A stretch of 64,000 nucleotides of DNA from Bacteroidetes bacterium GWA2_32_17 (GTDB lineage: Bacteria; Bacteroidota; Bacteroidia; Bacteroidales; GWA2-32-17). The position numbers and the translations under genes are program-made. Below, one piece after another: positions 1 to 64,000 of this stretch. The notes below the pieces were generated by a model. It was not told the DNA's origin. It did not search any database and saw only the letters and a program-made list of their open reading frames with translations. How positions within the stretch are numbered: position 1 is the stretch's first letter; each line of letters opens with the position of its first letter. The stretch spans positions 17 to 64,016 of the forward strand of contig MENF01000106.1 of the NCBI GenBank assembly GCA_001769035.1, read 5' to 3'.

Positions 1-2
1 TC

Positions 3-64
3 GTTCCTACGGAACTTTATAGTTGGAATGTTTTTTTGTTGCAATAATATCATGCCTACGGCAT
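3..64. repeat. Short hairpin modules (gttcc-tac-ggaac, atgcc-tac-ggcat), a family also seen at 14999-15148 and 20860-20960
   Basis: Perfect 5-bp stems with a tac loop. The same words recur at the other loci. Confidence 0.4.
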
Positions 65-184
65 TATTTTTTACATTCAGCACATCAAAATAAAATTATC
101 CCAAAATTATTTTTATAATATTGGATTTTTATTTTTTTTGTATATTTACACAAAAATTTAAAAAAAAAATTAATAATATTTACA

Positions 185-1582
185 ATGAATAAAATTTTAC
201 TTTTTGCAATTGCAGGTGCTTTAACCCTGTCGGGTTTTGCTCAAAACGGCAATCACACCGACAAAAAAAAAGTTTTTTTAAAAAAGAAACACACCTTAAA
301 TAACAAAACAACAAGCCAAACTGCTGACACTGTTTACAGAGCAGGAATCAGAGTAAATTATTATCCCGATTATATGGATAATAATTTATGGATAAAAAAT
401 TCGGTTACCAACTACACATACGATGCAGGTGCCAGAATTACCCAGGTAATTGAGAAAGATTCATCTAACACTACAAATCAGTCAAAAACTACTTATACTT
501 ACGATAATATGTGGAATACTACTTTGCAATTAAGTCAATACTGGAATGTTAATACATGGGTAAATTCCTATCAAAATATCAGTACATATAATACACATAA
601 TGACCAAACTGAATATAAAGGTCAGCAATGGCAAAACAGTAATTGGGTTACCAACTGGGGTTATCAAGACGATTACACGTATGATGTTAATAATAATATA
701 ACTGCAGATGTTGAGAAAGAATGGAATACATACCACAACCAATATATAAATAATTGGAAATACGAAGATACTTACATCAATAATATATTAACGGAAGAAA
801 TCGGAAGTAATTGGGATACCATTAATAATATATGGCTTTATGATGAAAAATATATGGATGTTACATGGCATAATTTTACCGAATTTCAGCCTTTAACCTA
901 TACAGTGCAAAAATATGTTAGTAATAATTGGGCAAATTCCGAGAGATATACATTTACATACACCGGTAATAATTATGTTGCCGTAATAGACACCTTTGTT
1001 GGCGGAAACTGGACGCCTGATAAAAAAGAAACATATTCCGAACAGGATACTTATGGCTCTAATACATCTTTATATGAAAAATACATAAGCGATAATTGGG
1101 TAAATGACAGTAAATATACTTCTGTTTATGATAGCAAAAAAAACCAAACATCCTCTAAAGATGAGATATGGCAGGCAGGTGCATGGCATACAGATTGGGA
1201 AAGTAAATACATTTATACTTATGATTTAAATAATAGCATAACTTCTAAAATTGCACAATATTGGGATAGTCAAACTCAATTGTTAAAAAACAATTATAAA
1301 TATGTTTACAGCAATTATCAACAAATAATTGGTATTAAGGAAATAGCTGCTGACTCAAAAATTAACGTTTTTCCCAATCCTGTTACTGAAATACTAAACG
1401 TTTATAATGAAGATTATCCGTATTCAGTTACAATTTACAATATCGCAGGGCAGAAATTGTTGGATAAAACAATTGCCGATACCAATTATTCTATTGATAT
1501 ATCGGCATACCAAAAGGGAATGTATATCATTCGGGTAATTTCCAAAAATTCTGCTAAAAACAAAATAATTATAAAAGAATAA
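185..1582 (+). CDS. Secreted N/Y/W-rich repeat protein with a T9SS C-terminal sorting domain
   Basis: Signal peptide MNKILLFAIAGALTLSGFA. C-terminal ~80 aa (VFPNPVTEILNV...GMYIIRV) looks like a Por secretion tail. Confidence 0.6.
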   Translation: MNKILLFAIAGALTLSGFAQNGNHTDKKKVFLKKKHTLNNKTTSQTADTVYRAGIRVNYYPDYMDNNLWIKNSVTNYTYDAGARITQVIEKDSSNTTNQSKTTYTYDNMWNTTLQLSQYWNVNTWVNSYQNISTYNTHNDQTEYKGQQWQNSNWVTNWGYQDDYTYDVNNNITADVEKEWNTYHNQYINNWKYEDTYINNILTEEIGSNWDTINNIWLYDEKYMDVTWHNFTEFQPLTYTVQKYVSNNWANSERYTFTYTGNNYVAVIDTFVGGNWTPDKKETYSEQDTYGSNTSLYEKYISDNWVNDSKYTSVYDSKKNQTSSKDEIWQAGAWHTDWESKYIYTYDLNNSITSKIAQYWDSQTQLLKNNYKYVYSNYQQIIGIKEIAADSKINVFPNPVTEILNVYNEDYPYSVTIYNIAGQKLLDKTIADTNYSIDISAYQKGMYIIRVISKNSAKNKIIIKE

Positions 1583-1645
1583 AAATAAATCAAAGAGTTT
1601 AGAGTTTCGGGTTTTAAGTTTAGAGTTTCAAGTTTAGAGTTTGTA

Positions 1646-1735
1646 GTCATACATGGTCATACGATTGTCATACGATTGTCATACGATTGTCATACGATTG
1701 TCATACGATTGTCATACATAGTCATACAATTGTCA
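1646..1735. repeat. Tandem 10-11-bp repeat (gtcatacgatt), about 8 units
   Basis: Read directly. Preceded at 1596-1645 by 7 heptamers of form GTTTNNN. Confidence 0.9.
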
Positions 1736-1793
1736 GCATTTGTAATGCATTTAGAAAACAATTGTGTGACCATTGTGTTAACTATTGTGTGAC
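1711..1793. repeat. 83-bp imperfect-palindrome unit, copy 1 (copy 2 at 21991-22073)
   Basis: gtcatacatagtcatacaattgtcagcatttgtaatgca...caattgtgtgac... is nearly identical at both loci (2-3 mismatches). Confidence 0.9.
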
Positions 1794-1917
1794 TATTTAC
1801 TGTTTACTGTTTACTATTTCGGGTTTCGGGTTTAAAGTTTCGGGTTTATAATTTGGAACTTGGATTTTGATATTTGGAATTTTAAAAATGTGACAATTTA
1901 CAGCGTTTGCTTATAAT

Positions 1918-4062
1918 TTACAAATAATCATCAAAATACTTAGTTATTTTTTTCAATAAATGTATTCTATCCATTCCTCTAACATTATGCTCATGTTCGG
2001 GATAAAGAAAATAATCAACCAAAATTCCGTTTTCGATACATTTTTGAATAAACGATAAACTATGCTGGATAACAACAGTATTATCAATGTATCCATGAAT
2101 AATTAACAAATTGCCTTTTAAAATTTTGGCTTTATTTAATAAACTCGTATTCTCATATCCATCAGGATTTTCTTGTGGTGTGTCCATATAACGTTCGCCA
2201 TACATTACTTCGTAATATTTCCAATCAATAACAGGACCGCCAGCAACGCCGGTTTTAAAAACATCGGAAAAAGTTGTCATTAAATTAATAGTCATAAATC
2301 CGCCATAACTCCAGCCATGTACACCAATTCTTTTTTCGTCAACGTAACCAAGATTCTTTAAATATTTTACAGTTTCCATTTGGTCTAACGCTTCGTTTGT
2401 GCCAACATTACGGTGAATTACACTTTCAAATTCAAAACCTCTGTTGGCAGAACCACGATTATCAACTGTTATAACAACATACCCTTTTTGAGCCATATAG
2501 TAATCCCAAAGCGGAGCACCGCCTAACCACGAATTTTCGACCATTTGTGCATGCGGACCACCATAAACATATAATATTGCAGGATATTTTTTAGAGGCAT
2601 CAAAATTTAAAGGTTTTATAATTCGACCGTACAAATCAGTTTTTTCGTCGGTGGCTTTAATTTTAAACATTTGCATTTCGGGTAGCGAAATATCTTTTAA
2701 TGGATTTGGTGCATTAAGAATTTCTCTTACTTTTTTGCCATTAGCATCAATTAAATTATAAACATTTGGAAGTTCGGTTGAGCTATACTGGTCGATTAAA
2801 TATTTACCTGAACTACAAAACATTGCAGTATGATAACCTTGAGCGGGAGTTAAACAAATTATTTTTCCGTTTTCTAAATTAACACTATACACATTACGTT
2901 CTAACGGACTTTTTTCGGTAGAAATGTAATATGCAACTTTCTCTTCCTGATCGAATCCTAAAAAATCGGTAACAACCCATTCGCCTTTTGTTAATTGCTT
3001 AAGTAAATCGCCATTTGCATTATATAAATAAAGGTGATTATATCCATCGCGTTGACTTTGCCAAATAAAATTATCAGACGATTTTTTAAGAAATACAATA
3101 GGATTTAATGGCTCAACATATTTTTCATTTTTTTCTTCAAAAAAAGTTTTAACAAAGTCGCCTGTAGTTGCATCGTACTGATTAAATTTCATGTAATTTT
3201 GCTGAGGATTTAACACAGCTATAAAAATATATTTGTCGTCGTTGCTCCACGAAATATTTGTAAGATATTGAACAACTGGTTCGCCTGTTTTCAAATAAAT
3301 TGTTTTACCACTTTCGACTGAAAAAACACCAACTGTAACAATATGACTTTGCATACCTGCCATAGGATAGCGAATGTTTTTTAATTCGGCAATTCGGGGT
3401 TCTATATCAACTAATGGATATTCGGTAACCATAGTTTCGTCCATTCTGTAAAATGCTAATTTTTCACCAGTTGAACTCCAAAATGTACCTTTAACTATGC
3501 CAAATTCATCACGATGAACAGATTTTCCGAAAATAATACCAGTGTTCTTTTCGTTCGAAATTGCCTTCTCATTAGATTGCATATCGGAAACATACAAATT
3601 GTTTAATTTTGTATAAGCCAACATCTTAGATTCATTGCAAAAATCAATATTTTCGGTTAAACTATCTATTGTAACATATTGCTCAATTTTTTTAGAATTA
3701 ACATTAAATAAAATAATATTTTCAGTTGTTTCAATTTTTAAAAGATTTTTATTAACCCACAAAAAACTTGAATACGGGCTTGGGCTATTTAAATTATGAA
3801 CTTTAAAAGCTTTCAATATTTCGGAACTATTTAAAATTTCAGTTTTAGAACTGTCTTTTAGGTTTCCTTCAAATAAATTTCCATTTTTATTAAACGTAAA
3901 TGTTTCGGAATTTGAACGCCATTGCAATTGTTGTAAGTATTGAGGATAAAAATTTCGATATTGCCCAATTGCAGCTTCATCAATTGTTAAAATTCTTTGT
4001 TGCGAATAAACTGTTACAAAACTAATAATCAACCAAATAAGCAAAACAGATTTTTTTTTCAT
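1918..4062 (-). CDS. S9-family serine peptidase (dipeptidyl-peptidase IV-like)
   Basis: 714 aa with a signal peptide, a beta-propeller-like N-terminal part, and a C-terminal alpha/beta hydrolase with the GWSYGG nucleophile elbow. Confidence 0.85.
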   Translation of the reverse strand: MKKKSVLLIWLIISFVTVYSQQRILTIDEAAIGQYRNFYPQYLQQLQWRSNSETFTFNKNGNLFEGNLKDSSKTEILNSSEILKAFKVHNLNSPSPYSSFLWVNKNLLKIETTENIILFNVNSKKIEQYVTIDSLTENIDFCNESKMLAYTKLNNLYVSDMQSNEKAISNEKNTGIIFGKSVHRDEFGIVKGTFWSSTGEKLAFYRMDETMVTEYPLVDIEPRIAELKNIRYPMAGMQSHIVTVGVFSVESGKTIYLKTGEPVVQYLTNISWSNDDKYIFIAVLNPQQNYMKFNQYDATTGDFVKTFFEEKNEKYVEPLNPIVFLKKSSDNFIWQSQRDGYNHLYLYNANGDLLKQLTKGEWVVTDFLGFDQEEKVAYYISTEKSPLERNVYSVNLENGKIICLTPAQGYHTAMFCSSGKYLIDQYSSTELPNVYNLIDANGKKVREILNAPNPLKDISLPEMQMFKIKATDEKTDLYGRIIKPLNFDASKKYPAILYVYGGPHAQMVENSWLGGAPLWDYYMAQKGYVVITVDNRGSANRGFEFESVIHRNVGTNEALDQMETVKYLKNLGYVDEKRIGVHGWSYGGFMTINLMTTFSDVFKTGVAGGPVIDWKYYEVMYGERYMDTPQENPDGYENTSLLNKAKILKGNLLIIHGYIDNTVVIQHSLSFIQKCIENGILVDYFLYPEHEHNVRGMDRIHLLKKITKYFDDYL

Positions 4063-4119
4063 AAAACAAAATTTTGAATTAATAAGTAAATATTATATTT
4101 TCACGCCAAAAGCAAAAAA

Positions 4120-5250
4120 GTGTTATTAATAATTTCAAAGATATACTTTTTATATAAAAATATTTTAGTAGCAATATCAATGTTTAATATTTTGATATTT
4201 TCTAACTCCTTATCAATTAATAATCAGATAAAAGCAAATGAAAATTTAACAACTACAAATATAATTAAAGGTGAGAAAATTAATATAACAATTCGCATAA
4301 TACCTGAAATAGAACAAATTATGCGTGGCTATGGTTTGGTTGATATAAGCGATTTAGATTCAAACATAATTGTTAATTTACAATATGCAACCACTAACAA
4401 TTTCTTGGGAATAAATATTTATGATAATTTAACACATGCATATTTACAAAAAGAGGTAGCCGAAAAACTGATAAACGCATCAAATGATTTAATAAAAATA
4501 ATGCCAAATTACCGCATTGTAATTCTTGATGCTGCCCGCCCACTATCAATTCAGAAAAATATGTGGGATAAGGCACAAATTCCTCAGGAAATGAAAGAAA
4601 AATATTTGGCAAATCCAATATATGGCTCATTACATAATTATGGTGCTGCTGTTGATGTAACACTTGCCGACACATTAGGAAACTTTTTAGATATGGGAAC
4701 TAATTTTGACTCATTTGAAAATATAGCATACCCTTTATTTGAGCAAGATTTTATTAAATCGGGAAAATTAAACCCAACTCAAGTAAACAACCGGCTAATT
4801 TTAAGGTCGGTAATGAAACTTGCTAGCTTCTCAAGTATATCAACAGAGTGGTGGCATTTTAACTCCTGTTCAAGAGAATTTGCTAAAAAAAATTATCCTC
4901 TTATCGTGTCTCACATTTTAGCCGAAAATCCTCAACTTAATGTAAACGAAAAAATTAAAAACTCACCAAAATTAAAAGAACCGAAAGTAAACAATATAAA
5001 CTTCAGAGTACAAATTATGACTTCGGCTACAAAACTTAACAGAGCAAATAAAATTTTTAAAGGAAATGATGTTGACGAATATTTTCATAATGGGCTTTAT
5101 AAATATACAGTTGGAAAATTTAATACTCTTGAAGATGCATTTCGCGAACTTAAAAAAGCTCAAAATATTGGATTTAACGATGCTTTTATAGTGGCATTTA
5201 ATAAAAATCAAAGAATTGGAATAAAAGATGCTTCGGAACTAATTGAATAA
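4120..5250 (+). CDS. D-Ala-D-Ala dipeptidase (M15D, VanX/DdpX-like) with a C-terminal SPOR-like domain
   Basis: Motifs SLHNYGAAVDV and EWWHF are typical of VanX-type zinc dipeptidases. The C-terminal ~70 aa looks SPOR-like. The true start may be ATG at 4180. Confidence 0.6.
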   Translation: MLLIISKIYFLYKNILVAISMFNILIFSNSLSINNQIKANENLTTTNIIKGEKINITIRIIPEIEQIMRGYGLVDISDLDSNIIVNLQYATTNNFLGINIYDNLTHAYLQKEVAEKLINASNDLIKIMPNYRIVILDAARPLSIQKNMWDKAQIPQEMKEKYLANPIYGSLHNYGAAVDVTLADTLGNFLDMGTNFDSFENIAYPLFEQDFIKSGKLNPTQVNNRLILRSVMKLASFSSISTEWWHFNSCSREFAKKNYPLIVSHILAENPQLNVNEKIKNSPKLKEPKVNNINFRVQIMTSATKLNRANKIFKGNDVDEYFHNGLYKYTVGKFNTLEDAFRELKKAQNIGFNDAFIVAFNKNQRIGIKDASELIE

Positions 5251-5370
5251 TACTAATAATGAGACAGTTACATTTTATTTTAAAAATATTTTAATTATTT
5301 TACAATAAACTTTTTGTTATTTCAACTTTTTTTTCTTACTTGCATATTCTAATTAATTATATGTATCATC

Positions 5371-6285
5371 ATGTTAAGCAATAAATTACGTTCTAAAATT
5401 AAATTAGTTTCAGCAATTTTACTAATGTCAGTTGCCATTAATGGATGTAATTCAGATGGTAATAATGAAGATAAAATTGAGCAAAACATTGAATCTAACA
5501 TAGATTCAACGCAAGGAACATTGATAAAATTCGATAATACTTTATTTAGTATTCCTTCGCCTTACGAAATTGCCTTTTTAGTTAAAAACTCAAATCTTGA
5601 TTTTGACAAAAGTTTACTTAACCCTTATAACAAATCGCACAACTACACTAACAATTTTCAAAAAGCTTTAAATTTAGGTGTTTACGGAGCAAATCTTGGT
5701 TATTTGAATGTCTTTGAACAGAACTCCGAAGGAATTCAATATTTTTCTGTAATAAAAATATTATCACAGGAATTAGGTATCGAAAATGCTTTTGATAAAC
5801 AAACAATTACCCGAATTGAAAATAATTTAGGCAATAAAGATTCCTTAATGTTTATTATTTCAAATTCGTACCGTAAAGCCGACCAGTATTTAAAAGATAA
5901 TAACAGAAATGATATTGGAGTTTTAATATTAGCAGGTGGTTGGCTCGAAAGCACTTATATGCTTACTCAACTTTCTCAATCAAGTAAAAATAAAGAAATA
6001 GCTACAAGAATTGGAGAGCAAAAACACCCATTAGATAATTTAATTAAAATTTTATCACCATATTACAATCAATCAAAAGAATATGCCGAATTAATTGATG
6101 CACTTATTGATTTAGCTTACGATTTCGATGGAATTGATATTAACTATACTTATTCTGCACCTACTGTTGACGTAAAAAACAAACTAACTGTAATTAATAG
6201 TAAATCGGAATTATTAATGACCGACCAGCAGCTTAAAACAATATCAGACAAAATTAGTGCAATCAGAAAAAAAATTGTTGATTAA
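5371..6285 (+). CDS. Putative lipoprotein, function unknown
   Basis: Signal peptide with a lipobox-like AINGC. Long uninterrupted ORF. Confidence 0.4.
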   Translation: MLSNKLRSKIKLVSAILLMSVAINGCNSDGNNEDKIEQNIESNIDSTQGTLIKFDNTLFSIPSPYEIAFLVKNSNLDFDKSLLNPYNKSHNYTNNFQKALNLGVYGANLGYLNVFEQNSEGIQYFSVIKILSQELGIENAFDKQTITRIENNLGNKDSLMFIISNSYRKADQYLKDNNRNDIGVLILAGGWLESTYMLTQLSQSSKNKEIATRIGEQKHPLDNLIKILSPYYNQSKEYAELIDALIDLAYDFDGIDINYTYSAPTVDVKNKLTVINSKSELLMTDQQLKTISDKISAIRKKIVD

Positions 6286-6296
6286 AATTATTTATA

Positions 6297-6725
6297 ATGA
6301 AAAAAATAACAACCTTAGCTATTGCAGCAATTTTAGCATTGGCATTAAATACAAATAAAACCATTGCTCAGGTAGATGTAACTACTGCTTTATGTACAAA
6401 ACATATAATATCGCCATACATATCTGACGGACAACAATATAAAGCACTATTAAATAGTGAAGAAATTGCTGAATTTCATTCAACTTTTTATGGTGGAACA
6501 ACATACAGAATAACTGGTGCAACAGGTCAAACTGAAGGAAATTTAATATTTTCGTTATACGATAAAGAACGTAACCTGCTTTTCACAAATCGCGATTATC
6601 AAAATTCAATTTATTGGGATTTTAAATTTATCTCTACTATTGATTGTATAATTGAAGCCGAACTTGATGCTGCAAGTAAAGCTAAATCTGGCTTTGTAAT
6701 TATGTTAATTGGCTTTAAACAATAA
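6297..6725 (+). CDS. Small secreted protein, function unknown
   Basis: Signal peptide MKKITTLAIAAILALALNTNKTIA. Starts 11 nt after the preceding gene. Confidence 0.4.
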   Translation: MKKITTLAIAAILALALNTNKTIAQVDVTTALCTKHIISPYISDGQQYKALLNSEEIAEFHSTFYGGTTYRITGATGQTEGNLIFSLYDKERNLLFTNRDYQNSIYWDFKFISTIDCIIEAELDAASKAKSGFVIMLIGFKQ

Positions 6726-6752
6726 TATTTTGTGTAAATAAAATTATTTTTT

Positions 6753-6786
6753 AAGAGGCATTATTTGCGTAATAATGCCTCTTTTA
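6753..6786 (+). terminator. Intrinsic terminator-like hairpin
   Basis: 13-bp stem aagaggcattatt/aataatgcctctt, loop tgcgt, followed by tttt. It overlaps the non-ATG 5' extension of the ABC ORF, which argues for the ATG at 6798. Confidence 0.6.
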
Positions 6787-6797
6787 GTAAAAAGAAA

Positions 6798-9700
6798 ATG
6801 AGCGAAAGAATACTAAAAGCTTTAATGCAATTATTTGCAATTATTGCCCGACCTGAAAGTAATGCAGAAGAAAGAAGGTCGGTTGTTGGCTCATTTCTAT
6901 TGCAACAACTTAATAGTGAACTTGTAAACGAATATTTAAAAGTATTTAATAATTACTACGAACAATATCAGGCAAAGCAATCAGATTCAACACTACGTAA
7001 AAAACGAATTGCAGGCAGCTCTGTAAAAGTTTTAAAAATTTGCACAGAAATTAATGAGGAGCTTACACAAAAACAGAAAGTTATTGTGCTTGTTCGATTA
7101 CTCGAATTTATTAAATCAGATTCGGTCGAAATTTCGGAACAGGAATTAGAATTTGTTGAAACTGTTGCCGACACTTTCCATATTGTTTCAGAAGAATATG
7201 TCAGGCTAAAAGCCTTTGTTTTATATACTTTCGACGAAATACCCAATTCAACGCGCATGCTTTTGGTTGACAGTAATGATAATTTTAGCCATCCTAAAGT
7301 AAAACATTTATACCGCCCTAATCTTCAGGGACAATTACGTGTTTTTCATGTACGAATGGCAAACATGTTTTTATTGAAGTATTTGGGCGAGAGGGAGTTG
7401 TATTTAAACGGACAACTTATTCATCTTCATAAAGTTTACGTTTTAAGTAATGGAAGTTCAATACGTTCAGCAAAAATAGCACCTATATATTATTCCGATA
7501 TTCTTAGCGTTTTTAACGAAGATAAAATTAAATCAAAAATTGTTTTTGAAGCTAAAGAAGTTGAGTTTGCATTTAAAGGCGGTGGAATTGGATTACATAA
7601 AATGAGTTTTAAGGAAGAATCGGGACATTTAGTTGGAATAATGGGTGCTAGCGGTGCTGGAAAAACAACTTTACTTAATGTTTTAAATGGTTCTTACGAA
7701 CCAACTAATGGCGAAATAACAATAAATGACATAAACATTTATTCGGAAAATAAAGAAATTGAAGGGCTTATCGGCTATGTTTCGCAAGATGACCTTTTAA
7801 TTGAAGACCTTACTGTATTTCAAAATCTTTATTATAATGCTAAATTATGCTTTGATAATCTTAACCATTTTCAGATTTTGAGAATTGTTATGAAAACGTT
7901 GCAAAATTTAGGTCTCTATAAAATAAAAGACATGAAAGTTGGTACTCCTCTTAACAAAAAAATTAGTGGGGGTCAGCGTAAACGCTTAAATATTGCACTT
8001 GAACTAATTAGAGAACCATCAATACTTTTCCTCGACGAACCAACTTCGGGTTTATCTTCAAGAGATTCTGAAAATATACTCGATTTACTTAAAGAATTAG
8101 CATTAAAAGGGAAATTAGTATTTGTTGTTATACATCAACCATCGTCAGATATTTTTAAAATGTTCGATAAACTATTGATACTTGATACTGGTGGATACCT
8201 TATATATGATGGAGACCCTGTTGACTCAATAATATACTTTAAATCTCGCACACATCAAGCAAACTGGAGCGAAAGCGAATGTCTTACCTGCGGTAATGTT
8301 AACCCCGAACAAATTTTCAATATTGTTGAAGCAAACGTACTTGATGAATATGGTAATCAAACTCATACACGAAAAATATCACCAATTGAATGGCTTCAAC
8401 GCTATGATAAACATCATATTACAACTAATGAAAACAACGACAAATCAAGTTATAAAATACCTGAAATATTTTTTAAAGTTCCTGGAAAAATAAAACAATT
8501 TAAAGTTTTTGTTATCCGTGATGTTCTTTCAAAAATTTCAAACTCACAGTATTTATTAATAAACTTATTAGAAGCACCGCTTTTATCTTTTATATTATCA
8601 TTTATAATAAGGTATTACAATGTTGATATTACAAACGATTCGGGATATACATTTAGCGAAAATTCTAATGTGCCAATATTCATGTTTATGTCAGTTATTA
8701 TCTCAATTTTTGTTGGGTTAACAGTGAGTGCCGAAGAAATTTTCAGAGACAGAAAAATTAGAAAGCGTGAAAAATATTTGAATTTAAGCTGGGGCAGTTA
8801 TTTATTTTCTAAAGTTTTTATTTTAACAATAATTTCGGCGATTCAAGCTGCATTATTTGTTGCAATCGGAAATTCAATATTAGAAATTCACGGTATGTAT
8901 TGGCAATATTGGTTAGTGCTTTTTAGCGCCTGGGTATTTTCTAACTTACTTGGACTCAATATCTCAGATGCTTTTAATTCAGCAGTAACAATATACATAT
9001 TAATACCTTTCCTTGTAATTCCTCAACTTATTTTGAGTGGTATAATAGTGAAGTTCGATAAACTTAATCCCGATGTTAGCAGCCCAAGTCATATTCCAAT
9101 ATACGGGCAGATTATTACTGCCCGGTGGGCTTATGAAGCCCTTGCAGTATATCAGTTCCGCGAGAACAAATATGAAAAGCAATTTTATCCTTACGAAAAA
9201 ATTACATGTTCGGCAAATTTCAAAAAAGACTTTTGGTTGCGTTCTCTTCGTAATAAAGTTGCCGATGTTAAGCGTGTATTAGGCATTAAAGAAAAACAAA
9301 AAGATGTAATTGATGATGCATTGTTATTATTACGCAATGAGTTATCGGTTGAAACAACATTAAATAAAAAAGTTGCATTTCCAGTAAAAATTAACGATTT
9401 AGTTTACAATAAAATAAACGACAAAACTTTAGATAAGCTAAGCCTGTATTTTGATGAATTAAATAAATATTATATTCAAAAATTTAATAAAGCCAGCGAA
9501 GCTAAAGATAGGATTTACAATAAGTTTCAAAAAAATGGAAAAGACAAACTAAAGTTTATTCAGCTTAAAAAAGATTATTATAACGAAAGTTTGAAAGAAT
9601 TTGTAAAGAATGAAAACGAAATGAATAAAATTGTAGAATATAATCACCATTTATATCAAAAAGCTGACCCTATATTTTACGACCCGCAAGGTGGTGTGCT

Positions 9701-9902
9701 GGATTCGCATTTTTATGCACCACGTAAGAAAATTTTTGGGACTTATTTCGACACATTCTGGGTTAACATTATTATTATATGGTTAATGTCAATTTTGTTA
9801 TTTATAACTTTATATTATAACTTACTAAGAAAAACTCTTGAAATAGGCGATTGGGTTTCGGAAATAATGAAAAAAAGGAAAAAAATAAAAGCCAGTTTAT
9901 AG
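6798..9902 (+). CDS. ABC transporter, fused ATPase + ABC-2 type permease (ABCG-like) with a long N-terminal regulatory region
   Basis: Walker A GASGAGKTT, signature SGGQRKR, Walker B ILFLDEPT, C-terminal multi-TM region. Start moved to ATG 6798 because of the upstream terminator. Confidence 0.85.
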   Translation: MSERILKALMQLFAIIARPESNAEERRSVVGSFLLQQLNSELVNEYLKVFNNYYEQYQAKQSDSTLRKKRIAGSSVKVLKICTEINEELTQKQKVIVLVRLLEFIKSDSVEISEQELEFVETVADTFHIVSEEYVRLKAFVLYTFDEIPNSTRMLLVDSNDNFSHPKVKHLYRPNLQGQLRVFHVRMANMFLLKYLGERELYLNGQLIHLHKVYVLSNGSSIRSAKIAPIYYSDILSVFNEDKIKSKIVFEAKEVEFAFKGGGIGLHKMSFKEESGHLVGIMGASGAGKTTLLNVLNGSYEPTNGEITINDINIYSENKEIEGLIGYVSQDDLLIEDLTVFQNLYYNAKLCFDNLNHFQILRIVMKTLQNLGLYKIKDMKVGTPLNKKISGGQRKRLNIALELIREPSILFLDEPTSGLSSRDSENILDLLKELALKGKLVFVVIHQPSSDIFKMFDKLLILDTGGYLIYDGDPVDSIIYFKSRTHQANWSESECLTCGNVNPEQIFNIVEANVLDEYGNQTHTRKISPIEWLQRYDKHHITTNENNDKSSYKIPEIFFKVPGKIKQFKVFVIRDVLSKISNSQYLLINLLEAPLLSFILSFIIRYYNVDITNDSGYTFSENSNVPIFMFMSVIISIFVGLTVSAEEIFRDRKIRKREKYLNLSWGSYLFSKVFILTIISAIQAALFVAIGNSILEIHGMYWQYWLVLFSAWVFSNLLGLNISDAFNSAVTIYILIPFLVIPQLILSGIIVKFDKLNPDVSSPSHIPIYGQIITARWAYEALAVYQFRENKYEKQFYPYEKITCSANFKKDFWLRSLRNKVADVKRVLGIKEKQKDVIDDALLLLRNELSVETTLNKKVAFPVKINDLVYNKINDKTLDKLSLYFDELNKYYIQKFNKASEAKDRIYNKFQKNGKDKLKFIQLKKDYYNESLKEFVKNENEMNKIVEYNHHLYQKADPIFYDPQGGVLDSHFYAPRKKIFGTYFDTFWVNIIIIWLMSILLFITLYYNLLRKTLEIGDWVSEIMKKRKKIKASL

Positions 9903-10055
9903 TTTCAGGTTTATGGTTTAACCACAAACTATAAATATAAAACTAAAAAAGATATGAATCCAGAATGGAAAGATTTGAGTTTTGAGGTTGAAAATTGGTA
10001 GTGTTTCTTTAATGAAATGACAAGTCAAGCCCGCCATGACGTAGTAACTAGTATT

Positions 10056-10436
10056 TTATTCTTCTATTTCAATCATTTTAAAAGGAACTTTAATAATTGA
10101 TTGATAATCTTCACCAGCTTCAAGCATATCTTCATCATCTTCTTCGTAATACCAATTAATTACAATATTACTACCTGCTTTTGAAATATTTTCAAGTTTT
10201 TTGAAAATATCAAGAATACACTTTGATGAACTTGTATTAAAATATTCTAATTGAATATTTACGATTGTATTTGCTAGTGGAGCAGTTGCATAAGCTTCCA
10301 ACCATTCAACCAAAAGTCTGTAAAATTCAATCGAATTTTCGGGAATTGATCTTCCTTTAATTTCTATTTTACCAGCAACAGCATCAAAATTTATGCTGGG
10401 AGTTTTAGGTGTTCCTTCAATTACTATTGTATCCAT
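10056..10436 (-). CDS. DUF1987 / SiaC-like partner-switch phosphoprotein
   Basis: 126 aa. N-terminal IEGTPKTPSINFD...GKIEIKGRSIPEN pattern recalled for the SiaC family. Adjacent to a SiaB-like gene. Confidence 0.55.
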   Translation of the reverse strand: MDTIVIEGTPKTPSINFDAVAGKIEIKGRSIPENSIEFYRLLVEWLEAYATAPLANTIVNIQLEYFNTSSSKCILDIFKKLENISKAGSNIVINWYYEEDDEDMLEAGEDYQSIIKVPFKMIEIEE

Positions 10437-10464
10437 ATTTTTTTTTTTAGTGGTTAAAGATATG

Positions 10465-11013
10465 CTAAATTATTTTAATTTTCAAAATGTAAAAGTAAAT
10501 ATTTTTATTAATATTTAAAAATTGATACTCTAATTTGGTTCCAGTTTTACGTGAAACATCAATTAACCCGAGACCTCCGCCCTCTTTTTCGAGAAATTCA
10601 TCGTTGTTTAAAATTAATTTATAAAGTGCTTTTAATTCATCTTTTGATAAAGAATTTATTTGATTAATTCTATCGGTTAATATCTGAATCCTATCTTTTA
10701 ATATATAATTACCAGTAATTATGTTAATAGAATTTTCAAAATAATTCATTGCAAATATACCAAACTTTATATTTTTATCTGAAATTTTTAATGCATGATG
10801 AAAAATATTCTGAATACTTTCAACAAAAACATGAATTGTAATTTTCCTTAATTCTTTCAAATTCATATTCGTATTAAAATAAATTTCTAATTTTTCTATT
10901 AATGAAGTAATTATGTCGGAAGTAACTTCTCCTCTATAAGATAACAAATTATTTCCATCAATTAAAGTATTATACCAATTCTCAACTTCAATATTATTTA
11001 TCGTTTCTGTCAC
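10465..11013 (-). CDS. SiaB-like GHKL-type protein kinase
   Basis: 182 aa. C-terminal GGGLGLIDV ATP-lid-like motif. Gene pairing with the DUF1987 protein. Confidence 0.5.
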   Translation of the reverse strand: MTETINNIEVENWYNTLIDGNNLLSYRGEVTSDIITSLIEKLEIYFNTNMNLKELRKITIHVFVESIQNIFHHALKISDKNIKFGIFAMNYFENSINIITGNYILKDRIQILTDRINQINSLSKDELKALYKLILNNDEFLEKEGGGLGLIDVSRKTGTKLEYQFLNINKNIYFYILKIKII

Positions 11014-11078
11014 TTAAAAAAAATAATTTCAAATCTAACGATTTTAATATAATAAACATCGTTTCAAAAATTAAAATT

Positions 11079-11555
11079 TTATAAATATTCGAATTTCCTT
11101 CCCGAAATTTGAGCAATGTCAATTTTTATTACGTTAATGTTATTTATTGATGGAGCAGAAAAATTAAAACTTAAATCTGAATAATTTTTCATTAAAGTTT
11201 TAAGTCCTTCAACTTTAAGGTCATAATCTGTTATAAATTGTGCTTTACCAAAAATTAAAACACTTTTATAACGCATTCGCCAACTACAAGCCATTTCTTT
11301 ATCGCGGGCAAACAATTCGTGAAAAGCATCAAACTCTATACAAACATTATTATTTTTTTCTAAAATATTTATTTTTCGTCCTTCTTTTGCACAATGTAAA
11401 AAAATTGATTTGCCATCGAATCCAAAACAAAATGCTAAAACATAAGGTTTAGCGTTGTCAACAAAACCTACATGACAAACTTTGCAATTATTTATTACTT
11501 CAAATAATTCTATTTCGAGTTTTATATCTTTAATTGCCTTATCTCGCTTATACAT
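11079..11555 (-). CDS. Pyridoxamine 5'-phosphate oxidase family (flavin-binding split-barrel) protein
   Basis: 158 aa. Pattern CHVGFVDNAKPYVLAFCFGFDG...FLHCAKEGRK is typical of the family. Confidence 0.6.
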   Translation of the reverse strand: MYKRDKAIKDIKLEIELFEVINNCKVCHVGFVDNAKPYVLAFCFGFDGKSIFLHCAKEGRKINILEKNNNVCIEFDAFHELFARDKEMACSWRMRYKSVLIFGKAQFITDYDLKVEGLKTLMKNYSDLSFNFSAPSINNINVIKIDIAQISGRKFEYL

Positions 11556-11686
11556 AATGTTATATATGTTAATGAAAGAAAATTATTATTTATAATGTTA
11601 TTCAAAGATATATTAAAACAAAAATTAATGAATATCAGAAATGGAAATTAAAATTTCACTATGTAAAAGAGTTTTTAAATGAAGTT

Positions 11687-11941
11687 TTAATTCAAATTAT
11701 TTTCATTTAATATTTTTATAGCTTCCTCCAGAATTGTAGTATCGTCAAGTAAAACAATTCCACCATCGGGTCCTTGTTCGGTATGAATGCCAATAATTTC
11801 GTTATTATCGTATTTTGTTCCGCCAAAATAATTACGAACTGTATCTAAATTAATATTTAAAGAATCTGCAATAGCTTGCATACTTCCATCGGGCAATTTA
11901 TCTTTTATTCTTCGTAACTCATTAAAAGTAATTGTTTTCAT
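11687..11941 (-). CDS. Small hypothetical protein, possibly DNA-binding
   Basis: 84-aa ORF. Weak HTH-like segment MQAIADSLNINLDTVRNYF. Confidence 0.3.
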   Translation of the reverse strand: MKTITFNELRRIKDKLPDGSMQAIADSLNINLDTVRNYFGGTKYDNNEIIGIHTEQGPDGGIVLLDDTTILEEAIKILNENNLN

Positions 11942-12411
11942 TTGTTTATATTTTTAAGTTTATTGTTCTTTACGAAATACGAATTATACGAATGTACGAA
12001 TAAAATATTGTTTTATTGTTTAAAAAAGTTCAAAAAGTTCATTGTTCTACGTTCACTGCCGACTGCCTACTGTTTACTATTCACTGTTTATTGTTCATTG
12101 TTTATTGTTTATTGTTCACCGTTTCTACCAATCTTATCTTCCCAATCTTGTTTTCTCAATCTCACCCCTTAACCTCAACCTTAAAAATAATCATTCCCTT
12201 GTGTGTCTTTTTTTGTCGTGGATGTTTCATCTTTTTTATTTTACACGTTATTAAGTTCTATGTTCGTGGATATGTTAATAGAAGTCCCGCCTGAGCGGGA
12301 GAACTATAAACATAGAACCATTCACCCCGTAGGATAATCCTATTGAACAACGGAGTAAAAATAAAAACAAATATCCAACGGGGTAAACTTTTTATTAAAC
12401 TTCTCACTTTG

Positions 12412-14571
12412 TTATTCTTCATCTTTAGATTGTGCTTCGTATTCTTTTAGTAATTGAGTTTGAAGTTCGCCGGGAACCTGAGAATATTCGGCATATTTCA
12501 TTGTATAAATAGCTCTGCCGCTTGTAATTGAACTTAATGCAGTTGAATATTTACTCATTTCGGCTAAAGGAACTTTTGCTTTAATAACTTCGAAACCTTT
12601 TTCGCTGCTCATTCCTTGCACAATTGCTCTACGTGTTTGAAGGTCGCTCATAACATCACCCATTTTTTCGCTCGGTACCCAAACTTCAACATCATAAATT
12701 GGTTCGAGAATACGTGGACCTGCGTTTTTAAAAGCTTCTTTAAAAGCATTTCTTCCGGCTAAACGGAAAGATATTTCATTTGAATCAACCGGGTGCATTT
12801 TTCCATCATATACAGCAACCCTGATATCACGTGCATAAGAGCCGGTTAATGGACCTTCTTCCATTTTTTCCATTATACCTTTTAATATAGCAGGTAAAAA
12901 ACGAGCATCAATAGAACCACCAACAATACAATTCAAATAAATTAATTTTCCACCCCATGCTAATTCAACTTCTTCTTTACCACGAACAGAAATATTAATT
13001 TCTTTAGTGCCAAATTTATATTTTGTTGGATTTGGCATTCCTTCTGTGTAAGGTTCAACAACAATGTGCACTTCACCAAACTGACCGGCACCGCCACTTT
13101 GCTTTTTATGACGATAATCGGCTTGTGCCGATTTTGTTATAGTTTCACGATATGGAATTTTTGGAGCAACAAATTCTGTTGCGATTTTGTAAATATTATC
13201 TAAATGCCATTTTAAAATATTCAGATGGTACTCACCTTGCCCCGAAATAATTATTTGTTTTAATTCTTTTGAATATTCAATAAGTATTGTTGGGTCTTCG
13301 ATGTGCATTCTGTTTAATGCTTCGCCAAGTTTTTCATCATCATTCTCGCTTTGTGCTTTAATTGCAGTTCTGTAACGAGGATTTGAGAAATGAATTGGTT
13401 CTATTTGAACATCATTATTTGCTAAAGCTAATGTATGATTAAATTTTGTGTTTTTAAGTTTTACAGTAGCTCCAATATCGCCTGTACAAATTTTTTCGAT
13501 TTTATTTCGTGTTTTTCCGGCAACTACTAATAATTGAGAAATTCTTTCTTTAGTATTATTAAAATTATTTACTACGTCAGTATTTTCGGTAAGTGTTCCT
13601 GATATTACTTTAAAATAATTTATTTCGCCAATATGCTGTTCTATTGATGTTTTAAAAACAAATAGCACTAATGGAGCTTTTGGGTCAATTTTAATTTCAT
13701 TTCCTTCAATTGTTTTGGGAGATGTTACATCAATTGGAGATGGGCAACTTGTACCAATAAATTCCATTAACCTTGCAATTCCATAATTTTTTTTGGCTGA
13801 TGTGCAAAAAATCGGATATAATGAACGTTTTGCTATTCCAAGTTTTATTCCGCGTGCAATTTCAGCTTCTTCTAAAGTTCCTGTATCGAAAAATTTTTCC
13901 ATCAGCGATTCTTCGTTTTCGGCAGCAGCTTCAATTAGTTTGTTTTTTAATTCTTCGGCTTGTGCTATATGTTCAGCAGGTATATCTAAAAGTTCGGCTT
14001 TACCACTATCGCCCGAATATTTTAACATTTTCATTTTTAAAACATCAATCAGAGAATTAAATCCTGCTCCGGTTGCAACGGGAAACTGAACTAAAGTAGC
14101 TTTGTTTCCAAAAAACGATTTTATTCCTTCTACAGTTTGTTCGAAATTTGCTTTATCGTGGTCGAGTTGATTAATAACAAGAGTTAAAGGTTTCGCCATA
14201 TTTTCGACATAACGTGATTGTATTTGAGTCCCAACTTCAATACCATTTTGTGCATTTATTGACATTACAGCCATATCGGCAACTTTAAAAGACGAGAAAA
14301 TTGCGTTATTAAAATCGTCGAAGCCAGGTGTATCTAAAATATTTATTTTTTTATCGAGATATTCTGTTTGAAGTAGTGAAGAAAAAATTGAACATCCATT
14401 ATTTTGTTCAATATCCGAATAATCGGAAACTGTATTTTTGTTTCCTACATCACCTTTGCGGGTTATTGTTCCACCTTCAAAAAGCATTGCTTCGCCAATG
14501 GTTGTTTTACCCGATGATGAATTACCAATTAAAACTATATTACGGATTTGCTCGGTTTGATATACTTTCAT
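12412..14571 (-). CDS. Elongation factor G family GTPase (EF-G paralog)
   Basis: G1 GNSSSGKTT, G3 DTPGFDDF, five-domain length (719 aa). Confidence 0.85.
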   Translation of the reverse strand: MKVYQTEQIRNIVLIGNSSSGKTTIGEAMLFEGGTITRKGDVGNKNTVSDYSDIEQNNGCSIFSSLLQTEYLDKKINILDTPGFDDFNNAIFSSFKVADMAVMSINAQNGIEVGTQIQSRYVENMAKPLTLVINQLDHDKANFEQTVEGIKSFFGNKATLVQFPVATGAGFNSLIDVLKMKMLKYSGDSGKAELLDIPAEHIAQAEELKNKLIEAAAENEESLMEKFFDTGTLEEAEIARGIKLGIAKRSLYPIFCTSAKKNYGIARLMEFIGTSCPSPIDVTSPKTIEGNEIKIDPKAPLVLFVFKTSIEQHIGEINYFKVISGTLTENTDVVNNFNNTKERISQLLVVAGKTRNKIEKICTGDIGATVKLKNTKFNHTLALANNDVQIEPIHFSNPRYRTAIKAQSENDDEKLGEALNRMHIEDPTILIEYSKELKQIIISGQGEYHLNILKWHLDNIYKIATEFVAPKIPYRETITKSAQADYRHKKQSGGAGQFGEVHIVVEPYTEGMPNPTKYKFGTKEINISVRGKEEVELAWGGKLIYLNCIVGGSIDARFLPAILKGIMEKMEEGPLTGSYARDIRVAVYDGKMHPVDSNEISFRLAGRNAFKEAFKNAGPRILEPIYDVEVWVPSEKMGDVMSDLQTRRAIVQGMSSEKGFEVIKAKVPLAEMSKYSTALSSITSGRAIYTMKYAEYSQVPGELQTQLLKEYEAQSKDEE

Positions 14572-14966
14572 TTTACAAAATTTTAAATAATTTTATCTTT
14601 TAAAAAGGTTACAAACCTAATCGAAATTTACAAATTATACAAAATTAATCTGATATTTTAAAAAAATTGTTAAGTTTGGGTTATTTATTGAAAAGAAAAT
14701 TAACCACAAAGGACACAAAGAAAATAAAAGAATATCGAATATTGAATATCGAATGATGAATGATGAAGTAAAAAAATATTGTAAGCAAATAAAATATTTG
14801 TTAATTGTTTGAATAATTGATTTATACTGATACGGAACAAAAATATAAAAAATCTATCACGCCCAGAAGTTTCGCATACACGTCAAGCTAAAAAATAGTT
14901 TTTTGCTGAAAAACCTTATCACACAAGAAATTAAACCCTCATGGGGTTTAAAAAATCAAAAATCGT

Positions 14967-15208
14967 TAATCATGCGAATTAAGGGTTGAATTTTTTTTTC
15001 GTTCCGTTAGGAACGGTATATTGGTAGAAAATATAATTTAATCCAAATTATAGTTCCGTAGGAACGAAATAATTTAAAATATATCATACCTACGGCATTT
15101 GTATGGAGGATGTTATTTGTTTCTACCAATATGTTGTCCCTACGGGACTTTTAGATTCTATCCCGAAGTTTCGTAGCTACCGGTTTTAACCCTTAATTCG
15201 CATTAATC
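14967..15208. repeat. MITE-like element with ~20-bp terminal inverted repeats and nested hairpins
   Basis: gcgaattaagggtt (14974-14987) against aacccttaattcgc (15188-15201). Internal ttggtagaaa/tttctaccaa plus three 5-bp hairpins. Confidence 0.5.
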
Positions 15209-15591
15209 ATTATTGATTATAAAAAAACACCGAATAACTGCCTGTCCCGCCAAAGCGGGAAACATTGAACATCGAATGATGAAGTAAAAAACCCGCTATG
15301 ATGTTAAACAAGAAAATTTCAACTCAAAATATTTTATAGTTGAAGAATGGAATGGTTCGTGGAGACACGAACCAAGGAGTGAATAATTCAGGATTACAAA
15401 TCCTGAATAGCGGGGATATCTACGATTGAAAGGTTACAGCAATTAAAATATCGTGCTTCAAATGAATAACCCCGACATTTATGTCGGGGGTTTGAATGCT
15501 TCGTCTGATACGAGCTTTAGCCCTGATATTCAATCCTTAACTTGACACTCATGCGAAGTTTCGGGAACTTCGGGTTAGATTTGTTATCCGT

Positions 15592-15708
15592 GTTAAGTTG
15601 CTTATACCGATTTAATGTTGGATTTGGCAGGCTTTTACTTGCAGTCATTGTCAAACCACTAAAATGATTGATATTTGTTATTCGTGTCAAGTTGCCCATA
15701 ACAGTGTG
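15592..15708 (-). repeat. attC-like element, degenerate copy (deletion relative to 18094-18227)
   Basis: Aligns to 18107-18227 but lacks about 20 nt, including the inverse-core region. Abuts the stop codon at 15709. Confidence 0.4.
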
Positions 15709-17133
15709 TCAATTACCTATGATTACTAATTTGTCTACTGATAATATTTTATTACCTTCTGTTAAACGATAAAAATACAGTCCGCTTGGAAGATTGTCCC
15801 GGAACAGAGTTATTGTCTGCCCCGTAATATTTTTAATTTTCTTTACTGACTGCCCAAAACAGTTATACACGGTGAAAGTGGCGTTCTTTAAAAGATTGTC
15901 TGTCCGCAAAACTGTTTGCGTATAGAAAGGATTGGGAGAAATAGTAAAATGATTTTCTATTTTATCCTCATTAATGTCTGTGAGAAGTCCTAATTTAAAA
16001 GCAGTGCCCAGAATATTTAAGCCATCGCCATAACTTGCCAATCCATAAAGAAAATTGCCATCAGAAATAAGAGAACCTATAGGACTGCCTCCATCTGTGT
16101 TACTGTTGAAATCATACATCTTTGAAAAAACATTTCCATCGGTTTTTATTTTAAAGATTGTTCCTGCTCCGTTATTAATTCCACCACTCATAGTAGTCCC
16201 ATATAAATAAGTTCCATCAGAAATAAGAGAACCATATGGATATGCTCCATCTGAATAGCCCATGTTAAAAATGATTGAATATCCTGTACCATCTCGTTTT
16301 ATTCTAAAAATTGCTCCAGAATTATTTTGACCTCCAGCGATTGTCGTTCCATAGAGAAAAATGCTGTCAGTAATAAGTGACCCTAGAGGATTATGTGCGT
16401 CAGTAACAGATGCAAAATCGTATAGTTTAGAATATCCAGTCCCATCAGTAGCTATTTTAAAGATTACTCCGTACAAGGATGCACCTCCAGTATATGTAAG
16501 TCCATATAAAGAGTCGCCATCAAGTAGAAGGTCTCCATGAGGATTCGCTCCTAAAACTTGATTGAAATTATTCAAAACAGAATATCCTGTTCCGTCAAGA
16601 TTTATCTTAAAAATTACTCCATTATTGTTCGTGCCACCGTTCGCTGTCATACCAAAGAGAAAATTACCATCAGAAATAAGAGAACCATGAGGATTTAACC
16701 CAATTAGTCCTGAGAAATTAAATAAAACTGTATCCCCAGTTCCATCTGGTTTTATTTTAAAAATAACCCCTCCATTATTTGTGCCACCGTTTTCTGTCAT
16801 TCCGTAAAGAAAAGTTCCATCGTAAAAAAGAGAACCGTCAGGATTACTTCCATTTGTTGCACCCGCAAAATCTAAAAGTTTAACATATCCACTACCATCT
16901 GTTTTAATTTTAAAGATAACTCCCTTGTTATTTGTTCCTCCTAAACTTGTCATTCCGTAAAGAAAGGTTCCGTCAGAAACAAAAGAACCAGATGGAGATG
17001 CTCCGTTTGTACCAATAAAATCAAGAAGTTTAATAAACTGTGCGTTTGCTTCTGGAGCAACTATTAAGAAGAAAGCAACTGTCAAACCGAGAAATATTTT
17101 TTTCATACTGTCAAGATGTAAAGTTTGTGTCAT
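15709..17133 (-). CDS. GloVer-type tandem-repeat protein with a T9SS C-terminal sorting domain
   Basis: Repeats of GGTNNxGVIFKIxxDGTGY...L.F... and a C-terminal SPNPFYTQTV...GLYFYRL Por tail. Confidence 0.6.
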   Translation of the reverse strand: MTQTLHLDSMKKIFLGLTVAFFLIVAPEANAQFIKLLDFIGTNGASPSGSFVSDGTFLYGMTSLGGTNNKGVIFKIKTDGSGYVKLLDFAGATNGSNPDGSLFYDGTFLYGMTENGGTNNGGVIFKIKPDGTGDTVLFNFSGLIGLNPHGSLISDGNFLFGMTANGGTNNNGVIFKINLDGTGYSVLNNFNQVLGANPHGDLLLDGDSLYGLTYTGGASLYGVIFKIATDGTGYSKLYDFASVTDAHNPLGSLITDSIFLYGTTIAGGQNNSGAIFRIKRDGTGYSIIFNMGYSDGAYPYGSLISDGTYLYGTTMSGGINNGAGTIFKIKTDGNVFSKMYDFNSNTDGGSPIGSLISDGNFLYGLASYGDGLNILGTAFKLGLLTDINEDKIENHFTISPNPFYTQTVLRTDNLLKNATFTVYNCFGQSVKKIKNITGQTITLFRDNLPSGLYFYRLTEGNKILSVDKLVIIGN

Positions 17134-17167
17134 GTGTTATATAGTTTTTTTTATTTTTGGCATTATT

Positions 17168-17297
17168 GCTAACGACCAAGGCTAAGTCTTGTGCGGGATT
17201 GCGTGTTGAGTTCCTATCCACAAGTAGAAAAGTTTGGGCGGCGCAATGTCCACCTAAACCTACTGAAACCCGCATAAGACCTAGCCTTTGTTAGCGG
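17168..17297 (-). repeat. attC-like imperfect palindrome
   Basis: gctaacGACCaaggctaagtcttgtgcggg pairs with cccgcataagacctagccttTgttagc. Unequal spacers imply bulged bases. Lies between stop 17325 and start 17133. Confidence 0.55.
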
Positions 17298-17324
17298 CAT
17301 GCCCTTCTGTAATTTACAATTTGT

Positions 17325-17834
17325 TCATACTGCATTCAATATTTCATTATGTGCTTTTCTTACAATTTTGTTATAGTCAAATTGAATTATTCTCACTTTC
17401 TCCAAGTCACCCTGTTTGTTATCAAATATATTTTTAATTGCGTCCAAAAGTTCTTTTTGTTTTCCTATTAAGTCTTTAAAATTTTTCTCGGCAAACTGGG
17501 CAAAGTTTTGAATATCCCAATCTAAATATTGAAGATTAGCAATGCTTGCATTAATAGTTTTAAGCAGTTCATCTTCTTTTTGCTTCGTTTCAGATTTGTT
17601 CTTATTCTTCATATTCTGCTCAAGTTGGGATAAAGAAGTTACGATAACAGAAACATTTTCATCAAACTTAATAGCTCGAATTAAAAATGTTTCAGCCCAA
17701 CGAACTTGCCACTCTTTTTCTTGTAATAGAAACTTTTTGTTTCTTTCAATACTTTTATTAATCAATATGCCCAAAATCAAAATAATTATGGGAGTCAAGC
17801 AAGATGCAATAAGTTTTAAAATTTCAATTGTCAT
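17325..17834 (-). CDS. Hypothetical membrane-anchored coiled-coil protein (cassette ORF)
   Basis: N-terminal TM helix LIASCLTPIIILILGILI, remainder helical and charged. Confidence 0.4.
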   Translation of the reverse strand: MTIEILKLIASCLTPIIILILGILINKSIERNKKFLLQEKEWQVRWAETFLIRAIKFDENVSVIVTSLSQLEQNMKNKNKSETKQKEDELLKTINASIANLQYLDWDIQNFAQFAEKNFKDLIGKQKELLDAIKNIFDNKQGDLEKVRIIQFDYNKIVRKAHNEILNAV

Positions 17835-17888
17835 TTTTTTGTCATTAAATTATTCGACTTTCAAATTATACGCTTTGTTATTTTAGGG

Positions 17889-18092
17889 TTCTGACTAACG
17901 TTTTTATAATTACCATTATATTAATTAGTTACAATTCCTAAATCTTCATTAGTTAATGCAAATTTATCGATTTGTTTTTTAATTCTTTTAACAATTCCGA
18001 GTTTTCTTTTTTGGTCTAAAAATAAATAATTAATTTGATATGTTGTATTTCGTTAGCTTATGAAGTCAATAGTTTTGGGTATAGGGGGGATT
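17889..18092 (-). repeat. Conserved ~200-bp cassette 5' leader, copy 1
   Basis: Near-identical to 19675-19871. Begins right after the G|TT core (minus strand AATCCCCCCTATACC...). Confidence 0.85.
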
Positions 18093-18093
18093 A

Positions 18094-18227
18094 CCGCTAA
18101 CGTTGTAATGTTGGATTTGGCGGGCATTTTCTTGCAGGATGTGCCAAACCGTTAAATGTTTTATAATTTGTTGTCATTGTCAAGTTGCCCATAACTGCCC
18201 AGTTTTTACCAAACGTGTGTTACCTGC
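18094..18227 (-). repeat. attC-like imperfect palindrome
   Basis: Starts 6 nt after the stop at 18234. Outer boxes on the minus strand are GCAGGTAAC...GTTAGCGG. Same family as 54096-54224 and 60003-60134. Confidence 0.55.
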
Positions 18228-18233
18228 TGTGCT

Positions 18234-19634
18234 TTATTTTTGTTCTAAGTTACTTGGAAATTCTTCTGCAATTATTTCGTCAATTGTTTTCTGCACACCC
18301 TGTTTTTTTAATATTTCAAGAATTGCCATTGTTTCTCTATACTCCATTGCTTCTGGTAGTTTAGTGAATTCTGTATTAAATCCTATATCTTTCACTCTTT
18401 GTTCTATTTCTTCAATTGTAACATTAAAAAACTCCTTACGATTGTTAAACATGTTTACTTTCTTTTCAGCAAATGCTTTGTGTAATTCATTTTCAAGTGT
18501 TGGTGCTTCTTCTGAAAACATCATTGCATGAATATCAAATTGAAATGGAACGGAAGCGTCACCTAATTCTTTTATTCTTTCAGTTGGTTCTAATCTACGA
18601 GTCATACCTATTTTGAAAACATTTTCACCAAATGATCCAATATTAGATATTACATAAACATGTCCACGCTTTGTCTGTTGTGCCATAGATATTGCTCTTT
18701 CTTTTTTCTCTTGAGCCTCTTTTAGTTCTTGTTCCAATTTGTCAATTTGAGCTTGAAGTTTTTCGTGTTTGTCGCCAGTAGTTAATTCAATTTCCTTTCG
18801 TGCTTTTTCTAATGCCTTTTGGTAAGTTGCTTCTTCTTTTTCAGCTTCCTTTTGTGCTTGTTCAAATTCTCTTCTTGCTTTCTCTTCTTCTCTTAATTCC
18901 TCTTGGGCTGCTCTTAAAACTTCTTTTTCTTGCTGCCTTTTTGATTGATATTCATATTCAAGAATTAATTCATTTCTTTTCAAATCAAGATATGGCCTAG
19001 TAATATATACATTAAATCCTTCACCTAACTTATTAATTGAAATAAATAATTTTTGCATTCGTTCTCTCATTTGATTAATGTTATTCCACTTTACTTTTGC
19101 AATTAAAACATCGCATTCTCCATTAAATGCTCTTAACATTAATTTTTTATATCTATTTACTACAGCTCTTCCTTTAGCTTCACTATCACCAACAGTCCAA
19201 TTAGTGTCACAAATTGCTGCTTGATCAGAACTAATCATAGTTTTTTGCAAGTCAATAACATGAGCTTGCTCATACCTGTATTGGTCAGAACGCTCAAAAT
19301 CATAAACAGGTTCATAAATACCATACTCAATTAAGTCAAGTTTACTTTCAAATAAACCTACCTCTTTTCTAAGTTTAGTATATGTTTCAAATGCATTTTG
19401 ATAGTCAGTCTTAATTTTATTGAAGTTGTCTTCAATTATTTTTATTTCTGAATACTTATTGTTTATTGTTGAATTAAGTTCGGTTTCCTTTGTTGAAATT
19501 AATTCTTGTAATTGATTATTTTTATTTACTATTTCGTTTTCAATATCAGATATTGGTTTGTAACGGTCAAGTTGTTTTTTGAGTTCGTTAATTTCTTCAA
19601 TTTCCTTTTTCTTTAAAAAGTCAAAAAGTCCCAT
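18234..19634 (-). CDS. DUF4041-like coiled-coil protein with a C-terminal T5orf172 (GIY-YIG-superfamily-like) domain
   Basis: C-terminal GHVYVISN...FKIGMTRRLEPTERIKELGDASVPFQFDIHAMMF...LENELHKAF...EFF matches the T5orf172 pattern from memory. Long E/K-rich coiled coil in the middle. Confidence 0.55.
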   Translation of the reverse strand: MGLFDFLKKKEIEEINELKKQLDRYKPISDIENEIVNKNNQLQELISTKETELNSTINNKYSEIKIIEDNFNKIKTDYQNAFETYTKLRKEVGLFESKLDLIEYGIYEPVYDFERSDQYRYEQAHVIDLQKTMISSDQAAICDTNWTVGDSEAKGRAVVNRYKKLMLRAFNGECDVLIAKVKWNNINQMRERMQKLFISINKLGEGFNVYITRPYLDLKRNELILEYEYQSKRQQEKEVLRAAQEELREEEKARREFEQAQKEAEKEEATYQKALEKARKEIELTTGDKHEKLQAQIDKLEQELKEAQEKKERAISMAQQTKRGHVYVISNIGSFGENVFKIGMTRRLEPTERIKELGDASVPFQFDIHAMMFSEEAPTLENELHKAFAEKKVNMFNNRKEFFNVTIEEIEQRVKDIGFNTEFTKLPEAMEYRETMAILEILKKQGVQKTIDEIIAEEFPSNLEQK

Positions 19635-19674
19635 ATTATGTTATTTTAGGTTGTAATTGTTTTTTTGTAAGCAT

Positions 19675-19871
19675 TCTGACTAACGTTTTTATAATTACCA
19701 GTAAATTAATTAGTTGCAATTCCTAAATCTTCATTAGTTAATGCAAATTTATCGATTTGTTTTTTAATTCTTTTAACAATTCCGAGTTTTCTTTTTTTAT
19801 CTAAAAATAAATAATTTGATATGTCGTATTTCGTTAGCTTAAGAAGTCAATGGCTCGGTATAGGGGGGATT
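19675..19871 (-). repeat. Conserved ~200-bp cassette 5' leader, copy 2
   Basis: Near-identical to 17889-18092. Confidence 0.85.
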
Positions 19872-20492
19872 GCAGGTAACAGTTCGCTATTCCCAACCAG
19901 TTGGGAGTATTTATATTATATCTGTAGTTAATAAATATTTGTAACATCCTTATTATCATTATTAAAATCGTTTTTAACCGTTTATCATCGTTTAACTTAT
20001 TTTCGATATTTTATATATTAAGAATGTTTTCAAAATTAAATTTGAACAAACAAATTTATAAATTATTTTTGAATAAATCAATAAAATTGATATTTATTTT
20101 TTAAAATAATTTATTATATTTGCGTCAATTTATTTTAATATTCTAACTAAAAATATTTAACCCCTCTTGAATTTTTTTTCCCGAAAAAATGGAATATTTT
20201 GAGATTTTTTTGAATTTGTAAAATACAACATCCACATTATCAATAATATATATTTTCTATATCGTTTGTAGTACCAGAAAATAACATTGTTATTTGGTAA
20301 TCCGAATTCCTATATTTATTTTGTCGCAAATTTTTTAAAATAAAATGCGGTGTAATGGACAAAATTAATGGTTTTTATTTTCCTCACTTTGTTGAACATT
20401 TGTTTTTGAGTATTCTTGCTTAGTAATGTGTAGGAAATAAGTTCCTACAAGGCGCATAAAAATTTTAAACCGCAGCATACTAAAGTATGTGA

Positions 20493-20732
20493 GGATTTAA
20501 AATCTTTTATAGCAACGCCGTAGGAGCTTATTTCATGCACATTGCTTACACGGTAGTTAATACAATCAGATACAAATTGAAAAAACATGGAATCCATCAC
20601 AACTGGCAAAATATAGTAAGAATAATGAATAGTCAAAAAGTCGGTACAAAAACCATGAACCAGCGTAACAATAAACAAAAGGGTATGCTTATTCCATCGG
20701 CTGGAGTTCAAGAAATTTACACATTTTTATAA
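20493..20732 (+). pseudogene. Probable C-terminal remnant of an IS transposase
   Basis: Open frame ...AYFMHIAYTVVNTIRYKLKKHGIHHNWQNIVRIMNSQKV... resembles the C-terminal helix region of IS4/IS1634-like transposases. There is no N-terminal part and it is flanked by hairpin repeats. Confidence 0.3.
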
Positions 20733-21031
20733 TTAAAAAACTTCATTTTTTATATTTATGACGAAGATTAACCAGAGCAAACGCATGAAATAAATATTTT
20801 TCTTTCACAGGTCGCCTCTATGAGGCTTAATTTGTCAGGAATGTTGTAATTTCTATAAACAGAACGTTCCTATCGGAACTGTAAATATACAAAAAATCCT
20901 TTAGGATTTAACTGTTTATAGAAATAATGAAATCACCTGAATTTTAGCTCCATCGGAGTGTCCTGACTTTTGTAAAAATTTTCATGCGTTTGCCATGGGA
21001 GGTTAACAAAACCAAAAAAAATCAAGCTTTA

Positions 21032-21703
21032 TCAAAACGCCCAACCCGCATTAAATCCTAATAAGATTTTTAATGGACTATATGGAAATAGCTCATAATC
21101 TTCTTTGCTCGCATAAGTTGATACATTATTAAAATGTTCGAGCCAAATATTATCTCTATATCCTATTCCTATATATGGGTCGAATGCTAAATTTTTGTTA
21201 ATAATTTGAAATCCAACTTTAAAACAATAATTAGTATATGTAATTAAAATATATTCATCTTGTAGAACATTCTTTTTATCAGTTATTTTAGCCCGTGAAT
21301 ATGAATATTGCAATGCCACATATAAACCTTTAGGAGCTTTAGTTTGTTCTTTGTTATTTAACAAATAATATTTATATTCGGCCTGAAATCTAAAGCCACG
21401 AACTTTTAACACAATAGGAGGAACAGCAGCTGATTCTATTAAAGTTGTAATCAACCCTTTTCCAAGGTAGGAACCAGAAATTTGAACAGAACTTCTTGTT
21501 GATAATACAGTTTCATAAGCCAACCGAAATTCAGAAGTTAAAGGAATAGAGCCAACAGGCATAACAAAAGGATTTGTTTTTAATATATTTCTTTTTGTTT
21601 CGATGCGGCTATAATAAACTGAATCCTGATAAAACTGACAATAAACAGCAATGCTCATCTGAAGAAATACTACAACTAATATGATTTGTTTAATTTTTAT
21701 CAT
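21032..21703 (-). CDS. Putative outer-membrane beta-barrel protein
   Basis: Signal peptide, alternating hydrophobic pattern, C-terminal ...GFNAGWAF aromatic end. Confidence 0.45.
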   Translation of the reverse strand: MIKIKQIILVVVFLQMSIAVYCQFYQDSVYYSRIETKRNILKTNPFVMPVGSIPLTSEFRLAYETVLSTRSSVQISGSYLGKGLITTLIESAAVPPIVLKVRGFRFQAEYKYYLLNNKEQTKAPKGLYVALQYSYSRAKITDKKNVLQDEYILITYTNYCFKVGFQIINKNLAFDPYIGIGYRDNIWLEHFNNVSTYASKEDYELFPYSPLKILLGFNAGWAF

Positions 21704-21718
21704 CTTTTAATATTTATT

Positions 21719-21757
21719 GGTTTCAAGTTTCAAGTTTCAAGTTTCAAGTTTCAAGAT
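21719..21757. repeat. Heptamer tandem repeat (gtttcaa) x5
   Basis: Read directly. Confidence 0.9.
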
Positions 21758-21990
21758 TGTTCAAAAGAGTTCAAAAAGTTTATTGTTCTATGTTATTTAG
21801 TTATTTGTTATTAAGTTATTTCAATATATTTCTATCAATTTCTATCAATTTCAATGTTTATCGTTCATTGTTTTTCGTTCACTGTTTAAAGAAAAGATGT
21901 TTCGCTAATCACTCAACATGACAAAAAGAACTTGTTCACTGCCAACTGTTTACTGTTTACTGTTCAAAAAAAACTCACTGTCATTCAATA

Positions 21991-22073
21991 GTCATACATA
22001 GTCATACAATTGTCAGCATTTGTAATGCAGTTAGAAAACAATTGTGTGACCATTGTATTAACTATTGTGTGAC
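21991..22073. repeat. 83-bp imperfect-palindrome unit, copy 2
   Basis: Near-identical to 1711-1793, in the same orientation. Confidence 0.9.
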
Positions 22074-22110
22074 CATTGTTATTATTGTTCACTGTTTGCA
22101 GGTTTTTCTT

Positions 22111-22390
22111 CAATCTTTTTTTATCAATCTTGTTTTATCAATCTATTCCTATCAATCTTTTCAATCTTGTTTTCTCAATCTTGTCTTCCCAATCTATTCA
22201 ATCTTGTCTTCCCAATCTATTCAATCTTGTCTTCTCAATCCTATCAATCATGTCTTCCCAATCTATTCAATCTTGTCTTCTCAATCCTATCAATCATGTC
22301 TTCCCAATCTTTCGTCAATCTTTTTTCTCAATCTTGTTTTGTCAATCTTGTTTTATCAATCCTTTCAATCTTGTCTTCTCAATCTTTCTC
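22111..22390. repeat. Array of ~23 CAATCT(T/A) motifs spaced 9 or 14 nt, with 23- and 46-bp higher-order repeats
   Basis: Read directly. Lies immediately 3' of the tsaD stop on the transcribed (minus) strand. Confidence 0.9.
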
Positions 22391-22395
22391 AAAAA

Positions 22396-23421
22396 TTATA
22401 ATTCAAATCGTGCAATTGGTGCAACATCGTGAGATGCAAAAAGATTTTGCTTAAATTTAAAATATCCTGCAACAGCAATCATAGCAGCATTATCGGTAGT
22501 AAAGTTAAATGAAGGAATGTGAATTTTCCAGTTATTTTTTAACGATAATTCTGTAAATTGTTTTCTAATTTCGGAATTTGCAGAAACACCACCGGACAAC
22601 GTAACTTCTTTTATTCCGGTAATTTTAACCGCTTTAATTATTTTATCAATTAAAATGTCAACAATAGTTTGTTGTAACGAAGCACACAAATTATTTTTTT
22701 GCTGCTCAATAAAATCAGGATTTATTGCAATATTATCGCGTATAAAATATAAAAAAGAAGTTTTTAAGCCACTGAAACTAAAATTCAATTCAGCTATTTT
22801 TGGTTTCGTAAACATAAATGACAGCGGATTTCCTTCTTCTGCAAGTTTATCAATTAATGGTCCACCCGGATACTCTAAACCAAGTACTTTAGCTCCTTTA
22901 TCGAAAGCTTCGCCAGCCGCATCGTCAATTGTAGTACCAATAACTTCCATTTTAAGTGGCGAATTTACTTTTATAATTTGCGTATGTCCCCCCGAAATTA
23001 ATAAACATAAATGAGGGAACAAAGGAACATCTTTGGGCTTATTGTGTTCAATTATAAAATGTGATAATACATGTCCCTGCAAATGATTAACATCAATTAA
23101 AGGAATATTTAGCGAAAGCGATAAACCTTTTGCGAACGAAGTTCCAACAAGTAACGAACCAAGCAAGCCAGGTCCACGAGTAAAACTTATTGCATCAATT
23201 TCGTTTTTGTTAATACCTGCTCTTTTAATTGCCTCGTCAACAACAGGAATAATATTCGATTGATGTGCCCGCGATGCCAGCTCAGGTACAACCCCGCCAT
23301 AAGCTTTATGCACATCCTGCCCTGCAATAACATTTGACAATAAAATGCCATCTCTAACAACAGCAGCCGAAGTATCGTCGCACGATGACTCAATTCCGAG
23401 TATTGTAGTAAACTTTGTCAA
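22396..23421 (-). CDS. tsaD: tRNA N6-adenosine threonylcarbamoyltransferase
   Basis: LGIESSCDDTSAAV, GGVVPELASRAH, SGGHT motifs. 341 aa. Confidence 0.9.
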   Translation of the reverse strand: MTKFTTILGIESSCDDTSAAVVRDGILLSNVIAGQDVHKAYGGVVPELASRAHQSNIIPVVDEAIKRAGINKNEIDAISFTRGPGLLGSLLVGTSFAKGLSLSLNIPLIDVNHLQGHVLSHFIIEHNKPKDVPLFPHLCLLISGGHTQIIKVNSPLKMEVIGTTIDDAAGEAFDKGAKVLGLEYPGGPLIDKLAEEGNPLSFMFTKPKIAELNFSFSGLKTSFLYFIRDNIAINPDFIEQQKNNLCASLQQTIVDILIDKIIKAVKITGIKEVTLSGGVSANSEIRKQFTELSLKNNWKIHIPSFNFTTDNAAMIAVAGYFKFKQNLFASHDVAPIARFEL

Positions 23422-23492
23422 ATTTTATAACTTTGTCCAATTAAATTATTTGCAAAATTATCAAAAAAAGACACATACCGCTTTTATTATTA

Positions 23493-26400
23493 TTGGCTTT
23501 TTTAAGGCTGTTATTTATTTCGTACATAATTTTTAAAAGTTCGTTTTTGCAAACAATTATTACCCAACGTATTGCATCATATTTATCGGCTCAATTAAAA
23601 GCCGAAGTTTCTTTAACAGGTGTTGACATTTCGCTTTTTACCAGTGTTATTTTAGAAAATGTTTTTGTAAGCGACCAAAAAAAAGACACATTATTATTTG
23701 TAAAAAAATTAAATGTAAAAATAAAAGATATTAATTTTTCAAATAATTTTATAGACATTAACAAATTGCAGTTGAATGAACCTGTTGTTAATCTTTATCT
23801 CGATTCGCTTCACCAAATGAATTATAGTTTTATAATTAAAGCTCTGTCAAATGACTCAGATACAACTTCATCGTTACCATGGAAATTTATTATTCGTGGA
23901 TTAGAAGCAAACAATGCAAAATTTTCGTATAAAAAATTTGCTCATTTAGCTCAAAATTCAGGAATGAATTACAGCGATATAGGTATTTCTAAAATCAATT
24001 TATCAATCAAAAATATTACATACAACAGCGATTCGTTAAAATTTAAAATTGAAAATATTTCGGGAATAGAAAAATGCGGAATTGCTATCGGTCATTTTAG
24101 TGCAGACGCCTTAATTGACACAAACGGATTATTTATGCAAAATGTTTTAATAACTGCTGCAACAAGCAGATTAGCTTTTAATTATTTAAATTTTTTAATG
24201 AAATCGGTTGACGATTTAGATGATTTTGAAAATAAAGTAAAAATTGTAGCAGATGTAAAAAAATCGTTAATCGGATTTAAAGATATTTCTTATTTCTCGT
24301 CTTGGTTATGGGGAATAAAAGAAAAAATTGTTTTTGAAGGAAAAATAAAAGGTAAAATTTCCGATTTTAAAGCTAAAAATGTAAAAATTGAATATTTAGA
24401 TAATACATTTATTTCAGGTAATTTTGCAATTACAGGACTTCCAAATATTGAGCAAACTTTTATGACATTGGCATTTTCGGAGTTAAATACCAATGCCAGC
24501 GATTTGTCAAAAATACCTATATACCCTTTCACATCGCACAATACGATGGAAATACCAATTGAAGTAAAACGTCTAGGTAAAATTTATTACAAAGGAGAGC
24601 TAACAGGCTTCACCGGCGATTTTGTAGCTTATGGAAATCTTAAAACCAATATTGGAAATTTAAAAACTGATATTTCGTTAAAACAAGATGTTGTTTCGGG
24701 ATATACAAAATTTAAAGGAAATTTAGCTTCTGAAAAATTTGACCTTGGGAGTATTGTTAATTTAAAAGAAACAGTTGGTAAAATTAGTCTAAATGCAAAA
24801 GTTGAAGGAAAGTACAAAGGTAAAAAATTATTTGCGAATATTAAAGGTTCAATTAACGATATTGAATTTAAACAATATACTTACAAAAATTTGAAAGTTG
24901 AAGGAGAATTTACCGAAAACACTTTCGAGGGTTCATTAAACATTAATGATGTTAATTTAAGTATGGATTTTCTCGGGAAAATTGATTTTAGTAAAAATAT
25001 TCCTGTTTTTGATTTTACTGCCGATATTTCTAAATTACAACTTTATAAATTAAATTTAGTAAAGTACGATTCACTTTTAACTCTTTCGTTTTTATTAAGT
25101 GCACGCTTTTCAGGAAATAGTTTGGATAATTTGTTAGGGAAAATTGAATTATTTAATTTCAACTATAAATCATCACGAATTAATGAACATTTCGGAGACA
25201 TTAGTATTACATCCGAAAAAAATTCTTTGGGAAGTAATTTTCAGCTTAATTCAAACATATTAAATGCCTCGTTAATAGGAAATGTTCATTTTTCAAATTT
25301 ATTAACATCGTTAAATAACGCTATAAACAGTTATGTTCCCTCATTAAAATTTATAAAAGAAACAGAAAACAATAAAGTTCATAACGAGGAAAACAGCTTT
25401 GCTCTTTCAATTGATTTTTATAATACAGATAGTATTTTTAAAGAATTTGTACCAAAACTTAATATTGAAAAAAATACAAAATTAAATTTCAATATTAACT
25501 CTATTAAAAACACTTTCGATTTAAGCATTAACAATGGGAACATTTCATATTCTGGAATTAAGGCAAACAATCCAGAAGTAAAAATATATACCGAAAACCA
25601 AAAACTAAACTATTTAATAAATATAAAAAAATTAGAATTATCGGAAAATGCGAACATGCAAAACATAAATATTCAAGGCTTTACACAAAACAATGAAGGA
25701 GAAATAAATTTATCGTGGAACAATCCTGATTCAGCTATATATAAAGGTGATATAAGTTTACTTTACAAATTAAACAAAATAAATAATAAGTTTTTCCCTT
25801 CAGTTTTATTAGAGGCAAACCCTTCAATGCTAGTTTTATCAAATGCTGAATGGTATGTTAACGATGCAAAAGCCGAAATTTTCGATTCATTAATTAATAT
25901 CGAACAACTTACAATAAACAGCGATAGTCAATATGTTTACGTTAACGGTATAATAAGTAAAAACACATCTGATACATTAACAGTTTTACTAAACAAATTA
26001 AATTTAACTAACTCGAATTTATTTTTAAAAAAATATGGATTAGAATTAAACGGTTTAGTTAGTGGCAACTTATACATTTCGGGATTATTAGGAAAAACCA
26101 AACTTCTGTCGAATATTAATATTGAAAACTTTAAAATAAATAATGAAGATATTGGGAACGCACACATTATCAGCCAATGGGATAATAATTCAAACAACAT
26201 TTTAATTTCAGGCAGCACTAACCGTGGAAATATAAAAACATTAGACTTTAATGGGAAATATTATACTAATGGCAATATTGATTTTGATGTTGCACTTGAT
26301 AAATTAAAACTAAATCTTGCCGAACCATACATAAATAGCATAATGTCGGATATTAAAGGTATTGCAGGTGGAAAGTTAACAATAAAAGGCAGTACTTCAA

Positions 26401-27893
26401 AACCAATAGTTGAAGGCTTAATTAAAATACAAAAAGCATCGTTTTTAATTCAATATTTACAAACAAGATACAGTGTAACAACCGATGTTATTGTAAAACC
26501 CAATTCATTTAATTTTTCTGATGTTGCAATTTTCGATTCAGAAGGGAATAAAGCAACATTAAATGGTAACATATCACACAATAATTTTAATAATTTAAAA
26601 TTTGATTTAGGAATTGAGACTGATAAATTATTAATGCTGAACACTACCGAAAAAGATAATGAATTATTTTATGGTAAAGCATTCGCCTCGGGAGTAATAG
26701 ATTTAACCGGCACACCCGAAAATTTTAATATTGATGTAACCACAAAAACCGAAAAGAACACAAAAATATTTATCCCTTTATCATCAGGGAGCGAAGTTAA
26801 TCAACAAAATTTTATACATTTTATTAATAACACAAATGATACTGCTAAACAAGTTATAGAACAAAAAATTGACCTGTCGGGGATAAATATGAATTTTAAT
26901 TTTCAGGCAACACACGATGCTGAAGTACAAATAATTTTTGATTCAAAAGTTGGTGACATAATAAAAGGTAAAGGAAATGGTAATTTAAGATTAGAAATTA
27001 CACCTACCGGCGAATTTAAAATGTTTGGCGATTATACAATTGAAAGCGGTGATTATTTGTTTACATTGCAAAATGTTATTAATAAAAAATTTGATATTGT
27101 TAAAGGGGGTACAATAAGCTGGAACGGCGACCCATACATGGCAATTCTTGATATATCAGCAGTTTATAAGTTAAAAGCCAGTTTATATGATTTAATGTTA
27201 GATTCTGCATACAAGCAAAGAGTACCTGTTGAATGTGTTCTTAATATGAGTAACAATTTGCTAAAACCCGATTTTATTTTTAGTATAAAACTTCCCGAAG
27301 GAGACTCTAAACCAAATAATTTAATAAACAGTTTCTCAAACGAAGATTTAAACAAACAAATAATTTCGCTTTTAATACTTAACCGATTTGTAACACCTGA
27401 AATTTATCGCAACACTTTGCAAAGCACAGAAACAAAAGGTACAAATGCAGTTGGAATGAATTCTTCCGAATTACTTTCTAATCAATTAAGTCATTGGCTA
27501 TCACAAATATCAAAAGATTTTGATATTGGAGTTAATTATCGTCCCGGTGACGAGCTTACTCACAATGAAGTTGAACTTGCACTTAGCACTCAAATATTAA
27601 ATGATAGAGTTACACTTAATGGAAATGTTGGAGTTGGAGGGAATCAGGCAACTCAATCGAGCAATTTTGTTGGCGACTTTGAAGTTGATGTAAAAATTAA
27701 CAAATCGGGAAAGCTAATGGTAAAAGGATTTAATCGCTCCAATACCGATATTATAAACGATACAGCACCTTACACTCAAGGATTAGGTTTGTTTTACAGA
27801 GAAGATTTTGATTCCTTTGGTAAGCTATTGCAACAATATTGGAAATCAGTTTTTACCCGCAAACAAGAAGACAAAATAAAAGAAAATAAATAG
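23493..27893 (+). CDS. TamB-like translocation/assembly module protein (DUF490 C-terminus)
   Basis: 1466 aa. N-terminal anchor, long beta-rich repetitive body, and a conserved C-terminal region typical of TamB/AsmA-like proteins. Confidence 0.65.
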   Translation: MAFLRLLFISYIIFKSSFLQTIITQRIASYLSAQLKAEVSLTGVDISLFTSVILENVFVSDQKKDTLLFVKKLNVKIKDINFSNNFIDINKLQLNEPVVNLYLDSLHQMNYSFIIKALSNDSDTTSSLPWKFIIRGLEANNAKFSYKKFAHLAQNSGMNYSDIGISKINLSIKNITYNSDSLKFKIENISGIEKCGIAIGHFSADALIDTNGLFMQNVLITAATSRLAFNYLNFLMKSVDDLDDFENKVKIVADVKKSLIGFKDISYFSSWLWGIKEKIVFEGKIKGKISDFKAKNVKIEYLDNTFISGNFAITGLPNIEQTFMTLAFSELNTNASDLSKIPIYPFTSHNTMEIPIEVKRLGKIYYKGELTGFTGDFVAYGNLKTNIGNLKTDISLKQDVVSGYTKFKGNLASEKFDLGSIVNLKETVGKISLNAKVEGKYKGKKLFANIKGSINDIEFKQYTYKNLKVEGEFTENTFEGSLNINDVNLSMDFLGKIDFSKNIPVFDFTADISKLQLYKLNLVKYDSLLTLSFLLSARFSGNSLDNLLGKIELFNFNYKSSRINEHFGDISITSEKNSLGSNFQLNSNILNASLIGNVHFSNLLTSLNNAINSYVPSLKFIKETENNKVHNEENSFALSIDFYNTDSIFKEFVPKLNIEKNTKLNFNINSIKNTFDLSINNGNISYSGIKANNPEVKIYTENQKLNYLINIKKLELSENANMQNINIQGFTQNNEGEINLSWNNPDSAIYKGDISLLYKLNKINNKFFPSVLLEANPSMLVLSNAEWYVNDAKAEIFDSLINIEQLTINSDSQYVYVNGIISKNTSDTLTVLLNKLNLTNSNLFLKKYGLELNGLVSGNLYISGLLGKTKLLSNINIENFKINNEDIGNAHIISQWDNNSNNILISGSTNRGNIKTLDFNGKYYTNGNIDFDVALDKLKLNLAEPYINSIMSDIKGIAGGKLTIKGSTSKPIVEGLIKIQKASFLIQYLQTRYSVTTDVIVKPNSFNFSDVAIFDSEGNKATLNGNISHNNFNNLKFDLGIETDKLLMLNTTEKDNELFYGKAFASGVIDLTGTPENFNIDVTTKTEKNTKIFIPLSSGSEVNQQNFIHFINNTNDTAKQVIEQKIDLSGINMNFNFQATHDAEVQIIFDSKVGDIIKGKGNGNLRLEITPTGEFKMFGDYTIESGDYLFTLQNVINKKFDIVKGGTISWNGDPYMAILDISAVYKLKASLYDLMLDSAYKQRVPVECVLNMSNNLLKPDFIFSIKLPEGDSKPNNLINSFSNEDLNKQIISLLILNRFVTPEIYRNTLQSTETKGTNAVGMNSSELLSNQLSHWLSQISKDFDIGVNYRPGDELTHNEVELALSTQILNDRVTLNGNVGVGGNQATQSSNFVGDFEVDVKINKSGKLMVKGFNRSNTDIINDTAPYTQGLGLFYREDFDSFGKLLQQYWKSVFTRKQEDKIKENK

Positions 27894-28034
27894 TGTCTGT
27901 CCATAATGTCCGATTTCTGCGTTATTCTCGTATTAAAAAACAGTCATTTACTACAGTAAACTCCTGATTTTTTAATACTTCGAATGCCTTGAACTCGAAC
28001 ATTCTGAATCAGACACTGACTTTATAGACAAACC
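27894..28034 (+). mobile_element. MITE-like element (family with tgtctgtccataatgtc termini)
   Basis: TIR tgtctgtccataatgtc / gactttatagacaaacc. Flanked by TAAATA on both sides. Confidence 0.55.
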
Positions 28035-28405
28035 CTAAATAATATTGGCATTTTTCATACTATAGCTAACGTATTGCTTTATTGCTAAATTGCTTTACCC
28101 CGTTAGATATTTACAAATGGGGGAAATTTTTTGTTTAAATATCATTATCTAACGGGGTGAATTGTTAAGCTGATAAGTTACTAAATGGTTAATGTCCCCC
28201 TTTTTAAAGGGAGTGGGGCGATGAAAATAATGAAACAATAAAACAAAGAAGTTGCTAAATTGCTTTATTGCTAAATTTTATTTCATTGAATTTCATACAT
28301 TTGAATAAATTGTACATCAACATTCTTTTGTTAATAAAAATAAAATCATAAGAAATAACGTTAACACAACATAGCTAATTTAGCTGACTATTAAAATATA
28401 TTTAT

Positions 28406-29095
28406 ATGATATTTTTGCAAATTACTACAAATCCTGCTGTTCAAACAGCAGTTCAAAAATCGAGTGAACAACTTTCGTTATCATTATGGGATTTAACTCT
28501 TAAAGGTGGCTGGATAATGATTCCAATTGGTTTACTATCAATAATCACAATTTATGTTTTTATTGAAAGATTTATTGCTATTCGTGCTGCCGGAAAAGAA
28601 GATAATAATTTCATGAATAATATAAAAGAATATATTCTTGAAGGAAAAATAGACAATGCTTTAACAATGTGTAAATCTCAAAATTCACCTGTTGCACGAA
28701 TGATTGAAAAAGGTGTTCGTCGTATGGGACGACCATTAAACGATGTTAATGTAGCAATAGAGAATGTTGGTAAATTAGAAGTTGCCCGGCTCGAAAAAGG
28801 ATTTGCTTTTATAGCTACAGCAGCAGGCGCTGCACCAATGCTTGGATTTTTAGGAACTGTAACAGGTATGGTCAGAGCATTTTATAATATGGCAAGTGCA
28901 GGTAACAATATTGATATAACCCTTCTTTCGAGTGGCATTTACGAAGCAATGGTTACAACAGTAGCTGGTTTAGTTGTTGGTATTATTGCTTATTTAGCTT
29001 ATAATTATTTAGTTACACGTTTAGATCGAATAGTTTACATTCTCGAAGCCCGTACAACCGAATTTATGGATTTATTAAACGAACCTGTAAAATAA
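28406..29095 (+). CDS. exbB: MotA/TolQ/ExbB proton-channel protein
   Basis: Three TM helices. Conserved ...AAGAAPMLGFLGTVTGM... motif. Confidence 0.8.
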   Translation: MIFLQITTNPAVQTAVQKSSEQLSLSLWDLTLKGGWIMIPIGLLSIITIYVFIERFIAIRAAGKEDNNFMNNIKEYILEGKIDNALTMCKSQNSPVARMIEKGVRRMGRPLNDVNVAIENVGKLEVARLEKGFAFIATAAGAAPMLGFLGTVTGMVRAFYNMASAGNNIDITLLSSGIYEAMVTTVAGLVVGIIAYLAYNYLVTRLDRIVYILEARTTEFMDLLNEPVK

Positions 29096-29102
29096 TCTGA
29101 TT

Positions 29103-29510
29103 ATGTCAATTAGAACCAGAAATAAAATTAGTCTTGCATTTAGTGCAGCTACCATGTCCGATTTAGTATTCCTGTTGTTAATATTTTTTATGATAACATC
29201 AACACTTATTTCACCAAATGCACTTAAACTGTTGCTACCTAAAAGTGATAATCAGGTTCAGGCAAATAAACCTGTAACAACAGTTTCAATAACTCCCGAC
29301 CTTCAGTTTTATGTTGAAACTCAAAATATTGGAATTGATAATCTGGAACAATTTTTGCAACAAAAACTAGGAACAATAACAAATCCAGATGATGCTCCAA
29401 CAATTTCACTTCATGCAGATAAATCAGTTCCAATTGAAGAAGTTGTAAAAGTTATGAATATAGCAAAAGACAATAAGTATAAATTAATATTAGCAACAAC
29501 AGCTCAATAA
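29103..29510 (+). CDS. exbD: ExbD/TolR biopolymer transport protein
   Basis: 135 aa. N-terminal MSDLVFLLLIFFMITS TM helix and a periplasmic domain. Confidence 0.8.
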   Translation: MSIRTRNKISLAFSAATMSDLVFLLLIFFMITSTLISPNALKLLLPKSDNQVQANKPVTTVSITPDLQFYVETQNIGIDNLEQFLQQKLGTITNPDDAPTISLHADKSVPIEEVVKVMNIAKDNKYKLILATTAQ

Positions 29511-29541
29511 ATTTAAAATTGATAATTAGATATTTATTATT

Positions 29542-30300
29542 TTGAGTTATAAATTATTGATTATGGAAGCAACTATTAGAAACCGTTATAGTATTATTAT
29601 TACAATATTCTTTCATTTTGGAATATTTGCTTTACTTTTATTATTAGGTTTTAAAACTCCTCTACCTCTTCCAGCCGAACAGGGTATTACTGTTAATTTC
29701 GGTAATTCCGATGATGGCTTTGGAATTACAGAACCTAATCAACTTCAGCAACAAAGTTCAGCTATGCAAAATAATCAGGAAGAAGTTTTAACACAAAATA
29801 TTGAAGATGCAGTTTCAATAAAAAACAATAACATAACAAATAATAATAATCAAACGCAAAACCAAAACCAGCAACAACAACAGCAAGTAAACCAAAATGC
29901 ACTTTTCCCAACAAATCAAAATAATGGCTCGAATAGCGAAGGCGAAACCCATGGAAATGGTAATCAAGGCAACCCTAATGGCGACCCAAACGTAAAAAAT
30001 CATAATGGAACTCCTAATGGAACAGGTAATTCATATTCGCTTGCAGGCAGAAACATTAAAGGAAGTTTGCCCAAACCTAATTACCCCGGAAACGAACAGG
30101 GAAAGGTAGTTGTAGAAATTTTTGTTGATAGAAGCGGCATAATTACCAAAGCTAATGCAGGAATTAAAGGTTCAACACTTTTAAGTAAAAAATATTTAGA
30201 TGCTGCATATAACGCCGCATTAAAAGCAAAATTCGATGCAAACCCCGATGCTGCTGAACTTCAAAGAGGCACGATTACTTACAATTTTATGTTTCAATAA
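29542..30300 (+). CDS. TonB-like energy transducer with a Q/N-rich linker
   Basis: N-terminal TM, low-complexity linker, C-terminal ~80 aa (GKVVVEIFVDRSGII...) TonB-C-like. Operon with exbBD. Confidence 0.6.
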   Translation: MSYKLLIMEATIRNRYSIIITIFFHFGIFALLLLLGFKTPLPLPAEQGITVNFGNSDDGFGITEPNQLQQQSSAMQNNQEEVLTQNIEDAVSIKNNNITNNNNQTQNQNQQQQQQVNQNALFPTNQNNGSNSEGETHGNGNQGNPNGDPNVKNHNGTPNGTGNSYSLAGRNIKGSLPKPNYPGNEQGKVVVEIFVDRSGIITKANAGIKGSTLLSKKYLDAAYNAALKAKFDANPDAAELQRGTITYNFMFQ

Positions 30301-30302
30301 TT

Positions 30303-30425
30303 AGTGTCGGTCCATAATGTCCGATTTTTTCGTTAGGCTTCGAACAAAACTATGGTACGGTTTAAAACCGTGCCATAGTTTGTTGAATGGCAAGCCTCAA
30401 ACTCGAAAATTATAAATCAGACACT
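30303..30425 (+). mobile_element. MITE-like element, short variant
   Basis: agtgtcggtccataatgtccga...aatcagacact, with an internal perfect hairpin ctatggtacggtttaaaaccgtgccatag. Confidence 0.5.
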
Positions 30426-30431
30426 ATTTTT

Positions 30432-31586
30432 CTATTCGAAATAATTTTTAAATCTGTCATAAAACGACTTGTCTTTTTTTGCAGTTTCAGGACTAAAGCT
30501 ATAAGATTCGTTAAGTTTCTCTAATAATTTTCTATCATCTTTTGAAACTGAAGAAGGAATAAAAACTAAAATACGAACTATTAAATCGCCTCTGCCATAA
30601 CCGTTTACGCTTGGCAATCCTTTTCCTCTTAATTTTAACAATTTGCCTGATGGTGTGCCCGGTTCAATTTTAACTTTTACTCTACCATCAAGGGTGGGTA
30701 TTTCGACAGGGATACCTAAAATTGCATCGGGAATAGAAATAAGCAAATCGTAAATTAAATTATTTTCATCGCGTACAAATTCGGGATGTTTTTCTTCTTC
30801 AATTAATACAATCAAATCGCCGTTTACTCCGCCTCTGCGGGCAGCATTTCCACGCCCGCTTACCGAAAGCTGCATTTCGTTGGCAACACCAGCGGGTATA
30901 TTTAATGTTATAATATCTTCTTCATTCACAACTCCTTCGCCCGAACATTTAGTGCATCTATTAACAATAATTTTGCCTTCGCCACCACAAGCAGAACAAG
31001 GTGCAGAAGTTTGCATGTTTCCAAGTATAGTTCTCTGAACACGAGTAACATAACCAGTTCCCCTGCATGACGAACAAGTATGAAATGATGAACTATCTTT
31101 TGCTCCGGTTCCATTACAAGCTTTGCATAAATTTAATTTTCGAACTTTTATTTTTTTCTCAACACCTTCTGAAATTTCTTCTAAATTAAGTTTTACTTTA
31201 ACACGAATATTTGTACCTTTGCGAACATTTCGACCACCACCACGCGAACCAAATCCACCATTAAATCCTCCAAAACCAAAATCTGAAAAAACATCTCCAA
31301 ATCTGCTGAAAATATCATCCATATCGAAACCACCGCTATATCCACCTCCACCTTGTGGACCACTAACTCCTGCATGTCCAAACTGGTCGTATCTTTGACG
31401 TTTTTCATCACTACTTAACACATCATAAGCTTCGGCAGCTTCCTTAAATTTATCTTCCGATGATTTGTCTCCTGGATTTCTGTCAGGGTGATATTGAAGT
31501 GCTTTTTTTCGGTATGCTTTTTTAATTTCTTCTTTTGAAGCAGATTTTGATACTTCAAGAATTTCGTAATAATCTCTTTTGGTCAT
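30432..31586 (-). CDS. dnaJ: Molecular chaperone DnaJ
   Basis: J domain with HPD, G/F-rich region, four CxxCxGxG zinc-finger repeats. Confidence 0.95.
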
Positions 31587-31604
31587 TAATTATTTTTTAA
31601 TTTG

Positions 31605-32312
31605 TTATTCACCAACAACAACTTTTGCAAAACGTATTATTTTTTCGTTTAATGTGTATCCTTTTTGAACAACATCAATAATTTTACCTTTTAAATCTTC
31701 CGTTGGAGCAGGAAAACGTGTTACTGCCTCGTGTAAATCAGTATTAAATTCCTGATTAACAGCTACTATTTCTTTTAAACCTTGCTGAATTAAAAATTCG
31801 TTAAACTTTGAATAAATTAAATTTACACCAGTTTTAACTGCCTCTATATCTGTAGATTCATTTATTGATTTATTTGCTCTGTCAAAATCATCAACAATGT
31901 GCAGTAAATTCAATAAAACTGATTCGCTACCATATTTTAATAAATCGGATTTTTCTTTTAAAGTACGTTTTTTGTAATTATCAAACTCGGCAGCATTTCT
32001 TAACATCTTATCAGTTAATTCATTAATAGATATTTTTAGTTTCTCAATCTCTTCAGTTTGGTCGGTTGGTGCTTTCTTAAAAAAACTTTTCTTCTTTGTT
32101 TTTTTATGCTCTTCTCTTTGTTGTGTTTCTTCTATTTTCTGTTCGCCGCTTAATTTCGTTTCTGTTTCGGTAACAATAGGATTATCGGTTTCAATTTTTT
32201 GTTCATTATTTTCAATAATAACATCTTTAGAAACTTCATCGTTTGCAATATTTTGCTCATTTGTATTTTGTTGATTTTCTGGCTGAACTTTTTCTTCGTT
32301 TACTTCTCCCAT
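31605..32312 (-). CDS. grpE: Nucleotide exchange factor GrpE
   Basis: Acidic N-terminus, coiled coil, C-terminal GrpE beta domain. Directly upstream of dnaJ. Confidence 0.9.
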   Translation of the reverse strand: MGEVNEEKVQPENQQNTNEQNIANDEVSKDVIIENNEQKIETDNPIVTETETKLSGEQKIEETQQREEHKKTKKKSFFKKAPTDQTEEIEKLKISINELTDKMLRNAAEFDNYKKRTLKEKSDLLKYGSESVLLNLLHIVDDFDRANKSINESTDIEAVKTGVNLIYSKFNEFLIQQGLKEIVAVNQEFNTDLHEAVTRFPAPTEDLKGKIIDVVQKGYTLNEKIIRFAKVVVGE

Positions 32313-32360
32313 ATTTAATTGATTTTGGTCGCTTCTTTACAATATTTTTGCCAAAATAAT

Positions 32361-32445
32361 TGTTTGTCCATAATGTCCGATTTTTTCGTTATGCTTCTAA
32401 CAAAACTATGGCACGGTTTTAAACCGTGCCATAGTTTGTTGAACT
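32361..32445 (+). mobile_element. MITE-like element, 5' partial copy
   Basis: tgtttgtccataatgtccgattttttcgttatgc plus the ctatggcacgg...ccgtgccatag hairpin. Confidence 0.45.
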
Positions 32446-32507
32446 AACTTTTTAGATAAACATTAATAGAACGACAATTTGGCAGTGTAAATATTATTGT
32501 TTTGTAA

Positions 32508-33497
32508 TTACTGTAACAATTTCCAAATATTATCTTTTAAAGTATTTAATCCTTTACCTGTTATAGATGAAAAAAATAAATAAAGTATTTTAAATTTAAT
32601 TTCTTTTTTTAATTCTTTAATCAATCCATCGTCAAGCATATCGGCTTTAGATATAGCAAGGATTCTTTTTTTATTTAATAACTCGGGGTTATATTTCTCA
32701 AGCTCGTTTAAAAGAATATTATATTCATCTATAACATTCTTGCTATCAACAGGAATTAAGAATAGTAAAATAGAATTTCTTTCGATATGCCTTAAAAAAC
32801 GAATACCTAAACCCTTGCCTTCGGATGCTCCTTCAATAATTCCTGGAATATCTGCCATAACAAAAGTCTTGTTATCTTTATATTTTACAATTCCGATATT
32901 TGGTACAAGTGTAGTAAAAGGATAATTGGCAATTTCGGGTTTAGCAGCCGAAACAACTGATAACAATGTGCTTTTTCCGGCATTCGGGAATCCTACTATA
33001 CCAACATCGGCTAATATTTTTAACTCTAGAATATTCCATCCTTCGCTTCCTTCTTCGCCGGGTTGAGCAAATCGTGGTGTTTGATGAGTAGCCGATTTAA
33101 AATGACTGTTTCCTAAACCGCCTCTCCCACCATTTCTTAAAATAATTTTCTCACTATGTTTTGTTATTTCAGCTATAACTTCGTTTGTTTCGGCATCTCT
33201 GGCAATTGTTCCTAATGGGACTTTTATTATAACATCATCACCATTAGCACCAGTTGATGTACTTTTGCTACCTGATTCACCGTTTTTAGCAAAAATATGG
33301 CGGTTATATCGTAAATGTAAAAGCGTCCATATATTGCTGTCGCCTTCAATATAAATATGACCACCACGTCCACCGTCGCCACCATCGGGACCGCCTTTCA
33401 TGGTTCTTTTATCTCTATAAAAATGACGCGAACCTGCACCTCCATTACCCGAACGTGTGCATATTTTTACATAATCAATAAAATTATTTTCCGACAT
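32508..33497 (-). CDS. obg: GTPase Obg/CgtA
   Basis: Glycine-rich Obg fold (GGDGGRGG), G1 [10 protein letters not shown]3 DIPG. Confidence 0.9.
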
Positions 33498-33617
33498 TTT
33501 GCTATTTGTTCTTTGTTATAAAACTCACTGGCACCATCGGGAAGTTCTTGTTCGGTCATGTTGAGGCTCTCGAAACATGACTTTTTTCTCGTTACTCTTC
33601 GAGTACATCAGAGTATT

Positions 33618-34196
33618 TTACTTAACAAACTTACTCATTACTTTTGAAATATCAGAATATACCTCTTCTTCGGTTTGAACTCCATTTATTTGAAAAGCTT
33701 TGCCTTGCTTTTGGTAATATTCTAAAACTGGTTTAGTTTGAGAATGGTAAACATTAATTCTATTCTGTATAATGTTAATATCAACATCGTCTTTTCTTCC
33801 CGATTTTTCGCCTCGTAATGTAAGACGCTTGATTAAAACTTCTTCTTCAACATCAAGCATTAACAATAGAGCAACATTTGTTGAGTGAATAATAAGCATT
33901 TTATCTAAAACTTCGGCTTGGGCGATGGTACGGGGAAATCCATCAAAAATAAATCCTTTTGCATTTTTATTGTTTTCAATAATTCCACTAATCATCCCAA
34001 CAACAACATTATCCGGAACAAGCTCGCCCTTGTCCATAATTTGTTTTGCCTCTAAACCTAATTTTGTTTTTTCGGCTATTTGAGCTCTTAAAATATCACC
34101 AGTTGAAAGATGAATTAACTCAAATTGCTTAATTAAACGTTCTGATTGTGTGCCTTTTCCAGAACCTGGAGGACCAAATAAAACAATGTTTAGCAT
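33618..34196 (-). CDS. adk: Adenylate kinase
   Basis: P-loop GPPGSGKGTQ. 192 aa. Confidence 0.9.
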   Translation of the reverse strand: MLNIVLFGPPGSGKGTQSERLIKQFELIHLSTGDILRAQIAEKTKLGLEAKQIMDKGELVPDNVVVGMISGIIENNKNAKGFIFDGFPRTIAQAEVLDKMLIIHSTNVALLLMLDVEEEVLIKRLTLRGEKSGRKDDVDINIIQNRINVYHSQTKPVLEYYQKQGKAFQINGVQTEEEVYSDISKVMSKFVK

Positions 34197-34276
34197 AAGA
34201 TTTATAATTAAAAAAGTTTATAGTTTATTGTTCAAAAAAGTTTATAGTTTATTGTTCAAAAAAGTTTTAAGTTTAT

Positions 34277-34397
34277 GGTCATGCAGTTGTTAACACATTG
34301 TCATACGGTTGTCATTCATTGTCATACATTTTTATGCTTTGTCTTTTACAATGAGTTACTATTAAATGACAATTGTGTGACTATTGTGTGACCATTG
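34277..34397. repeat. Diverged relative of the 83-bp gtcatac.../...tgtgtgac palindrome unit
   Basis: Same arm order and words (gtcatac x4, then caattgtgtgac, tattgtgtgac). Confidence 0.7.
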
Positions 34398-34450
34398 TTA
34401 TATTGTTCAAAAAAGTTCATTGTTTTATTTATTTCGAGTTATTTTAAGAT

Positions 34451-34990
34451 TTATGATTTTACAAGTGAATAAATTTCGGAGTGATTTCTTCCAAAACCAT
34501 TATAATCGAGCCCATAGCCAACAATAAAATCGTTTGGAACTTCTAAACCAATATAATCAATTTTAAATGATTTAGTAAATGCAAGCGGTTTAAATAAAAA
34601 AGTTGCAATTTTTATTTCTTCCGGCTGGTAACTTTTTAACTGATTAATAATATTTTCTAAAGTTTCGCCTGTATCAATTATATCTTCTAATACAACAACT
34701 GTTTTTCCTTTAATATTTTCATTAATACCAATTAAACTCTTAACAACACCAGAGGAAGAAGTGCCTTGATATGAAGAAACTTTAACAAAAGTAATGCGAC
34801 AATTAAAATCAATTTTTTTGAATAAATCTGAAGCAAACATAAACGAACCATTAAGGATTCCTATAAATACAACTTCTTTCTTGCTTAATTCGGAATTTAT
34901 TTTTTCGGCTATTTTATTAATTGCATCCTGAATTTTTTCGCTATTTACCGAAACTTCAAACTCTTTATCATGTATTTTAATACTTTTCAT
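34451..34990 (-). CDS. hpt: Hypoxanthine phosphoribosyltransferase
   Basis: PRPP-binding motif VVVLEDIIDTGETL. 179 aa. Confidence 0.85.
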   Translation of the reverse strand: MKSIKIHDKEFEVSVNSEKIQDAINKIAEKINSELSKKEVVFIGILNGSFMFASDLFKKIDFNCRITFVKVSSYQGTSSSGVVKSLIGINENIKGKTVVVLEDIIDTGETLENIINQLKSYQPEEIKIATFLFKPLAFTKSFKIDYIGLEVPNDFIVGYGLDYNGFGRNHSEIYSLVKS

Positions 34991-35039
34991 TTTACAATTT
35001 TTAAAGTCGGAAAGTTAATAAATTTTTAAAAAATTAATA

Positions 35040-35400
35040 AAAATAAAAAGACTACTTTAAAGATAGCTTTTACAATAGACATCTTTCCAAAATAAATTAA
35101 CAACTATATGTTATTAAAATTCATTAAGGTGGTGTAAAATACAATAGATATCTTTCCAAATAAATTATTGCAAAATTATATATATTGCCACGACCTAAAG
35201 GTCGTGGAATATAAAAATAATAAATCTACTTTAAAGATAGCTTTTACAATAGACATCTTTCCAAAATAAATTAACAACTATATGTTATTAAAATTCATTA
35301 AGGTGGTGTAAAATACAATAGATATCTTTCCAAATAAATTATTGCAAAATTATATATATTGCCACGACCTAAAGGTCGTGGAATATAAAAATAATAAATT
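35040..35400. repeat. Tandem duplication, period 174 bp, two copies
   Basis: ctactttaaagatagc at 35052 and 35226. Each copy contains two caatagA(c/t)atctttccaaa motifs and the hairpin ccacgacctaaaggtcgtgg. Confidence 0.9.
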
Positions 35401-36199
35401 TGGCTTTAGCCAAAACAAATGAAATTTATCATATAGGCTACAATCCGTTAGCTATCGTATGTTGGAGATAAATCAACAATGACTTGGATTTATGAAAAAA
35501 TATTTTGGCTAAAGCCGTTCCTCTTCTTTATAATTTAAACCACGACCTTCCTTCGACTTCGCTCATGATGACAGGTCGTGGCAATTATACTGACACTTAA
35601 TAAATTTGCAAAACAATATTCATTTCGAGTCTTAATATCAATAGGATTTTTTTGCATTTTAGTTCCGTATCAGTATAAATATTTAATTGGAAAGATGTCT
35701 AATGTGTAAATTGTTCACAAATTAATTTCGAATATCCAACACCCAATATCGAATGACGAAGTAAGGCTTAATTATTGGTTATTTGAACTTTACAAACTTT
35801 CTGCTTTTATTTAACCTCAATAATTCTCCAAAAGAGAGAACTCCCACAAAAACTCAATAACCTATATAACTAACTTAATGACTTTTCTTTACTCTTCAAC
35901 TACGCTCATCGCATGCTTTATTAACTTCAGGCAATTATTATTCTATCACCATCATTCCCGAAACAGCAAATTTTTCCCGTTTTGCATTAACGATATGTTA
36001 TGTATTGCTTTTAATAATTTGTTCCTCGGAATTTAAACTTCGATGTAACCGTCCTGCACTTTAATAATTTCACCAACCCGCATAGACTTATACAATTTTG
36101 TATATGGTAAATTTATTTTAAGTTTTTCGATTTTTCATTTCGTATAAATTAAATATATTTGTAAAAAATTAAAATTCATTTTTAACAAAGAACAAAAAC

Positions 36200-36904
36200 A
36201 TGAAAAAATTTATTTTTTGTACGACATTAATTCTTGCAACCGGCTTAGTATGGGCAGGAAACGATCCAGTAAAGAAAACCTCTACCGGAAAACAATACAA
36301 AATCAATATGGGAACTAATGAGTTGAAAGAAATGAACGATGGAGGATTTTATCTGAATATTGGTCTTGCTATACCATCAAAACAGTGTTACGTGCCTCTT
36401 GGCTTTAGTAATACGTCAAGTGAGCATTTCAAGATGGGACCTAATCTTGAAGCGGGGAACATGTTCAGGATTGTAAAACTTGATGATAATGCTATAGGTA
36501 TAAGAGCTACATGGTTATCTGCTAGTTATAATGCATGGTCGGAAAGTAAAGCGAACATGTCATATCTACAAGGAAGTGTACTTAGAATTGGACCTTACTT
36601 TACTTATGCAATTTCTGACGAGATGGCAATTGATGGATTTTATCAAATCGGTCCGACTTATGTTCTTAATCTTGATGCTGATACAACTATATCTGGACGA
36701 ACAGACAGTGGCTATCTTGGAGTAACCCATAATGTTGGTGCTTGTTTCCGGTATAAAGTATTTTCGTTTGGTTTCGATGTGAATTTTGGCAGTGTAAAGT
36801 ACGTGGATAAAGAGGAATATAAGTCGTTTAGCGATGATTTAATTCACGATTTTTACAAAATCAGGACTTCGCACTTTAGATTGTTTGCCGGATTCCGATT
36901 CTGA
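36200..36904 (+). CDS. Putative outer-membrane beta-barrel protein
   Basis: Signal peptide, alternating beta pattern, C-terminal ...LFAGFRF. Confidence 0.4.
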   Translation: MKKFIFCTTLILATGLVWAGNDPVKKTSTGKQYKINMGTNELKEMNDGGFYLNIGLAIPSKQCYVPLGFSNTSSEHFKMGPNLEAGNMFRIVKLDDNAIGIRATWLSASYNAWSESKANMSYLQGSVLRIGPYFTYAISDEMAIDGFYQIGPTYVLNLDADTTISGRTDSGYLGVTHNVGACFRYKVFSFGFDVNFGSVKYVDKEEYKSFSDDLIHDFYKIRTSHFRLFAGFRF

Positions 36905-36986
36905 TTCTGATTATTGTTTGCAAATTTTAAAGTTCCGTAATTAATCCTAAATATAGGAGTTGTTGCACGTATAGTTTTCTTTATTC

Positions 36987-38351
36987 CTATTTTTCAATCA
37001 CAATAAATTCAACTCTTCTGTTTTTTGCTCTGCCTTCTTCTGTTTCGTTAGAAGATACTGGTTTTGTAGCACCAAAGCCCTGAATAATAAGTTGTTTTTC
37101 AGTTACTTTTTTAGCTTGTAAATATGTCTTTACGGCTTCGGCTCGTTGAATGCTTAATTGATAATTGAAAGTAGCATCACCAATATTATCGGTATGACCG
37201 GCAATACAGATTTTGTAAGTTTTATTTTTAATTAACAAAGTAGCCAGATTATCAAGTGATGCAAAAGAACTACTTTTTATCGTTGATTTCCCAAATTCAA
37301 ATTCAAGATTTTTGAATGTGGTATTAACTATCTGCTGGTCGTCGGCAGGAATAACTACACCATCAGGATTGTAAATGTCATCGTTTGGTAATTTTAACCC
37401 TTTCAAATTCCATATTCGAATGGTTTTATCCCACGAACTGCTTGCAATCCAATTTCCTTTCGGGCTGTATGCAACTGATTGAACATTGTCAGTATGCCCA
37501 GTAAAGGTGTAAAGTAACTTGCGGTTTTTAACATCCCAAAGTTTCACCTCTTTATCCTGACTACATGAAACCAATATTTTACCACCAGGACTGAAAGCTA
37601 CTGATTTTATAAAGTTACTGTGTCCGGTAAGTTCGGCTAATTTATTACCTGTAATTGCATCCCACAGAAATACATTATTTTTTAAATTTGCCGTGGCAAG
37701 TAACGATTCATCGGGTGAAATCGAAATTCCTTCGGTATTCGAAATGGGTAATACTTTGGTTTCTTTTCCGGTGTGAACATCAAAATATCGGATGCTTTTT
37801 AAAATTGCTGAAGTACTAACAATAATCTGTTTTCCATCAGGAGTAAACACAATTGACTTAATGTTTGAATTCGCTTTTTCTGTTTCTTTTATTTCTTTTC
37901 CGGTAATAACATCCCAAATTCTAACACGGTTGTCGCGGCTTCCAGTAAGTAGCCATTGGTTATCGGGACTAAATTGAACTGAAAGAATTGGTTTGTTGTG
38001 AGCTTCAATGTTCCATTTTTCATTGTAATCAGAAGTATTCCAGATTTTAAAAAATCCATCCTTGCTACCGCAAGCCAGGTGCTTCCCATCGGGACTATAA
38101 GCAACACATACAGCCATTTCCTCAGAAGCTTTCAATGTTTTTAATTCCTTTCCTACTTCAATATCGAAAATTTTAACTTCACCATCCATCGTAGGATACG
38201 CAATAACCTTTCCATCGGGACTAAAAGCCATGTTTGCATCAACAAAAGCAGCTGTTCTTCTTTGCAAAATATATTGCGGTTGATTTACAATTCCCTGTGC
38301 TGCACATACAATTGATAAAAATGAAAATAAAATTGTTTGAAAGTGTTTCAT
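36987..38351 (-). CDS. WD40-repeat protein with a C-terminal OmpA-like peptidoglycan-binding domain
   Basis: Multiple ...SPDGK...S.D..V.IWD... WD repeats. C-terminal GHTDNIGD...NRRVEF OmpA_C motif. Confidence 0.8.
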   Translation of the reverse strand: MKHFQTILFSFLSIVCAAQGIVNQPQYILQRRTAAFVDANMAFSPDGKVIAYPTMDGEVKIFDIEVGKELKTLKASEEMAVCVAYSPDGKHLACGSKDGFFKIWNTSDYNEKWNIEAHNKPILSVQFSPDNQWLLTGSRDNRVRIWDVITGKEIKETEKANSNIKSIVFTPDGKQIIVSTSAILKSIRYFDVHTGKETKVLPISNTEGISISPDESLLATANLKNNVFLWDAITGNKLAELTGHSNFIKSVAFSPGGKILVSCSQDKEVKLWDVKNRKLLYTFTGHTDNVQSVAYSPKGNWIASSSWDKTIRIWNLKGLKLPNDDIYNPDGVVIPADDQQIVNTTFKNLEFEFGKSTIKSSSFASLDNLATLLIKNKTYKICIAGHTDNIGDATFNYQLSIQRAEAVKTYLQAKKVTEKQLIIQGFGATKPVSSNETEEGRAKNRRVEFIVIEK

Positions 38352-38492
38352 TATTAATAATGTTAAAGTTTTTCTAATTTCAAATATAATTCATAAAAAT
38401 TCTCAATATTGAAAATACATCTTAAGCAAATTTTTTGTGTTTGCCATAATTTTGCAAATGTAAGAAATAATATTGTAACTTTTTTGATGTTT

Positions 38493-38580
38493 TGTCAGTC
38501 CATACAGCTATGACGGAATTTATTGTAAACATATTTCAGGACAAGACATAACGAAAAAATCGGACATTATAGACAGACTC
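38493..38580 (-). mobile_element. MITE-like element, partial, inverted orientation
   Basis: Reverse complement of 38547-38580 = gagtctgtctataatgtccgattttttcgttatg. Confidence 0.45.
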
Positions 38581-38654
38581 TTTATAAAAAATCATTTTAA
38601 TATTTATGCTTTTAAATTGAAATAACGTATTTTTACAAAAAAATAATTTGTTTT

Positions 38655-39167
38655 ATGAAACCATTGATAAGTATTATAATGGGAAGCACATCGGACTGGA
38701 CTGTAATGGAGCAGGCAGCAAAATTATTAAACGAATTTGAAATTCCCTTTGAGGTAAATGCACTCTCGGCTCACCGAACTCCGGAATTAGTTAAAGAGTT
38801 TGCATCGAAAGCTCAAAGTAAAGGAATAAAAGTAATAATTGCCGGTGCAGGTGGAGCAGCACATTTGCCTGGTGTTATTGCAGCTTATACTACTTTGCCT
38901 GTTATTGGAGTTCCTTGCCGAAGTTCTATTTCAATTGATGGATGGGACAGTATTTTATCAATTTTACAGATGCCTCCGGGAATTCCTGTTGCAACAGTTG
39001 GTTTAGATGCAGCTCAAAATGCAGCAATATTAGCTGTTCAAATAATTTCTTTAAGTGATAAAAAAGCATTTAACAAATTAACAAATTATAAAAGTAAATT
39101 AGCCGATAAAATTTCTAAAGCTAATAATGAGTTCAAACAAATAAAATTTGATTTTAAAGTTGATTAA
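38655..39167 (+). CDS. purE: N5-carboxyaminoimidazole ribonucleotide mutase
   Basis: IIMGSTSDW, AGGAAHLPG motifs. 170 aa. Confidence 0.9.
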   Translation: MKPLISIIMGSTSDWTVMEQAAKLLNEFEIPFEVNALSAHRTPELVKEFASKAQSKGIKVIIAGAGGAAHLPGVIAAYTTLPVIGVPCRSSISIDGWDSILSILQMPPGIPVATVGLDAAQNAAILAVQIISLSDKKAFNKLTNYKSKLADKISKANNEFKQIKFDFKVD

Positions 39168-39168
39168 T

Positions 39169-40017
39169 ATGTTCAAATTATTTTCGATACTATTCGTAAC
39201 AATGTTCTTTGTTATCACAAATGCAAAAGCAGGTGATGAACATTTTCCAATTGGTGCACGACAAGCTGGAATGGGCTCATCGGGAGTAGCATTTCCCGAT
39301 TTATGGTCGGTTACACATAATCCGGCAGGATTAACTTTATTAACTAAACCGACATTTGGTTTGTTTTACGAAAACAGATTTGCACTTAAAGAACTTGGTT
39401 TAAAAGCAGGAGCTTTTGCATATCCAACATCGTCGGGAGTTTTTGCTATTGACTTAATGCAGTTTGGGTATTCAAAATATAACGAAAGCAGAGTTGGGCT
39501 TGCATTTGCAAAGTCGTTAGGTAAAAGATTCTCGCTCGGAATAAAATTCGATTATTTAAACACATATTTTGCCGAAGAATACGGAAATAAAGGTACCGCG
39601 ATTGCCGAAATTGGTTTTCTTGCACAACCTGCTAATCATTTCTATATAGGCGGACATATTTATAATTTAAGCCGTTCTAAAATTGCAGAATACAACGACG
39701 AAAGAGTACCAACAATAATAACTTTCGGAATAGCTTATGAATTTTCGGAAAAAGTTCTTAGTACAATTGAAGTGGAAAAAGACATTGAATACAAGCCAAT
39801 ATATAAAGTTGGAGTGGAATATAAATTTATGGAAAACTTATTTATCAGAGCCGGTGTAACAAGCAACCCAAATCAAATGAGTTTAGGAATTGGTTATGCT
39901 TTTAAAAGAATAAAAGCAGATATTTCATTTTCGTCGCATCAGATTTTAGGAATTTCGCCTCATATTGGATTTAGTTATGAGTTTGGTAATACTACATCAA
40001 AAAAGTTAGCAAATTGA
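39169..40017 (+). CDS. Outer-membrane beta-barrel protein (PorV/PorQ/FadL-like)
   Basis: Signal peptide MFKLFSILFVTMFFVITNAKA, GARQAGMGSSGVAF and NPAGL motifs. Start moved to ATG 39169, just after the purE stop. Confidence 0.45.
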   Translation: MFKLFSILFVTMFFVITNAKAGDEHFPIGARQAGMGSSGVAFPDLWSVTHNPAGLTLLTKPTFGLFYENRFALKELGLKAGAFAYPTSSGVFAIDLMQFGYSKYNESRVGLAFAKSLGKRFSLGIKFDYLNTYFAEEYGNKGTAIAEIGFLAQPANHFYIGGHIYNLSRSKIAEYNDERVPTIITFGIAYEFSEKVLSTIEVEKDIEYKPIYKVGVEYKFMENLFIRAGVTSNPNQMSLGIGYAFKRIKADISFSSHQILGISPHIGFSYEFGNTTSKKLAN

Positions 40018-40080
40018 GTACTAAGCATTTAATAAAACATACGAAGTTTGGACTAAAGTCCTTATTGTATTTTATTAATT

Positions 40081-40102
40081 GCCACGACCTTAAGGTCGTG
40101 GC
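40081..40102. repeat. Hairpin module gccacgacc-ttaa-ggtcgtggc
   Basis: Perfect 9-bp stem. Same module at 35188-35207 and 35362-35381, and split at 35540-35581. Confidence 0.85.
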
Positions 40103-40139
40103 AATTGCTCCAACAGAAAATTCGGCTTTAGCCAAAAAA

Positions 40140-42224
40140 TTGCAAAAGTTCTATTTAATTATAGCTATGGTATTTATAATTATTCCTGCTTTTTCGCAAC
40201 AAGAGCAAGCTGGTTCAAACGAAGCAATTATCGAAAAATTTATCGAAGATATCGCATCAAATACTGATAGAGAGCTTGATTACACAACATTATACGAAGA
40301 TTTAACATTCTACTTAAACGAGCAATTAAACATTAACGAAGCCACAAAACCCGATTTAGAAAAACTACAACTATTAAGCGATTTTCAAGTAAATGCTATT
40401 TTACAATATCAGAAAGATTACGGTCAGTTTTTGAGTATATATGAATTATTAAATGTTTCGGGCTTTAACGAAGAATACCTGAGAATGATTCTTCCTTTTA
40501 TTACTGTTAAAAAAATTGTTCCGATTTTAGGGTTTTCGCCTCAAAAAGCATTAAAATATGGCAGCAATAAAATATTTATGCGAACTCAAAAAGTATTGGA
40601 ACCACAAATAGGATATTCGTCAATTACTGATTCTGCTTTAGCTGCAAGTCCAAACTCAAGATATCTCGGTAGTCCTTATAAAATGCTTTTTAGATATTCT
40701 TTCACTTATAAAACAAAAATATCGTGGGGTATAACAGCCGATAAAGACCCTGGTGAAGAGTTTTTTAAAGGCAGCCAAAAAAGAGGTTTCGATTTTTATT
40801 CGGCACATTTATTATTAAAAGATATTGGACCTGTAAAAACAATTGTTTTAGGTGATTATTATGCACAATTCGGACAGGGTTTAGTAGTTTTCTCGGGATA
40901 TAACTACGGAAAATCATCTATGGTTACTTCTACACGTAAAAAAGCTCAAGGTTTAAAAAAATTTTCGGGAACAGACGAAAACTTATTTTACAGAGGTGCA
41001 GGTGCTACCTTCCGATTTGCAAAAATTGATTTTACTGCCTTTGCTTCAAAGAAAAAAATTGATGCAAATATTACAGCAATAGACTCGTTAACAGGCGAAG
41101 CCGAAGATATAAGCTCATTACAAACAAGCGGCGAACACGCATATCCTTCGGAACTTGTTGACCGTAAATCAGTTTCAGAAATGGTGCTAGGTGGTAACAT
41201 TTCTCTGAATATGGAAAAATTCAGGCTTGGACTCACTGGCATACAATATAGTTATGGAGCAAATCTTTTAAAAACACCAACTGTATATAATCAATATGAT
41301 TTTAGCGGAAGAGCAAATACAAATATTGGTGCCGATTATCAATTAATGCTCAAAGATGTTACAATTTTTGGTGAAGGTGCTTTGAGTCAAAATGGTGGTA
41401 AAGCGTTTATCAGCGGAATGTTATTTAATTTATCGTCGCAGATAAACATGGCATTAATTTATAGAAATTACGAAAGAGATTATCAAGCTAACTTTAGCAG
41501 TGCATTTGGCGAAAATTCTGTAAATGCAAACGAACATGGTTTTTATATAGGTACAACTATCTATCCTTACGCAAAATGGAGGATTGCGGGTTATTACGAT
41601 TTATTTACTTTTCCATGGTTAAAGTCTGGAGTTTACGCACCCTCAAAAGGTAGCGATTATTTAGTTGAAGTTGGATATTCACCTAACAGGCAAATAAGCT
41701 CATATATAAGGTATCGTCAAAAAATTAAACAAGAAAACATTCCTTCTACAATTCCTTCGGTAATTGATGGCATTGAAAACAATACTACAACAAAGATTCG
41801 ATTTCATATTTCATATAAAGTATCAAGAACCATTTCGCTTCAAAACCGACTCGATTGGATAACTTATCAAAAGGAACCAAACAACGAAAAAGGATTTTTA
41901 ATTTATCAGGATTTCATTTACAAACCTATAAAACTACCTTTAACTTTTTCGGCTCGTTATTGTATTTTTGATACAGATGGTTACGATTCCCGTCTTTACG
42001 AATACGAAAGTGATGTTCTTTACGCATTTTCTATCCCTGCGTATTACGACAAAGGCACACGTTTTTATTTTAACGTAAAGTATTCGGTAAATAAGAAAAT
42101 TGATTTATGGTTCAGATATGGGCAAACTTATTACTCAAATTTAAACACAATAAGTTCGGGATTAACTCAAATTGAAGGTAAAACAAAAACGGAAGTAAAA
42201 TTGCAAATAAGGATATTACTTTAG
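40140..42224 (+). CDS. Helix-hairpin-helix (ComEA-like) domain protein with a large C-terminal beta-barrel-like region
   Basis: HhH-like LEKLQLLSDFQVNAILQYQKDYG..., long beta-rich C-terminus. Start placed at TTG 40140, giving a plausible signal peptide. The longer ORF-track start reads through a repeat hairpin. Confidence 0.5.
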   Translation: MQKFYLIIAMVFIIIPAFSQQEQAGSNEAIIEKFIEDIASNTDRELDYTTLYEDLTFYLNEQLNINEATKPDLEKLQLLSDFQVNAILQYQKDYGQFLSIYELLNVSGFNEEYLRMILPFITVKKIVPILGFSPQKALKYGSNKIFMRTQKVLEPQIGYSSITDSALAASPNSRYLGSPYKMLFRYSFTYKTKISWGITADKDPGEEFFKGSQKRGFDFYSAHLLLKDIGPVKTIVLGDYYAQFGQGLVVFSGYNYGKSSMVTSTRKKAQGLKKFSGTDENLFYRGAGATFRFAKIDFTAFASKKKIDANITAIDSLTGEAEDISSLQTSGEHAYPSELVDRKSVSEMVLGGNISLNMEKFRLGLTGIQYSYGANLLKTPTVYNQYDFSGRANTNIGADYQLMLKDVTIFGEGALSQNGGKAFISGMLFNLSSQINMALIYRNYERDYQANFSSAFGENSVNANEHGFYIGTTIYPYAKWRIAGYYDLFTFPWLKSGVYAPSKGSDYLVEVGYSPNRQISSYIRYRQKIKQENIPSTIPSVIDGIENNTTTKIRFHISYKVSRTISLQNRLDWITYQKEPNNEKGFLIYQDFIYKPIKLPLTFSARYCIFDTDGYDSRLYEYESDVLYAFSIPAYYDKGTRFYFNVKYSVNKKIDLWFRYGQTYYSNLNTISSGLTQIEGKTKTEVKLQIRILL

Positions 42225-42438
42225 AGGGGTTCTAAAAATTACTCACAATATTTTTATAGTTCGACATGCTCACTACAAGTTTTTAAATGAGTTCGTGAGA
42301 ACGCTTCGCTAAGTTCATTTTTTTTGAATTAGGAATATTGATTAACGAATTTTGATTTTAGAAGTAGCTAAAATTCAACAATCTAAAATCGGTGTTCCTT
42401 GTTCTTAAATTATTTTTTCTAATTTATAGATATGCCCT

Positions 42439-43218
42439 TTAATATCTTCCAGGTAATATTGTTGTGTTAGTAGCAGGATTAATGCAAAGCACAGGAACTT
42501 TCATTCCGAATTTGCTTGCTTTTAATATAAATTCCTTAAACTGATAAGACATAATAAATATGGTGTCGGCATTAATTTCGTTAGCAAATTCGTAAATAGC
42601 ATTGTTAAATTTAGTTTCGCGCTTTGATGTTCTGATACCAAAAACAATATTTTTTTCGTCTAAAATCTGACGAATAAAACACATGTTTTTCTTCATTTTC
42701 TCATTTTTAAAATTATTGCTAATAAAAGGTTTAAGAATATTTATATTGCTGTCGAAATATTTTGAAAGTAAGACAACCCAATTTAATTGAATTCTACTTT
42801 TTTCTTCAATATCAAAAGGGACTACAATATCAACAATTTTTTCGTTTTTTGGCGGAGCCTGAACAAGATAAAATGGTACATTAGAGCCAATTATTACTTT
42901 TATTGCTCTTTTTGCACTATATAACCCCATTACAATTAAAAGAGCATTTATTTCAATTGCAGTTGCTTTTATTACTTTAAAAATATTGCCTCTTCTAACT
43001 ATTGGATAAGATTCCACCCCGTATTTTTCATGCATTTTCTTTTCAAACTCTACAAGTTTAGCCATTGATTCGGGCTGCTCGCTATCGTTTTTAATAATAT
43101 GCAATAACGAAATATTTTTTTTAATATACTTCGACATTTGTAAAGCATGCTGAAAAGCAAACTCTGAATTATCGGTAAAATCTACCGGAACAATAATTGA
43201 TTTATCAGTTAATTCCAT
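42439..43218 (-). CDS. Universal stress protein family (tandem Usp-like)
   Basis: N-terminal IIVPVDFTDNSEFAFQHAL pattern. 259 aa is consistent with two Usp-like halves. Confidence 0.5.
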   Translation of the reverse strand: MELTDKSIIVPVDFTDNSEFAFQHALQMSKYIKKNISLLHIIKNDSEQPESMAKLVEFEKKMHEKYGVESYPIVRRGNIFKVIKATAIEINALLIVMGLYSAKRAIKVIIGSNVPFYLVQAPPKNEKIVDIVVPFDIEEKSRIQLNWVVLLSKYFDSNINILKPFISNNFKNEKMKKNMCFIRQILDEKNIVFGIRTSKRETKFNNAIYEFANEINADTIFIMSYQFKEFILKASKFGMKVPVLCINPATNTTILPGRY

Positions 43219-43321
43219 TTTTTTATTGGGTTAAGTTAATATTATGGTAAACTAAAATTTCTATTATAAAATTTTATTAATAGACGTAATTTTTTTATAA
43301 ATGTTGTCTAACTAATAAAAT

Positions 43322-46300
43322 TTATTTTCCCTCTTTTTTCTTCTTTTTCATCATAAAAAAGTCGTAAGCAACTGGTGTTGCATTAAATACAGAAGAATAT
43401 GTACCTATTGTAATACCAATTAATAATGCAAAAATAAATCCTCTTAATACTTCGCCTCCAAAAATAAATATTGCAATTAATACTACTATTGTTGTTAAAG
43501 AAGTGTTTAAAGTTCTACCTAATGTGCTGTTAATAGCCGAGTTAATACTGTCTTTCATTTCCCAGCGTGGATGAATTGTTCGATATTCTCTAATTCTATC
43601 AAAAATAATTACAGTATCGTTAATCGAATACCCAATTACAGTAAGTATTGCAGCAATAAATGCCTGGTCAATATCCATATTAAAAGGTAAAATACCTGCA
43701 AATATCGAATAGAACGAAAGTACAACTAAAGTATCGTGAAATAAACTTGTTACTCCGCCAAGGCCCCATTGCCAACTGCGGAAACGAATACCTACATATA
43801 TAAATATTGCAATTAATGAGATTATTACTGCAATAACAGCAGCAATTTTAATGTCATCGGCAATTGTAGGTCCTACTTTTTGCGAACTCATTATTCCATT
43901 TGTTTTATCGGACATACTAAACTGATATGGAGTAATACTATTTTTATAAAATGATTTTAAGCCATCGTAAAGTTTAGTTTCAATTAAACTATCGGTTTTT
44001 AAATTATTTTCTTTTATTAAATATTTTGTAGTAATACGAATTTGATTCTCAGCACCAAAAGTTTTAACTTCGGGTGCTTCGCCAAATTGCTTTTGTAACG
44101 AAGCTCTTACATCATTAACTTTTACGTTCTGGTCAACTCTAACTACATAAGTACGTCCGCCAGTAAAATCAACGCTCCAGCTAAATCCTTTAGTTACCAT
44201 CGAAACAATTCCTGCACCTATTACAATAAGTGAGAACACGTACATCTTTTTTCTTAAACCAATAAAATTAATATGAGTGTTTGTAAGCAAGTTACGTGTA
44301 AATTTATTGTCGAAAGTAATATTCCAGTTTTTATTTAATGCCCATTCAAATACCAATCTCGAAATAAAAATTGCTGAGAATAATGATGTAAGAATACCTA
44401 TAATAAGTGTAGTAGCAAAACCTTGAACCGGACCAGAACCGAACATATATAATACAATACCTGTAATAATTGTTGTTACGTTACCATCAATAATTGCCGA
44501 ATAAGCATTTTTATATCCATCATGTACAGCAAGTTTAACGCCCTTGCCGGCTCTTAATTCTTCTCTAATTCGCTCATATATAATAACATTCGCATCAACT
44601 GCCATACCCATTGTTAAAACAATACCCGCAATACCAGGCAAAGTTAACACAGCACCAAGTGATGCAAGCACGCCTATTAAAAAGAAAATATTGGATAATA
44701 AAGCAATATTTGCAACTAATCCTGCCTTATTATAATAAAGCTGCATATAAATAAGTACAAGAATAAAAGCAATGATAAATGAAATTAAACCCGATTGAAT
44801 TGATTCTTGTCCTAATGATGGACCAACTATTGCTTCTTCAATAATTTGAGCAGGTGCCGGGAGTTTTCCTGATTTTAAAACATTAGCTAAATCCTGAGCT
44901 TCTTCAATTGTAAAATCTCCTGATATTGAAGAATTGCCACCTTTAATCTCCTGGTTTACAACTGGAAATGAATACACATAATTATCTAAAACAATAGCAA
45001 TTTGTTTTCCAACATTATCTGCTGTTAAACGAGCCCAAATTCTGGAACCTTCGGGGTTCATTGACATTGAAACCTCAGCATTTGATTTTGTATTACCAAA
45101 TTCAACTCTTGCACTGGTTATTGCACCTCCATCTAAAGGAGCACGATTATCGCGGCTTGTTGAACGAATTGCAATTAGTTGAAATACATTTGATTGTTTT
45201 ATTGGCTTATAAGTCCATAAAAAACGTAAGTTTGGAGGGAAAATGCTTTTTACTTGTTTTAAAGCAAGGTAACGATTTACTGTTGCAGTATCTTTGTACT
45301 GAGTTAAACCAACAACCGAGCCTTTAGCAAGCTTACGTTCATTATCAACACTTGGGTATAAAACAGCAAATAAAGGATTTTGTTTTTGAAATTGTTGAGC
45401 CGAAAGAGCTGTATCCTTTTTCGAAGAATCACCTTTCATTTCATCAAGTAATGATTTTGATGTATCTTTATTAGCAGTAATTGCTGTATCAGCTTTTTTT
45501 GTTGTATCGGCAGTTAACTCATCTAAAAGTGATGGTTTACTAATTGTATCTTTTACATCTTCTTTTCCTGCCGATTCTAATTCAGCAATTATAACATTAG
45601 CTTTTTCGAGTAATGGATAAACTTCTTCATTTTCATAAGTTTCCCAAAACTCTAAATTAGCTGTTCCTTGTAAAAGTTTACGAACACGGTCGGGGTCTTT
45701 AACACCAGGAAGTTCAATAAGAATTCTACCCGTAGTTTCGAGTTTTTGAATATTTGGTTGTGCAACACCGAATTTATCAATACGGTTACGTAAAATATTG
45801 AATGAATTATCAATAGCTCCGTCGGCTTCTTTTCTGATAATTTTTAGTACATCTTCGTTTGATGTATTAAAATTAATATTAAGATCTTTTGATATAAAAA
45901 GTGCAGCAAGTTTTGCATTTGGGTCGGTTTGTGTAAATGCTTTACCAAACAATGATATAAAATCTTCCTGACTACTTTCCTGCATTTTTTTTGCAAGTTT
46001 TAACGCTTTGTTAAATGTTGAGTCAATTGAGTAGTTTGAAAGCGAACGAATAACATCAACAACAGATACTTCTAAAGTAACATTCATACCACCTTTAAGG
46101 TCCAAGCCAAGATTTATTTCCTGACTTTGACAGTCGCGGTAAGTATATTTCTTTAACCAAAGAAAATTATAAACCGGCTCTGTTGCAATTGAATCGAGAT
46201 ATTTAGCTTCTTTTACTAAATCGCCATTACCGAAACTTCGTGCATTTTTTTCGACATGTTTTGTAACAAAAGTAAATGATAATTGATATATACAAGCTAA

Positions 46301-46345
46301 AGCAAGTGCTATCGCAAAAAATCTAATCGCTCCCTTATTCTGCAT
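43322..46345 (-). CDS. secDF: Protein translocase subunit SecDF (fused)
   Basis: 1007 aa. LGLDLKGG motif and two 6-TM blocks separated by periplasmic domains. Confidence 0.9.
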   Translation of the reverse strand: MQNKGAIRFFAIALALACIYQLSFTFVTKHVEKNARSFGNGDLVKEAKYLDSIATEPVYNFLWLKKYTYRDCQSQEINLGLDLKGGMNVTLEVSVVDVIRSLSNYSIDSTFNKALKLAKKMQESSQEDFISLFGKAFTQTDPNAKLAALFISKDLNINFNTSNEDVLKIIRKEADGAIDNSFNILRNRIDKFGVAQPNIQKLETTGRILIELPGVKDPDRVRKLLQGTANLEFWETYENEEVYPLLEKANVIIAELESAGKEDVKDTISKPSLLDELTADTTKKADTAITANKDTSKSLLDEMKGDSSKKDTALSAQQFQKQNPLFAVLYPSVDNERKLAKGSVVGLTQYKDTATVNRYLALKQVKSIFPPNLRFLWTYKPIKQSNVFQLIAIRSTSRDNRAPLDGGAITSARVEFGNTKSNAEVSMSMNPEGSRIWARLTADNVGKQIAIVLDNYVYSFPVVNQEIKGGNSSISGDFTIEEAQDLANVLKSGKLPAPAQIIEEAIVGPSLGQESIQSGLISFIIAFILVLIYMQLYYNKAGLVANIALLSNIFFLIGVLASLGAVLTLPGIAGIVLTMGMAVDANVIIYERIREELRAGKGVKLAVHDGYKNAYSAIIDGNVTTIITGIVLYMFGSGPVQGFATTLIIGILTSLFSAIFISRLVFEWALNKNWNITFDNKFTRNLLTNTHINFIGLRKKMYVFSLIVIGAGIVSMVTKGFSWSVDFTGGRTYVVRVDQNVKVNDVRASLQKQFGEAPEVKTFGAENQIRITTKYLIKENNLKTDSLIETKLYDGLKSFYKNSITPYQFSMSDKTNGIMSSQKVGPTIADDIKIAAVIAVIISLIAIFIYVGIRFRSWQWGLGGVTSLFHDTLVVLSFYSIFAGILPFNMDIDQAFIAAILTVIGYSINDTVIIFDRIREYRTIHPRWEMKDSINSAINSTLGRTLNTSLTTIVVLIAIFIFGGEVLRGFIFALLIGITIGTYSSVFNATPVAYDFFMMKKKKKEGK

Positions 46346-46497
46346 TTGATAAAAATTTTATATAATCGAACAATAAATTAATTCTTTAAAATAAACCGCA
46401 AACTTACAAGTTTTTTATAAATCCACCAAATAGAAATCTTATAATTTACGAGTTCATTTTATATACACCTATTTTATTGTAATTCTTATAATTACAA

Positions 46498-47202
46498 CTA
46501 CATTAAAATATTAAAATTATCGTTTTTAGATAATTCAAATGGCTCAACACTTCTTTTAAACAATCGAATAGTTTTATTGCCAATCAAGTTTACAGAATCA
46601 TTCTCGATTTTTAGAATACACCCTTCACGTAAACCTACAACATAAATATCCGGGTTTACTTCAATAAATTCTAAAATTCTTTGTTCGCGTGTTTCGCCAG
46701 CGTGGCCTATCGGATTTGCGTCTAAATAATGTGGGTTAATTTGAAATTTTATTAAATTAAATGCATCAAATGAAGATGGTTCAACAACAGGCATATCATT
46801 AGTGGTTTTTATTGTAGGACATGCAACATTAGAGCCGGCACTCCAACCAATATATGGAGTTCCGTTTAATACTTTTTTTCTAACTATATCTAACAACCCA
46901 AAATCCTGGATTTTTTTTAAAAGTTGAAAAGTATTTCCACCTCCAACAACAATTACATCAGCATTTTCTATTTCTTTGATTTTATCGGTAAAGTGATGAA
47001 TACTTTTAATATTATGTCCAATTTGATTAAACTTTTTTTGAACTTTTTCTTCATATTCATCATACGAAAAAGTAACAGCAGCAAAAGGAATAAAAATACA
47101 ATTTAAACATTTATTTCCTAAAAATTCTTTGATATTTGGAGTAGGATATCCTAAATATTCTTCTCCGGCATTTGTTGAATTACTAATTAATAATAGTTTC
47201 AT
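46498..47202 (-). CDS. pepE: Dipeptidase E (S51 peptidase)
   Basis: 234 aa. GGNTFQLL and GWSAGSNV motifs. Confidence 0.8.
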   Translation of the reverse strand: MKLLLISNSTNAGEEYLGYPTPNIKEFLGNKCLNCIFIPFAAVTFSYDEYEEKVQKKFNQIGHNIKSIHHFTDKIKEIENADVIVVGGGNTFQLLKKIQDFGLLDIVRKKVLNGTPYIGWSAGSNVACPTIKTTNDMPVVEPSSFDAFNLIKFQINPHYLDANPIGHAGETREQRILEFIEVNPDIYVVGLREGCILKIENDSVNLIGNKTIRLFKRSVEPFELSKNDNFNILM

Positions 47203-47323
47203 AAATTTATTTATTTGATAATATGATACTTACAATAATTATTAAAAAAATTAATGTTCAAATTTAAACCTAATTAAATAATTTACGTCAAAGCAACGAA
47301 AAACATTAAAAAAATAAATAATT

Positions 47324-47839
47324 ATGAAAAAATCAAAAAAATTAATTTCGTTGTTAATGGTTGCTTTTCTTTTTGTAGGTAGTCAATTAGTATATGCTCA
47401 ACCAAAAAGCACAGAACCGAATCCTGATAATTGCAAAAGATGTATTAACGGGATTACAGATTTAACTGATGTTCAAAAACAAAAAATTGAAGATTTAACT
47501 TTAGCTCACACTAAATCCATGACTGGTTTTAAAAATCAGATGAACGAGAAAAACGCACATTTAAAAACTTTACAATCTGCCGATAAAGCCGACATGACAG
47601 CAATTAATAAAACAATTGACGAAATATCTGCAATTAAAGGTGATATGATGAAAACTTGTGCAGCAAACAAACAAAGCATTAGAGCATTACTAACAGACAA
47701 ACAAAAAATCGTTTTTGATGCAAATGCAAATAAAGGCGGATGCTCATATAATGGAATGGGTGCAGGTAAAGGTGGAAATTGCTCAAAGAGTTGTAATCAC
47801 GGAGGCGGTAAATCGTGCTGCAAGAATAAAAAAGAATAA
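47324..47839 (+). CDS. Spy/CpxP/ZraP-family periplasmic protein with a Cys/Gly-rich tail
   Basis: Signal peptide, two LTxxQ motifs (LTDVQKQKI, LTDKQKIVF), C-terminal GGCSYNG...CSKSCNHGGGKSCC. Confidence 0.55.
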   Translation: MKKSKKLISLLMVAFLFVGSQLVYAQPKSTEPNPDNCKRCINGITDLTDVQKQKIEDLTLAHTKSMTGFKNQMNEKNAHLKTLQSADKADMTAINKTIDEISAIKGDMMKTCAANKQSIRALLTDKQKIVFDANANKGGCSYNGMGAGKGGNCSKSCNHGGGKSCCKNKKE

Positions 47840-47861
47840 AATTATTCGTTGTTAAATAAAA

Positions 47862-47890
47862 AACGCTCTGTAAACACAGGGCGTTTTTTA
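47862..47890 (+). terminator. Rho-independent terminator
   Basis: 10-bp stem aacgctctgt/acagggcgtt (one G-U pair on the + strand), loop aaac, then a T-run. Confidence 0.8.
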
Positions 47891-47926
47891 TTTAATAATA
47901 TTTGTACTTTTACATTTTAAACTACA

Positions 47927-49987
47927 ATGAATTATATAAACAAAATATTAGTTACGGTAATATTATTTGTTGGGGTTTCATTTAACTCATATTCTCAGAA
48001 AATAACTATAAAAGACCGTATTAAAGCTGAGCATATATATAATTTTGGAGTTTATATAACATGGAAAAATAAGAGTCAATTAAAAGAATCAAAAAAATTT
48101 CAAATTGGTGTATATGGCTCAGATACAACCATGTACAGTTTATTAAAGAAAATTTGCAGTTATCGTTTGTTAAAATGGAAAAAAATTGAGATTGTACGGT
48201 TTAGCAAAATTAATGAAATTAAATATGTACCAATTCTTTACATAAGCAATTCGAGTAATAACGAAGTTCCGAAAATTGACTCAGTAATCAGCCAATGGTC
48301 AACATTACTTGTAACCGATAGTTGTAACACATTTAAAGGAACAATGATTAATTTTTTTCCACGCAATGCTTTAAAAAAAGTTGAAATTAACAAAGAAAAC
48401 ATTAATGCAAGAGGAATGAAAGTTGGAGCAATGCTATACGTTGTTGCTAAAAATTACGAAGCAGACTGGGAAACGATGTTCCAAAAAAGTGAAGAAGAAT
48501 TAGCAACTGAAAAAGAAACTGTTGAACAACAAAATATAATTTTAAAAGAACAGGAGAACAAAATAAAATTAAAAGAAGAACACATATTAAAATTAAGCAA
48601 CAATATTACAGAAAAAGAAAAAGAATTAAACTTTAAACAAGATGAACTTCACATATTGCAAAATGACATATTTAATAAAAACGAAGCACTTAACTTAACA
48701 TCTGCTATACTAAAAACACAACAATTAAAATTACTAATTCAACAAAAAGATATTAAAGAAACTCAAAAACTTTTACAAAAACAAATTGATGAATACAAAA
48801 TACAAAAATCAAAAATAGATAATCAAAGAACAGAAATTTCATCACAACAAACATTAATAGACAATCAAAAATCTAAATTAAACAGAAGTATTGCTGATTT
48901 AAAAAAGCAACAACTTGTTTTGTATTTTGTTTTAATTGTTTTGATTTTGTTCGGTTTAATGAGCGTTTTGATATATAGAAGTTATAGGATTAAAAAACGA
49001 GCTAACAAACTTTTAAAGTTAAGAAACAACGAAATTTCGAGACAAAATTCAGAAATCATTCAACAAAAAGAAGAGATTGAAACCCAACGCGACGAAATTG
49101 AAGCACAACGCGATTCTTTAGCAACACAGCGAGATAAAATTTTAGTTCAAAACAAAGATATTACCGACAGCATAACTTATGCAAGTAAAATACAACAAGC
49201 CCTTTTACCTCTCAACTTATTAACAAGTCAACTTTTTAACGAGCATTTTATTTTTTATCACCCACGAGATATTGTAAGCGGCGATTTTTATTGGACCCGA
49301 AAAAAAGGTGATATAATATACCTCGCCGTTGCCGATTGCACTGGTCATGGAGTTCCCGGTGCCTTTATGAGTATGCTTGGCGTAGCTTTTCTTAACGAAA
49401 TAATTGACAGATACAATTTACTTTCATCGGGCGAATTACTTGATAATCTTCGTGAAAAAATAATTTATTCGCTTCACCAAACCGAAAGCGATGAGAGTTC
49501 TAAAGATGGTATGGATATTTCGATTATTGGGTATAATGAAAAAACCAAAATTTTACAAATCTCCGGTGCAAATAATCCTGTTTATATAGTCAGCAGTAAG
49601 CAGTCGGCAGTAGGCAGTCAGCAGCCAGCAGTAAGCAGTGAAATGCACGAACTGCCTACTACAACTGCCTCCTGCCAACTTCTTGAATTAAAAGGCGATA
49701 AAATGCCCATAGGAATATATTATGGCGAAGAAAAGCCATTTTCAACAAAAGAAATAACAATTTACAAAAATGATTATATTTACATGTTTTCCGATGGCTT
49801 TGCCGACCAGTTTGGCGGACCAGATGGTAAAAAATTCAAATACAAAGCGTTAAAAAACTTATGTTTGCAAATAAGCAATTTAAAAAGTGAAGAACAGGAA
49901 GAAATTGTAAGAAAAGCATTTTTTGATTGGAAAAGAGATTACAAACAAGTTGATGATATTTTATTAATAGGTGTTAGATTTGAGTAA
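47927..49987 (+). CDS. Membrane PP2C (SpoIIE-type) phosphatase with an N-terminal YfiR-like periplasmic domain and coiled coil
   Basis: C-terminal ...SGDFYW...VADCTGHGVPGAFMSMLG...DGMD...FSDGFADQFGG...DDILLIGVRF. Confidence 0.75.
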   Translation: MNYINKILVTVILFVGVSFNSYSQKITIKDRIKAEHIYNFGVYITWKNKSQLKESKKFQIGVYGSDTTMYSLLKKICSYRLLKWKKIEIVRFSKINEIKYVPILYISNSSNNEVPKIDSVISQWSTLLVTDSCNTFKGTMINFFPRNALKKVEINKENINARGMKVGAMLYVVAKNYEADWETMFQKSEEELATEKETVEQQNIILKEQENKIKLKEEHILKLSNNITEKEKELNFKQDELHILQNDIFNKNEALNLTSAILKTQQLKLLIQQKDIKETQKLLQKQIDEYKIQKSKIDNQRTEISSQQTLIDNQKSKLNRSIADLKKQQLVLYFVLIVLILFGLMSVLIYRSYRIKKRANKLLKLRNNEISRQNSEIIQQKEEIETQRDEIEAQRDSLATQRDKILVQNKDITDSITYASKIQQALLPLNLLTSQLFNEHFIFYHPRDIVSGDFYWTRKKGDIIYLAVADCTGHGVPGAFMSMLGVAFLNEIIDRYNLLSSGELLDNLREKIIYSLHQTESDESSKDGMDISIIGYNEKTKILQISGANNPVYIVSSKQSAVGSQQPAVSSEMHELPTTTASCQLLELKGDKMPIGIYYGEEKPFSTKEITIYKNDYIYMFSDGFADQFGGPDGKKFKYKALKNLCLQISNLKSEEQEEIVRKAFFDWKRDYKQVDDILLIGVRFE
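49589..49684 (+). repeat. G+C-richer heptamer-periodic (cagtNNN) repeat embedded in-frame in the PP2C gene
   Basis: cagtaag/cagtcgg/cagtagg/cagtcag words, inverted repeat agtaagcagt...actgcctact. The same words occur intergenically at 12054-12072. Confidence 0.75.
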
Positions 49988-49989
49988 AA

Positions 49990-52230
49990 ATGGGCAGATT
50001 ATTTGGTCTTATTATATTTTGTTTTTTTAGCATACAATTATTCTCTCAAAAGAAAGATAAAACAACGTTAATAAAAAATATTAACAAAGAACATAATCCA
50101 ATTAAAAAAATCAATCTTATGATTGATTTAACATACAATTATTTGGATAGCGATACAACCAATTTTATTAAATTAATGAAAGATATTGAATCATATTCAA
50201 TATCAAATAATTATTTCAAAGGATTAGGAGAATATTATTACAGATTTGGCGATTACTATTACAAAAAAGGAAAATATAAAATTTCAATAACAAATTATAG
50301 AAAATCAATCCCGTATTTTCAAAAAATCTCAAATAAAAAACGAGTAGCCGATGCATTCACATGCATTGGCGTAAACTATAGCGAATTAACAATGTACAAC
50401 GATGCTATTGAACCCTATATTAATTCAGAAAAACTTTATCAAGAAATACACGATACAACCGGATTAATTCAATCTTTAATAAACCTAAGTGCTAATTACG
50501 ATGATATTAAATTAAACGAAAAAGCAAAAAAATATATTAATAAAGCATTAGAATTATCATTAAAACAAAAAGATTTTGAAAGTGCTGCATATTGTTATTT
50601 GAATTTAGGCATTTATGAAAAAAAAGAAGGCAATTTCGATAAAGCATTAGAAAACTATATTAAAGTAGAAACTTATTCTACGCAATGTTCGAATAATTAT
50701 TTACTTAGCCATGCATATGTAAATATTTCGAGTCTTTTTTTAGAAAAAAAAGAACCATATAAAGCATTGCAATTTGCTAACAAATATTTCAGATTAAATA
50801 TTAATTCTAAAGAACCAAGTATTCTTTATCAAATAAACTCTTTATTTGGAAAAGCAGAAGTAGATATTGGAAAATATTCCGAAGGAATAGTTCATTTGAA
50901 TAAAGCGTTTAATAATGCTAAAGAAATAAATACAGGCAATTTAATAATTAATGCATCAAGTAATTTAGCTGACGCATATAAAACAATTTCTAAATTCGAC
51001 AAAGCGTATTATTATATAGAATTAGCATACAACTACAGCGATTCTATATTTAGAGCAGATAATTTAAAACAAATAACAGAAGTTGAAACAAAATATCAAA
51101 CTGAAAAAAAAGAACATGAAATTGAAGTATTAAATAAAAACAAAAAACTTCAGACTCTTGAACTTGATAAAAAACAAAGAGAAATAAAGCAAAGAAATTT
51201 CATTATATACGGTATCGGATTAGTATTACTTATTATTATAGGATTCTCTGTAATGCTATACAATACATTACAACAAAAAAGAAAAGCAAATAAACTTTTA
51301 AATCAGAAGAATAATGAGATACAACAAAAAAACGAAGAAATATTATCGCAACGAGATGAAATTCAAGCACAAAGAGACGAAGTAATTTTACATCGCGATA
51401 AAATAGCATCGCAACAAAAGAAAATAACCGATAGTATTTTATACGCTAGTAGAATTCAAAACGCAGTATTACCACCACTCGAAAATATTAACATTTTACT
51501 TCCAGAACATTTTATTTTGTTTAAACCACGCGACATTGTTAGTGGCGATTTTTACTGGATTCAACAAATTAAAAACAGAACATATATTGCTGTTGCCGAT
51601 TGCACCGGGCATGGAGTGCCAGGAGCATTTATGAGCATGCTCGGAGTTGCATTTTTAAATGAAATTATTACTAAATTTAATAATCCTATAGCCGGAGATA
51701 TATTAAATCAATTAAGAATAAATGTTAAACGTTCGTTGCATCAAACCGGAAGAGTTGGTGAGCAAAAAGATGGAATGGATATTTCGTTATGTGTAATAGA
51801 TAAAGACAAAAATCAATTAGAGTTTTCGGGAGCTAATAATCCTTTATATATAGTCAGCAGTCAACAGTCGGTAGTCGGCAGTCAGCAATCGGACTGTGAA
51901 CTGAAGACTGAATACTGTGGACTAATTGAACTAAAAGGTGATAAAATGCCAATTGGTGTTTATACTACTGATGATAAACTATTTAATACTCAATATTATT
52001 CATATAATACCGGCGATACATTTTATATGTTTAGCGATGGTTATGCCGACCAATTTGGCGGTATAGACGGTAAAAAGTTTATGAAATCGAGATTTAAAAA
52101 GTTTTTGCTCGAAATAAATAATTTATCTGTAAACGAACAACAAAAACAATTAGAATATAATATTGAGCGATGGATGGGCAACAACGAACAGATTGACGAT
52201 ATTTTAGTAGTTGGTGTTCGATTTGTTTAA
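49990..52230 (+). CDS. Membrane PP2C (SpoIIE-type) phosphatase with an N-terminal TPR sensor region
   Basis: TPR-like repeats, one TM, coiled coil, and a C-terminal PP2C domain paralogous to the upstream gene. Confidence 0.75.
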   Translation: MGRLFGLIIFCFFSIQLFSQKKDKTTLIKNINKEHNPIKKINLMIDLTYNYLDSDTTNFIKLMKDIESYSISNNYFKGLGEYYYRFGDYYYKKGKYKISITNYRKSIPYFQKISNKKRVADAFTCIGVNYSELTMYNDAIEPYINSEKLYQEIHDTTGLIQSLINLSANYDDIKLNEKAKKYINKALELSLKQKDFESAAYCYLNLGIYEKKEGNFDKALENYIKVETYSTQCSNNYLLSHAYVNISSLFLEKKEPYKALQFANKYFRLNINSKEPSILYQINSLFGKAEVDIGKYSEGIVHLNKAFNNAKEINTGNLIINASSNLADAYKTISKFDKAYYYIELAYNYSDSIFRADNLKQITEVETKYQTEKKEHEIEVLNKNKKLQTLELDKKQREIKQRNFIIYGIGLVLLIIIGFSVMLYNTLQQKRKANKLLNQKNNEIQQKNEEILSQRDEIQAQRDEVILHRDKIASQQKKITDSILYASRIQNAVLPPLENINILLPEHFILFKPRDIVSGDFYWIQQIKNRTYIAVADCTGHGVPGAFMSMLGVAFLNEIITKFNNPIAGDILNQLRINVKRSLHQTGRVGEQKDGMDISLCVIDKDKNQLEFSGANNPLYIVSSQQSVVGSQQSDCELKTEYCGLIELKGDKMPIGVYTTDDKLFNTQYYSYNTGDTFYMFSDGYADQFGGIDGKKFMKSRFKKFLLEINNLSVNEQQKQLEYNIERWMGNNEQIDDILVVGVRFV
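51853..51922 (+). repeat. Heptamer-periodic (cagtNNN) repeat embedded in-frame in the second PP2C gene
   Basis: gtcagcagtcaacagtcggtagtcggcagtcagc, at the position homologous to the element in the first paralog. Confidence 0.7.
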
Positions 52231-52445
52231 TCAGTGTTTGCATGAAAACGCCAACTACTGCGTTATTATTTTAATTTTATTGTTCGACATGCTCACTTCA
52301 AGTTTTTAAGATGTTCTCCGCTTATGCGGAGCAGGCAGTTATCCCGACAAAGAATTTTGTTAGTTTTGCTAAACAAAACTTTACAAATTATAAATCGGGA
52401 GCTTCGCTAAGTTCTGAATCAAACACTGACTTTATAGACAAACTC
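52231..52445 (+). mobile_element. MITE-like element, composite copy
   Basis: Right end ctgaatcaaacactgactttatagacaaact. The interior carries the gttcgacatgctcact module also seen at 42262. Confidence 0.45.
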
Positions 52446-53023
52446 TATTTAGATGAGCTTGAACTACTTGATTTTCTGACAACAGAAGTTTTAGTTTGAC
52501 TTTTAGATTTATTTGTTGCTTTAACTGTTTTAGTTCCTTTTGGTTTTACAGTTTTTGTAGTTTTAGCAACTTTAGTAATTTTCTTTTCCACGTCTGTTTT
52601 TTCAGTTTCGGTACTTGTAACTTCTTCTTTAGTTTCAACTTCTTCTTTAAGCATATCTTTAGCTAAAAGCATGTTGTACCATGAAAAAACTTTCTTTATA
52701 TCTGAAACATAAACTCTGTTTTTATCATAATTAGGAACGACTTCTGAAAAAGCTTTAATAAGCTCATTATTAGATGATTTAACATCAATAGAAGGCTTTT
52801 TTTCAAACTTTTCGAGCATTACTTTGAATATTTCTGACAAAGGTAATTCTTTGTCATCTGTAAAAACAGCAATATCTTCTAATGAACTAATTTTGTACGA
52901 ATTAAATGCAGGCATTCTTTTGCCGTCAATTAATGATTCAACAATAATGCTATTTTTAGCTTGCGATACTACTTTAAATAAACCGTGATAACCGGTTATT
53001 GCCATAACTCCTTTTAATTTCAT
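52445..53023 (-). CDS. DUF5606-like protein with a K/T/S-rich tail
   Basis: MKLKGVMAITGYHGLFKVV... N-terminus, recalled as a conserved Bacteroidota family. Start moved to ATG 53023. Confidence 0.5.
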   Translation of the reverse strand: MKLKGVMAITGYHGLFKVVSQAKNSIIVESLIDGKRMPAFNSYKISSLEDIAVFTDDKELPLSEIFKVMLEKFEKKPSIDVKSSNNELIKAFSEVVPNYDKNRVYVSDIKKVFSWYNMLLAKDMLKEEVETKEEVTSTETEKTDVEKKITKVAKTTKTVKPKGTKTVKATNKSKSQTKTSVVRKSSSSSSSK

Positions 53024-53160
53024 AATAATCTTAAATCTGTTTTTGCAAATATATAAAGTTGAATAATAATAATACAATAATTTGCATAAATTTATTAACA
53101 TATAAACAATGTACGGGTTAATTGACAAAAAAGTAGGCTAAAAACTTTTGAACTACTTAG

Positions 53161-53327
53161 TGTCTGTCTATAATGTCCGATTTTTTCGTTATGCCCCAGT
53201 ATGCTTCGCTACGGGGTAAACTTGTTTTGAAAACAGTCATTTACATTAGTAAACTCCTTGGTTTTCAAAACTTCGCAAGCCTCAAACTCGAACATTATAG
53301 TTCAGACACTGACTTTATGGACAGACT
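53161..53327 (+). mobile_element. MITE-like element with an 8-bp target-site duplication
   Basis: TIR tgtctgtctataatgtc / gactttatggacagact (14/17). CTACTTAG at 53153-53160 and 53328-53335. Confidence 0.65.
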
Positions 53328-53388
53328 CTACTTAGTAAAAAACCTTGATAACCCCATAGATAAAAACGCATTTTAAAAGCGTGATGTA

Positions 53389-53449
53389 GTTCAACTTGGA
53401 CTTCATGCTGGGTGCTGCGCATCACATGAAGTCCTATGTATTAGCAAAT
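53389..53449 (-). repeat. Short (61-bp) attC-like site
   Basis: Minus strand: atttgctaat-acata-ggacttcatg-(17-nt loop)-catgaagtcc-aa-GTTGAAC. GTTGAAC fits GTTRRRY. Unequal spacers. Confidence 0.55.
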
Positions 53450-53538
53450 GAACTTTTTTCCTCATTACTTATAGTTTGTGTCAAAACAACTGAGGCTAAT
53501 TTAGTCTTTTTTTAGTCAGCATTATGCATGTTTGAATT

Positions 53539-54036
53539 TTATTTTATAAAGCCTATAACATCAAAGTGTCCGTTAACCTCAATTTCTTTTTTGTTATAAA
53601 ATACAGTTTCATTTTGGAAATAATAATATTTACATTTTCTATTGTATGCCAATGAATATTTAATTTCAATAGTATCAGTATCTAAATAGTTTAATTTTAG
53701 ATAAAATATTTTTAAAATCACCTGCGATTTTGCTAAATAATCAGATGATTCATTATAAATTGGAAGATAAGAAAAAATACATGAACTAGAATCAGAACTA
53801 TAAGAAAGAGGTAATAGGTTAAAGTTAAAATCAAAAAGTTTGACAGAATCTACGCAATATTCACCAATGCTATCACATATAGATGTTTGTAAGGTGTATA
53901 ATATTTGATTATTTTTATGAATATTAAAAAATGCATTAAAATTTCCATGTACTTCTTTTCCGGGTTCATGGCACCTGTCACAAGAATATAAAGCAATTAT
54001 TATAACTATAAGAATAAAGATATGGTGATATTTCAT
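53539..54036 (-). CDS. Putative lipoprotein, function unknown (cassette ORF)
   Basis: Signal peptide with lipobox ALYSC. 165 aa. Confidence 0.4.
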   Translation of the reverse strand: MKYHHIFILIVIIIALYSCDRCHEPGKEVHGNFNAFFNIHKNNQILYTLQTSICDSIGEYCVDSVKLFDFNFNLLPLSYSSDSSSCIFSYLPIYNESSDYLAKSQVILKIFYLKLNYLDTDTIEIKYSLAYNRKCKYYYFQNETVFYNKKEIEVNGHFDVIGFIK

Positions 54037-54095
54037 ATTCTATTTTTTATTTATTATTTAGTCAAACCGCTAACTTTTTCTTTTTAAGCTTATTT

Positions 54096-54224
54096 GCTAA
54101 CGTTTGGTGCTTGGAAAAACTGGGCATTAAGCAGCAGGAAGTGTCAAACCGTTAAATATTTTATATTTTGTTGTCATTGTCAATTTGTACATGTCCGCCC
54201 AGTTTTAACAAACGTGTGTTAGCG
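54096..54224 (-). repeat. attC-like imperfect palindrome
   Basis: ctaac/gttag, cgtttg/caaacg and aaaactgggc/gcccagtttt arms with asymmetric bulges. Same family as 18094-18227. Confidence 0.55.
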
Positions 54225-54230
54225 TTTAGG

Positions 54231-54420
54231 CCGTTATTTCGTTGTTTAATGTTCCGAAGTGTCAAATTTGCAGCAATGTCATTTAGCCCGTGTGTCAGAG
54301 CGGGACGGGCTGGAAGGCTCTTTGGCAAAATTTGGCTAATACGAGAGTTTGTGTGTTTTGCCAATGTGCTTGACAGCGTAAGGAAGGGAGCGTTGATTTG
54401 TTCATTTTCCTGCTTCAATT
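54231..54420. repeat. Related palindromic repeat segment
   Basis: aatgttccgaagtgtcaaatttgcagcaatgtca resembles the attC-family left arm. Hairpins agcccgt...acgggct and ttggcaaaa...ttttgccaa. Confidence 0.4.
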
Positions 54421-54589
54421 ATTTTTTTGTCCATTTTTTACACTTCTTAGTGTAAACATATTTTAGGACAAGACAATACGTACTAAATCTGCAAAATGTT
54501 ATAAGACGTTTTTCTTTTGTTTATTGCGTCTGTCATAGCAAATTTAATTTTTGCCATACTTATGTATGCACAAGTTTATTAATAGAATA

Positions 54590-54754
54590 TCATTCATTTG
54601 ATGTAGGTGGCGGAGGTGGAGGCGGTGGGGCACTTTCCTTTTGAGGAGAAGGCGGTGGAGGTGGTGGTTGAGAATCCCTCATTGGTTTTGTTTGTGCTTT
54701 CTCAATACCTTCATTTAAAGGTTTTACTTTAGGTATTTGATTTTCTTCTTCCAT
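54590..54754 (-). CDS. Possible 54-aa proline-rich micro-protein (below the ORF-track cutoff)
   Basis: ATG at 54754, TGA at 54592-54590. MEEENQIPKVKPLNEGIEKAQTKPMRDSQPPPPPPSPQKESAPPPPPPPPTSNE. Starts 17 nt after the upstream stop. Confidence 0.3.
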   Translation of the reverse strand: MEEENQIPKVKPLNEGIEKAQTKPMRDSQPPPPPPSPQKESAPPPPPPPPTSNE

Positions 54755-54771
54755 TGTTTGAATTTATTTAG

Positions 54772-55410
54772 TTAATATTTCGGTACTTCAATAATAATAT
54801 CTCTATTGCAAAAATTTAAATAAACTTCATCTATTTTATACAATTCTTTACTATCTGAATAATTGTAAACTGTAACTTTTCTTAATGATAACTCTTTATT
54901 ATTTTCATCTTCTGCCCACGAATCTACTTGACCAAGATAAGTCAGCCCATTTTTAATATCTCTTATGTAAACCCAATCAACATTATTTCTATTAAGATAA
55001 TGATAATAAAGGCTATCATCTCCGAATTTATTAGACACTTTTAATGCTTGTGCAATTTTAAAAATTCTCTTACTTTGAATAATATAAGAAATTATATACT
55101 CAATAATTAAAGAAAGTGGTAAACAAAATAAAATTTCAATTAAATGAACATCATTATCTTTTTTTATTATTGCATCCCATATATGTAAATTTTTAAATAC
55201 AAAATCGTCTTTACAAACCTGAAATAATTGAATTAGCCAATAAAGCAGTTGTAAAATAACAAAAGATATTATACCAAGTAAAATAGAACTAATAATAAAC
55301 CTAAAAGGAGTCCATTTCTTATGAATTGTTATTGATTCAACTATTAAGGTTGAAATAATTCATGGAATTAAGATTATTATTAATCTTATTGTAAAGTCAG
55401 TGTATTCCAT
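54772..55410 (-). pseudogene. Multi-TM protein gene with a single in-frame TGA at codon 17
   Basis: ATG 55410 and the ORF-track ORF 55038-54772 are in the same frame (372 nt apart). The only stop between them is TGA at 55362-55360, and there is no ATG/GTG/TTG between that TGA and 55038. Confidence 0.55.
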
Positions 55411-55441
55411 TTTTTATTTCTTTTTTCCTAATTTTTCCAAA

Positions 55442-56440
55442 TTAATGCTTCTTTGCTCGTTTCGAGATTAAATAGAATACAACAATACCAGCTATTACCA
55501 GTATAGGTCCTATCCAAATCGCATTGTATTTCAAGAACTGAAGAGCTATAGGATTACCTGTTATAGTAAGAATCAGCCCAATGAAAACAAATAGTAGTGT
55601 TCCTCCACCAATTAACCATCTATTTTGGATTGCATTAATTTCAGATGACAAGGTATCCTTAATACTTCCAGAAATACTCTGTGAAAGCTGATTAGATTTT
55701 CCATCTAAATCAGTTACTTTGGTAGTCAACTTCTCAATGGAATCATAAATAGCCCCATATTCATTAGATACATTTTTTAATTCAAGATCAATGGCTTTAA
55801 GTTTTTGTCCTAAAATATTCCAAGGATAACCAGACTTTATAAGACCTTCAAGAAGAACCTCTGGACCTCCATCTACTAATGAATTTTCCCATTCTTCTTC
55901 TTTCATTCCAACAGGTGCCCCACCACGCTTTGAACGGATATAACCTGTTTCACCTTGATAATTTCCATCGTAGACACTTTCGGGCCTTTCGTCTTTCTCT
56001 AACTTAAAAATTACAAGACGGAATATTCTTTCCTTAAACACAAACCTGCGCTCTTCGCTTGAAGTATTTGTGATGGTCCAATTCAAAGTTCCATGATAAC
56101 CTGAATCAACATGAGTGGTTGCAGCAACTATGCCCTCACGAGAAAGGTCAGTTGTTGGGCTGACAATTGCATGTAAATCGATATTTGGAAATATTTTTTC
56201 AACAGTTTCTCTGCTAAAATCTAATATCTCGAAAGCAGTTAACGCAACGGAATGACCAGGGGGAACTTTAATTCCCTTTTTCTTCTTTCCAAGTTCAAAT
56301 TCTTTATTTGCATTTAAGAATTCACCAACTTCTCCTAACCTAAGTATATACGAATTCGGTCTCACCGATGTAATGTCCCCGTTAATAATAACTGAACCAA
56401 GTAATTTCTTTATCTCATGGTCGGAAATTAAAGTAGCCAT
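55442..56440 (-). CDS. dCTP deaminase/dUTPase-fold domain protein with a coiled coil and two C-terminal TM helices
   Basis: Dcd-like motif order: LISDHEI, SYILRLG, PGHSVALTAFE, DLSREG, VDSGYHGTLNWTITN, RIFRLVIFKL, YDGNYQGE. C-terminal helices LIGGGTLLFVFIGLILTITG and IWIGPILVIAGIVVFYLI. Confidence 0.6.
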   Translation of the reverse strand: MATLISDHEIKKLLGSVIINGDITSVRPNSYILRLGEVGEFLNANKEFELGKKKKGIKVPPGHSVALTAFEILDFSRETVEKIFPNIDLHAIVSPTTDLSREGIVAATTHVDSGYHGTLNWTITNTSSEERRFVFKERIFRLVIFKLEKDERPESVYDGNYQGETGYIRSKRGGAPVGMKEEEWENSLVDGGPEVLLEGLIKSGYPWNILGQKLKAIDLELKNVSNEYGAIYDSIEKLTTKVTDLDGKSNQLSQSISGSIKDTLSSEINAIQNRWLIGGGTLLFVFIGLILTITGNPIALQFLKYNAIWIGPILVIAGIVVFYLISKRAKKH

Positions 56441-56511
56441 AATATTTTTTTTTTTGATGTTATATTTTTATGAAATGCGAATATACAACTTTTTGAATTA
56501 CCATTTTTTTA

Positions 56512-56895
56512 TTACCCCTCTACAATTTTTATTTCCTCTTCCGCTAAATCATAAATTCTATTGTAAAACCAATCATGATTGTTATTTACGATCATTCTTT
56601 CGAATGAAGTTATTTTTTTGTTTTTATTAAATTTTTTTATAATCGTATAGAGGTGTTTGTAGTTTGAATAATTTTTCAATGCGGTGTTAACCTGGTCTTT
56701 CCATAAATTAATCAGTTGAATATGATTTGTTGTTTTTTTTTGAACAGCAAATTTGTACATCTTCTCAAGGTTATGCAATAATTTCTCCATTTGCTTTTCG
56801 GTTTTATTTTGGCATAACCATTCAACATACTTGTTTTTATTAAGTATGTTATCATTTATTTTTTCCTGAATTTCAATATCTGTTCTTATTTTCAT
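56512..56895 (-). CDS. Small ORF translationally coupled to the R-M gene
   Basis: ATGA start/stop overlap with the upstream gene. C-terminus NRIYDLAEEEIKIVEG echoes the R-M C-terminus IVYQLYDLTEDEIKIIEEK. Confidence 0.4.
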   Translation of the reverse strand: MKIRTDIEIQEKINDNILNKNKYVEWLCQNKTEKQMEKLLHNLEKMYKFAVQKKTTNHIQLINLWKDQVNTALKNYSNYKHLYTIIKKFNKNKKITSFERMIVNNNHDWFYNRIYDLAEEEIKIVEG

Positions 56896-59654
56896 TTCTC
56901 CTCAATTATTTTAATTTCATCCTCTGTTAAATCGTAGAGTTGATACACGATTTCATTTATTCTGTTTTCGCAATAATCAATTTTACCTTGATTTTGCGAC
57001 ACTTTTGATTGTAGTTTTATTTCTTGTAGTTCAATATTTAATTTCAAAATTTGTTCAACTAACTTTTCAATTTCATTTTGTATTTCCTTATTTGCAGTAG
57101 CAATTGGAAGTTGTTCTAATTGTCCCATTAGAATTTGCGGAAATCCTTGTGAATTTGTTACAAGCCGTTTAGATAAATAAAATGAAAGAAATTTTGAGTT
57201 AAGTAATCCTAAAAGAAATTTAAGATTTATTTTATTACTACGTAAAATATATAAAGTGCTTTCGATTAGTTCTTGTTTGTCAGAATATGTAGCACATAAA
57301 CTGCTTCCTGTTCTTCGAATTAGCAAACGAGGAATAGTAGTTTGTTTTTTATAATCTCTTGTGCCTCCTATAATTTCTAATTTTTCATATTCTGCATATC
57401 TGTCATAATAATAACTATATCGTTTCATACAATTACCTAAAAGAAATGGCAAAGATTTTTTTGTTGGAGTTTGCGTTAGTATATCATTGCGATTTTTTAC
57501 AACCATGCCTTTTGACATTTCAACTAATTCGCCCATAAGTTTTGAGGAACTTAAAATTTTCTTGAAAAATAGTTTACTTGAATCGTCAAAGGAAACATCC
57601 CAAGATTCAAGACTTTTGTTTAATTTAATTTCTTGAATTACTTTTTGTTGTTGAGTTGTGTCGATTTTTACAATTTTAGTTTTCTCTTTTGAGTTCTTTT
57701 CGCCAACTATAATTGTTGTTCCAATAGTTGCGTCTTGAAAAACAAAATGGTCAAACGTTACAATGGAATTAAGATTAAAATTCTCTAAAATAATTTCTCT
57801 GATTTTTCCGTTACTGTCAGTTGTTAATAATGCTTCTGGAGTAATAAAAGAAAATATTTTGGGCGAAAGTTTAGAAACTTTTTCTAAAAATAACTGGAAT
57901 AGATTTTTTGAACTACCACCCGAGTAAGAATTAAAATTATTTTGGTAATAGGAAAGTAAATCAGCATCGCTGTTACTTATGGTAAGTTTTAAATATGGCG
58001 GATTTCCGATCACACAATCAAACCCACCTTGCTTAAAAATATTAGGAAATCCGTTATGCCAGTTAAATGGCTTTATTTTTTTCTCATCACCATAATCTAA
58101 TTGGTTACTATAAAAATCTGTACCAACTAAGCTATTCCCACATTTAATATTTTCGTCAAGTGTTGGTAAAACTCTTTCGTTAAACAATTTAAACTGATAA
58201 TTAATAGAAGCATTTGTTTCGCCTTCCATACATTTAAGCAATAATGAGAGCTTTGTTACTTCAACTGCGTTTACATCTATATCAACTCCGAAAATATTGT
58301 TGAGTAAAATTCTTTTCTTTTCCGCCGTTGTTAAATATCCTTCAGGTGTTAAAGTATTTTCCTTTTTTACTTTTGATGGCTTGCCATTATTAGAATAATA
58401 ATTTTTATGAAAGTCAAGCAAATACTGATAAGCACCAATTAAAAAACTACCACTGCCGCAGGCAGGGTCAACTATTTTTATTTTGCTTATTTCTTTTGGT
58501 GTTCTTCCCTCTATTAGTTTACCGACTGTGTTTTTTACGATGTATTCAACTACATATTGAGGCGTGTAATAAACTCCTCCGGCTTTTCTTACTTCGGGTT
58601 TTTCTTCAATTTTTGCATGATGTGCTTTGTCAATGGAAATGGTTTTTCCCAAAAATTGTTCGTAAGCACTGCCTAAAATTTCAACCGATAAAACAGAAAA
58701 TTCATAAGGACTTTCGGGATAATATAATTCGCTAACAATTGTCTTTATAATTTTATTTTCAATTTTTAAATTCTTGCTTATTTTATCTTTTTTTAAGTCA
58801 AAAATTCCTGAATTGTATTTGTCGTCTGCTTCCTGAAATATTTTAAAAAGATTTTGGTAATAATCACCTTGTTTTAATGCCGTTTTTAAATTTCCATAAA
58901 CCTCTACACTTCTGGCCTCTGCAATTCGTAAAAAAATTATTCTATCAATTGTTTGTTGAACAGCAAAATTAATTTCATCTTCGTCAAGGCCTTTATTATT
59001 CCAACTTATAGAAGTAGCTAAATAAGTTCTCCATTTGTCAAGCGATTGTAAAAACTCTTTGTCAACGGTAGCTGTACCTTTTTTATTTGCAGAGTTTTGT
59101 AAAAACTTATCGAAACTTCCTTTTAATACATGTTCTTTTGAAAAAGTCTCCCAAATAAAGTCAAACTTATTAAGATAATCTTTATAAGTAAAATATTCAA
59201 TTCGGGCAACTGATGCTTTGTCTGTAGGGTTTGGCTTTTTTGAACAATCATAAATTGAGAACTCTTCAAAGTCGGTGATTATGCTTATTGCTAATTTTGC
59301 ATTCCATCCGTAGCGTCTGACCTGATATGCAGGATGAATATCATCTTTAATTGCAACACTTGGTTTTTTTGCTTCAACAAAAAATAATCTTTTTCCTCCA
59401 CCAATTCTAAATGAATAGTCGGGTGCTTTTGTTGCTCCTGCAATTTTTATTTTGTCTTCGTGAATTACTTCTCTGTATGATTCTGCATAATCTTGTTCAT
59501 TGTCAATGTCCCAACCAAGTGTCTTAAAGAACGGGTCAATGAAGTCTCGCCTTGTTTGAGTTTCGTTATAATCGCTGTTTTTATATTCGTTGATATGAAA
59601 GTCAAAACGTTGAACTAATTTTTCGATTTCTATTTTTGCTTGTTCTTTAGTCAT
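56892..59654 (-). CDS. Type IIG (Eco57I/MmeI-like) fused restriction endonuclease-N6-adenine methyltransferase
   Basis: N-terminal PD-(D/E)xK-like PDYSF...FFVEAKK, SAM motif VDPACGSGSFL, catalytic NPPY, C-terminal specificity-like domain. 920 aa. Confidence 0.85.
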   Translation of the reverse strand: MTKEQAKIEIEKLVQRFDFHINEYKNSDYNETQTRRDFIDPFFKTLGWDIDNEQDYAESYREVIHEDKIKIAGATKAPDYSFRIGGGKRLFFVEAKKPSVAIKDDIHPAYQVRRYGWNAKLAISIITDFEEFSIYDCSKKPNPTDKASVARIEYFTYKDYLNKFDFIWETFSKEHVLKGSFDKFLQNSANKKGTATVDKEFLQSLDKWRTYLATSISWNNKGLDEDEINFAVQQTIDRIIFLRIAEARSVEVYGNLKTALKQGDYYQNLFKIFQEADDKYNSGIFDLKKDKISKNLKIENKIIKTIVSELYYPESPYEFSVLSVEILGSAYEQFLGKTISIDKAHHAKIEEKPEVRKAGGVYYTPQYVVEYIVKNTVGKLIEGRTPKEISKIKIVDPACGSGSFLIGAYQYLLDFHKNYYSNNGKPSKVKKENTLTPEGYLTTAEKKRILLNNIFGVDIDVNAVEVTKLSLLLKCMEGETNASINYQFKLFNERVLPTLDENIKCGNSLVGTDFYSNQLDYGDEKKIKPFNWHNGFPNIFKQGGFDCVIGNPPYLKLTISNSDADLLSYYQNNFNSYSGGSSKNLFQLFLEKVSKLSPKIFSFITPEALLTTDSNGKIREIILENFNLNSIVTFDHFVFQDATIGTTIIVGEKNSKEKTKIVKIDTTQQQKVIQEIKLNKSLESWDVSFDDSSKLFFKKILSSSKLMGELVEMSKGMVVKNRNDILTQTPTKKSLPFLLGNCMKRYSYYYDRYAEYEKLEIIGGTRDYKKQTTIPRLLIRRTGSSLCATYSDKQELIESTLYILRSNKINLKFLLGLLNSKFLSFYLSKRLVTNSQGFPQILMGQLEQLPIATANKEIQNEIEKLVEQILKLNIELQEIKLQSKVSQNQGKIDYCENRINEIVYQLYDLTEDEIKIIEEK

Positions 59655-59844
59655 TGAATATTTTATTTTCTCAAAAATACAATTAATAATATTATGAAGG
59701 GTCGGAAAAAAAGCATGTGTGTGACTGCGAAGGGATGCATGCAGGGACGGGCAGTAAACACTCTTGCTTTTTGTGTGTCGGGGAATACCACAATTTTGTC
59801 ATTTTGCTGCAAATATTCCGAATCTCTGTCTTTTTTTACGGCTT

Positions 59845-59914
59845 AAAGTTAACTAATCGCTATGTGTACCTTATCCGACATTAATTGTTTACAACCATTT
59901 ATAAGCATTTGCTT
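59845..59914 (-). repeat. Direct repeat, copy 1 (aaagttaactaat...acattaattgtttacaaccatttataagcatttgctt)
   Basis: Matches 60788-60929 except for a ~75-nt insertion in the latter. Confidence 0.85.
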
Positions 59915-60002
59915 TAGTTTATTAAAAAATTGCTATTACAAATTTATTAAATTATTTGTTACAAACATAAAAAAAAATATTTTCATTTATTGTTTGAATT
60001 TA

Positions 60003-60134
60003 AAATAACGGTTGGCGCTTAAAAAATCTGGGCATTTAACCAACGTCATTATCAAACCGCCACAAAGTTACGAATTATTTTATAATTGTCAAGTTGCTAC
60101 ACAAGCCCAGTTTTTTTTAAACGTGTGTTAGTGC
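60003..60134 (-). repeat. attC-like imperfect palindrome
   Basis: Begins 12 nt after the antitoxin stop. Minus-strand boxes CACTAAC...GTTATTT. ctgggc/gcccag and A/T-run arms. Same family as the other long copies. Confidence 0.5.
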
Positions 60135-60145
60135 ATATTGTTATA

Positions 60146-60454
60146 TTAGAATTGTAGTGATAGTTTCAAATGCCCACCAAGTCCTTGTTGAATTATTTTC
60201 ATTAATGTAGAAAGTCTGATGTCGCTAGCATTGTTCTCGATGCGTGAAATATAAGATTTATTAGTTCCGCATTTTTCAGCAAGTTCTTCTTGAGTCATGC
60301 CTAGTTTAATTCTTGCTTCTTCAAGAAGAACACCAAGTCTAAATGCTTCAAATTCTTGTTCCCATTCTTCACGCTTTTTAACTCCTCGTTTTCCATATTT
60401 TTTGTCAAGGAGTTCGTCCAATGATGTTAGATTTTTATTTGCTTTATTTTTCAT
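60146..60454 (-). CDS. XRE-family HTH antitoxin (HigA-like)
   Basis: 102 aa. HTH segment MTQEELAEKCGTNKSYISRIENN. Overlaps the toxin gene by 11 nt. Confidence 0.8.
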   Translation of the reverse strand: MKNKANKNLTSLDELLDKKYGKRGVKKREEWEQEFEAFRLGVLLEEARIKLGMTQEELAEKCGTNKSYISRIENNASDIRLSTLMKIIQQGLGGHLKLSLQF

Positions 60455-60782
60455 TGCTATATTCCTCCATTATTTTAAGTGCTCGTTCGATTTCTCGTTT
60501 TGGTGTTTTTTGTGTTTTCTTTTGAAATGCATTTCCGAGAACAACTAGATTCCCTTTGTCAAAGAATGAAAATATTCTATAAATATTCCCACCAACTTCA
60601 ACTCTTACTTCATATAGTCCCTTTTTGCTTTCAATATGTTTAAAATATTTTTCAGGTACTTGCCTTGTTACTCTAATTAAATTTAATGTCCACTCAATTT
60701 TAGCCTGAACACTGTCTGTCTGTTCAGTATAAAAGTCTAGAAAATAGTTTTTATAAGCTACTACTTGTCTTACGAGATTCAT
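60444..60782 (-). CDS. RelE/ParE-superfamily toxin (HigB / Gp49-like)
   Basis: 112 aa. ...GLYEVRVEVGGNIYRIFSFFDKGNLVVLGNAFQKKTQKTP pattern. Toxin-first gene order. Confidence 0.75.
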   Translation of the reverse strand: MNLVRQVVAYKNYFLDFYTEQTDSVQAKIEWTLNLIRVTRQVPEKYFKHIESKKGLYEVRVEVGGNIYRIFSFFDKGNLVVLGNAFQKKTQKTPKREIERALKIMEEYSNEK

Positions 60783-60787
60783 GGCAC

Positions 60788-60929
60788 AAAGTTAACTAAT
60801 TAGACAACATTTTCCAAATTTTTTCTTAATTATTTTAGGGCACGTCTTTTTTATGCATTAGCACTTACTAGTAGCTATGTATGATATATCCAACATTAAT
60901 TGTTTACAACCATTTATAAGCATTTGCTT
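60788..60929 (-). repeat. Direct repeat, copy 2
   Basis: See 59845-59914. On the minus strand it contains TAACTTTG (fits the Bacteroidota -7 box TAnnTTTG) 4 nt before the toxin ATG. Confidence 0.85.
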
Positions 60930-61003
60930 AAAACATTTTGTAAAGATTATATACTTAACATTAAAATACTGTATTACAGATAAATAATTTTAAAAAAATA
61001 AAC

Positions 61004-62056
61004 TCAATTATACTTCGATAAAAGCACATCAAGTTTATTGAAAGTATCTTCGTTACCTTTTTGGGTGTAACAGATAATGCTTGTTCTATAAATATTTAAA
61101 TTATCTAAAAATTCAGAAATTCCTTTTGAATTAAATTCTGTCAAATGTTTTCCATAACTGAGTTTTTCGATATAAGCGGCATTCATAAATTGTTCAAACT
61201 GATTTTTAATTGGAAATGAACAAACAGGTTTTTTTAAGTAAACAGCCTCGCTTATTAACGAATAGCCGCCATTTGTTATAACAGCATTTGAAGTTGCAAG
61301 GTCGTTAATAAAACCGTCTTCGCTGAATTTTTTTAAAATGCAGTTTCCTTTTACTTCATCAATATTAAAGCCATAAACAAGAAATTTTTCATTTTCAACT
61401 TCATTTAAAATTTTCGTAAGATTTTGCTGACTTGATGAAGTTTGATAAACCAAAATATGATTTTGATATACTGTTTTTGCATTTATTATTTCATTTCTTA
61501 ATATTGGAGGAATAAATTCAGTATTTTCCTTAATTATTTTCGAGTCAAAAAAAGTGGAAAGCAAATAATGGTTGCAATCAGGAACACGATATTTGCATAT
61601 TGTTTTTGCCAGATTATAATTAAATTTTTCTTCGCTTGGAATTTTAATATCGAGTTTACAACGGCTCAATACCTGTATGTTATCAACGTCAATAATTGGA
61701 ACTTTTAAAAATTTCCCATACAAATATGCCGATGTTTCAAAATCAGTTATAACAATATCAGGAATAAATTCTTTATGTATTTTTTTGTATGTTGTTATAT
61801 TTTCAAATAAATCGTGTGGCGATTTTTTTAAAATGCTTTGCAAAGTTTTAAGTTTTTCAATTCCGCCATCTTTGTAAACGAAGTTTAATCCTTTTATTTC
61901 ATAAACTCTATTTGGAAATTGTTTATTCAAAAACTCAAAAGCCCTGTTGCTCGAAACAATTCTTACATCATGATTTTCGAGCAAATGAGTAATAATAACT
62001 TTACTGCGGGTAGCATGCCCCATTCCCTCACCTGGTACACCATACAGTATTTTCAT
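61004..62056 (-). CDS. Glycosyltransferase (GT28/MurG-like fold family)
   Basis: N-terminal MKILYGVPGEGMGHATRS glycine-rich loop, 350 aa, C-terminal ...NGGYSLISEA... motif. Confidence 0.65.
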   Translation of the reverse strand: MKILYGVPGEGMGHATRSKVIITHLLENHDVRIVSSNRAFEFLNKQFPNRVYEIKGLNFVYKDGGIEKLKTLQSILKKSPHDLFENITTYKKIHKEFIPDIVITDFETSAYLYGKFLKVPIIDVDNIQVLSRCKLDIKIPSEEKFNYNLAKTICKYRVPDCNHYLLSTFFDSKIIKENTEFIPPILRNEIINAKTVYQNHILVYQTSSSQQNLTKILNEVENEKFLVYGFNIDEVKGNCILKKFSEDGFINDLATSNAVITNGGYSLISEAVYLKKPVCSFPIKNQFEQFMNAAYIEKLSYGKHLTEFNSKGISEFLDNLNIYRTSIICYTQKGNEDTFNKLDVLLSKYN

Positions 62057-62257
62057 ATATTTGTGATGTTTAATTCAAAAACTAATCCAATACCCAAATA
62101 ACAAATTCTAAAATTCAAAAATAAATCAATGCTCAATTAACAACATATAGTTTGCAATATTCAGATTCTTCGCTAATCACTCAGAATGACAAAAATGGAA
62201 TAGTAAACTATGAACATTTTTGAACTATAAACCATAAACCCGAAACTTTTTTTATTG

Positions 62258-62346
62258 GTTTAGGGTTTTTAGTTTGAGGTTTTTAGTTTGAGGTTTTTGG
62301 TTTGAGGTTTTTGGTTTGAGGTTTTTGGTTTGAGGTTTTTGGTTGT
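62258..62346. repeat. 14-bp tandem repeat (gtttgag+gtttttg), ~6 units, i.e. GTTTNNN heptamer array
   Basis: Read directly. Flanked by NNNAAAC heptamer runs at 62224-62247 and 62350-62375. Confidence 0.9.
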
Positions 62347-62383
62347 TAAAAACTTTGAACTCGAAACTATAAACTGGTTAAAC

Positions 62384-64000
62384 TTATTTACTCTTATCCG
62401 GGAATGCCGGTATTTTACCTTTTTCCTGTGGTTTATTTATCAAGTCAATCATTATTAATTCAATGGCTTTGTTAAGTTGCTCATCTACACCTTCAAATTC
62501 TTTAGCAGGGTCGTTATCAATAACAACATCGGGGTCAACACCATGTCCTTCTATTATCCAATTACTACCATCAGCGGCATAATGACCAAATTCGGGTTTA
62601 TATAAAAAGCCACCATCAACAAATGGTAAAGAACCCCTGATACCAGTAACACCGCCCCAAGTACGAACGCCAATAATTTTACCTAAACCCATTTTTCTAA
62701 ATTGAAATGGGAACAAATCTCCATCGGAAGCTGAGTAATTATTTACAAGCAAAATTTTTGGACCAAGAAGCATTTGCTCAGGATTAGTATTTCCTTCGAT
62801 TTGATTACGAGCCATTCCCATAAATGCCAATTCGCGGCGTAAACGTTCGATAATCATTGACGAAACATTACCGCCTCCATTACCTCTATCGTCAATAATT
62901 AATGCTTTTTTGGCTAATTGTGGATAAAAATATTTTGCAAATTCGTTTAATCCTTCAACCCCCATGTCAGGGATATGAATATACCCAACCTGATTATTAG
63001 TAGCATCGTTCACTTTCTTAATGTTACCCTGAACCCAACTGTAATAATAAAGCGGATTCTCGTCTTTTATTGGTATCACAATAACTTTTCGAGAAGAATT
63101 TTCGGAAGCTGTTGTTGAAATGGAAAGTTCAGTTTCTTTTTCGGCAGTATTCCATAACAACGTGTAAATATCAATAACATTTTTTGTTGATTTACCATTT
63201 ACAGCAGTAATAAAATTACCTTCATTAATATTTAAACCAACTTCGGTAAGCGGTGAACGTAACGTTTTGTCCCAGTTTTGACCTTCAATTATTTCATTTA
63301 TTTTAAAATATCCTGAAGCATCTTTAGTGATTTTAGCACCTAACAATCCAGTATAAATTTTTTCGGTTGATGGTTTGTCGCCACCACCTGTATATGAATG
63401 ACCAATGTTTAACTCACCAATTAATTCGCCGATTATATAATTCAAATCGTTTCGGTTGCTAACAAAAGGCAATAAAACCGCATATTTATCGTGCATTTTT
63501 TTCCAATCAAGACCGTGCATTTTTGGGTCGTAGAAAAAATCGCGCATTTGACGCCAAGCTTCATCGTATATCTGTTTCCATTCAGCTTTGTTATCAATTA
63601 ATACATTCATATTTCCCAATTCAATATTTTTATCAGTTTTTAATTCAGTAGATGGAACTTCAATAACAAAATACTTATTTTCTTTTTTTACAAGCATCTT
63701 TTTGCGATTAGCTGTAATTTCATAACTTTCAACTTGCCCTAACGATGTTTCTTTTTTGTCCTTAATGTTATACGATTTTAAAGAATCTTCAGTTTCTTCG
63801 CCCGACTGAAATTCATAAAACAATTTATCTCCGACTTGACTAATGTTCCAATAATTTCCAGCTTTTGTGGGTAATGCCACAATACGTTGTTGAATACCTT
63901 CGAAATCAATTTTCACATCAGGTATTACAATTTTTTCATCTTGTTGAGCATCCTTCTTTTCAGATGGGGCATTCAAGTTCACTTCGTCGTTGGTAGGACC
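62384..64000 (-). CDS. Tricorn-protease-like S41 peptidase, C-terminal part (gene runs off the window)
   Basis: PDZ-like segment and S41 core (...DDRGNGGGNVS..., ...NYSASDGDLFP...). The frame remains open to the window edge. Confidence 0.75.
   Translation of the reverse strand, partial: GPTNDEVNLNAPSEKKDAQQDEKIVIPDVKIDFEGIQQRIVALPTKAGNYWNISQVGDKLFYEFQSGEETEDSLKSYNIKDKKETSLGQVESYEITANRKKMLVKKENKYFVIEVPSTELKTDKNIELGNMNVLIDNKAEWKQIYDEAWRQMRDFFYDPKMHGLDWKKMHDKYAVLLPFVSNRNDLNYIIGELIGELNIGHSYTGGGDKPSTEKIYTGLLGAKITKDASGYFKINEIIEGQNWDKTLRSPLTEVGLNINEGNFITAVNGKSTKNVIDIYTLLWNTAEKETELSISTTASENSSRKVIVIPIKDENPLYYYSWVQGNIKKVNDATNNQVGYIHIPDMGVEGLNEFAKYFYPQLAKKALIIDDRGNGGGNVSSMIIERLRRELAFMGMARNQIEGNTNPEQMLLGPKILLVNNYSASDGDLFPFQFRKMGLGKIIGVRTWGGVTGIRGSLPFVDGGFLYKPEFGHYAADGSNWIIEGHGVDPDVVIDNDPAKEFEGVDEQLNKAIELIMIDLINKPQEKGKIPAFPDKSK

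What the first reader, a model, noticed from the sequence alone, without database searches (positions are those of the whole stretch)
55442..56440. dCTP-deaminase/dUTPase-fold domain fused to a coiled coil and two C-terminal TM helices
The first ~170 aa follow the Dcd/Dut beta-barrel motif order (SYILRLG, PGHSVALTAFE, DLSREG, VDSGYHGTLNWTITN, YDGNYQGE).

In my by-eye alignment to E. coli Dcd (recalled from memory), the catalytic Glu of LEFYN aligns with Thr in WTITN. The domain may therefore bind nucleotides rather than deaminate them.

Housekeeping Dcd/Dut are soluble. Here the domain is tethered to the membrane and sits next to an R-M enzyme. Known nucleotide-depletion defences use zinc cytidine deaminases or dGTPases, not this fold. 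That makes this a plausible new sensor or effector type.
Basis: partly seen in the sequence, partly recalled or inferred. Interest (0 to 1): 0.8.

Follow-up and report, generated by a model that had tools for sequence, protein, structure and literature searches.

The report
Membrane-anchored dUTPase-fold protein, likely defence gene
This gene encodes a nucleotide-binding domain of the dUTPase/dCTP-deaminase fold joined to a coiled-coil stalk and two membrane helices; it belongs to a conserved, horizontally spread, uncharacterised family that often sits near restriction systems and mobile elements, so it may be a new single-gene phage-defence protein.

Summary
Window 55442-56440 (-) encodes a 332-aa protein with three parts. 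Residues 1-170 have a Dcd/dUTPase fold; the model superposes on archaeal dUTPases (Foldseek TM 0.8-0.89). Residues about 208-272 form a heptad coiled coil. Two hydrophobic helices follow (about 275-297 and 306-327), then a basic tail.

E. coli Dcd Glu138 does align with Thr122, so dCTP deamination is excluded. Monofunctional dUTPases also lack this Glu, so catalysis is not excluded. The general-base Asp, the sugar-gating Tyr and a motif-V-like arm are invariant. The motif-2 phosphate site has changed (R/K-S-S to T-T-D), and the motif-4 Gln is Arg.

The protein belongs to a closed family: at least 400 full-length homologues, 50-68% identical across 12 or more phyla, all from uncultured bacteria. 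No neighbouring gene is conserved. The family has no PADLOC hit and I found no paper describing it.

Contexts are variable. They often include R-M systems, CBASS, AbiE, toxin-antitoxin pairs, integrases or recombinases. In one phage contig the gene sits between terminase and portal.

Best reading: a stand-alone conflict or defence gene that couples pyrimidine-dNTP binding or hydrolysis by a trimeric head to a membrane hairpin. The defence role and the mechanism are inferred, not shown.

The parts
55442..56440 (-). Complete gene: 332-aa membrane-anchored Dcd/dUTPase-fold protein
   Evidence: ORF. At least 401 homologues, the 120 listed nearly all full length. AF2 model mean pLDDT 84.
55991..56440 (-). 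Residues 1-150: Dcd/dUTPase beta-barrel core. Motif 2 is T96-T97-D98-L-S-R101. Motif 3 is V-D112-S-G-Y115-H-G-T-L-N120-W121-T122. Motif 4 is E137-R-I-F-R141.
   Evidence: Profile, PDB and Foldseek matches. Residue mapping against E. coli Dcd and Dut and archaeal dUTPases. Invariance across 110-133 homologues.
55901..55990 (-). Residues 151-180: C-terminal arm (Y157-x-G-x-Y161-Q162 ... G166-Y167-x-R-S170-x-R172-x-G-x-P-x-G-M). It corresponds to the lid, or motif V, of dUTPases.
   Evidence: Aligns with E. coli Dut 'RGEGGFGHSGR' and Thermococcus 'YQGS..LSKR'. Mean conservation 0.78.
55820..55900 (-). Residues 181-207: family-specific conserved linker (W184, P193-E194, L197, L200, S-G-Y205-P206-W207)
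   Evidence: Invariant or near-invariant columns. Short helix 193-202 in the AF2 models. No match outside the family.
55625..55819 (-). Residues 208-272: heptad coiled-coil stalk. The N-terminal third is conserved; the middle varies in sequence and length.
   Evidence: 3-4 hydrophobic spacing and a peak at period 3.5-3.6. Continuous helix 207-295. Length variants in relatives.
55550..55624 (-). Residues 273-297: invariant juxtamembrane motif (L-Q272-N-R274-W275) and TM helix 1 (G288 invariant)
   Evidence: Kyte-Doolittle up to 2.27. Conservation 0.80 for residues 269-276.
55526..55549 (-). Residues 298-305: short periplasmic loop (F302 conserved)
55460..55525 (-). Residues 306-327: TM helix 2 (G311 invariant)
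   Evidence: Kyte-Doolittle up to 2.58. Helix 297-328.
55442..55459 (-). Residues 328-332 (KRAKKH-type basic tail) and stop codon. The tail implies an N-in/C-in topology with the nucleotide-binding head in the cytoplasm.
   Evidence: Sequence. A basic tail is present in all aligned homologues. The topology follows from the positive-inside rule and is an inference.
56892..59654 (-). Context: Type IIG restriction-modification enzyme (920 aa). Not a conserved partner of the family.
   Evidence: PADLOC REase_MTase_IIG 1.1e-188; Pfam Eco57I, N6_Mtase, TaqI_C, HSDR_N. No conserved neighbour across 45 loci.
56512..56895 (-). Context: 127-aa ORF of unknown function between the R-M gene and the target. 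Its ATG overlaps the R-M stop codon.
   Evidence: No family hit in four libraries.
60146..60782 (-). Context: HigB-like (Gp49) / HigA-like (HTH_3) toxin-antitoxin pair
   Evidence: Pfam Gp49 2.5e-20 and HTH_3 2.8e-14.

Best explanation
What it is (well supported): a stand-alone, horizontally mobile gene for an inner-membrane protein. Its cytoplasmic head is a Dcd/dUTPase-fold domain, which is a homotrimer in all known relatives. The head is joined to a C-terminal two-helix membrane hairpin by a conserved linker and a coiled-coil stalk.

How it most likely works (inferred): it is a single-gene conflict or anti-phage module.
- The three inter-subunit pockets bind a pyrimidine 2'-deoxynucleoside triphosphate.
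- They cannot deaminate it, because Glu is replaced by Thr.
- They may hydrolyse it.
- The family-specific, near-invariant N120-W121-T122 and T-T-D motifs suggest a specificity different from housekeeping dUTP or dCTP. Candidates are dUTP or a 5-substituted dNTP made by phages, or an altered dCTP/dTTP pool.

Nucleotide occupancy orders the motif-V-like C-terminal arm, as in dUTPases. Here that arm runs directly into the conserved linker, the trimeric stalk and the invariant LQNRW juxtamembrane motif. The nucleotide state of the head is thereby coupled to the packing or oligomerisation of the six TM helices. The proposed outcome is membrane permeabilisation and growth arrest of the infected cell (abortive infection).
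For: - Fold and pocket residues. D112, G114, G117, W121 and R141 are invariant. R101, T118-N120, T122, Y157, Y161, Q162, Y167 and S170 are at least 90% conserved in 110 homologues.
- The arm leads directly into the linker, coiled coil and TM helices.
- The TM part is more than a generic anchor. LQNRW, G288 and G311 are near-invariant.
- The architecture is closed. It is kept even in 30-39%-identical subclades.
- No conserved neighbouring gene in 45 loci.
- The distribution is patchy: 45 of 185,579 species representatives, at least 12 phyla, 50-68% identity. This implies horizontal transfer.
- Ten Pfam-annotated contexts:
  - window: Type IIG R-M plus HigBA-like pair;
  - an ICE-like element with a serine recombinase and a T4SS coupling protein;
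  - AbiE plus toxin-antitoxin pairs plus a transposase;
  - two integrases plus a Type I R-M system;
  - IS elements plus serine recombinases;
  - CBASS (SMODS plus HNH-SAVED);
  - an adjacent N6_N4 methyltransferase;
  - DUF1016/RAMA;
  - an HNH/SNase islet;
  - one locus with only a lone antitoxin-family gene about 3 kb away.

- PADLOC hits among the +-2 neighbours include a CBASS cyclase, E2, AbiEii, PbeA, a Type IV REase and methyltransferases.
- In the one phage contig the gene lies between terminase large subunit and portal, a typical moron position.
- Precedent from my own knowledge: phage trimeric dUTPases act as nucleotide-dependent switches through motif V (PDB 3zez; its title appears).
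Against: - There are no experimental data, and no homologue comes from a cultured organism.
- Defence association is only semi-quantitative. A small marker set finds R-M, defence, TA or MGE genes within 8 kb in 12 of 45 GTDB loci. Many neighbours are housekeeping genes (UvrB, LeuRS, ThyA, DNA polymerase A). Genes 5-8 kb away carry as many PADLOC hits as the nearest genes.
- The stalk middle is poorly conserved (0.41). It varies by -4 residues, by complete loss (P0189, P0214) and by a tandem-repeat expansion of about 100 residues (L036). This fits a flexible tether better than a rigid signal-transmitting rod.
- The TM helices are only about 50% conserved.
- The C-terminal module is not shared with other sensor domains. 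The module shuffling typical of defence effectors is therefore absent.
- The trimeric state and the ligand were not tested.
Confidence: 0.4

Rival explanations
1. Membrane-tethered dNTP pyrophosphatase. The head is an active dUTPase-type hydrolase and is itself the effector. It would remove dUTP, dCTP or a phage-specific modified dNTP, by nucleotide depletion or 'sanitising'. The coiled coil and TM hairpin would serve only to trimerise, localise or regulate it, possibly responding to membrane perturbation.
For: - The head, arm and linker are the most conserved parts (0.75-0.78), against about 0.5 for the TM helices and 0.41 for the stalk middle.
- The dUTPase general-base Asp, the Tyr gate, the motif-4 Arg138 and a motif-V-like arm are retained.
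- The nearest solved relatives are active dUTPases.
- Variable stalk length fits a tether.
- Frequent adjacency to R-M systems would fit an enzyme aimed at phages that escape restriction by base modification. This last point is an inference.
Against: - The motif-2 phosphate-binding R/K-S-S is replaced by T-T-D, with the Asp at least 90% conserved, and the motif-4 Gln by Arg. Catalytic competence is therefore uncertain.
- The described nucleotide-depletion defences have other domain types and no TM segment is reported for them (the rest is my own knowledge).
- The invariant LQNRW, G288 and G311 are unexplained by a passive anchor.
Confidence: 0.25
2. An accessory membrane protein of mobile elements with a non-defence role. 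Examples would be entry or superinfection exclusion at the membrane, element maintenance or addiction, or an unknown envelope-linked function. The Dcd-like head would be a regulatory nucleotide-binding module.
For: - Found within an ICE-like region, IS- and recombinase-rich regions and a phage morphogenesis module.
- No match to any PADLOC model.
- No conserved partner gene.
Against: - Absent from 72,556 plasmids and 50,697 phage genomes, and found in 1 of 2.9 million viral contigs. It is therefore not a typical MGE core or maintenance gene.
- Many copies are chromosomal, next to housekeeping genes and without MGE markers.
Confidence: 0.2
3. An ordinary housekeeping dCTP deaminase or dUTPase that happens to be membrane-anchored, as the automatic JGI annotation 'deoxycytidine triphosphate deaminase' implies.
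For: - JGI names several members 'deoxycytidine triphosphate deaminase'.
- The fold and several pocket residues are shared.
Against: - The catalytic Glu138 equivalent is Thr, at least 90% conserved.
- Scores are far below the equivalog cut-offs: TIGR02274 44.9 against 92.8, NF002598 25.9 against 130.
- It is present in only 45 of 185,579 species representatives, in unrelated phyla and at variable loci. That is incompatible with a core metabolic enzyme.
Confidence: 0.05

Closest known systems
Archaeal-type (Dcd-like) monofunctional dUTPases: S. tokodaii 2yzj/2zdc, Thermococcus pacificus 8y1w, 'P45' 9ln0
   Same: - Best sequence and structure matches (E=1e-10 to 5e-15; target TM-score 0.80-0.89).
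- Same motif 3 (V/I-D-x-G-Y/W-x-G), with no deaminase Glu.
- Same Y-x-G-x-Y-Q-G C-terminal arm.
   Different: - Those enzymes are soluble proteins of about 155-170 aa that end after the arm.
- This protein continues for 160 more residues: linker, coiled coil and two TM helices.
- Motif 2 K/R-S-S/T is T-T-D here, and motif 4 Gln is Arg.
- The base-pocket strand is N-W-T instead of T-L-M or N-V-A.
- Only 20-27% identity.
Bacterial dCTP deaminase Dcd and bifunctional DCD-DUT: E. coli 1xs1, M. tuberculosis 2qxx, M. jannaschii 1ogh
   Same: Same fold (Foldseek E=1e-8 to 1e-11). Arg115 = R101 and Asp128 = D112.
   Different: - Catalytic Glu138 becomes Thr122.
- R110, S111, S112 become T96, T97, D98.
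- The E. coli-specific insertion is missing, and the protein is membrane-anchored.
- It is not a dCTP deaminase.
Nucleotide-depletion defences: defensive dCTP deaminase / AvcD, and dGTPases
   Same: The nucleotide-metabolism theme, single-gene organisation and location near R-M and TA genes (for the comparison; for this locus).
   Different: - Those use a zinc-dependent cytidine-deaminase domain plus a kinase or P-loop domain, or an HD-domain dGTPase. The first part is; the HD-domain statement is from my own knowledge.
- Unrelated folds, with no TM segment described.
- No PADLOC hit for this protein.
Ligand-gated membrane effectors of signalling defence systems: CBASS 2TM/Cap15-type, Pycsar PycTM, type III CRISPR Cam1/Chp1-type
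   Same: The general design of a cytoplasmic nucleotide-binding domain fused to a few TM helices that are proposed to disrupt the membrane. This is from my own knowledge; Chp1 is described in bioRxiv 10.64898/2026.08.05.743128, listed.
   Different: - Those depend on a partner cyclase or Cas10 that makes the signal. Here there is no conserved partner.
- The sensor fold (Dcd/dUTPase) has not been described in that role in any paper I found.
Phage trimeric dUTPases acting as signalling switches (staphylococcal phage 80alpha / phi11 Dut, PDB 3zez, 5cco)
   Same: The dUTPase fold used for signalling, with the nucleotide-dependent ordering of C-terminal motif V as the switch. These are weak structural matches; the mechanism is from my own knowledge of Tormo-Mas et al. 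2013.
   Different: Those are soluble enzymes that signal by binding a repressor. Here the arm is covalently continued into a membrane-anchored stalk.

Membership tests
dUTPase/Dcd superfamily (trimeric beta-barrel fold; Pfam PF22769 DCD) | Significant profile match | tested here: inconclusive
   - PF22769: 26.6 bits, against a gathering score of 27 (E=7e-6).
- Several homologues carry a precomputed PF22769 hit.
- TIGR02274 E=1e-11.
- Family profile against PDB 2yzj: 5e-15.
dUTPase/Dcd superfamily (trimeric beta-barrel fold; Pfam PF22769 DCD) | Three-dimensional fold | tested here: met
   AF2 pLDDT above 90 for residues 1-170. Foldseek finds 79 PDB hits with E<=1e-3, and those listed are all Dcd or dUTPases, with target TM-score up to 0.89 and rmsd 2.2 A. 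BFVD hits are likewise Dcd/dUTPases.
dUTPase/Dcd superfamily (trimeric beta-barrel fold; Pfam PF22769 DCD) | Motif 3 Asp followed by an aromatic deoxyribose gate (D-x-x-Y/W) | tested here: met
   V-D112-S-G-Y115 aligns with Dut I-D90-S-D-Y93 and Dcd I-D128-P-G-W131. D112 is invariant.
dUTPase/Dcd superfamily (trimeric beta-barrel fold; Pfam PF22769 DCD) | Homotrimer with active sites between subunits | not testable with these tools
   Only single-chain prediction was available. A trimeric coiled coil is compatible with the heptad pattern but was not shown.
dCTP deaminase (Dcd, TIGR02274 equivalog) | Catalytic Glu (E. coli Glu138) | tested here: not met
   Thr122 at this position, at least 90% conserved as Thr across the family.
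dCTP deaminase (Dcd, TIGR02274 equivalog) | Score above the curated equivalog cut-off | tested here: not met
   44.9 bits against a cut-off of 92.8.
Monofunctional Dcd-like dUTPase (NF002598 / PRK02253) | Score above the curated cut-off | tested here: not met
   25.9 bits against a cut-off of 130.
Monofunctional Dcd-like dUTPase (NF002598 / PRK02253) | Motif 2 basic residue plus Ser (R/K-S-S/T) and motif 4 Arg...Gln that hold the triphosphate | tested here: not met
   T96-T97-D98 replaces R/K-S-S/T. E-R138-x-x-R141 replaces E-R-x-x-Q. These substitutions are conserved family-wide.
Monofunctional Dcd-like dUTPase (NF002598 / PRK02253) | dUTP hydrolysis activity | not testable with these tools
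   Requires an enzyme assay.
Known nucleotide-depletion defence genes (defensive dCTP deaminase / AvcD, dGTPase) | Zinc-dependent cytidine-deaminase or HD dGTPase domain; match to defence-system HMMs | tested here: not met
   No PADLOC family at E<=0.1. The only Pfam hit is DCD.
Signal-gated TM effectors (CBASS, Pycsar, type III CRISPR) | Conserved operon partner that synthesises the nucleotide signal | tested here: not met
   No gene cluster is shared by more than 3 of the 45 loci, and those shared reflect local synteny (NmrA-like, UvrB, MatE). CBASS is adjacent in only one or two loci.
Signal-gated TM effectors (CBASS, Pycsar, type III CRISPR) | Nucleotide-binding domain fused to TM helices | tested here: met
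   Dcd/dUTPase-fold head plus two TM helices. This is architecture only. Ligand-gated membrane disruption was not tested.
Defence-island gene (guilt by association) | Homologues enriched next to known defence genes relative to genome background | tested here: inconclusive
   - 8-9 of 10 Pfam-annotated contexts contain R-M, defence, TA or MGE genes.
- 12 of 45 GTDB loci are positive with a small marker set.
- No genome-wide background could be computed.
- Distal flanks carry defence hits as well.

The most novel reading that the evidence does not exclude
The family is a new type of single-protein abortive-infection system. A trimeric dUTPase-fold head acts as a direct sensor of the infected cell's pyrimidine dNTP pool. 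The signal could be dUTP, 5-hydroxymethyl-dCTP or -dUTP, or loss of dCTP. The head gates its own six-helix membrane pore through the motif-V arm and the coiled-coil stalk. That would be immune sensing of a phage-made metabolite, without any signalling partner and by a fold not previously linked to immunity.
Probability: 0.25. Interest if true: 0.85.

Novelty: new variant of a known kind. Interest (0 to 1): 0.62.

Why it matters
If the family is defensive, it would add the dUTPase/Dcd fold to the repertoire of immune sensor or effector domains. It would also give an example of a self-contained nucleotide-responsive membrane protein with no separate signal generator.

It could reveal how bacteria detect or counter phages that rewire pyrimidine dNTP pools or use modified bases. 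Such phages escape the restriction systems that this gene often accompanies.

Even if it is not defensive, it corrects a recurring automatic annotation. 'Deoxycytidine triphosphate deaminase' is assigned to proteins that lack the deaminase Glu. The work also defines a conserved, phylogenetically widespread family that is unnamed in Pfam, NCBIfam and PADLOC and is restricted so far to uncultured bacteria.

Tried and rejected
- **Conserved partner gene.** All ORFs in 45 genome loci (+-8 kb) were clustered. No neighbour is shared beyond local synteny. An operon-level system was rejected.
- **Shuffling of the C-terminal module.** A profile of residues 167-332 was searched against 1.84 billion representative proteins. 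It returned only the same family, gene fragments and spurious long coiled-coil proteins. There was one odd protein (P0151) with a non-Dcd N-terminus. A shared effector module was rejected.
- **Known defence models.** PADLOC gave nothing for the target, for the 127-aa ORF or for the 88-aa ORF.
- **Phage and plasmid carriage.** No tblastn hit in INPHARED or PLSDB. One IMG/VR contig was found.
- **Literature.** Four full-text searches on dCTP-deaminase-like or dUTPase domains, membrane and defence found no description of this architecture. The only related item is a passing mention of an unvalidated 'dUTPase' domain among DefensePredictor candidates. A search for the Thermococcus dUTPase structure paper found nothing usable.
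- **Proximal versus distal PADLOC comparison as an enrichment test.** It was uninformative. Distal genes also include R-M components, and the tool reports family counts, not per-protein calls.
- **RNA genes as an integration landmark.** No tRNA, tmRNA or Rfam hit in 45-64 kb.
- **Promoter and terminator scan.** Counts were not above the shuffled expectation, so no operon claim is made.
- **Whole-chain structural matches.** Foldseek on the full model found no match beyond the head domain.
Full report
**1. The observation**

It is a real gene. A search of 5.8 billion protein clusters returned 401 homologues. The 120 listed are nearly all full length (about 325-340 aa), at 54-68% identity to the query. 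A scan of one genome per species (185,579 species) found 45 loci.

**2. The N-terminal domain**

Sequence profiles point to the Dcd/dUTPase superfamily, but below the family-specific thresholds:
- Pfam PF22769 'dCTP deaminase-like': 26.6 bits, against a gathering score of 27.
- TIGR02274: 44.9 bits against 92.8. Archaeal-type dUTPase NF002598: 25.9 against 130.
- phrog_1663 'dCTP deaminase': E=7e-12.

Among solved structures, the best sequence matches are S. tokodaii dUTPase 2yzj (1e-10; 5e-15 with the family profile) and the Thermococcus dUTPases 8y1w and 9ln0.

AlphaFold2 with 110 homologues gives pLDDT 89-96 for residues 1-170. An earlier model built from 22 homologues was searched with Foldseek. 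It recovers those same archaeal dUTPases first (target TM-score 0.80-0.89, rmsd 2.2-3.4 A), then the bifunctional DCD-DUT enzymes and E. coli Dcd. A viral structure library gives only Dcd/dUTPase domains. The fold assignment is secure.

**3. Active-site reading**

I aligned the window protein and two homologues with the real E. coli Dcd and Dut sequences (taken from NC_000913) and with the archaeal dUTPase segments printed. The roles attributed to individual Dcd and Dut residues rest on my knowledge of the published enzymology, not on a tool result.

Retained:
- Asp112 corresponds to Dut Asp90 and Dcd Asp128, the general base and 3'-OH ligand.
- Tyr115 corresponds to Dut Tyr93 and Dcd Trp131, the deoxyribose gate.
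- Arg101 corresponds to Dcd Arg115.
- Arg138 corresponds to Dut motif-4 Arg116.
- The C-terminal arm Y157-x-G-x-Y161-Q162-G-x-x-G166-Y167-x-R-S170-x-R172 lines up with Dut motif V (R-G-x-x-G-F-G-x-S-G-R) and with the archaeal 'YQGS...SKR'.

Changed:
- Dcd Glu138 is Thr122. It is Ser in Dut, Met in Thermococcus and Ala in S. tokodaii.
- The motif-2 triad R/K-S-S/T is T96-T97-D98.
- The motif-4 Gln is Arg141.
- The pocket strand reads N120-W121-T122.

All of these positions are invariant or at least 90% conserved in 110 homologues.

It does not by itself argue against catalysis, because monofunctional dUTPases of this fold also lack the Glu. The altered phosphate-binding motif and the family-specific N-W-T strand argue for a ligand or chemistry different from housekeeping dUTP hydrolysis. 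That last point is an inference.

**4. The C-terminal half**

After the arm comes a linker found only in this family: W184, P193-E194, L197, L200 and S-G-Y205-P206-W207. It is as conserved as the enzyme core (0.75 against 0.78).

Residues 208-272 show a clean 3-4 hydrophobic spacing across the family, with a spectral peak at 3.5-3.6 residues. They are modelled as one helix that continues through TM1 (207-295).

Two segments exceed Kyte-Doolittle 2.2 (275-294 and 307-325). They are separated by a loop of about 10 residues and followed by KRAKKH. By the positive-inside rule the head and the tail are cytoplasmic. This is an inference.

The juxtamembrane L-Q-N-R-W motif, G288 and G311 are near-invariant. 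The TM helices as a whole are about 50% conserved, and the stalk middle only 41%.

Stalk length is not fixed:
- Some members lack 4 residues.
- P0189, P0173 and P0214 have lost most or all of the stalk.
- L036 carries about seven tandem 17-residue repeats.

**5. Family, distribution and architecture**

A profile of the C-terminal 166 residues was searched against 1.84 billion representative proteins. It found 95 hits. These are the same architecture, gene fragments or unrelated giant coiled-coil proteins, plus a single protein with another N-terminus. A 30%-identical Kiritimatiellae subclade has about 14 members with the same layout. The architecture is therefore closed and ancient within the family.

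Members occur in many lineages, all as metagenome-assembled genomes:
- Bacteroidota, Verrucomicrobiota, Methylomirabilota, Hydrogenedentota, Sumerlaeota;
- Planctomycetota, Acidobacteriota, Desulfobacterota, Binatia, Kiritimatiellae;
- Alpha- and Gammaproteobacteria.

Identity of 50-68% across phyla, together with a presence in 0.02% of species, indicates horizontal spread. Public names are 'hypothetical protein' (NCBI) or 'deoxycytidine triphosphate deaminase' (JGI).

**6. Genomic context**

No neighbouring gene is conserved. The few recurrent neighbours are lineage-specific synteny: an NmrA-like protein, UvrB and MatE in Pseudomonadales, and HsdR in two loci.

In the window the gene follows a Type IIG R-M gene and a 127-aa ORF. 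A HigB/HigA-like pair lies upstream of these.

The other Pfam-annotated contexts are:

| Homologue | Neighbourhood |
|---|---|
| P0024 | ICE-like region: serine recombinase, T4SS coupling protein, Phage_rep_O family genes |
| P0038 | Islet with RNase H, HNH-AP2 and SNase genes |
| P0067 | A largely housekeeping locus |
| P0082 | AbiE, CopG, ParE/Phd and a transposase |
| P0060 | Two integrases and a Type I R-M system |
| P0118 | IS elements and two serine recombinases |
| P0106 | CBASS (SMODS plus HNH-SAVED) with a LexA-like repressor |
| P0026 | An adjacent N6_N4 methyltransferase |
| P0054 | DUF1016 and RAMA |

PADLOC hits among the nearest two genes on each side in the GTDB loci include an oligonucleotide cyclase, E2, AbiEii, PbeA, a Type IV REase and several methyltransferases. 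The same set also contains DNA polymerase A, ThyA, LeuRS and similar housekeeping genes.

A small marker set found R-M, defence, TA or MGE genes within 8 kb in 12 of 45 loci. This is a lower bound. A distal control set (5-8 kb away) also contains R-M genes. I therefore cannot state an enrichment factor.

The gene is absent from 50,697 phage genomes and 72,556 plasmids. The single IMG/VR contig carries it between the terminase large subunit and the portal gene, a classic moron position.

**7. Interpretation**

The following are shown:
- a real, conserved gene;
- a Dcd/dUTPase-fold head with an intact deoxynucleotide-type pocket but no deaminase Glu;
- a coiled coil and two TM helices;
- stand-alone, patchy and horizontally transferred distribution;
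- frequent but not universal company of defence genes and mobile elements.

The following are inferred:
- the trimeric state;
- the cytoplasmic orientation of the head;
- the dNTP ligand;
- a role in conflict or defence.

My preferred mechanism is that nucleotide occupancy orders the motif-V-like arm. The arm is covalently continuous with the conserved linker, the stalk and the LQNRW motif. Nucleotide state would therefore control the packing or oligomerisation of the TM hairpins and lead to membrane damage in infected cells.

The main rival is a membrane-tethered dNTP pyrophosphatase whose head is itself the effector. The greater conservation of the head and the variable stalk favour this rival. 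I cannot separate the two computationally.

**8. Comparison with what is known, and novelty**

The protein is not a dCTP deaminase, because a defining residue is absent. It does not meet the curated thresholds or the motif-2 and motif-4 signatures of dUTPases. It is unrelated in fold to the published nucleotide-depletion defences.

It resembles ligand-gated TM effectors in design, but it lacks their signal-generating partner. Full-text searches found no description of this architecture. One paper lists an unvalidated 'dUTPase' domain among machine-learning defence candidates, without detail.

I classify it as a new variant of a known kind, the single-gene sensor or enzyme plus TM modules. Confidence in the description is high. 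Confidence in the defence role is moderate, at about 0.5-0.6. Confidence in the specific mechanism is low to moderate.

Noticed in passing
window 54772-55410 (-): The ORF 31 nt downstream of the target starts at the ATG at 55410. It runs 16 codons, hits an in-frame TGA at 55362-55360, then stays open for about 196 codons to the stop at 54772. The N-terminal part is hydrophobic, with two TM-like stretches. ORF callers report only the 88-aa tail from the GTG at 55038. It may be a nonsense-mutated pseudogene or a recoding site. No family hit was found for the tail.
   Followed up: partly
window 56512-56895 (-): A 127-aa ORF whose ATG overlaps the stop codon of the Type IIG R-M gene (ATGA), which suggests translational coupling. 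It has no hit in Pfam, PADLOC, NCBIfam or PHROGs, and no relative next to the Dcd-TM gene in other loci.
   Followed up: partly
window 60146-60782 (-): A HigB-like (Gp49/DUF891) and HigA-like (HTH_3) toxin-antitoxin pair with overlapping genes, upstream of the R-M gene. With the R-M gene and the target it forms a small defence-type islet between a glycosyltransferase gene and DUF5606/SpoIIE genes.
   Followed up: partly
window 54160-54455: A locally GC-richer patch with overlapping ORFs of 85 and 95 aa on opposite strands and odd amino-acid composition. There is no tRNA or Rfam match. It may be a remnant of a degraded gene.
   Followed up: partly
window about 54592-54757 (-): A small 54-aa ORF encoding two polyproline runs (PPPPPPSP...PPPPPPPP). 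It is called as a gene in the public contig (L046 11687-11851).
   Followed up: no
window 47927-52230 (+): Two tandem paralogous membrane proteins (686 and 746 aa). Each has a coiled-coil region, one TM helix and a C-terminal SpoIIE/PP2C phosphatase domain. One has DUF4154 and the other has TPR repeats at the N-terminus.
   Followed up: no
L036 7746-9332: A Binatia homologue in which the coiled-coil stalk is expanded by about seven tandem copies of a 17-residue unit (MRGVVREELAQGAVTEQ). It shows that stalk length is not constrained.
   Followed up: partly
L053 7950-8975: The only viral-contig copy of the family. It lies between the terminase large subunit (5642-7567) and portal (9279-10922) genes of a tailed phage, which is a moron-type insertion.
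   Followed up: yes
L015, L040, L043, L044 (about 8001-9000): In several long-read MAG chromosomes the family gene is split into two ORFs. These may be frameshifted pseudogenes or homopolymer sequencing errors. This was not resolved.
   Followed up: no
P0151 (282 aa): A single protein that carries the family's C-terminal coiled coil and 2-TM module behind an unrelated, partly hydrophobic N-terminus instead of the Dcd-like head. It is either a rare domain swap or an assembly chimera.
   Followed up: no
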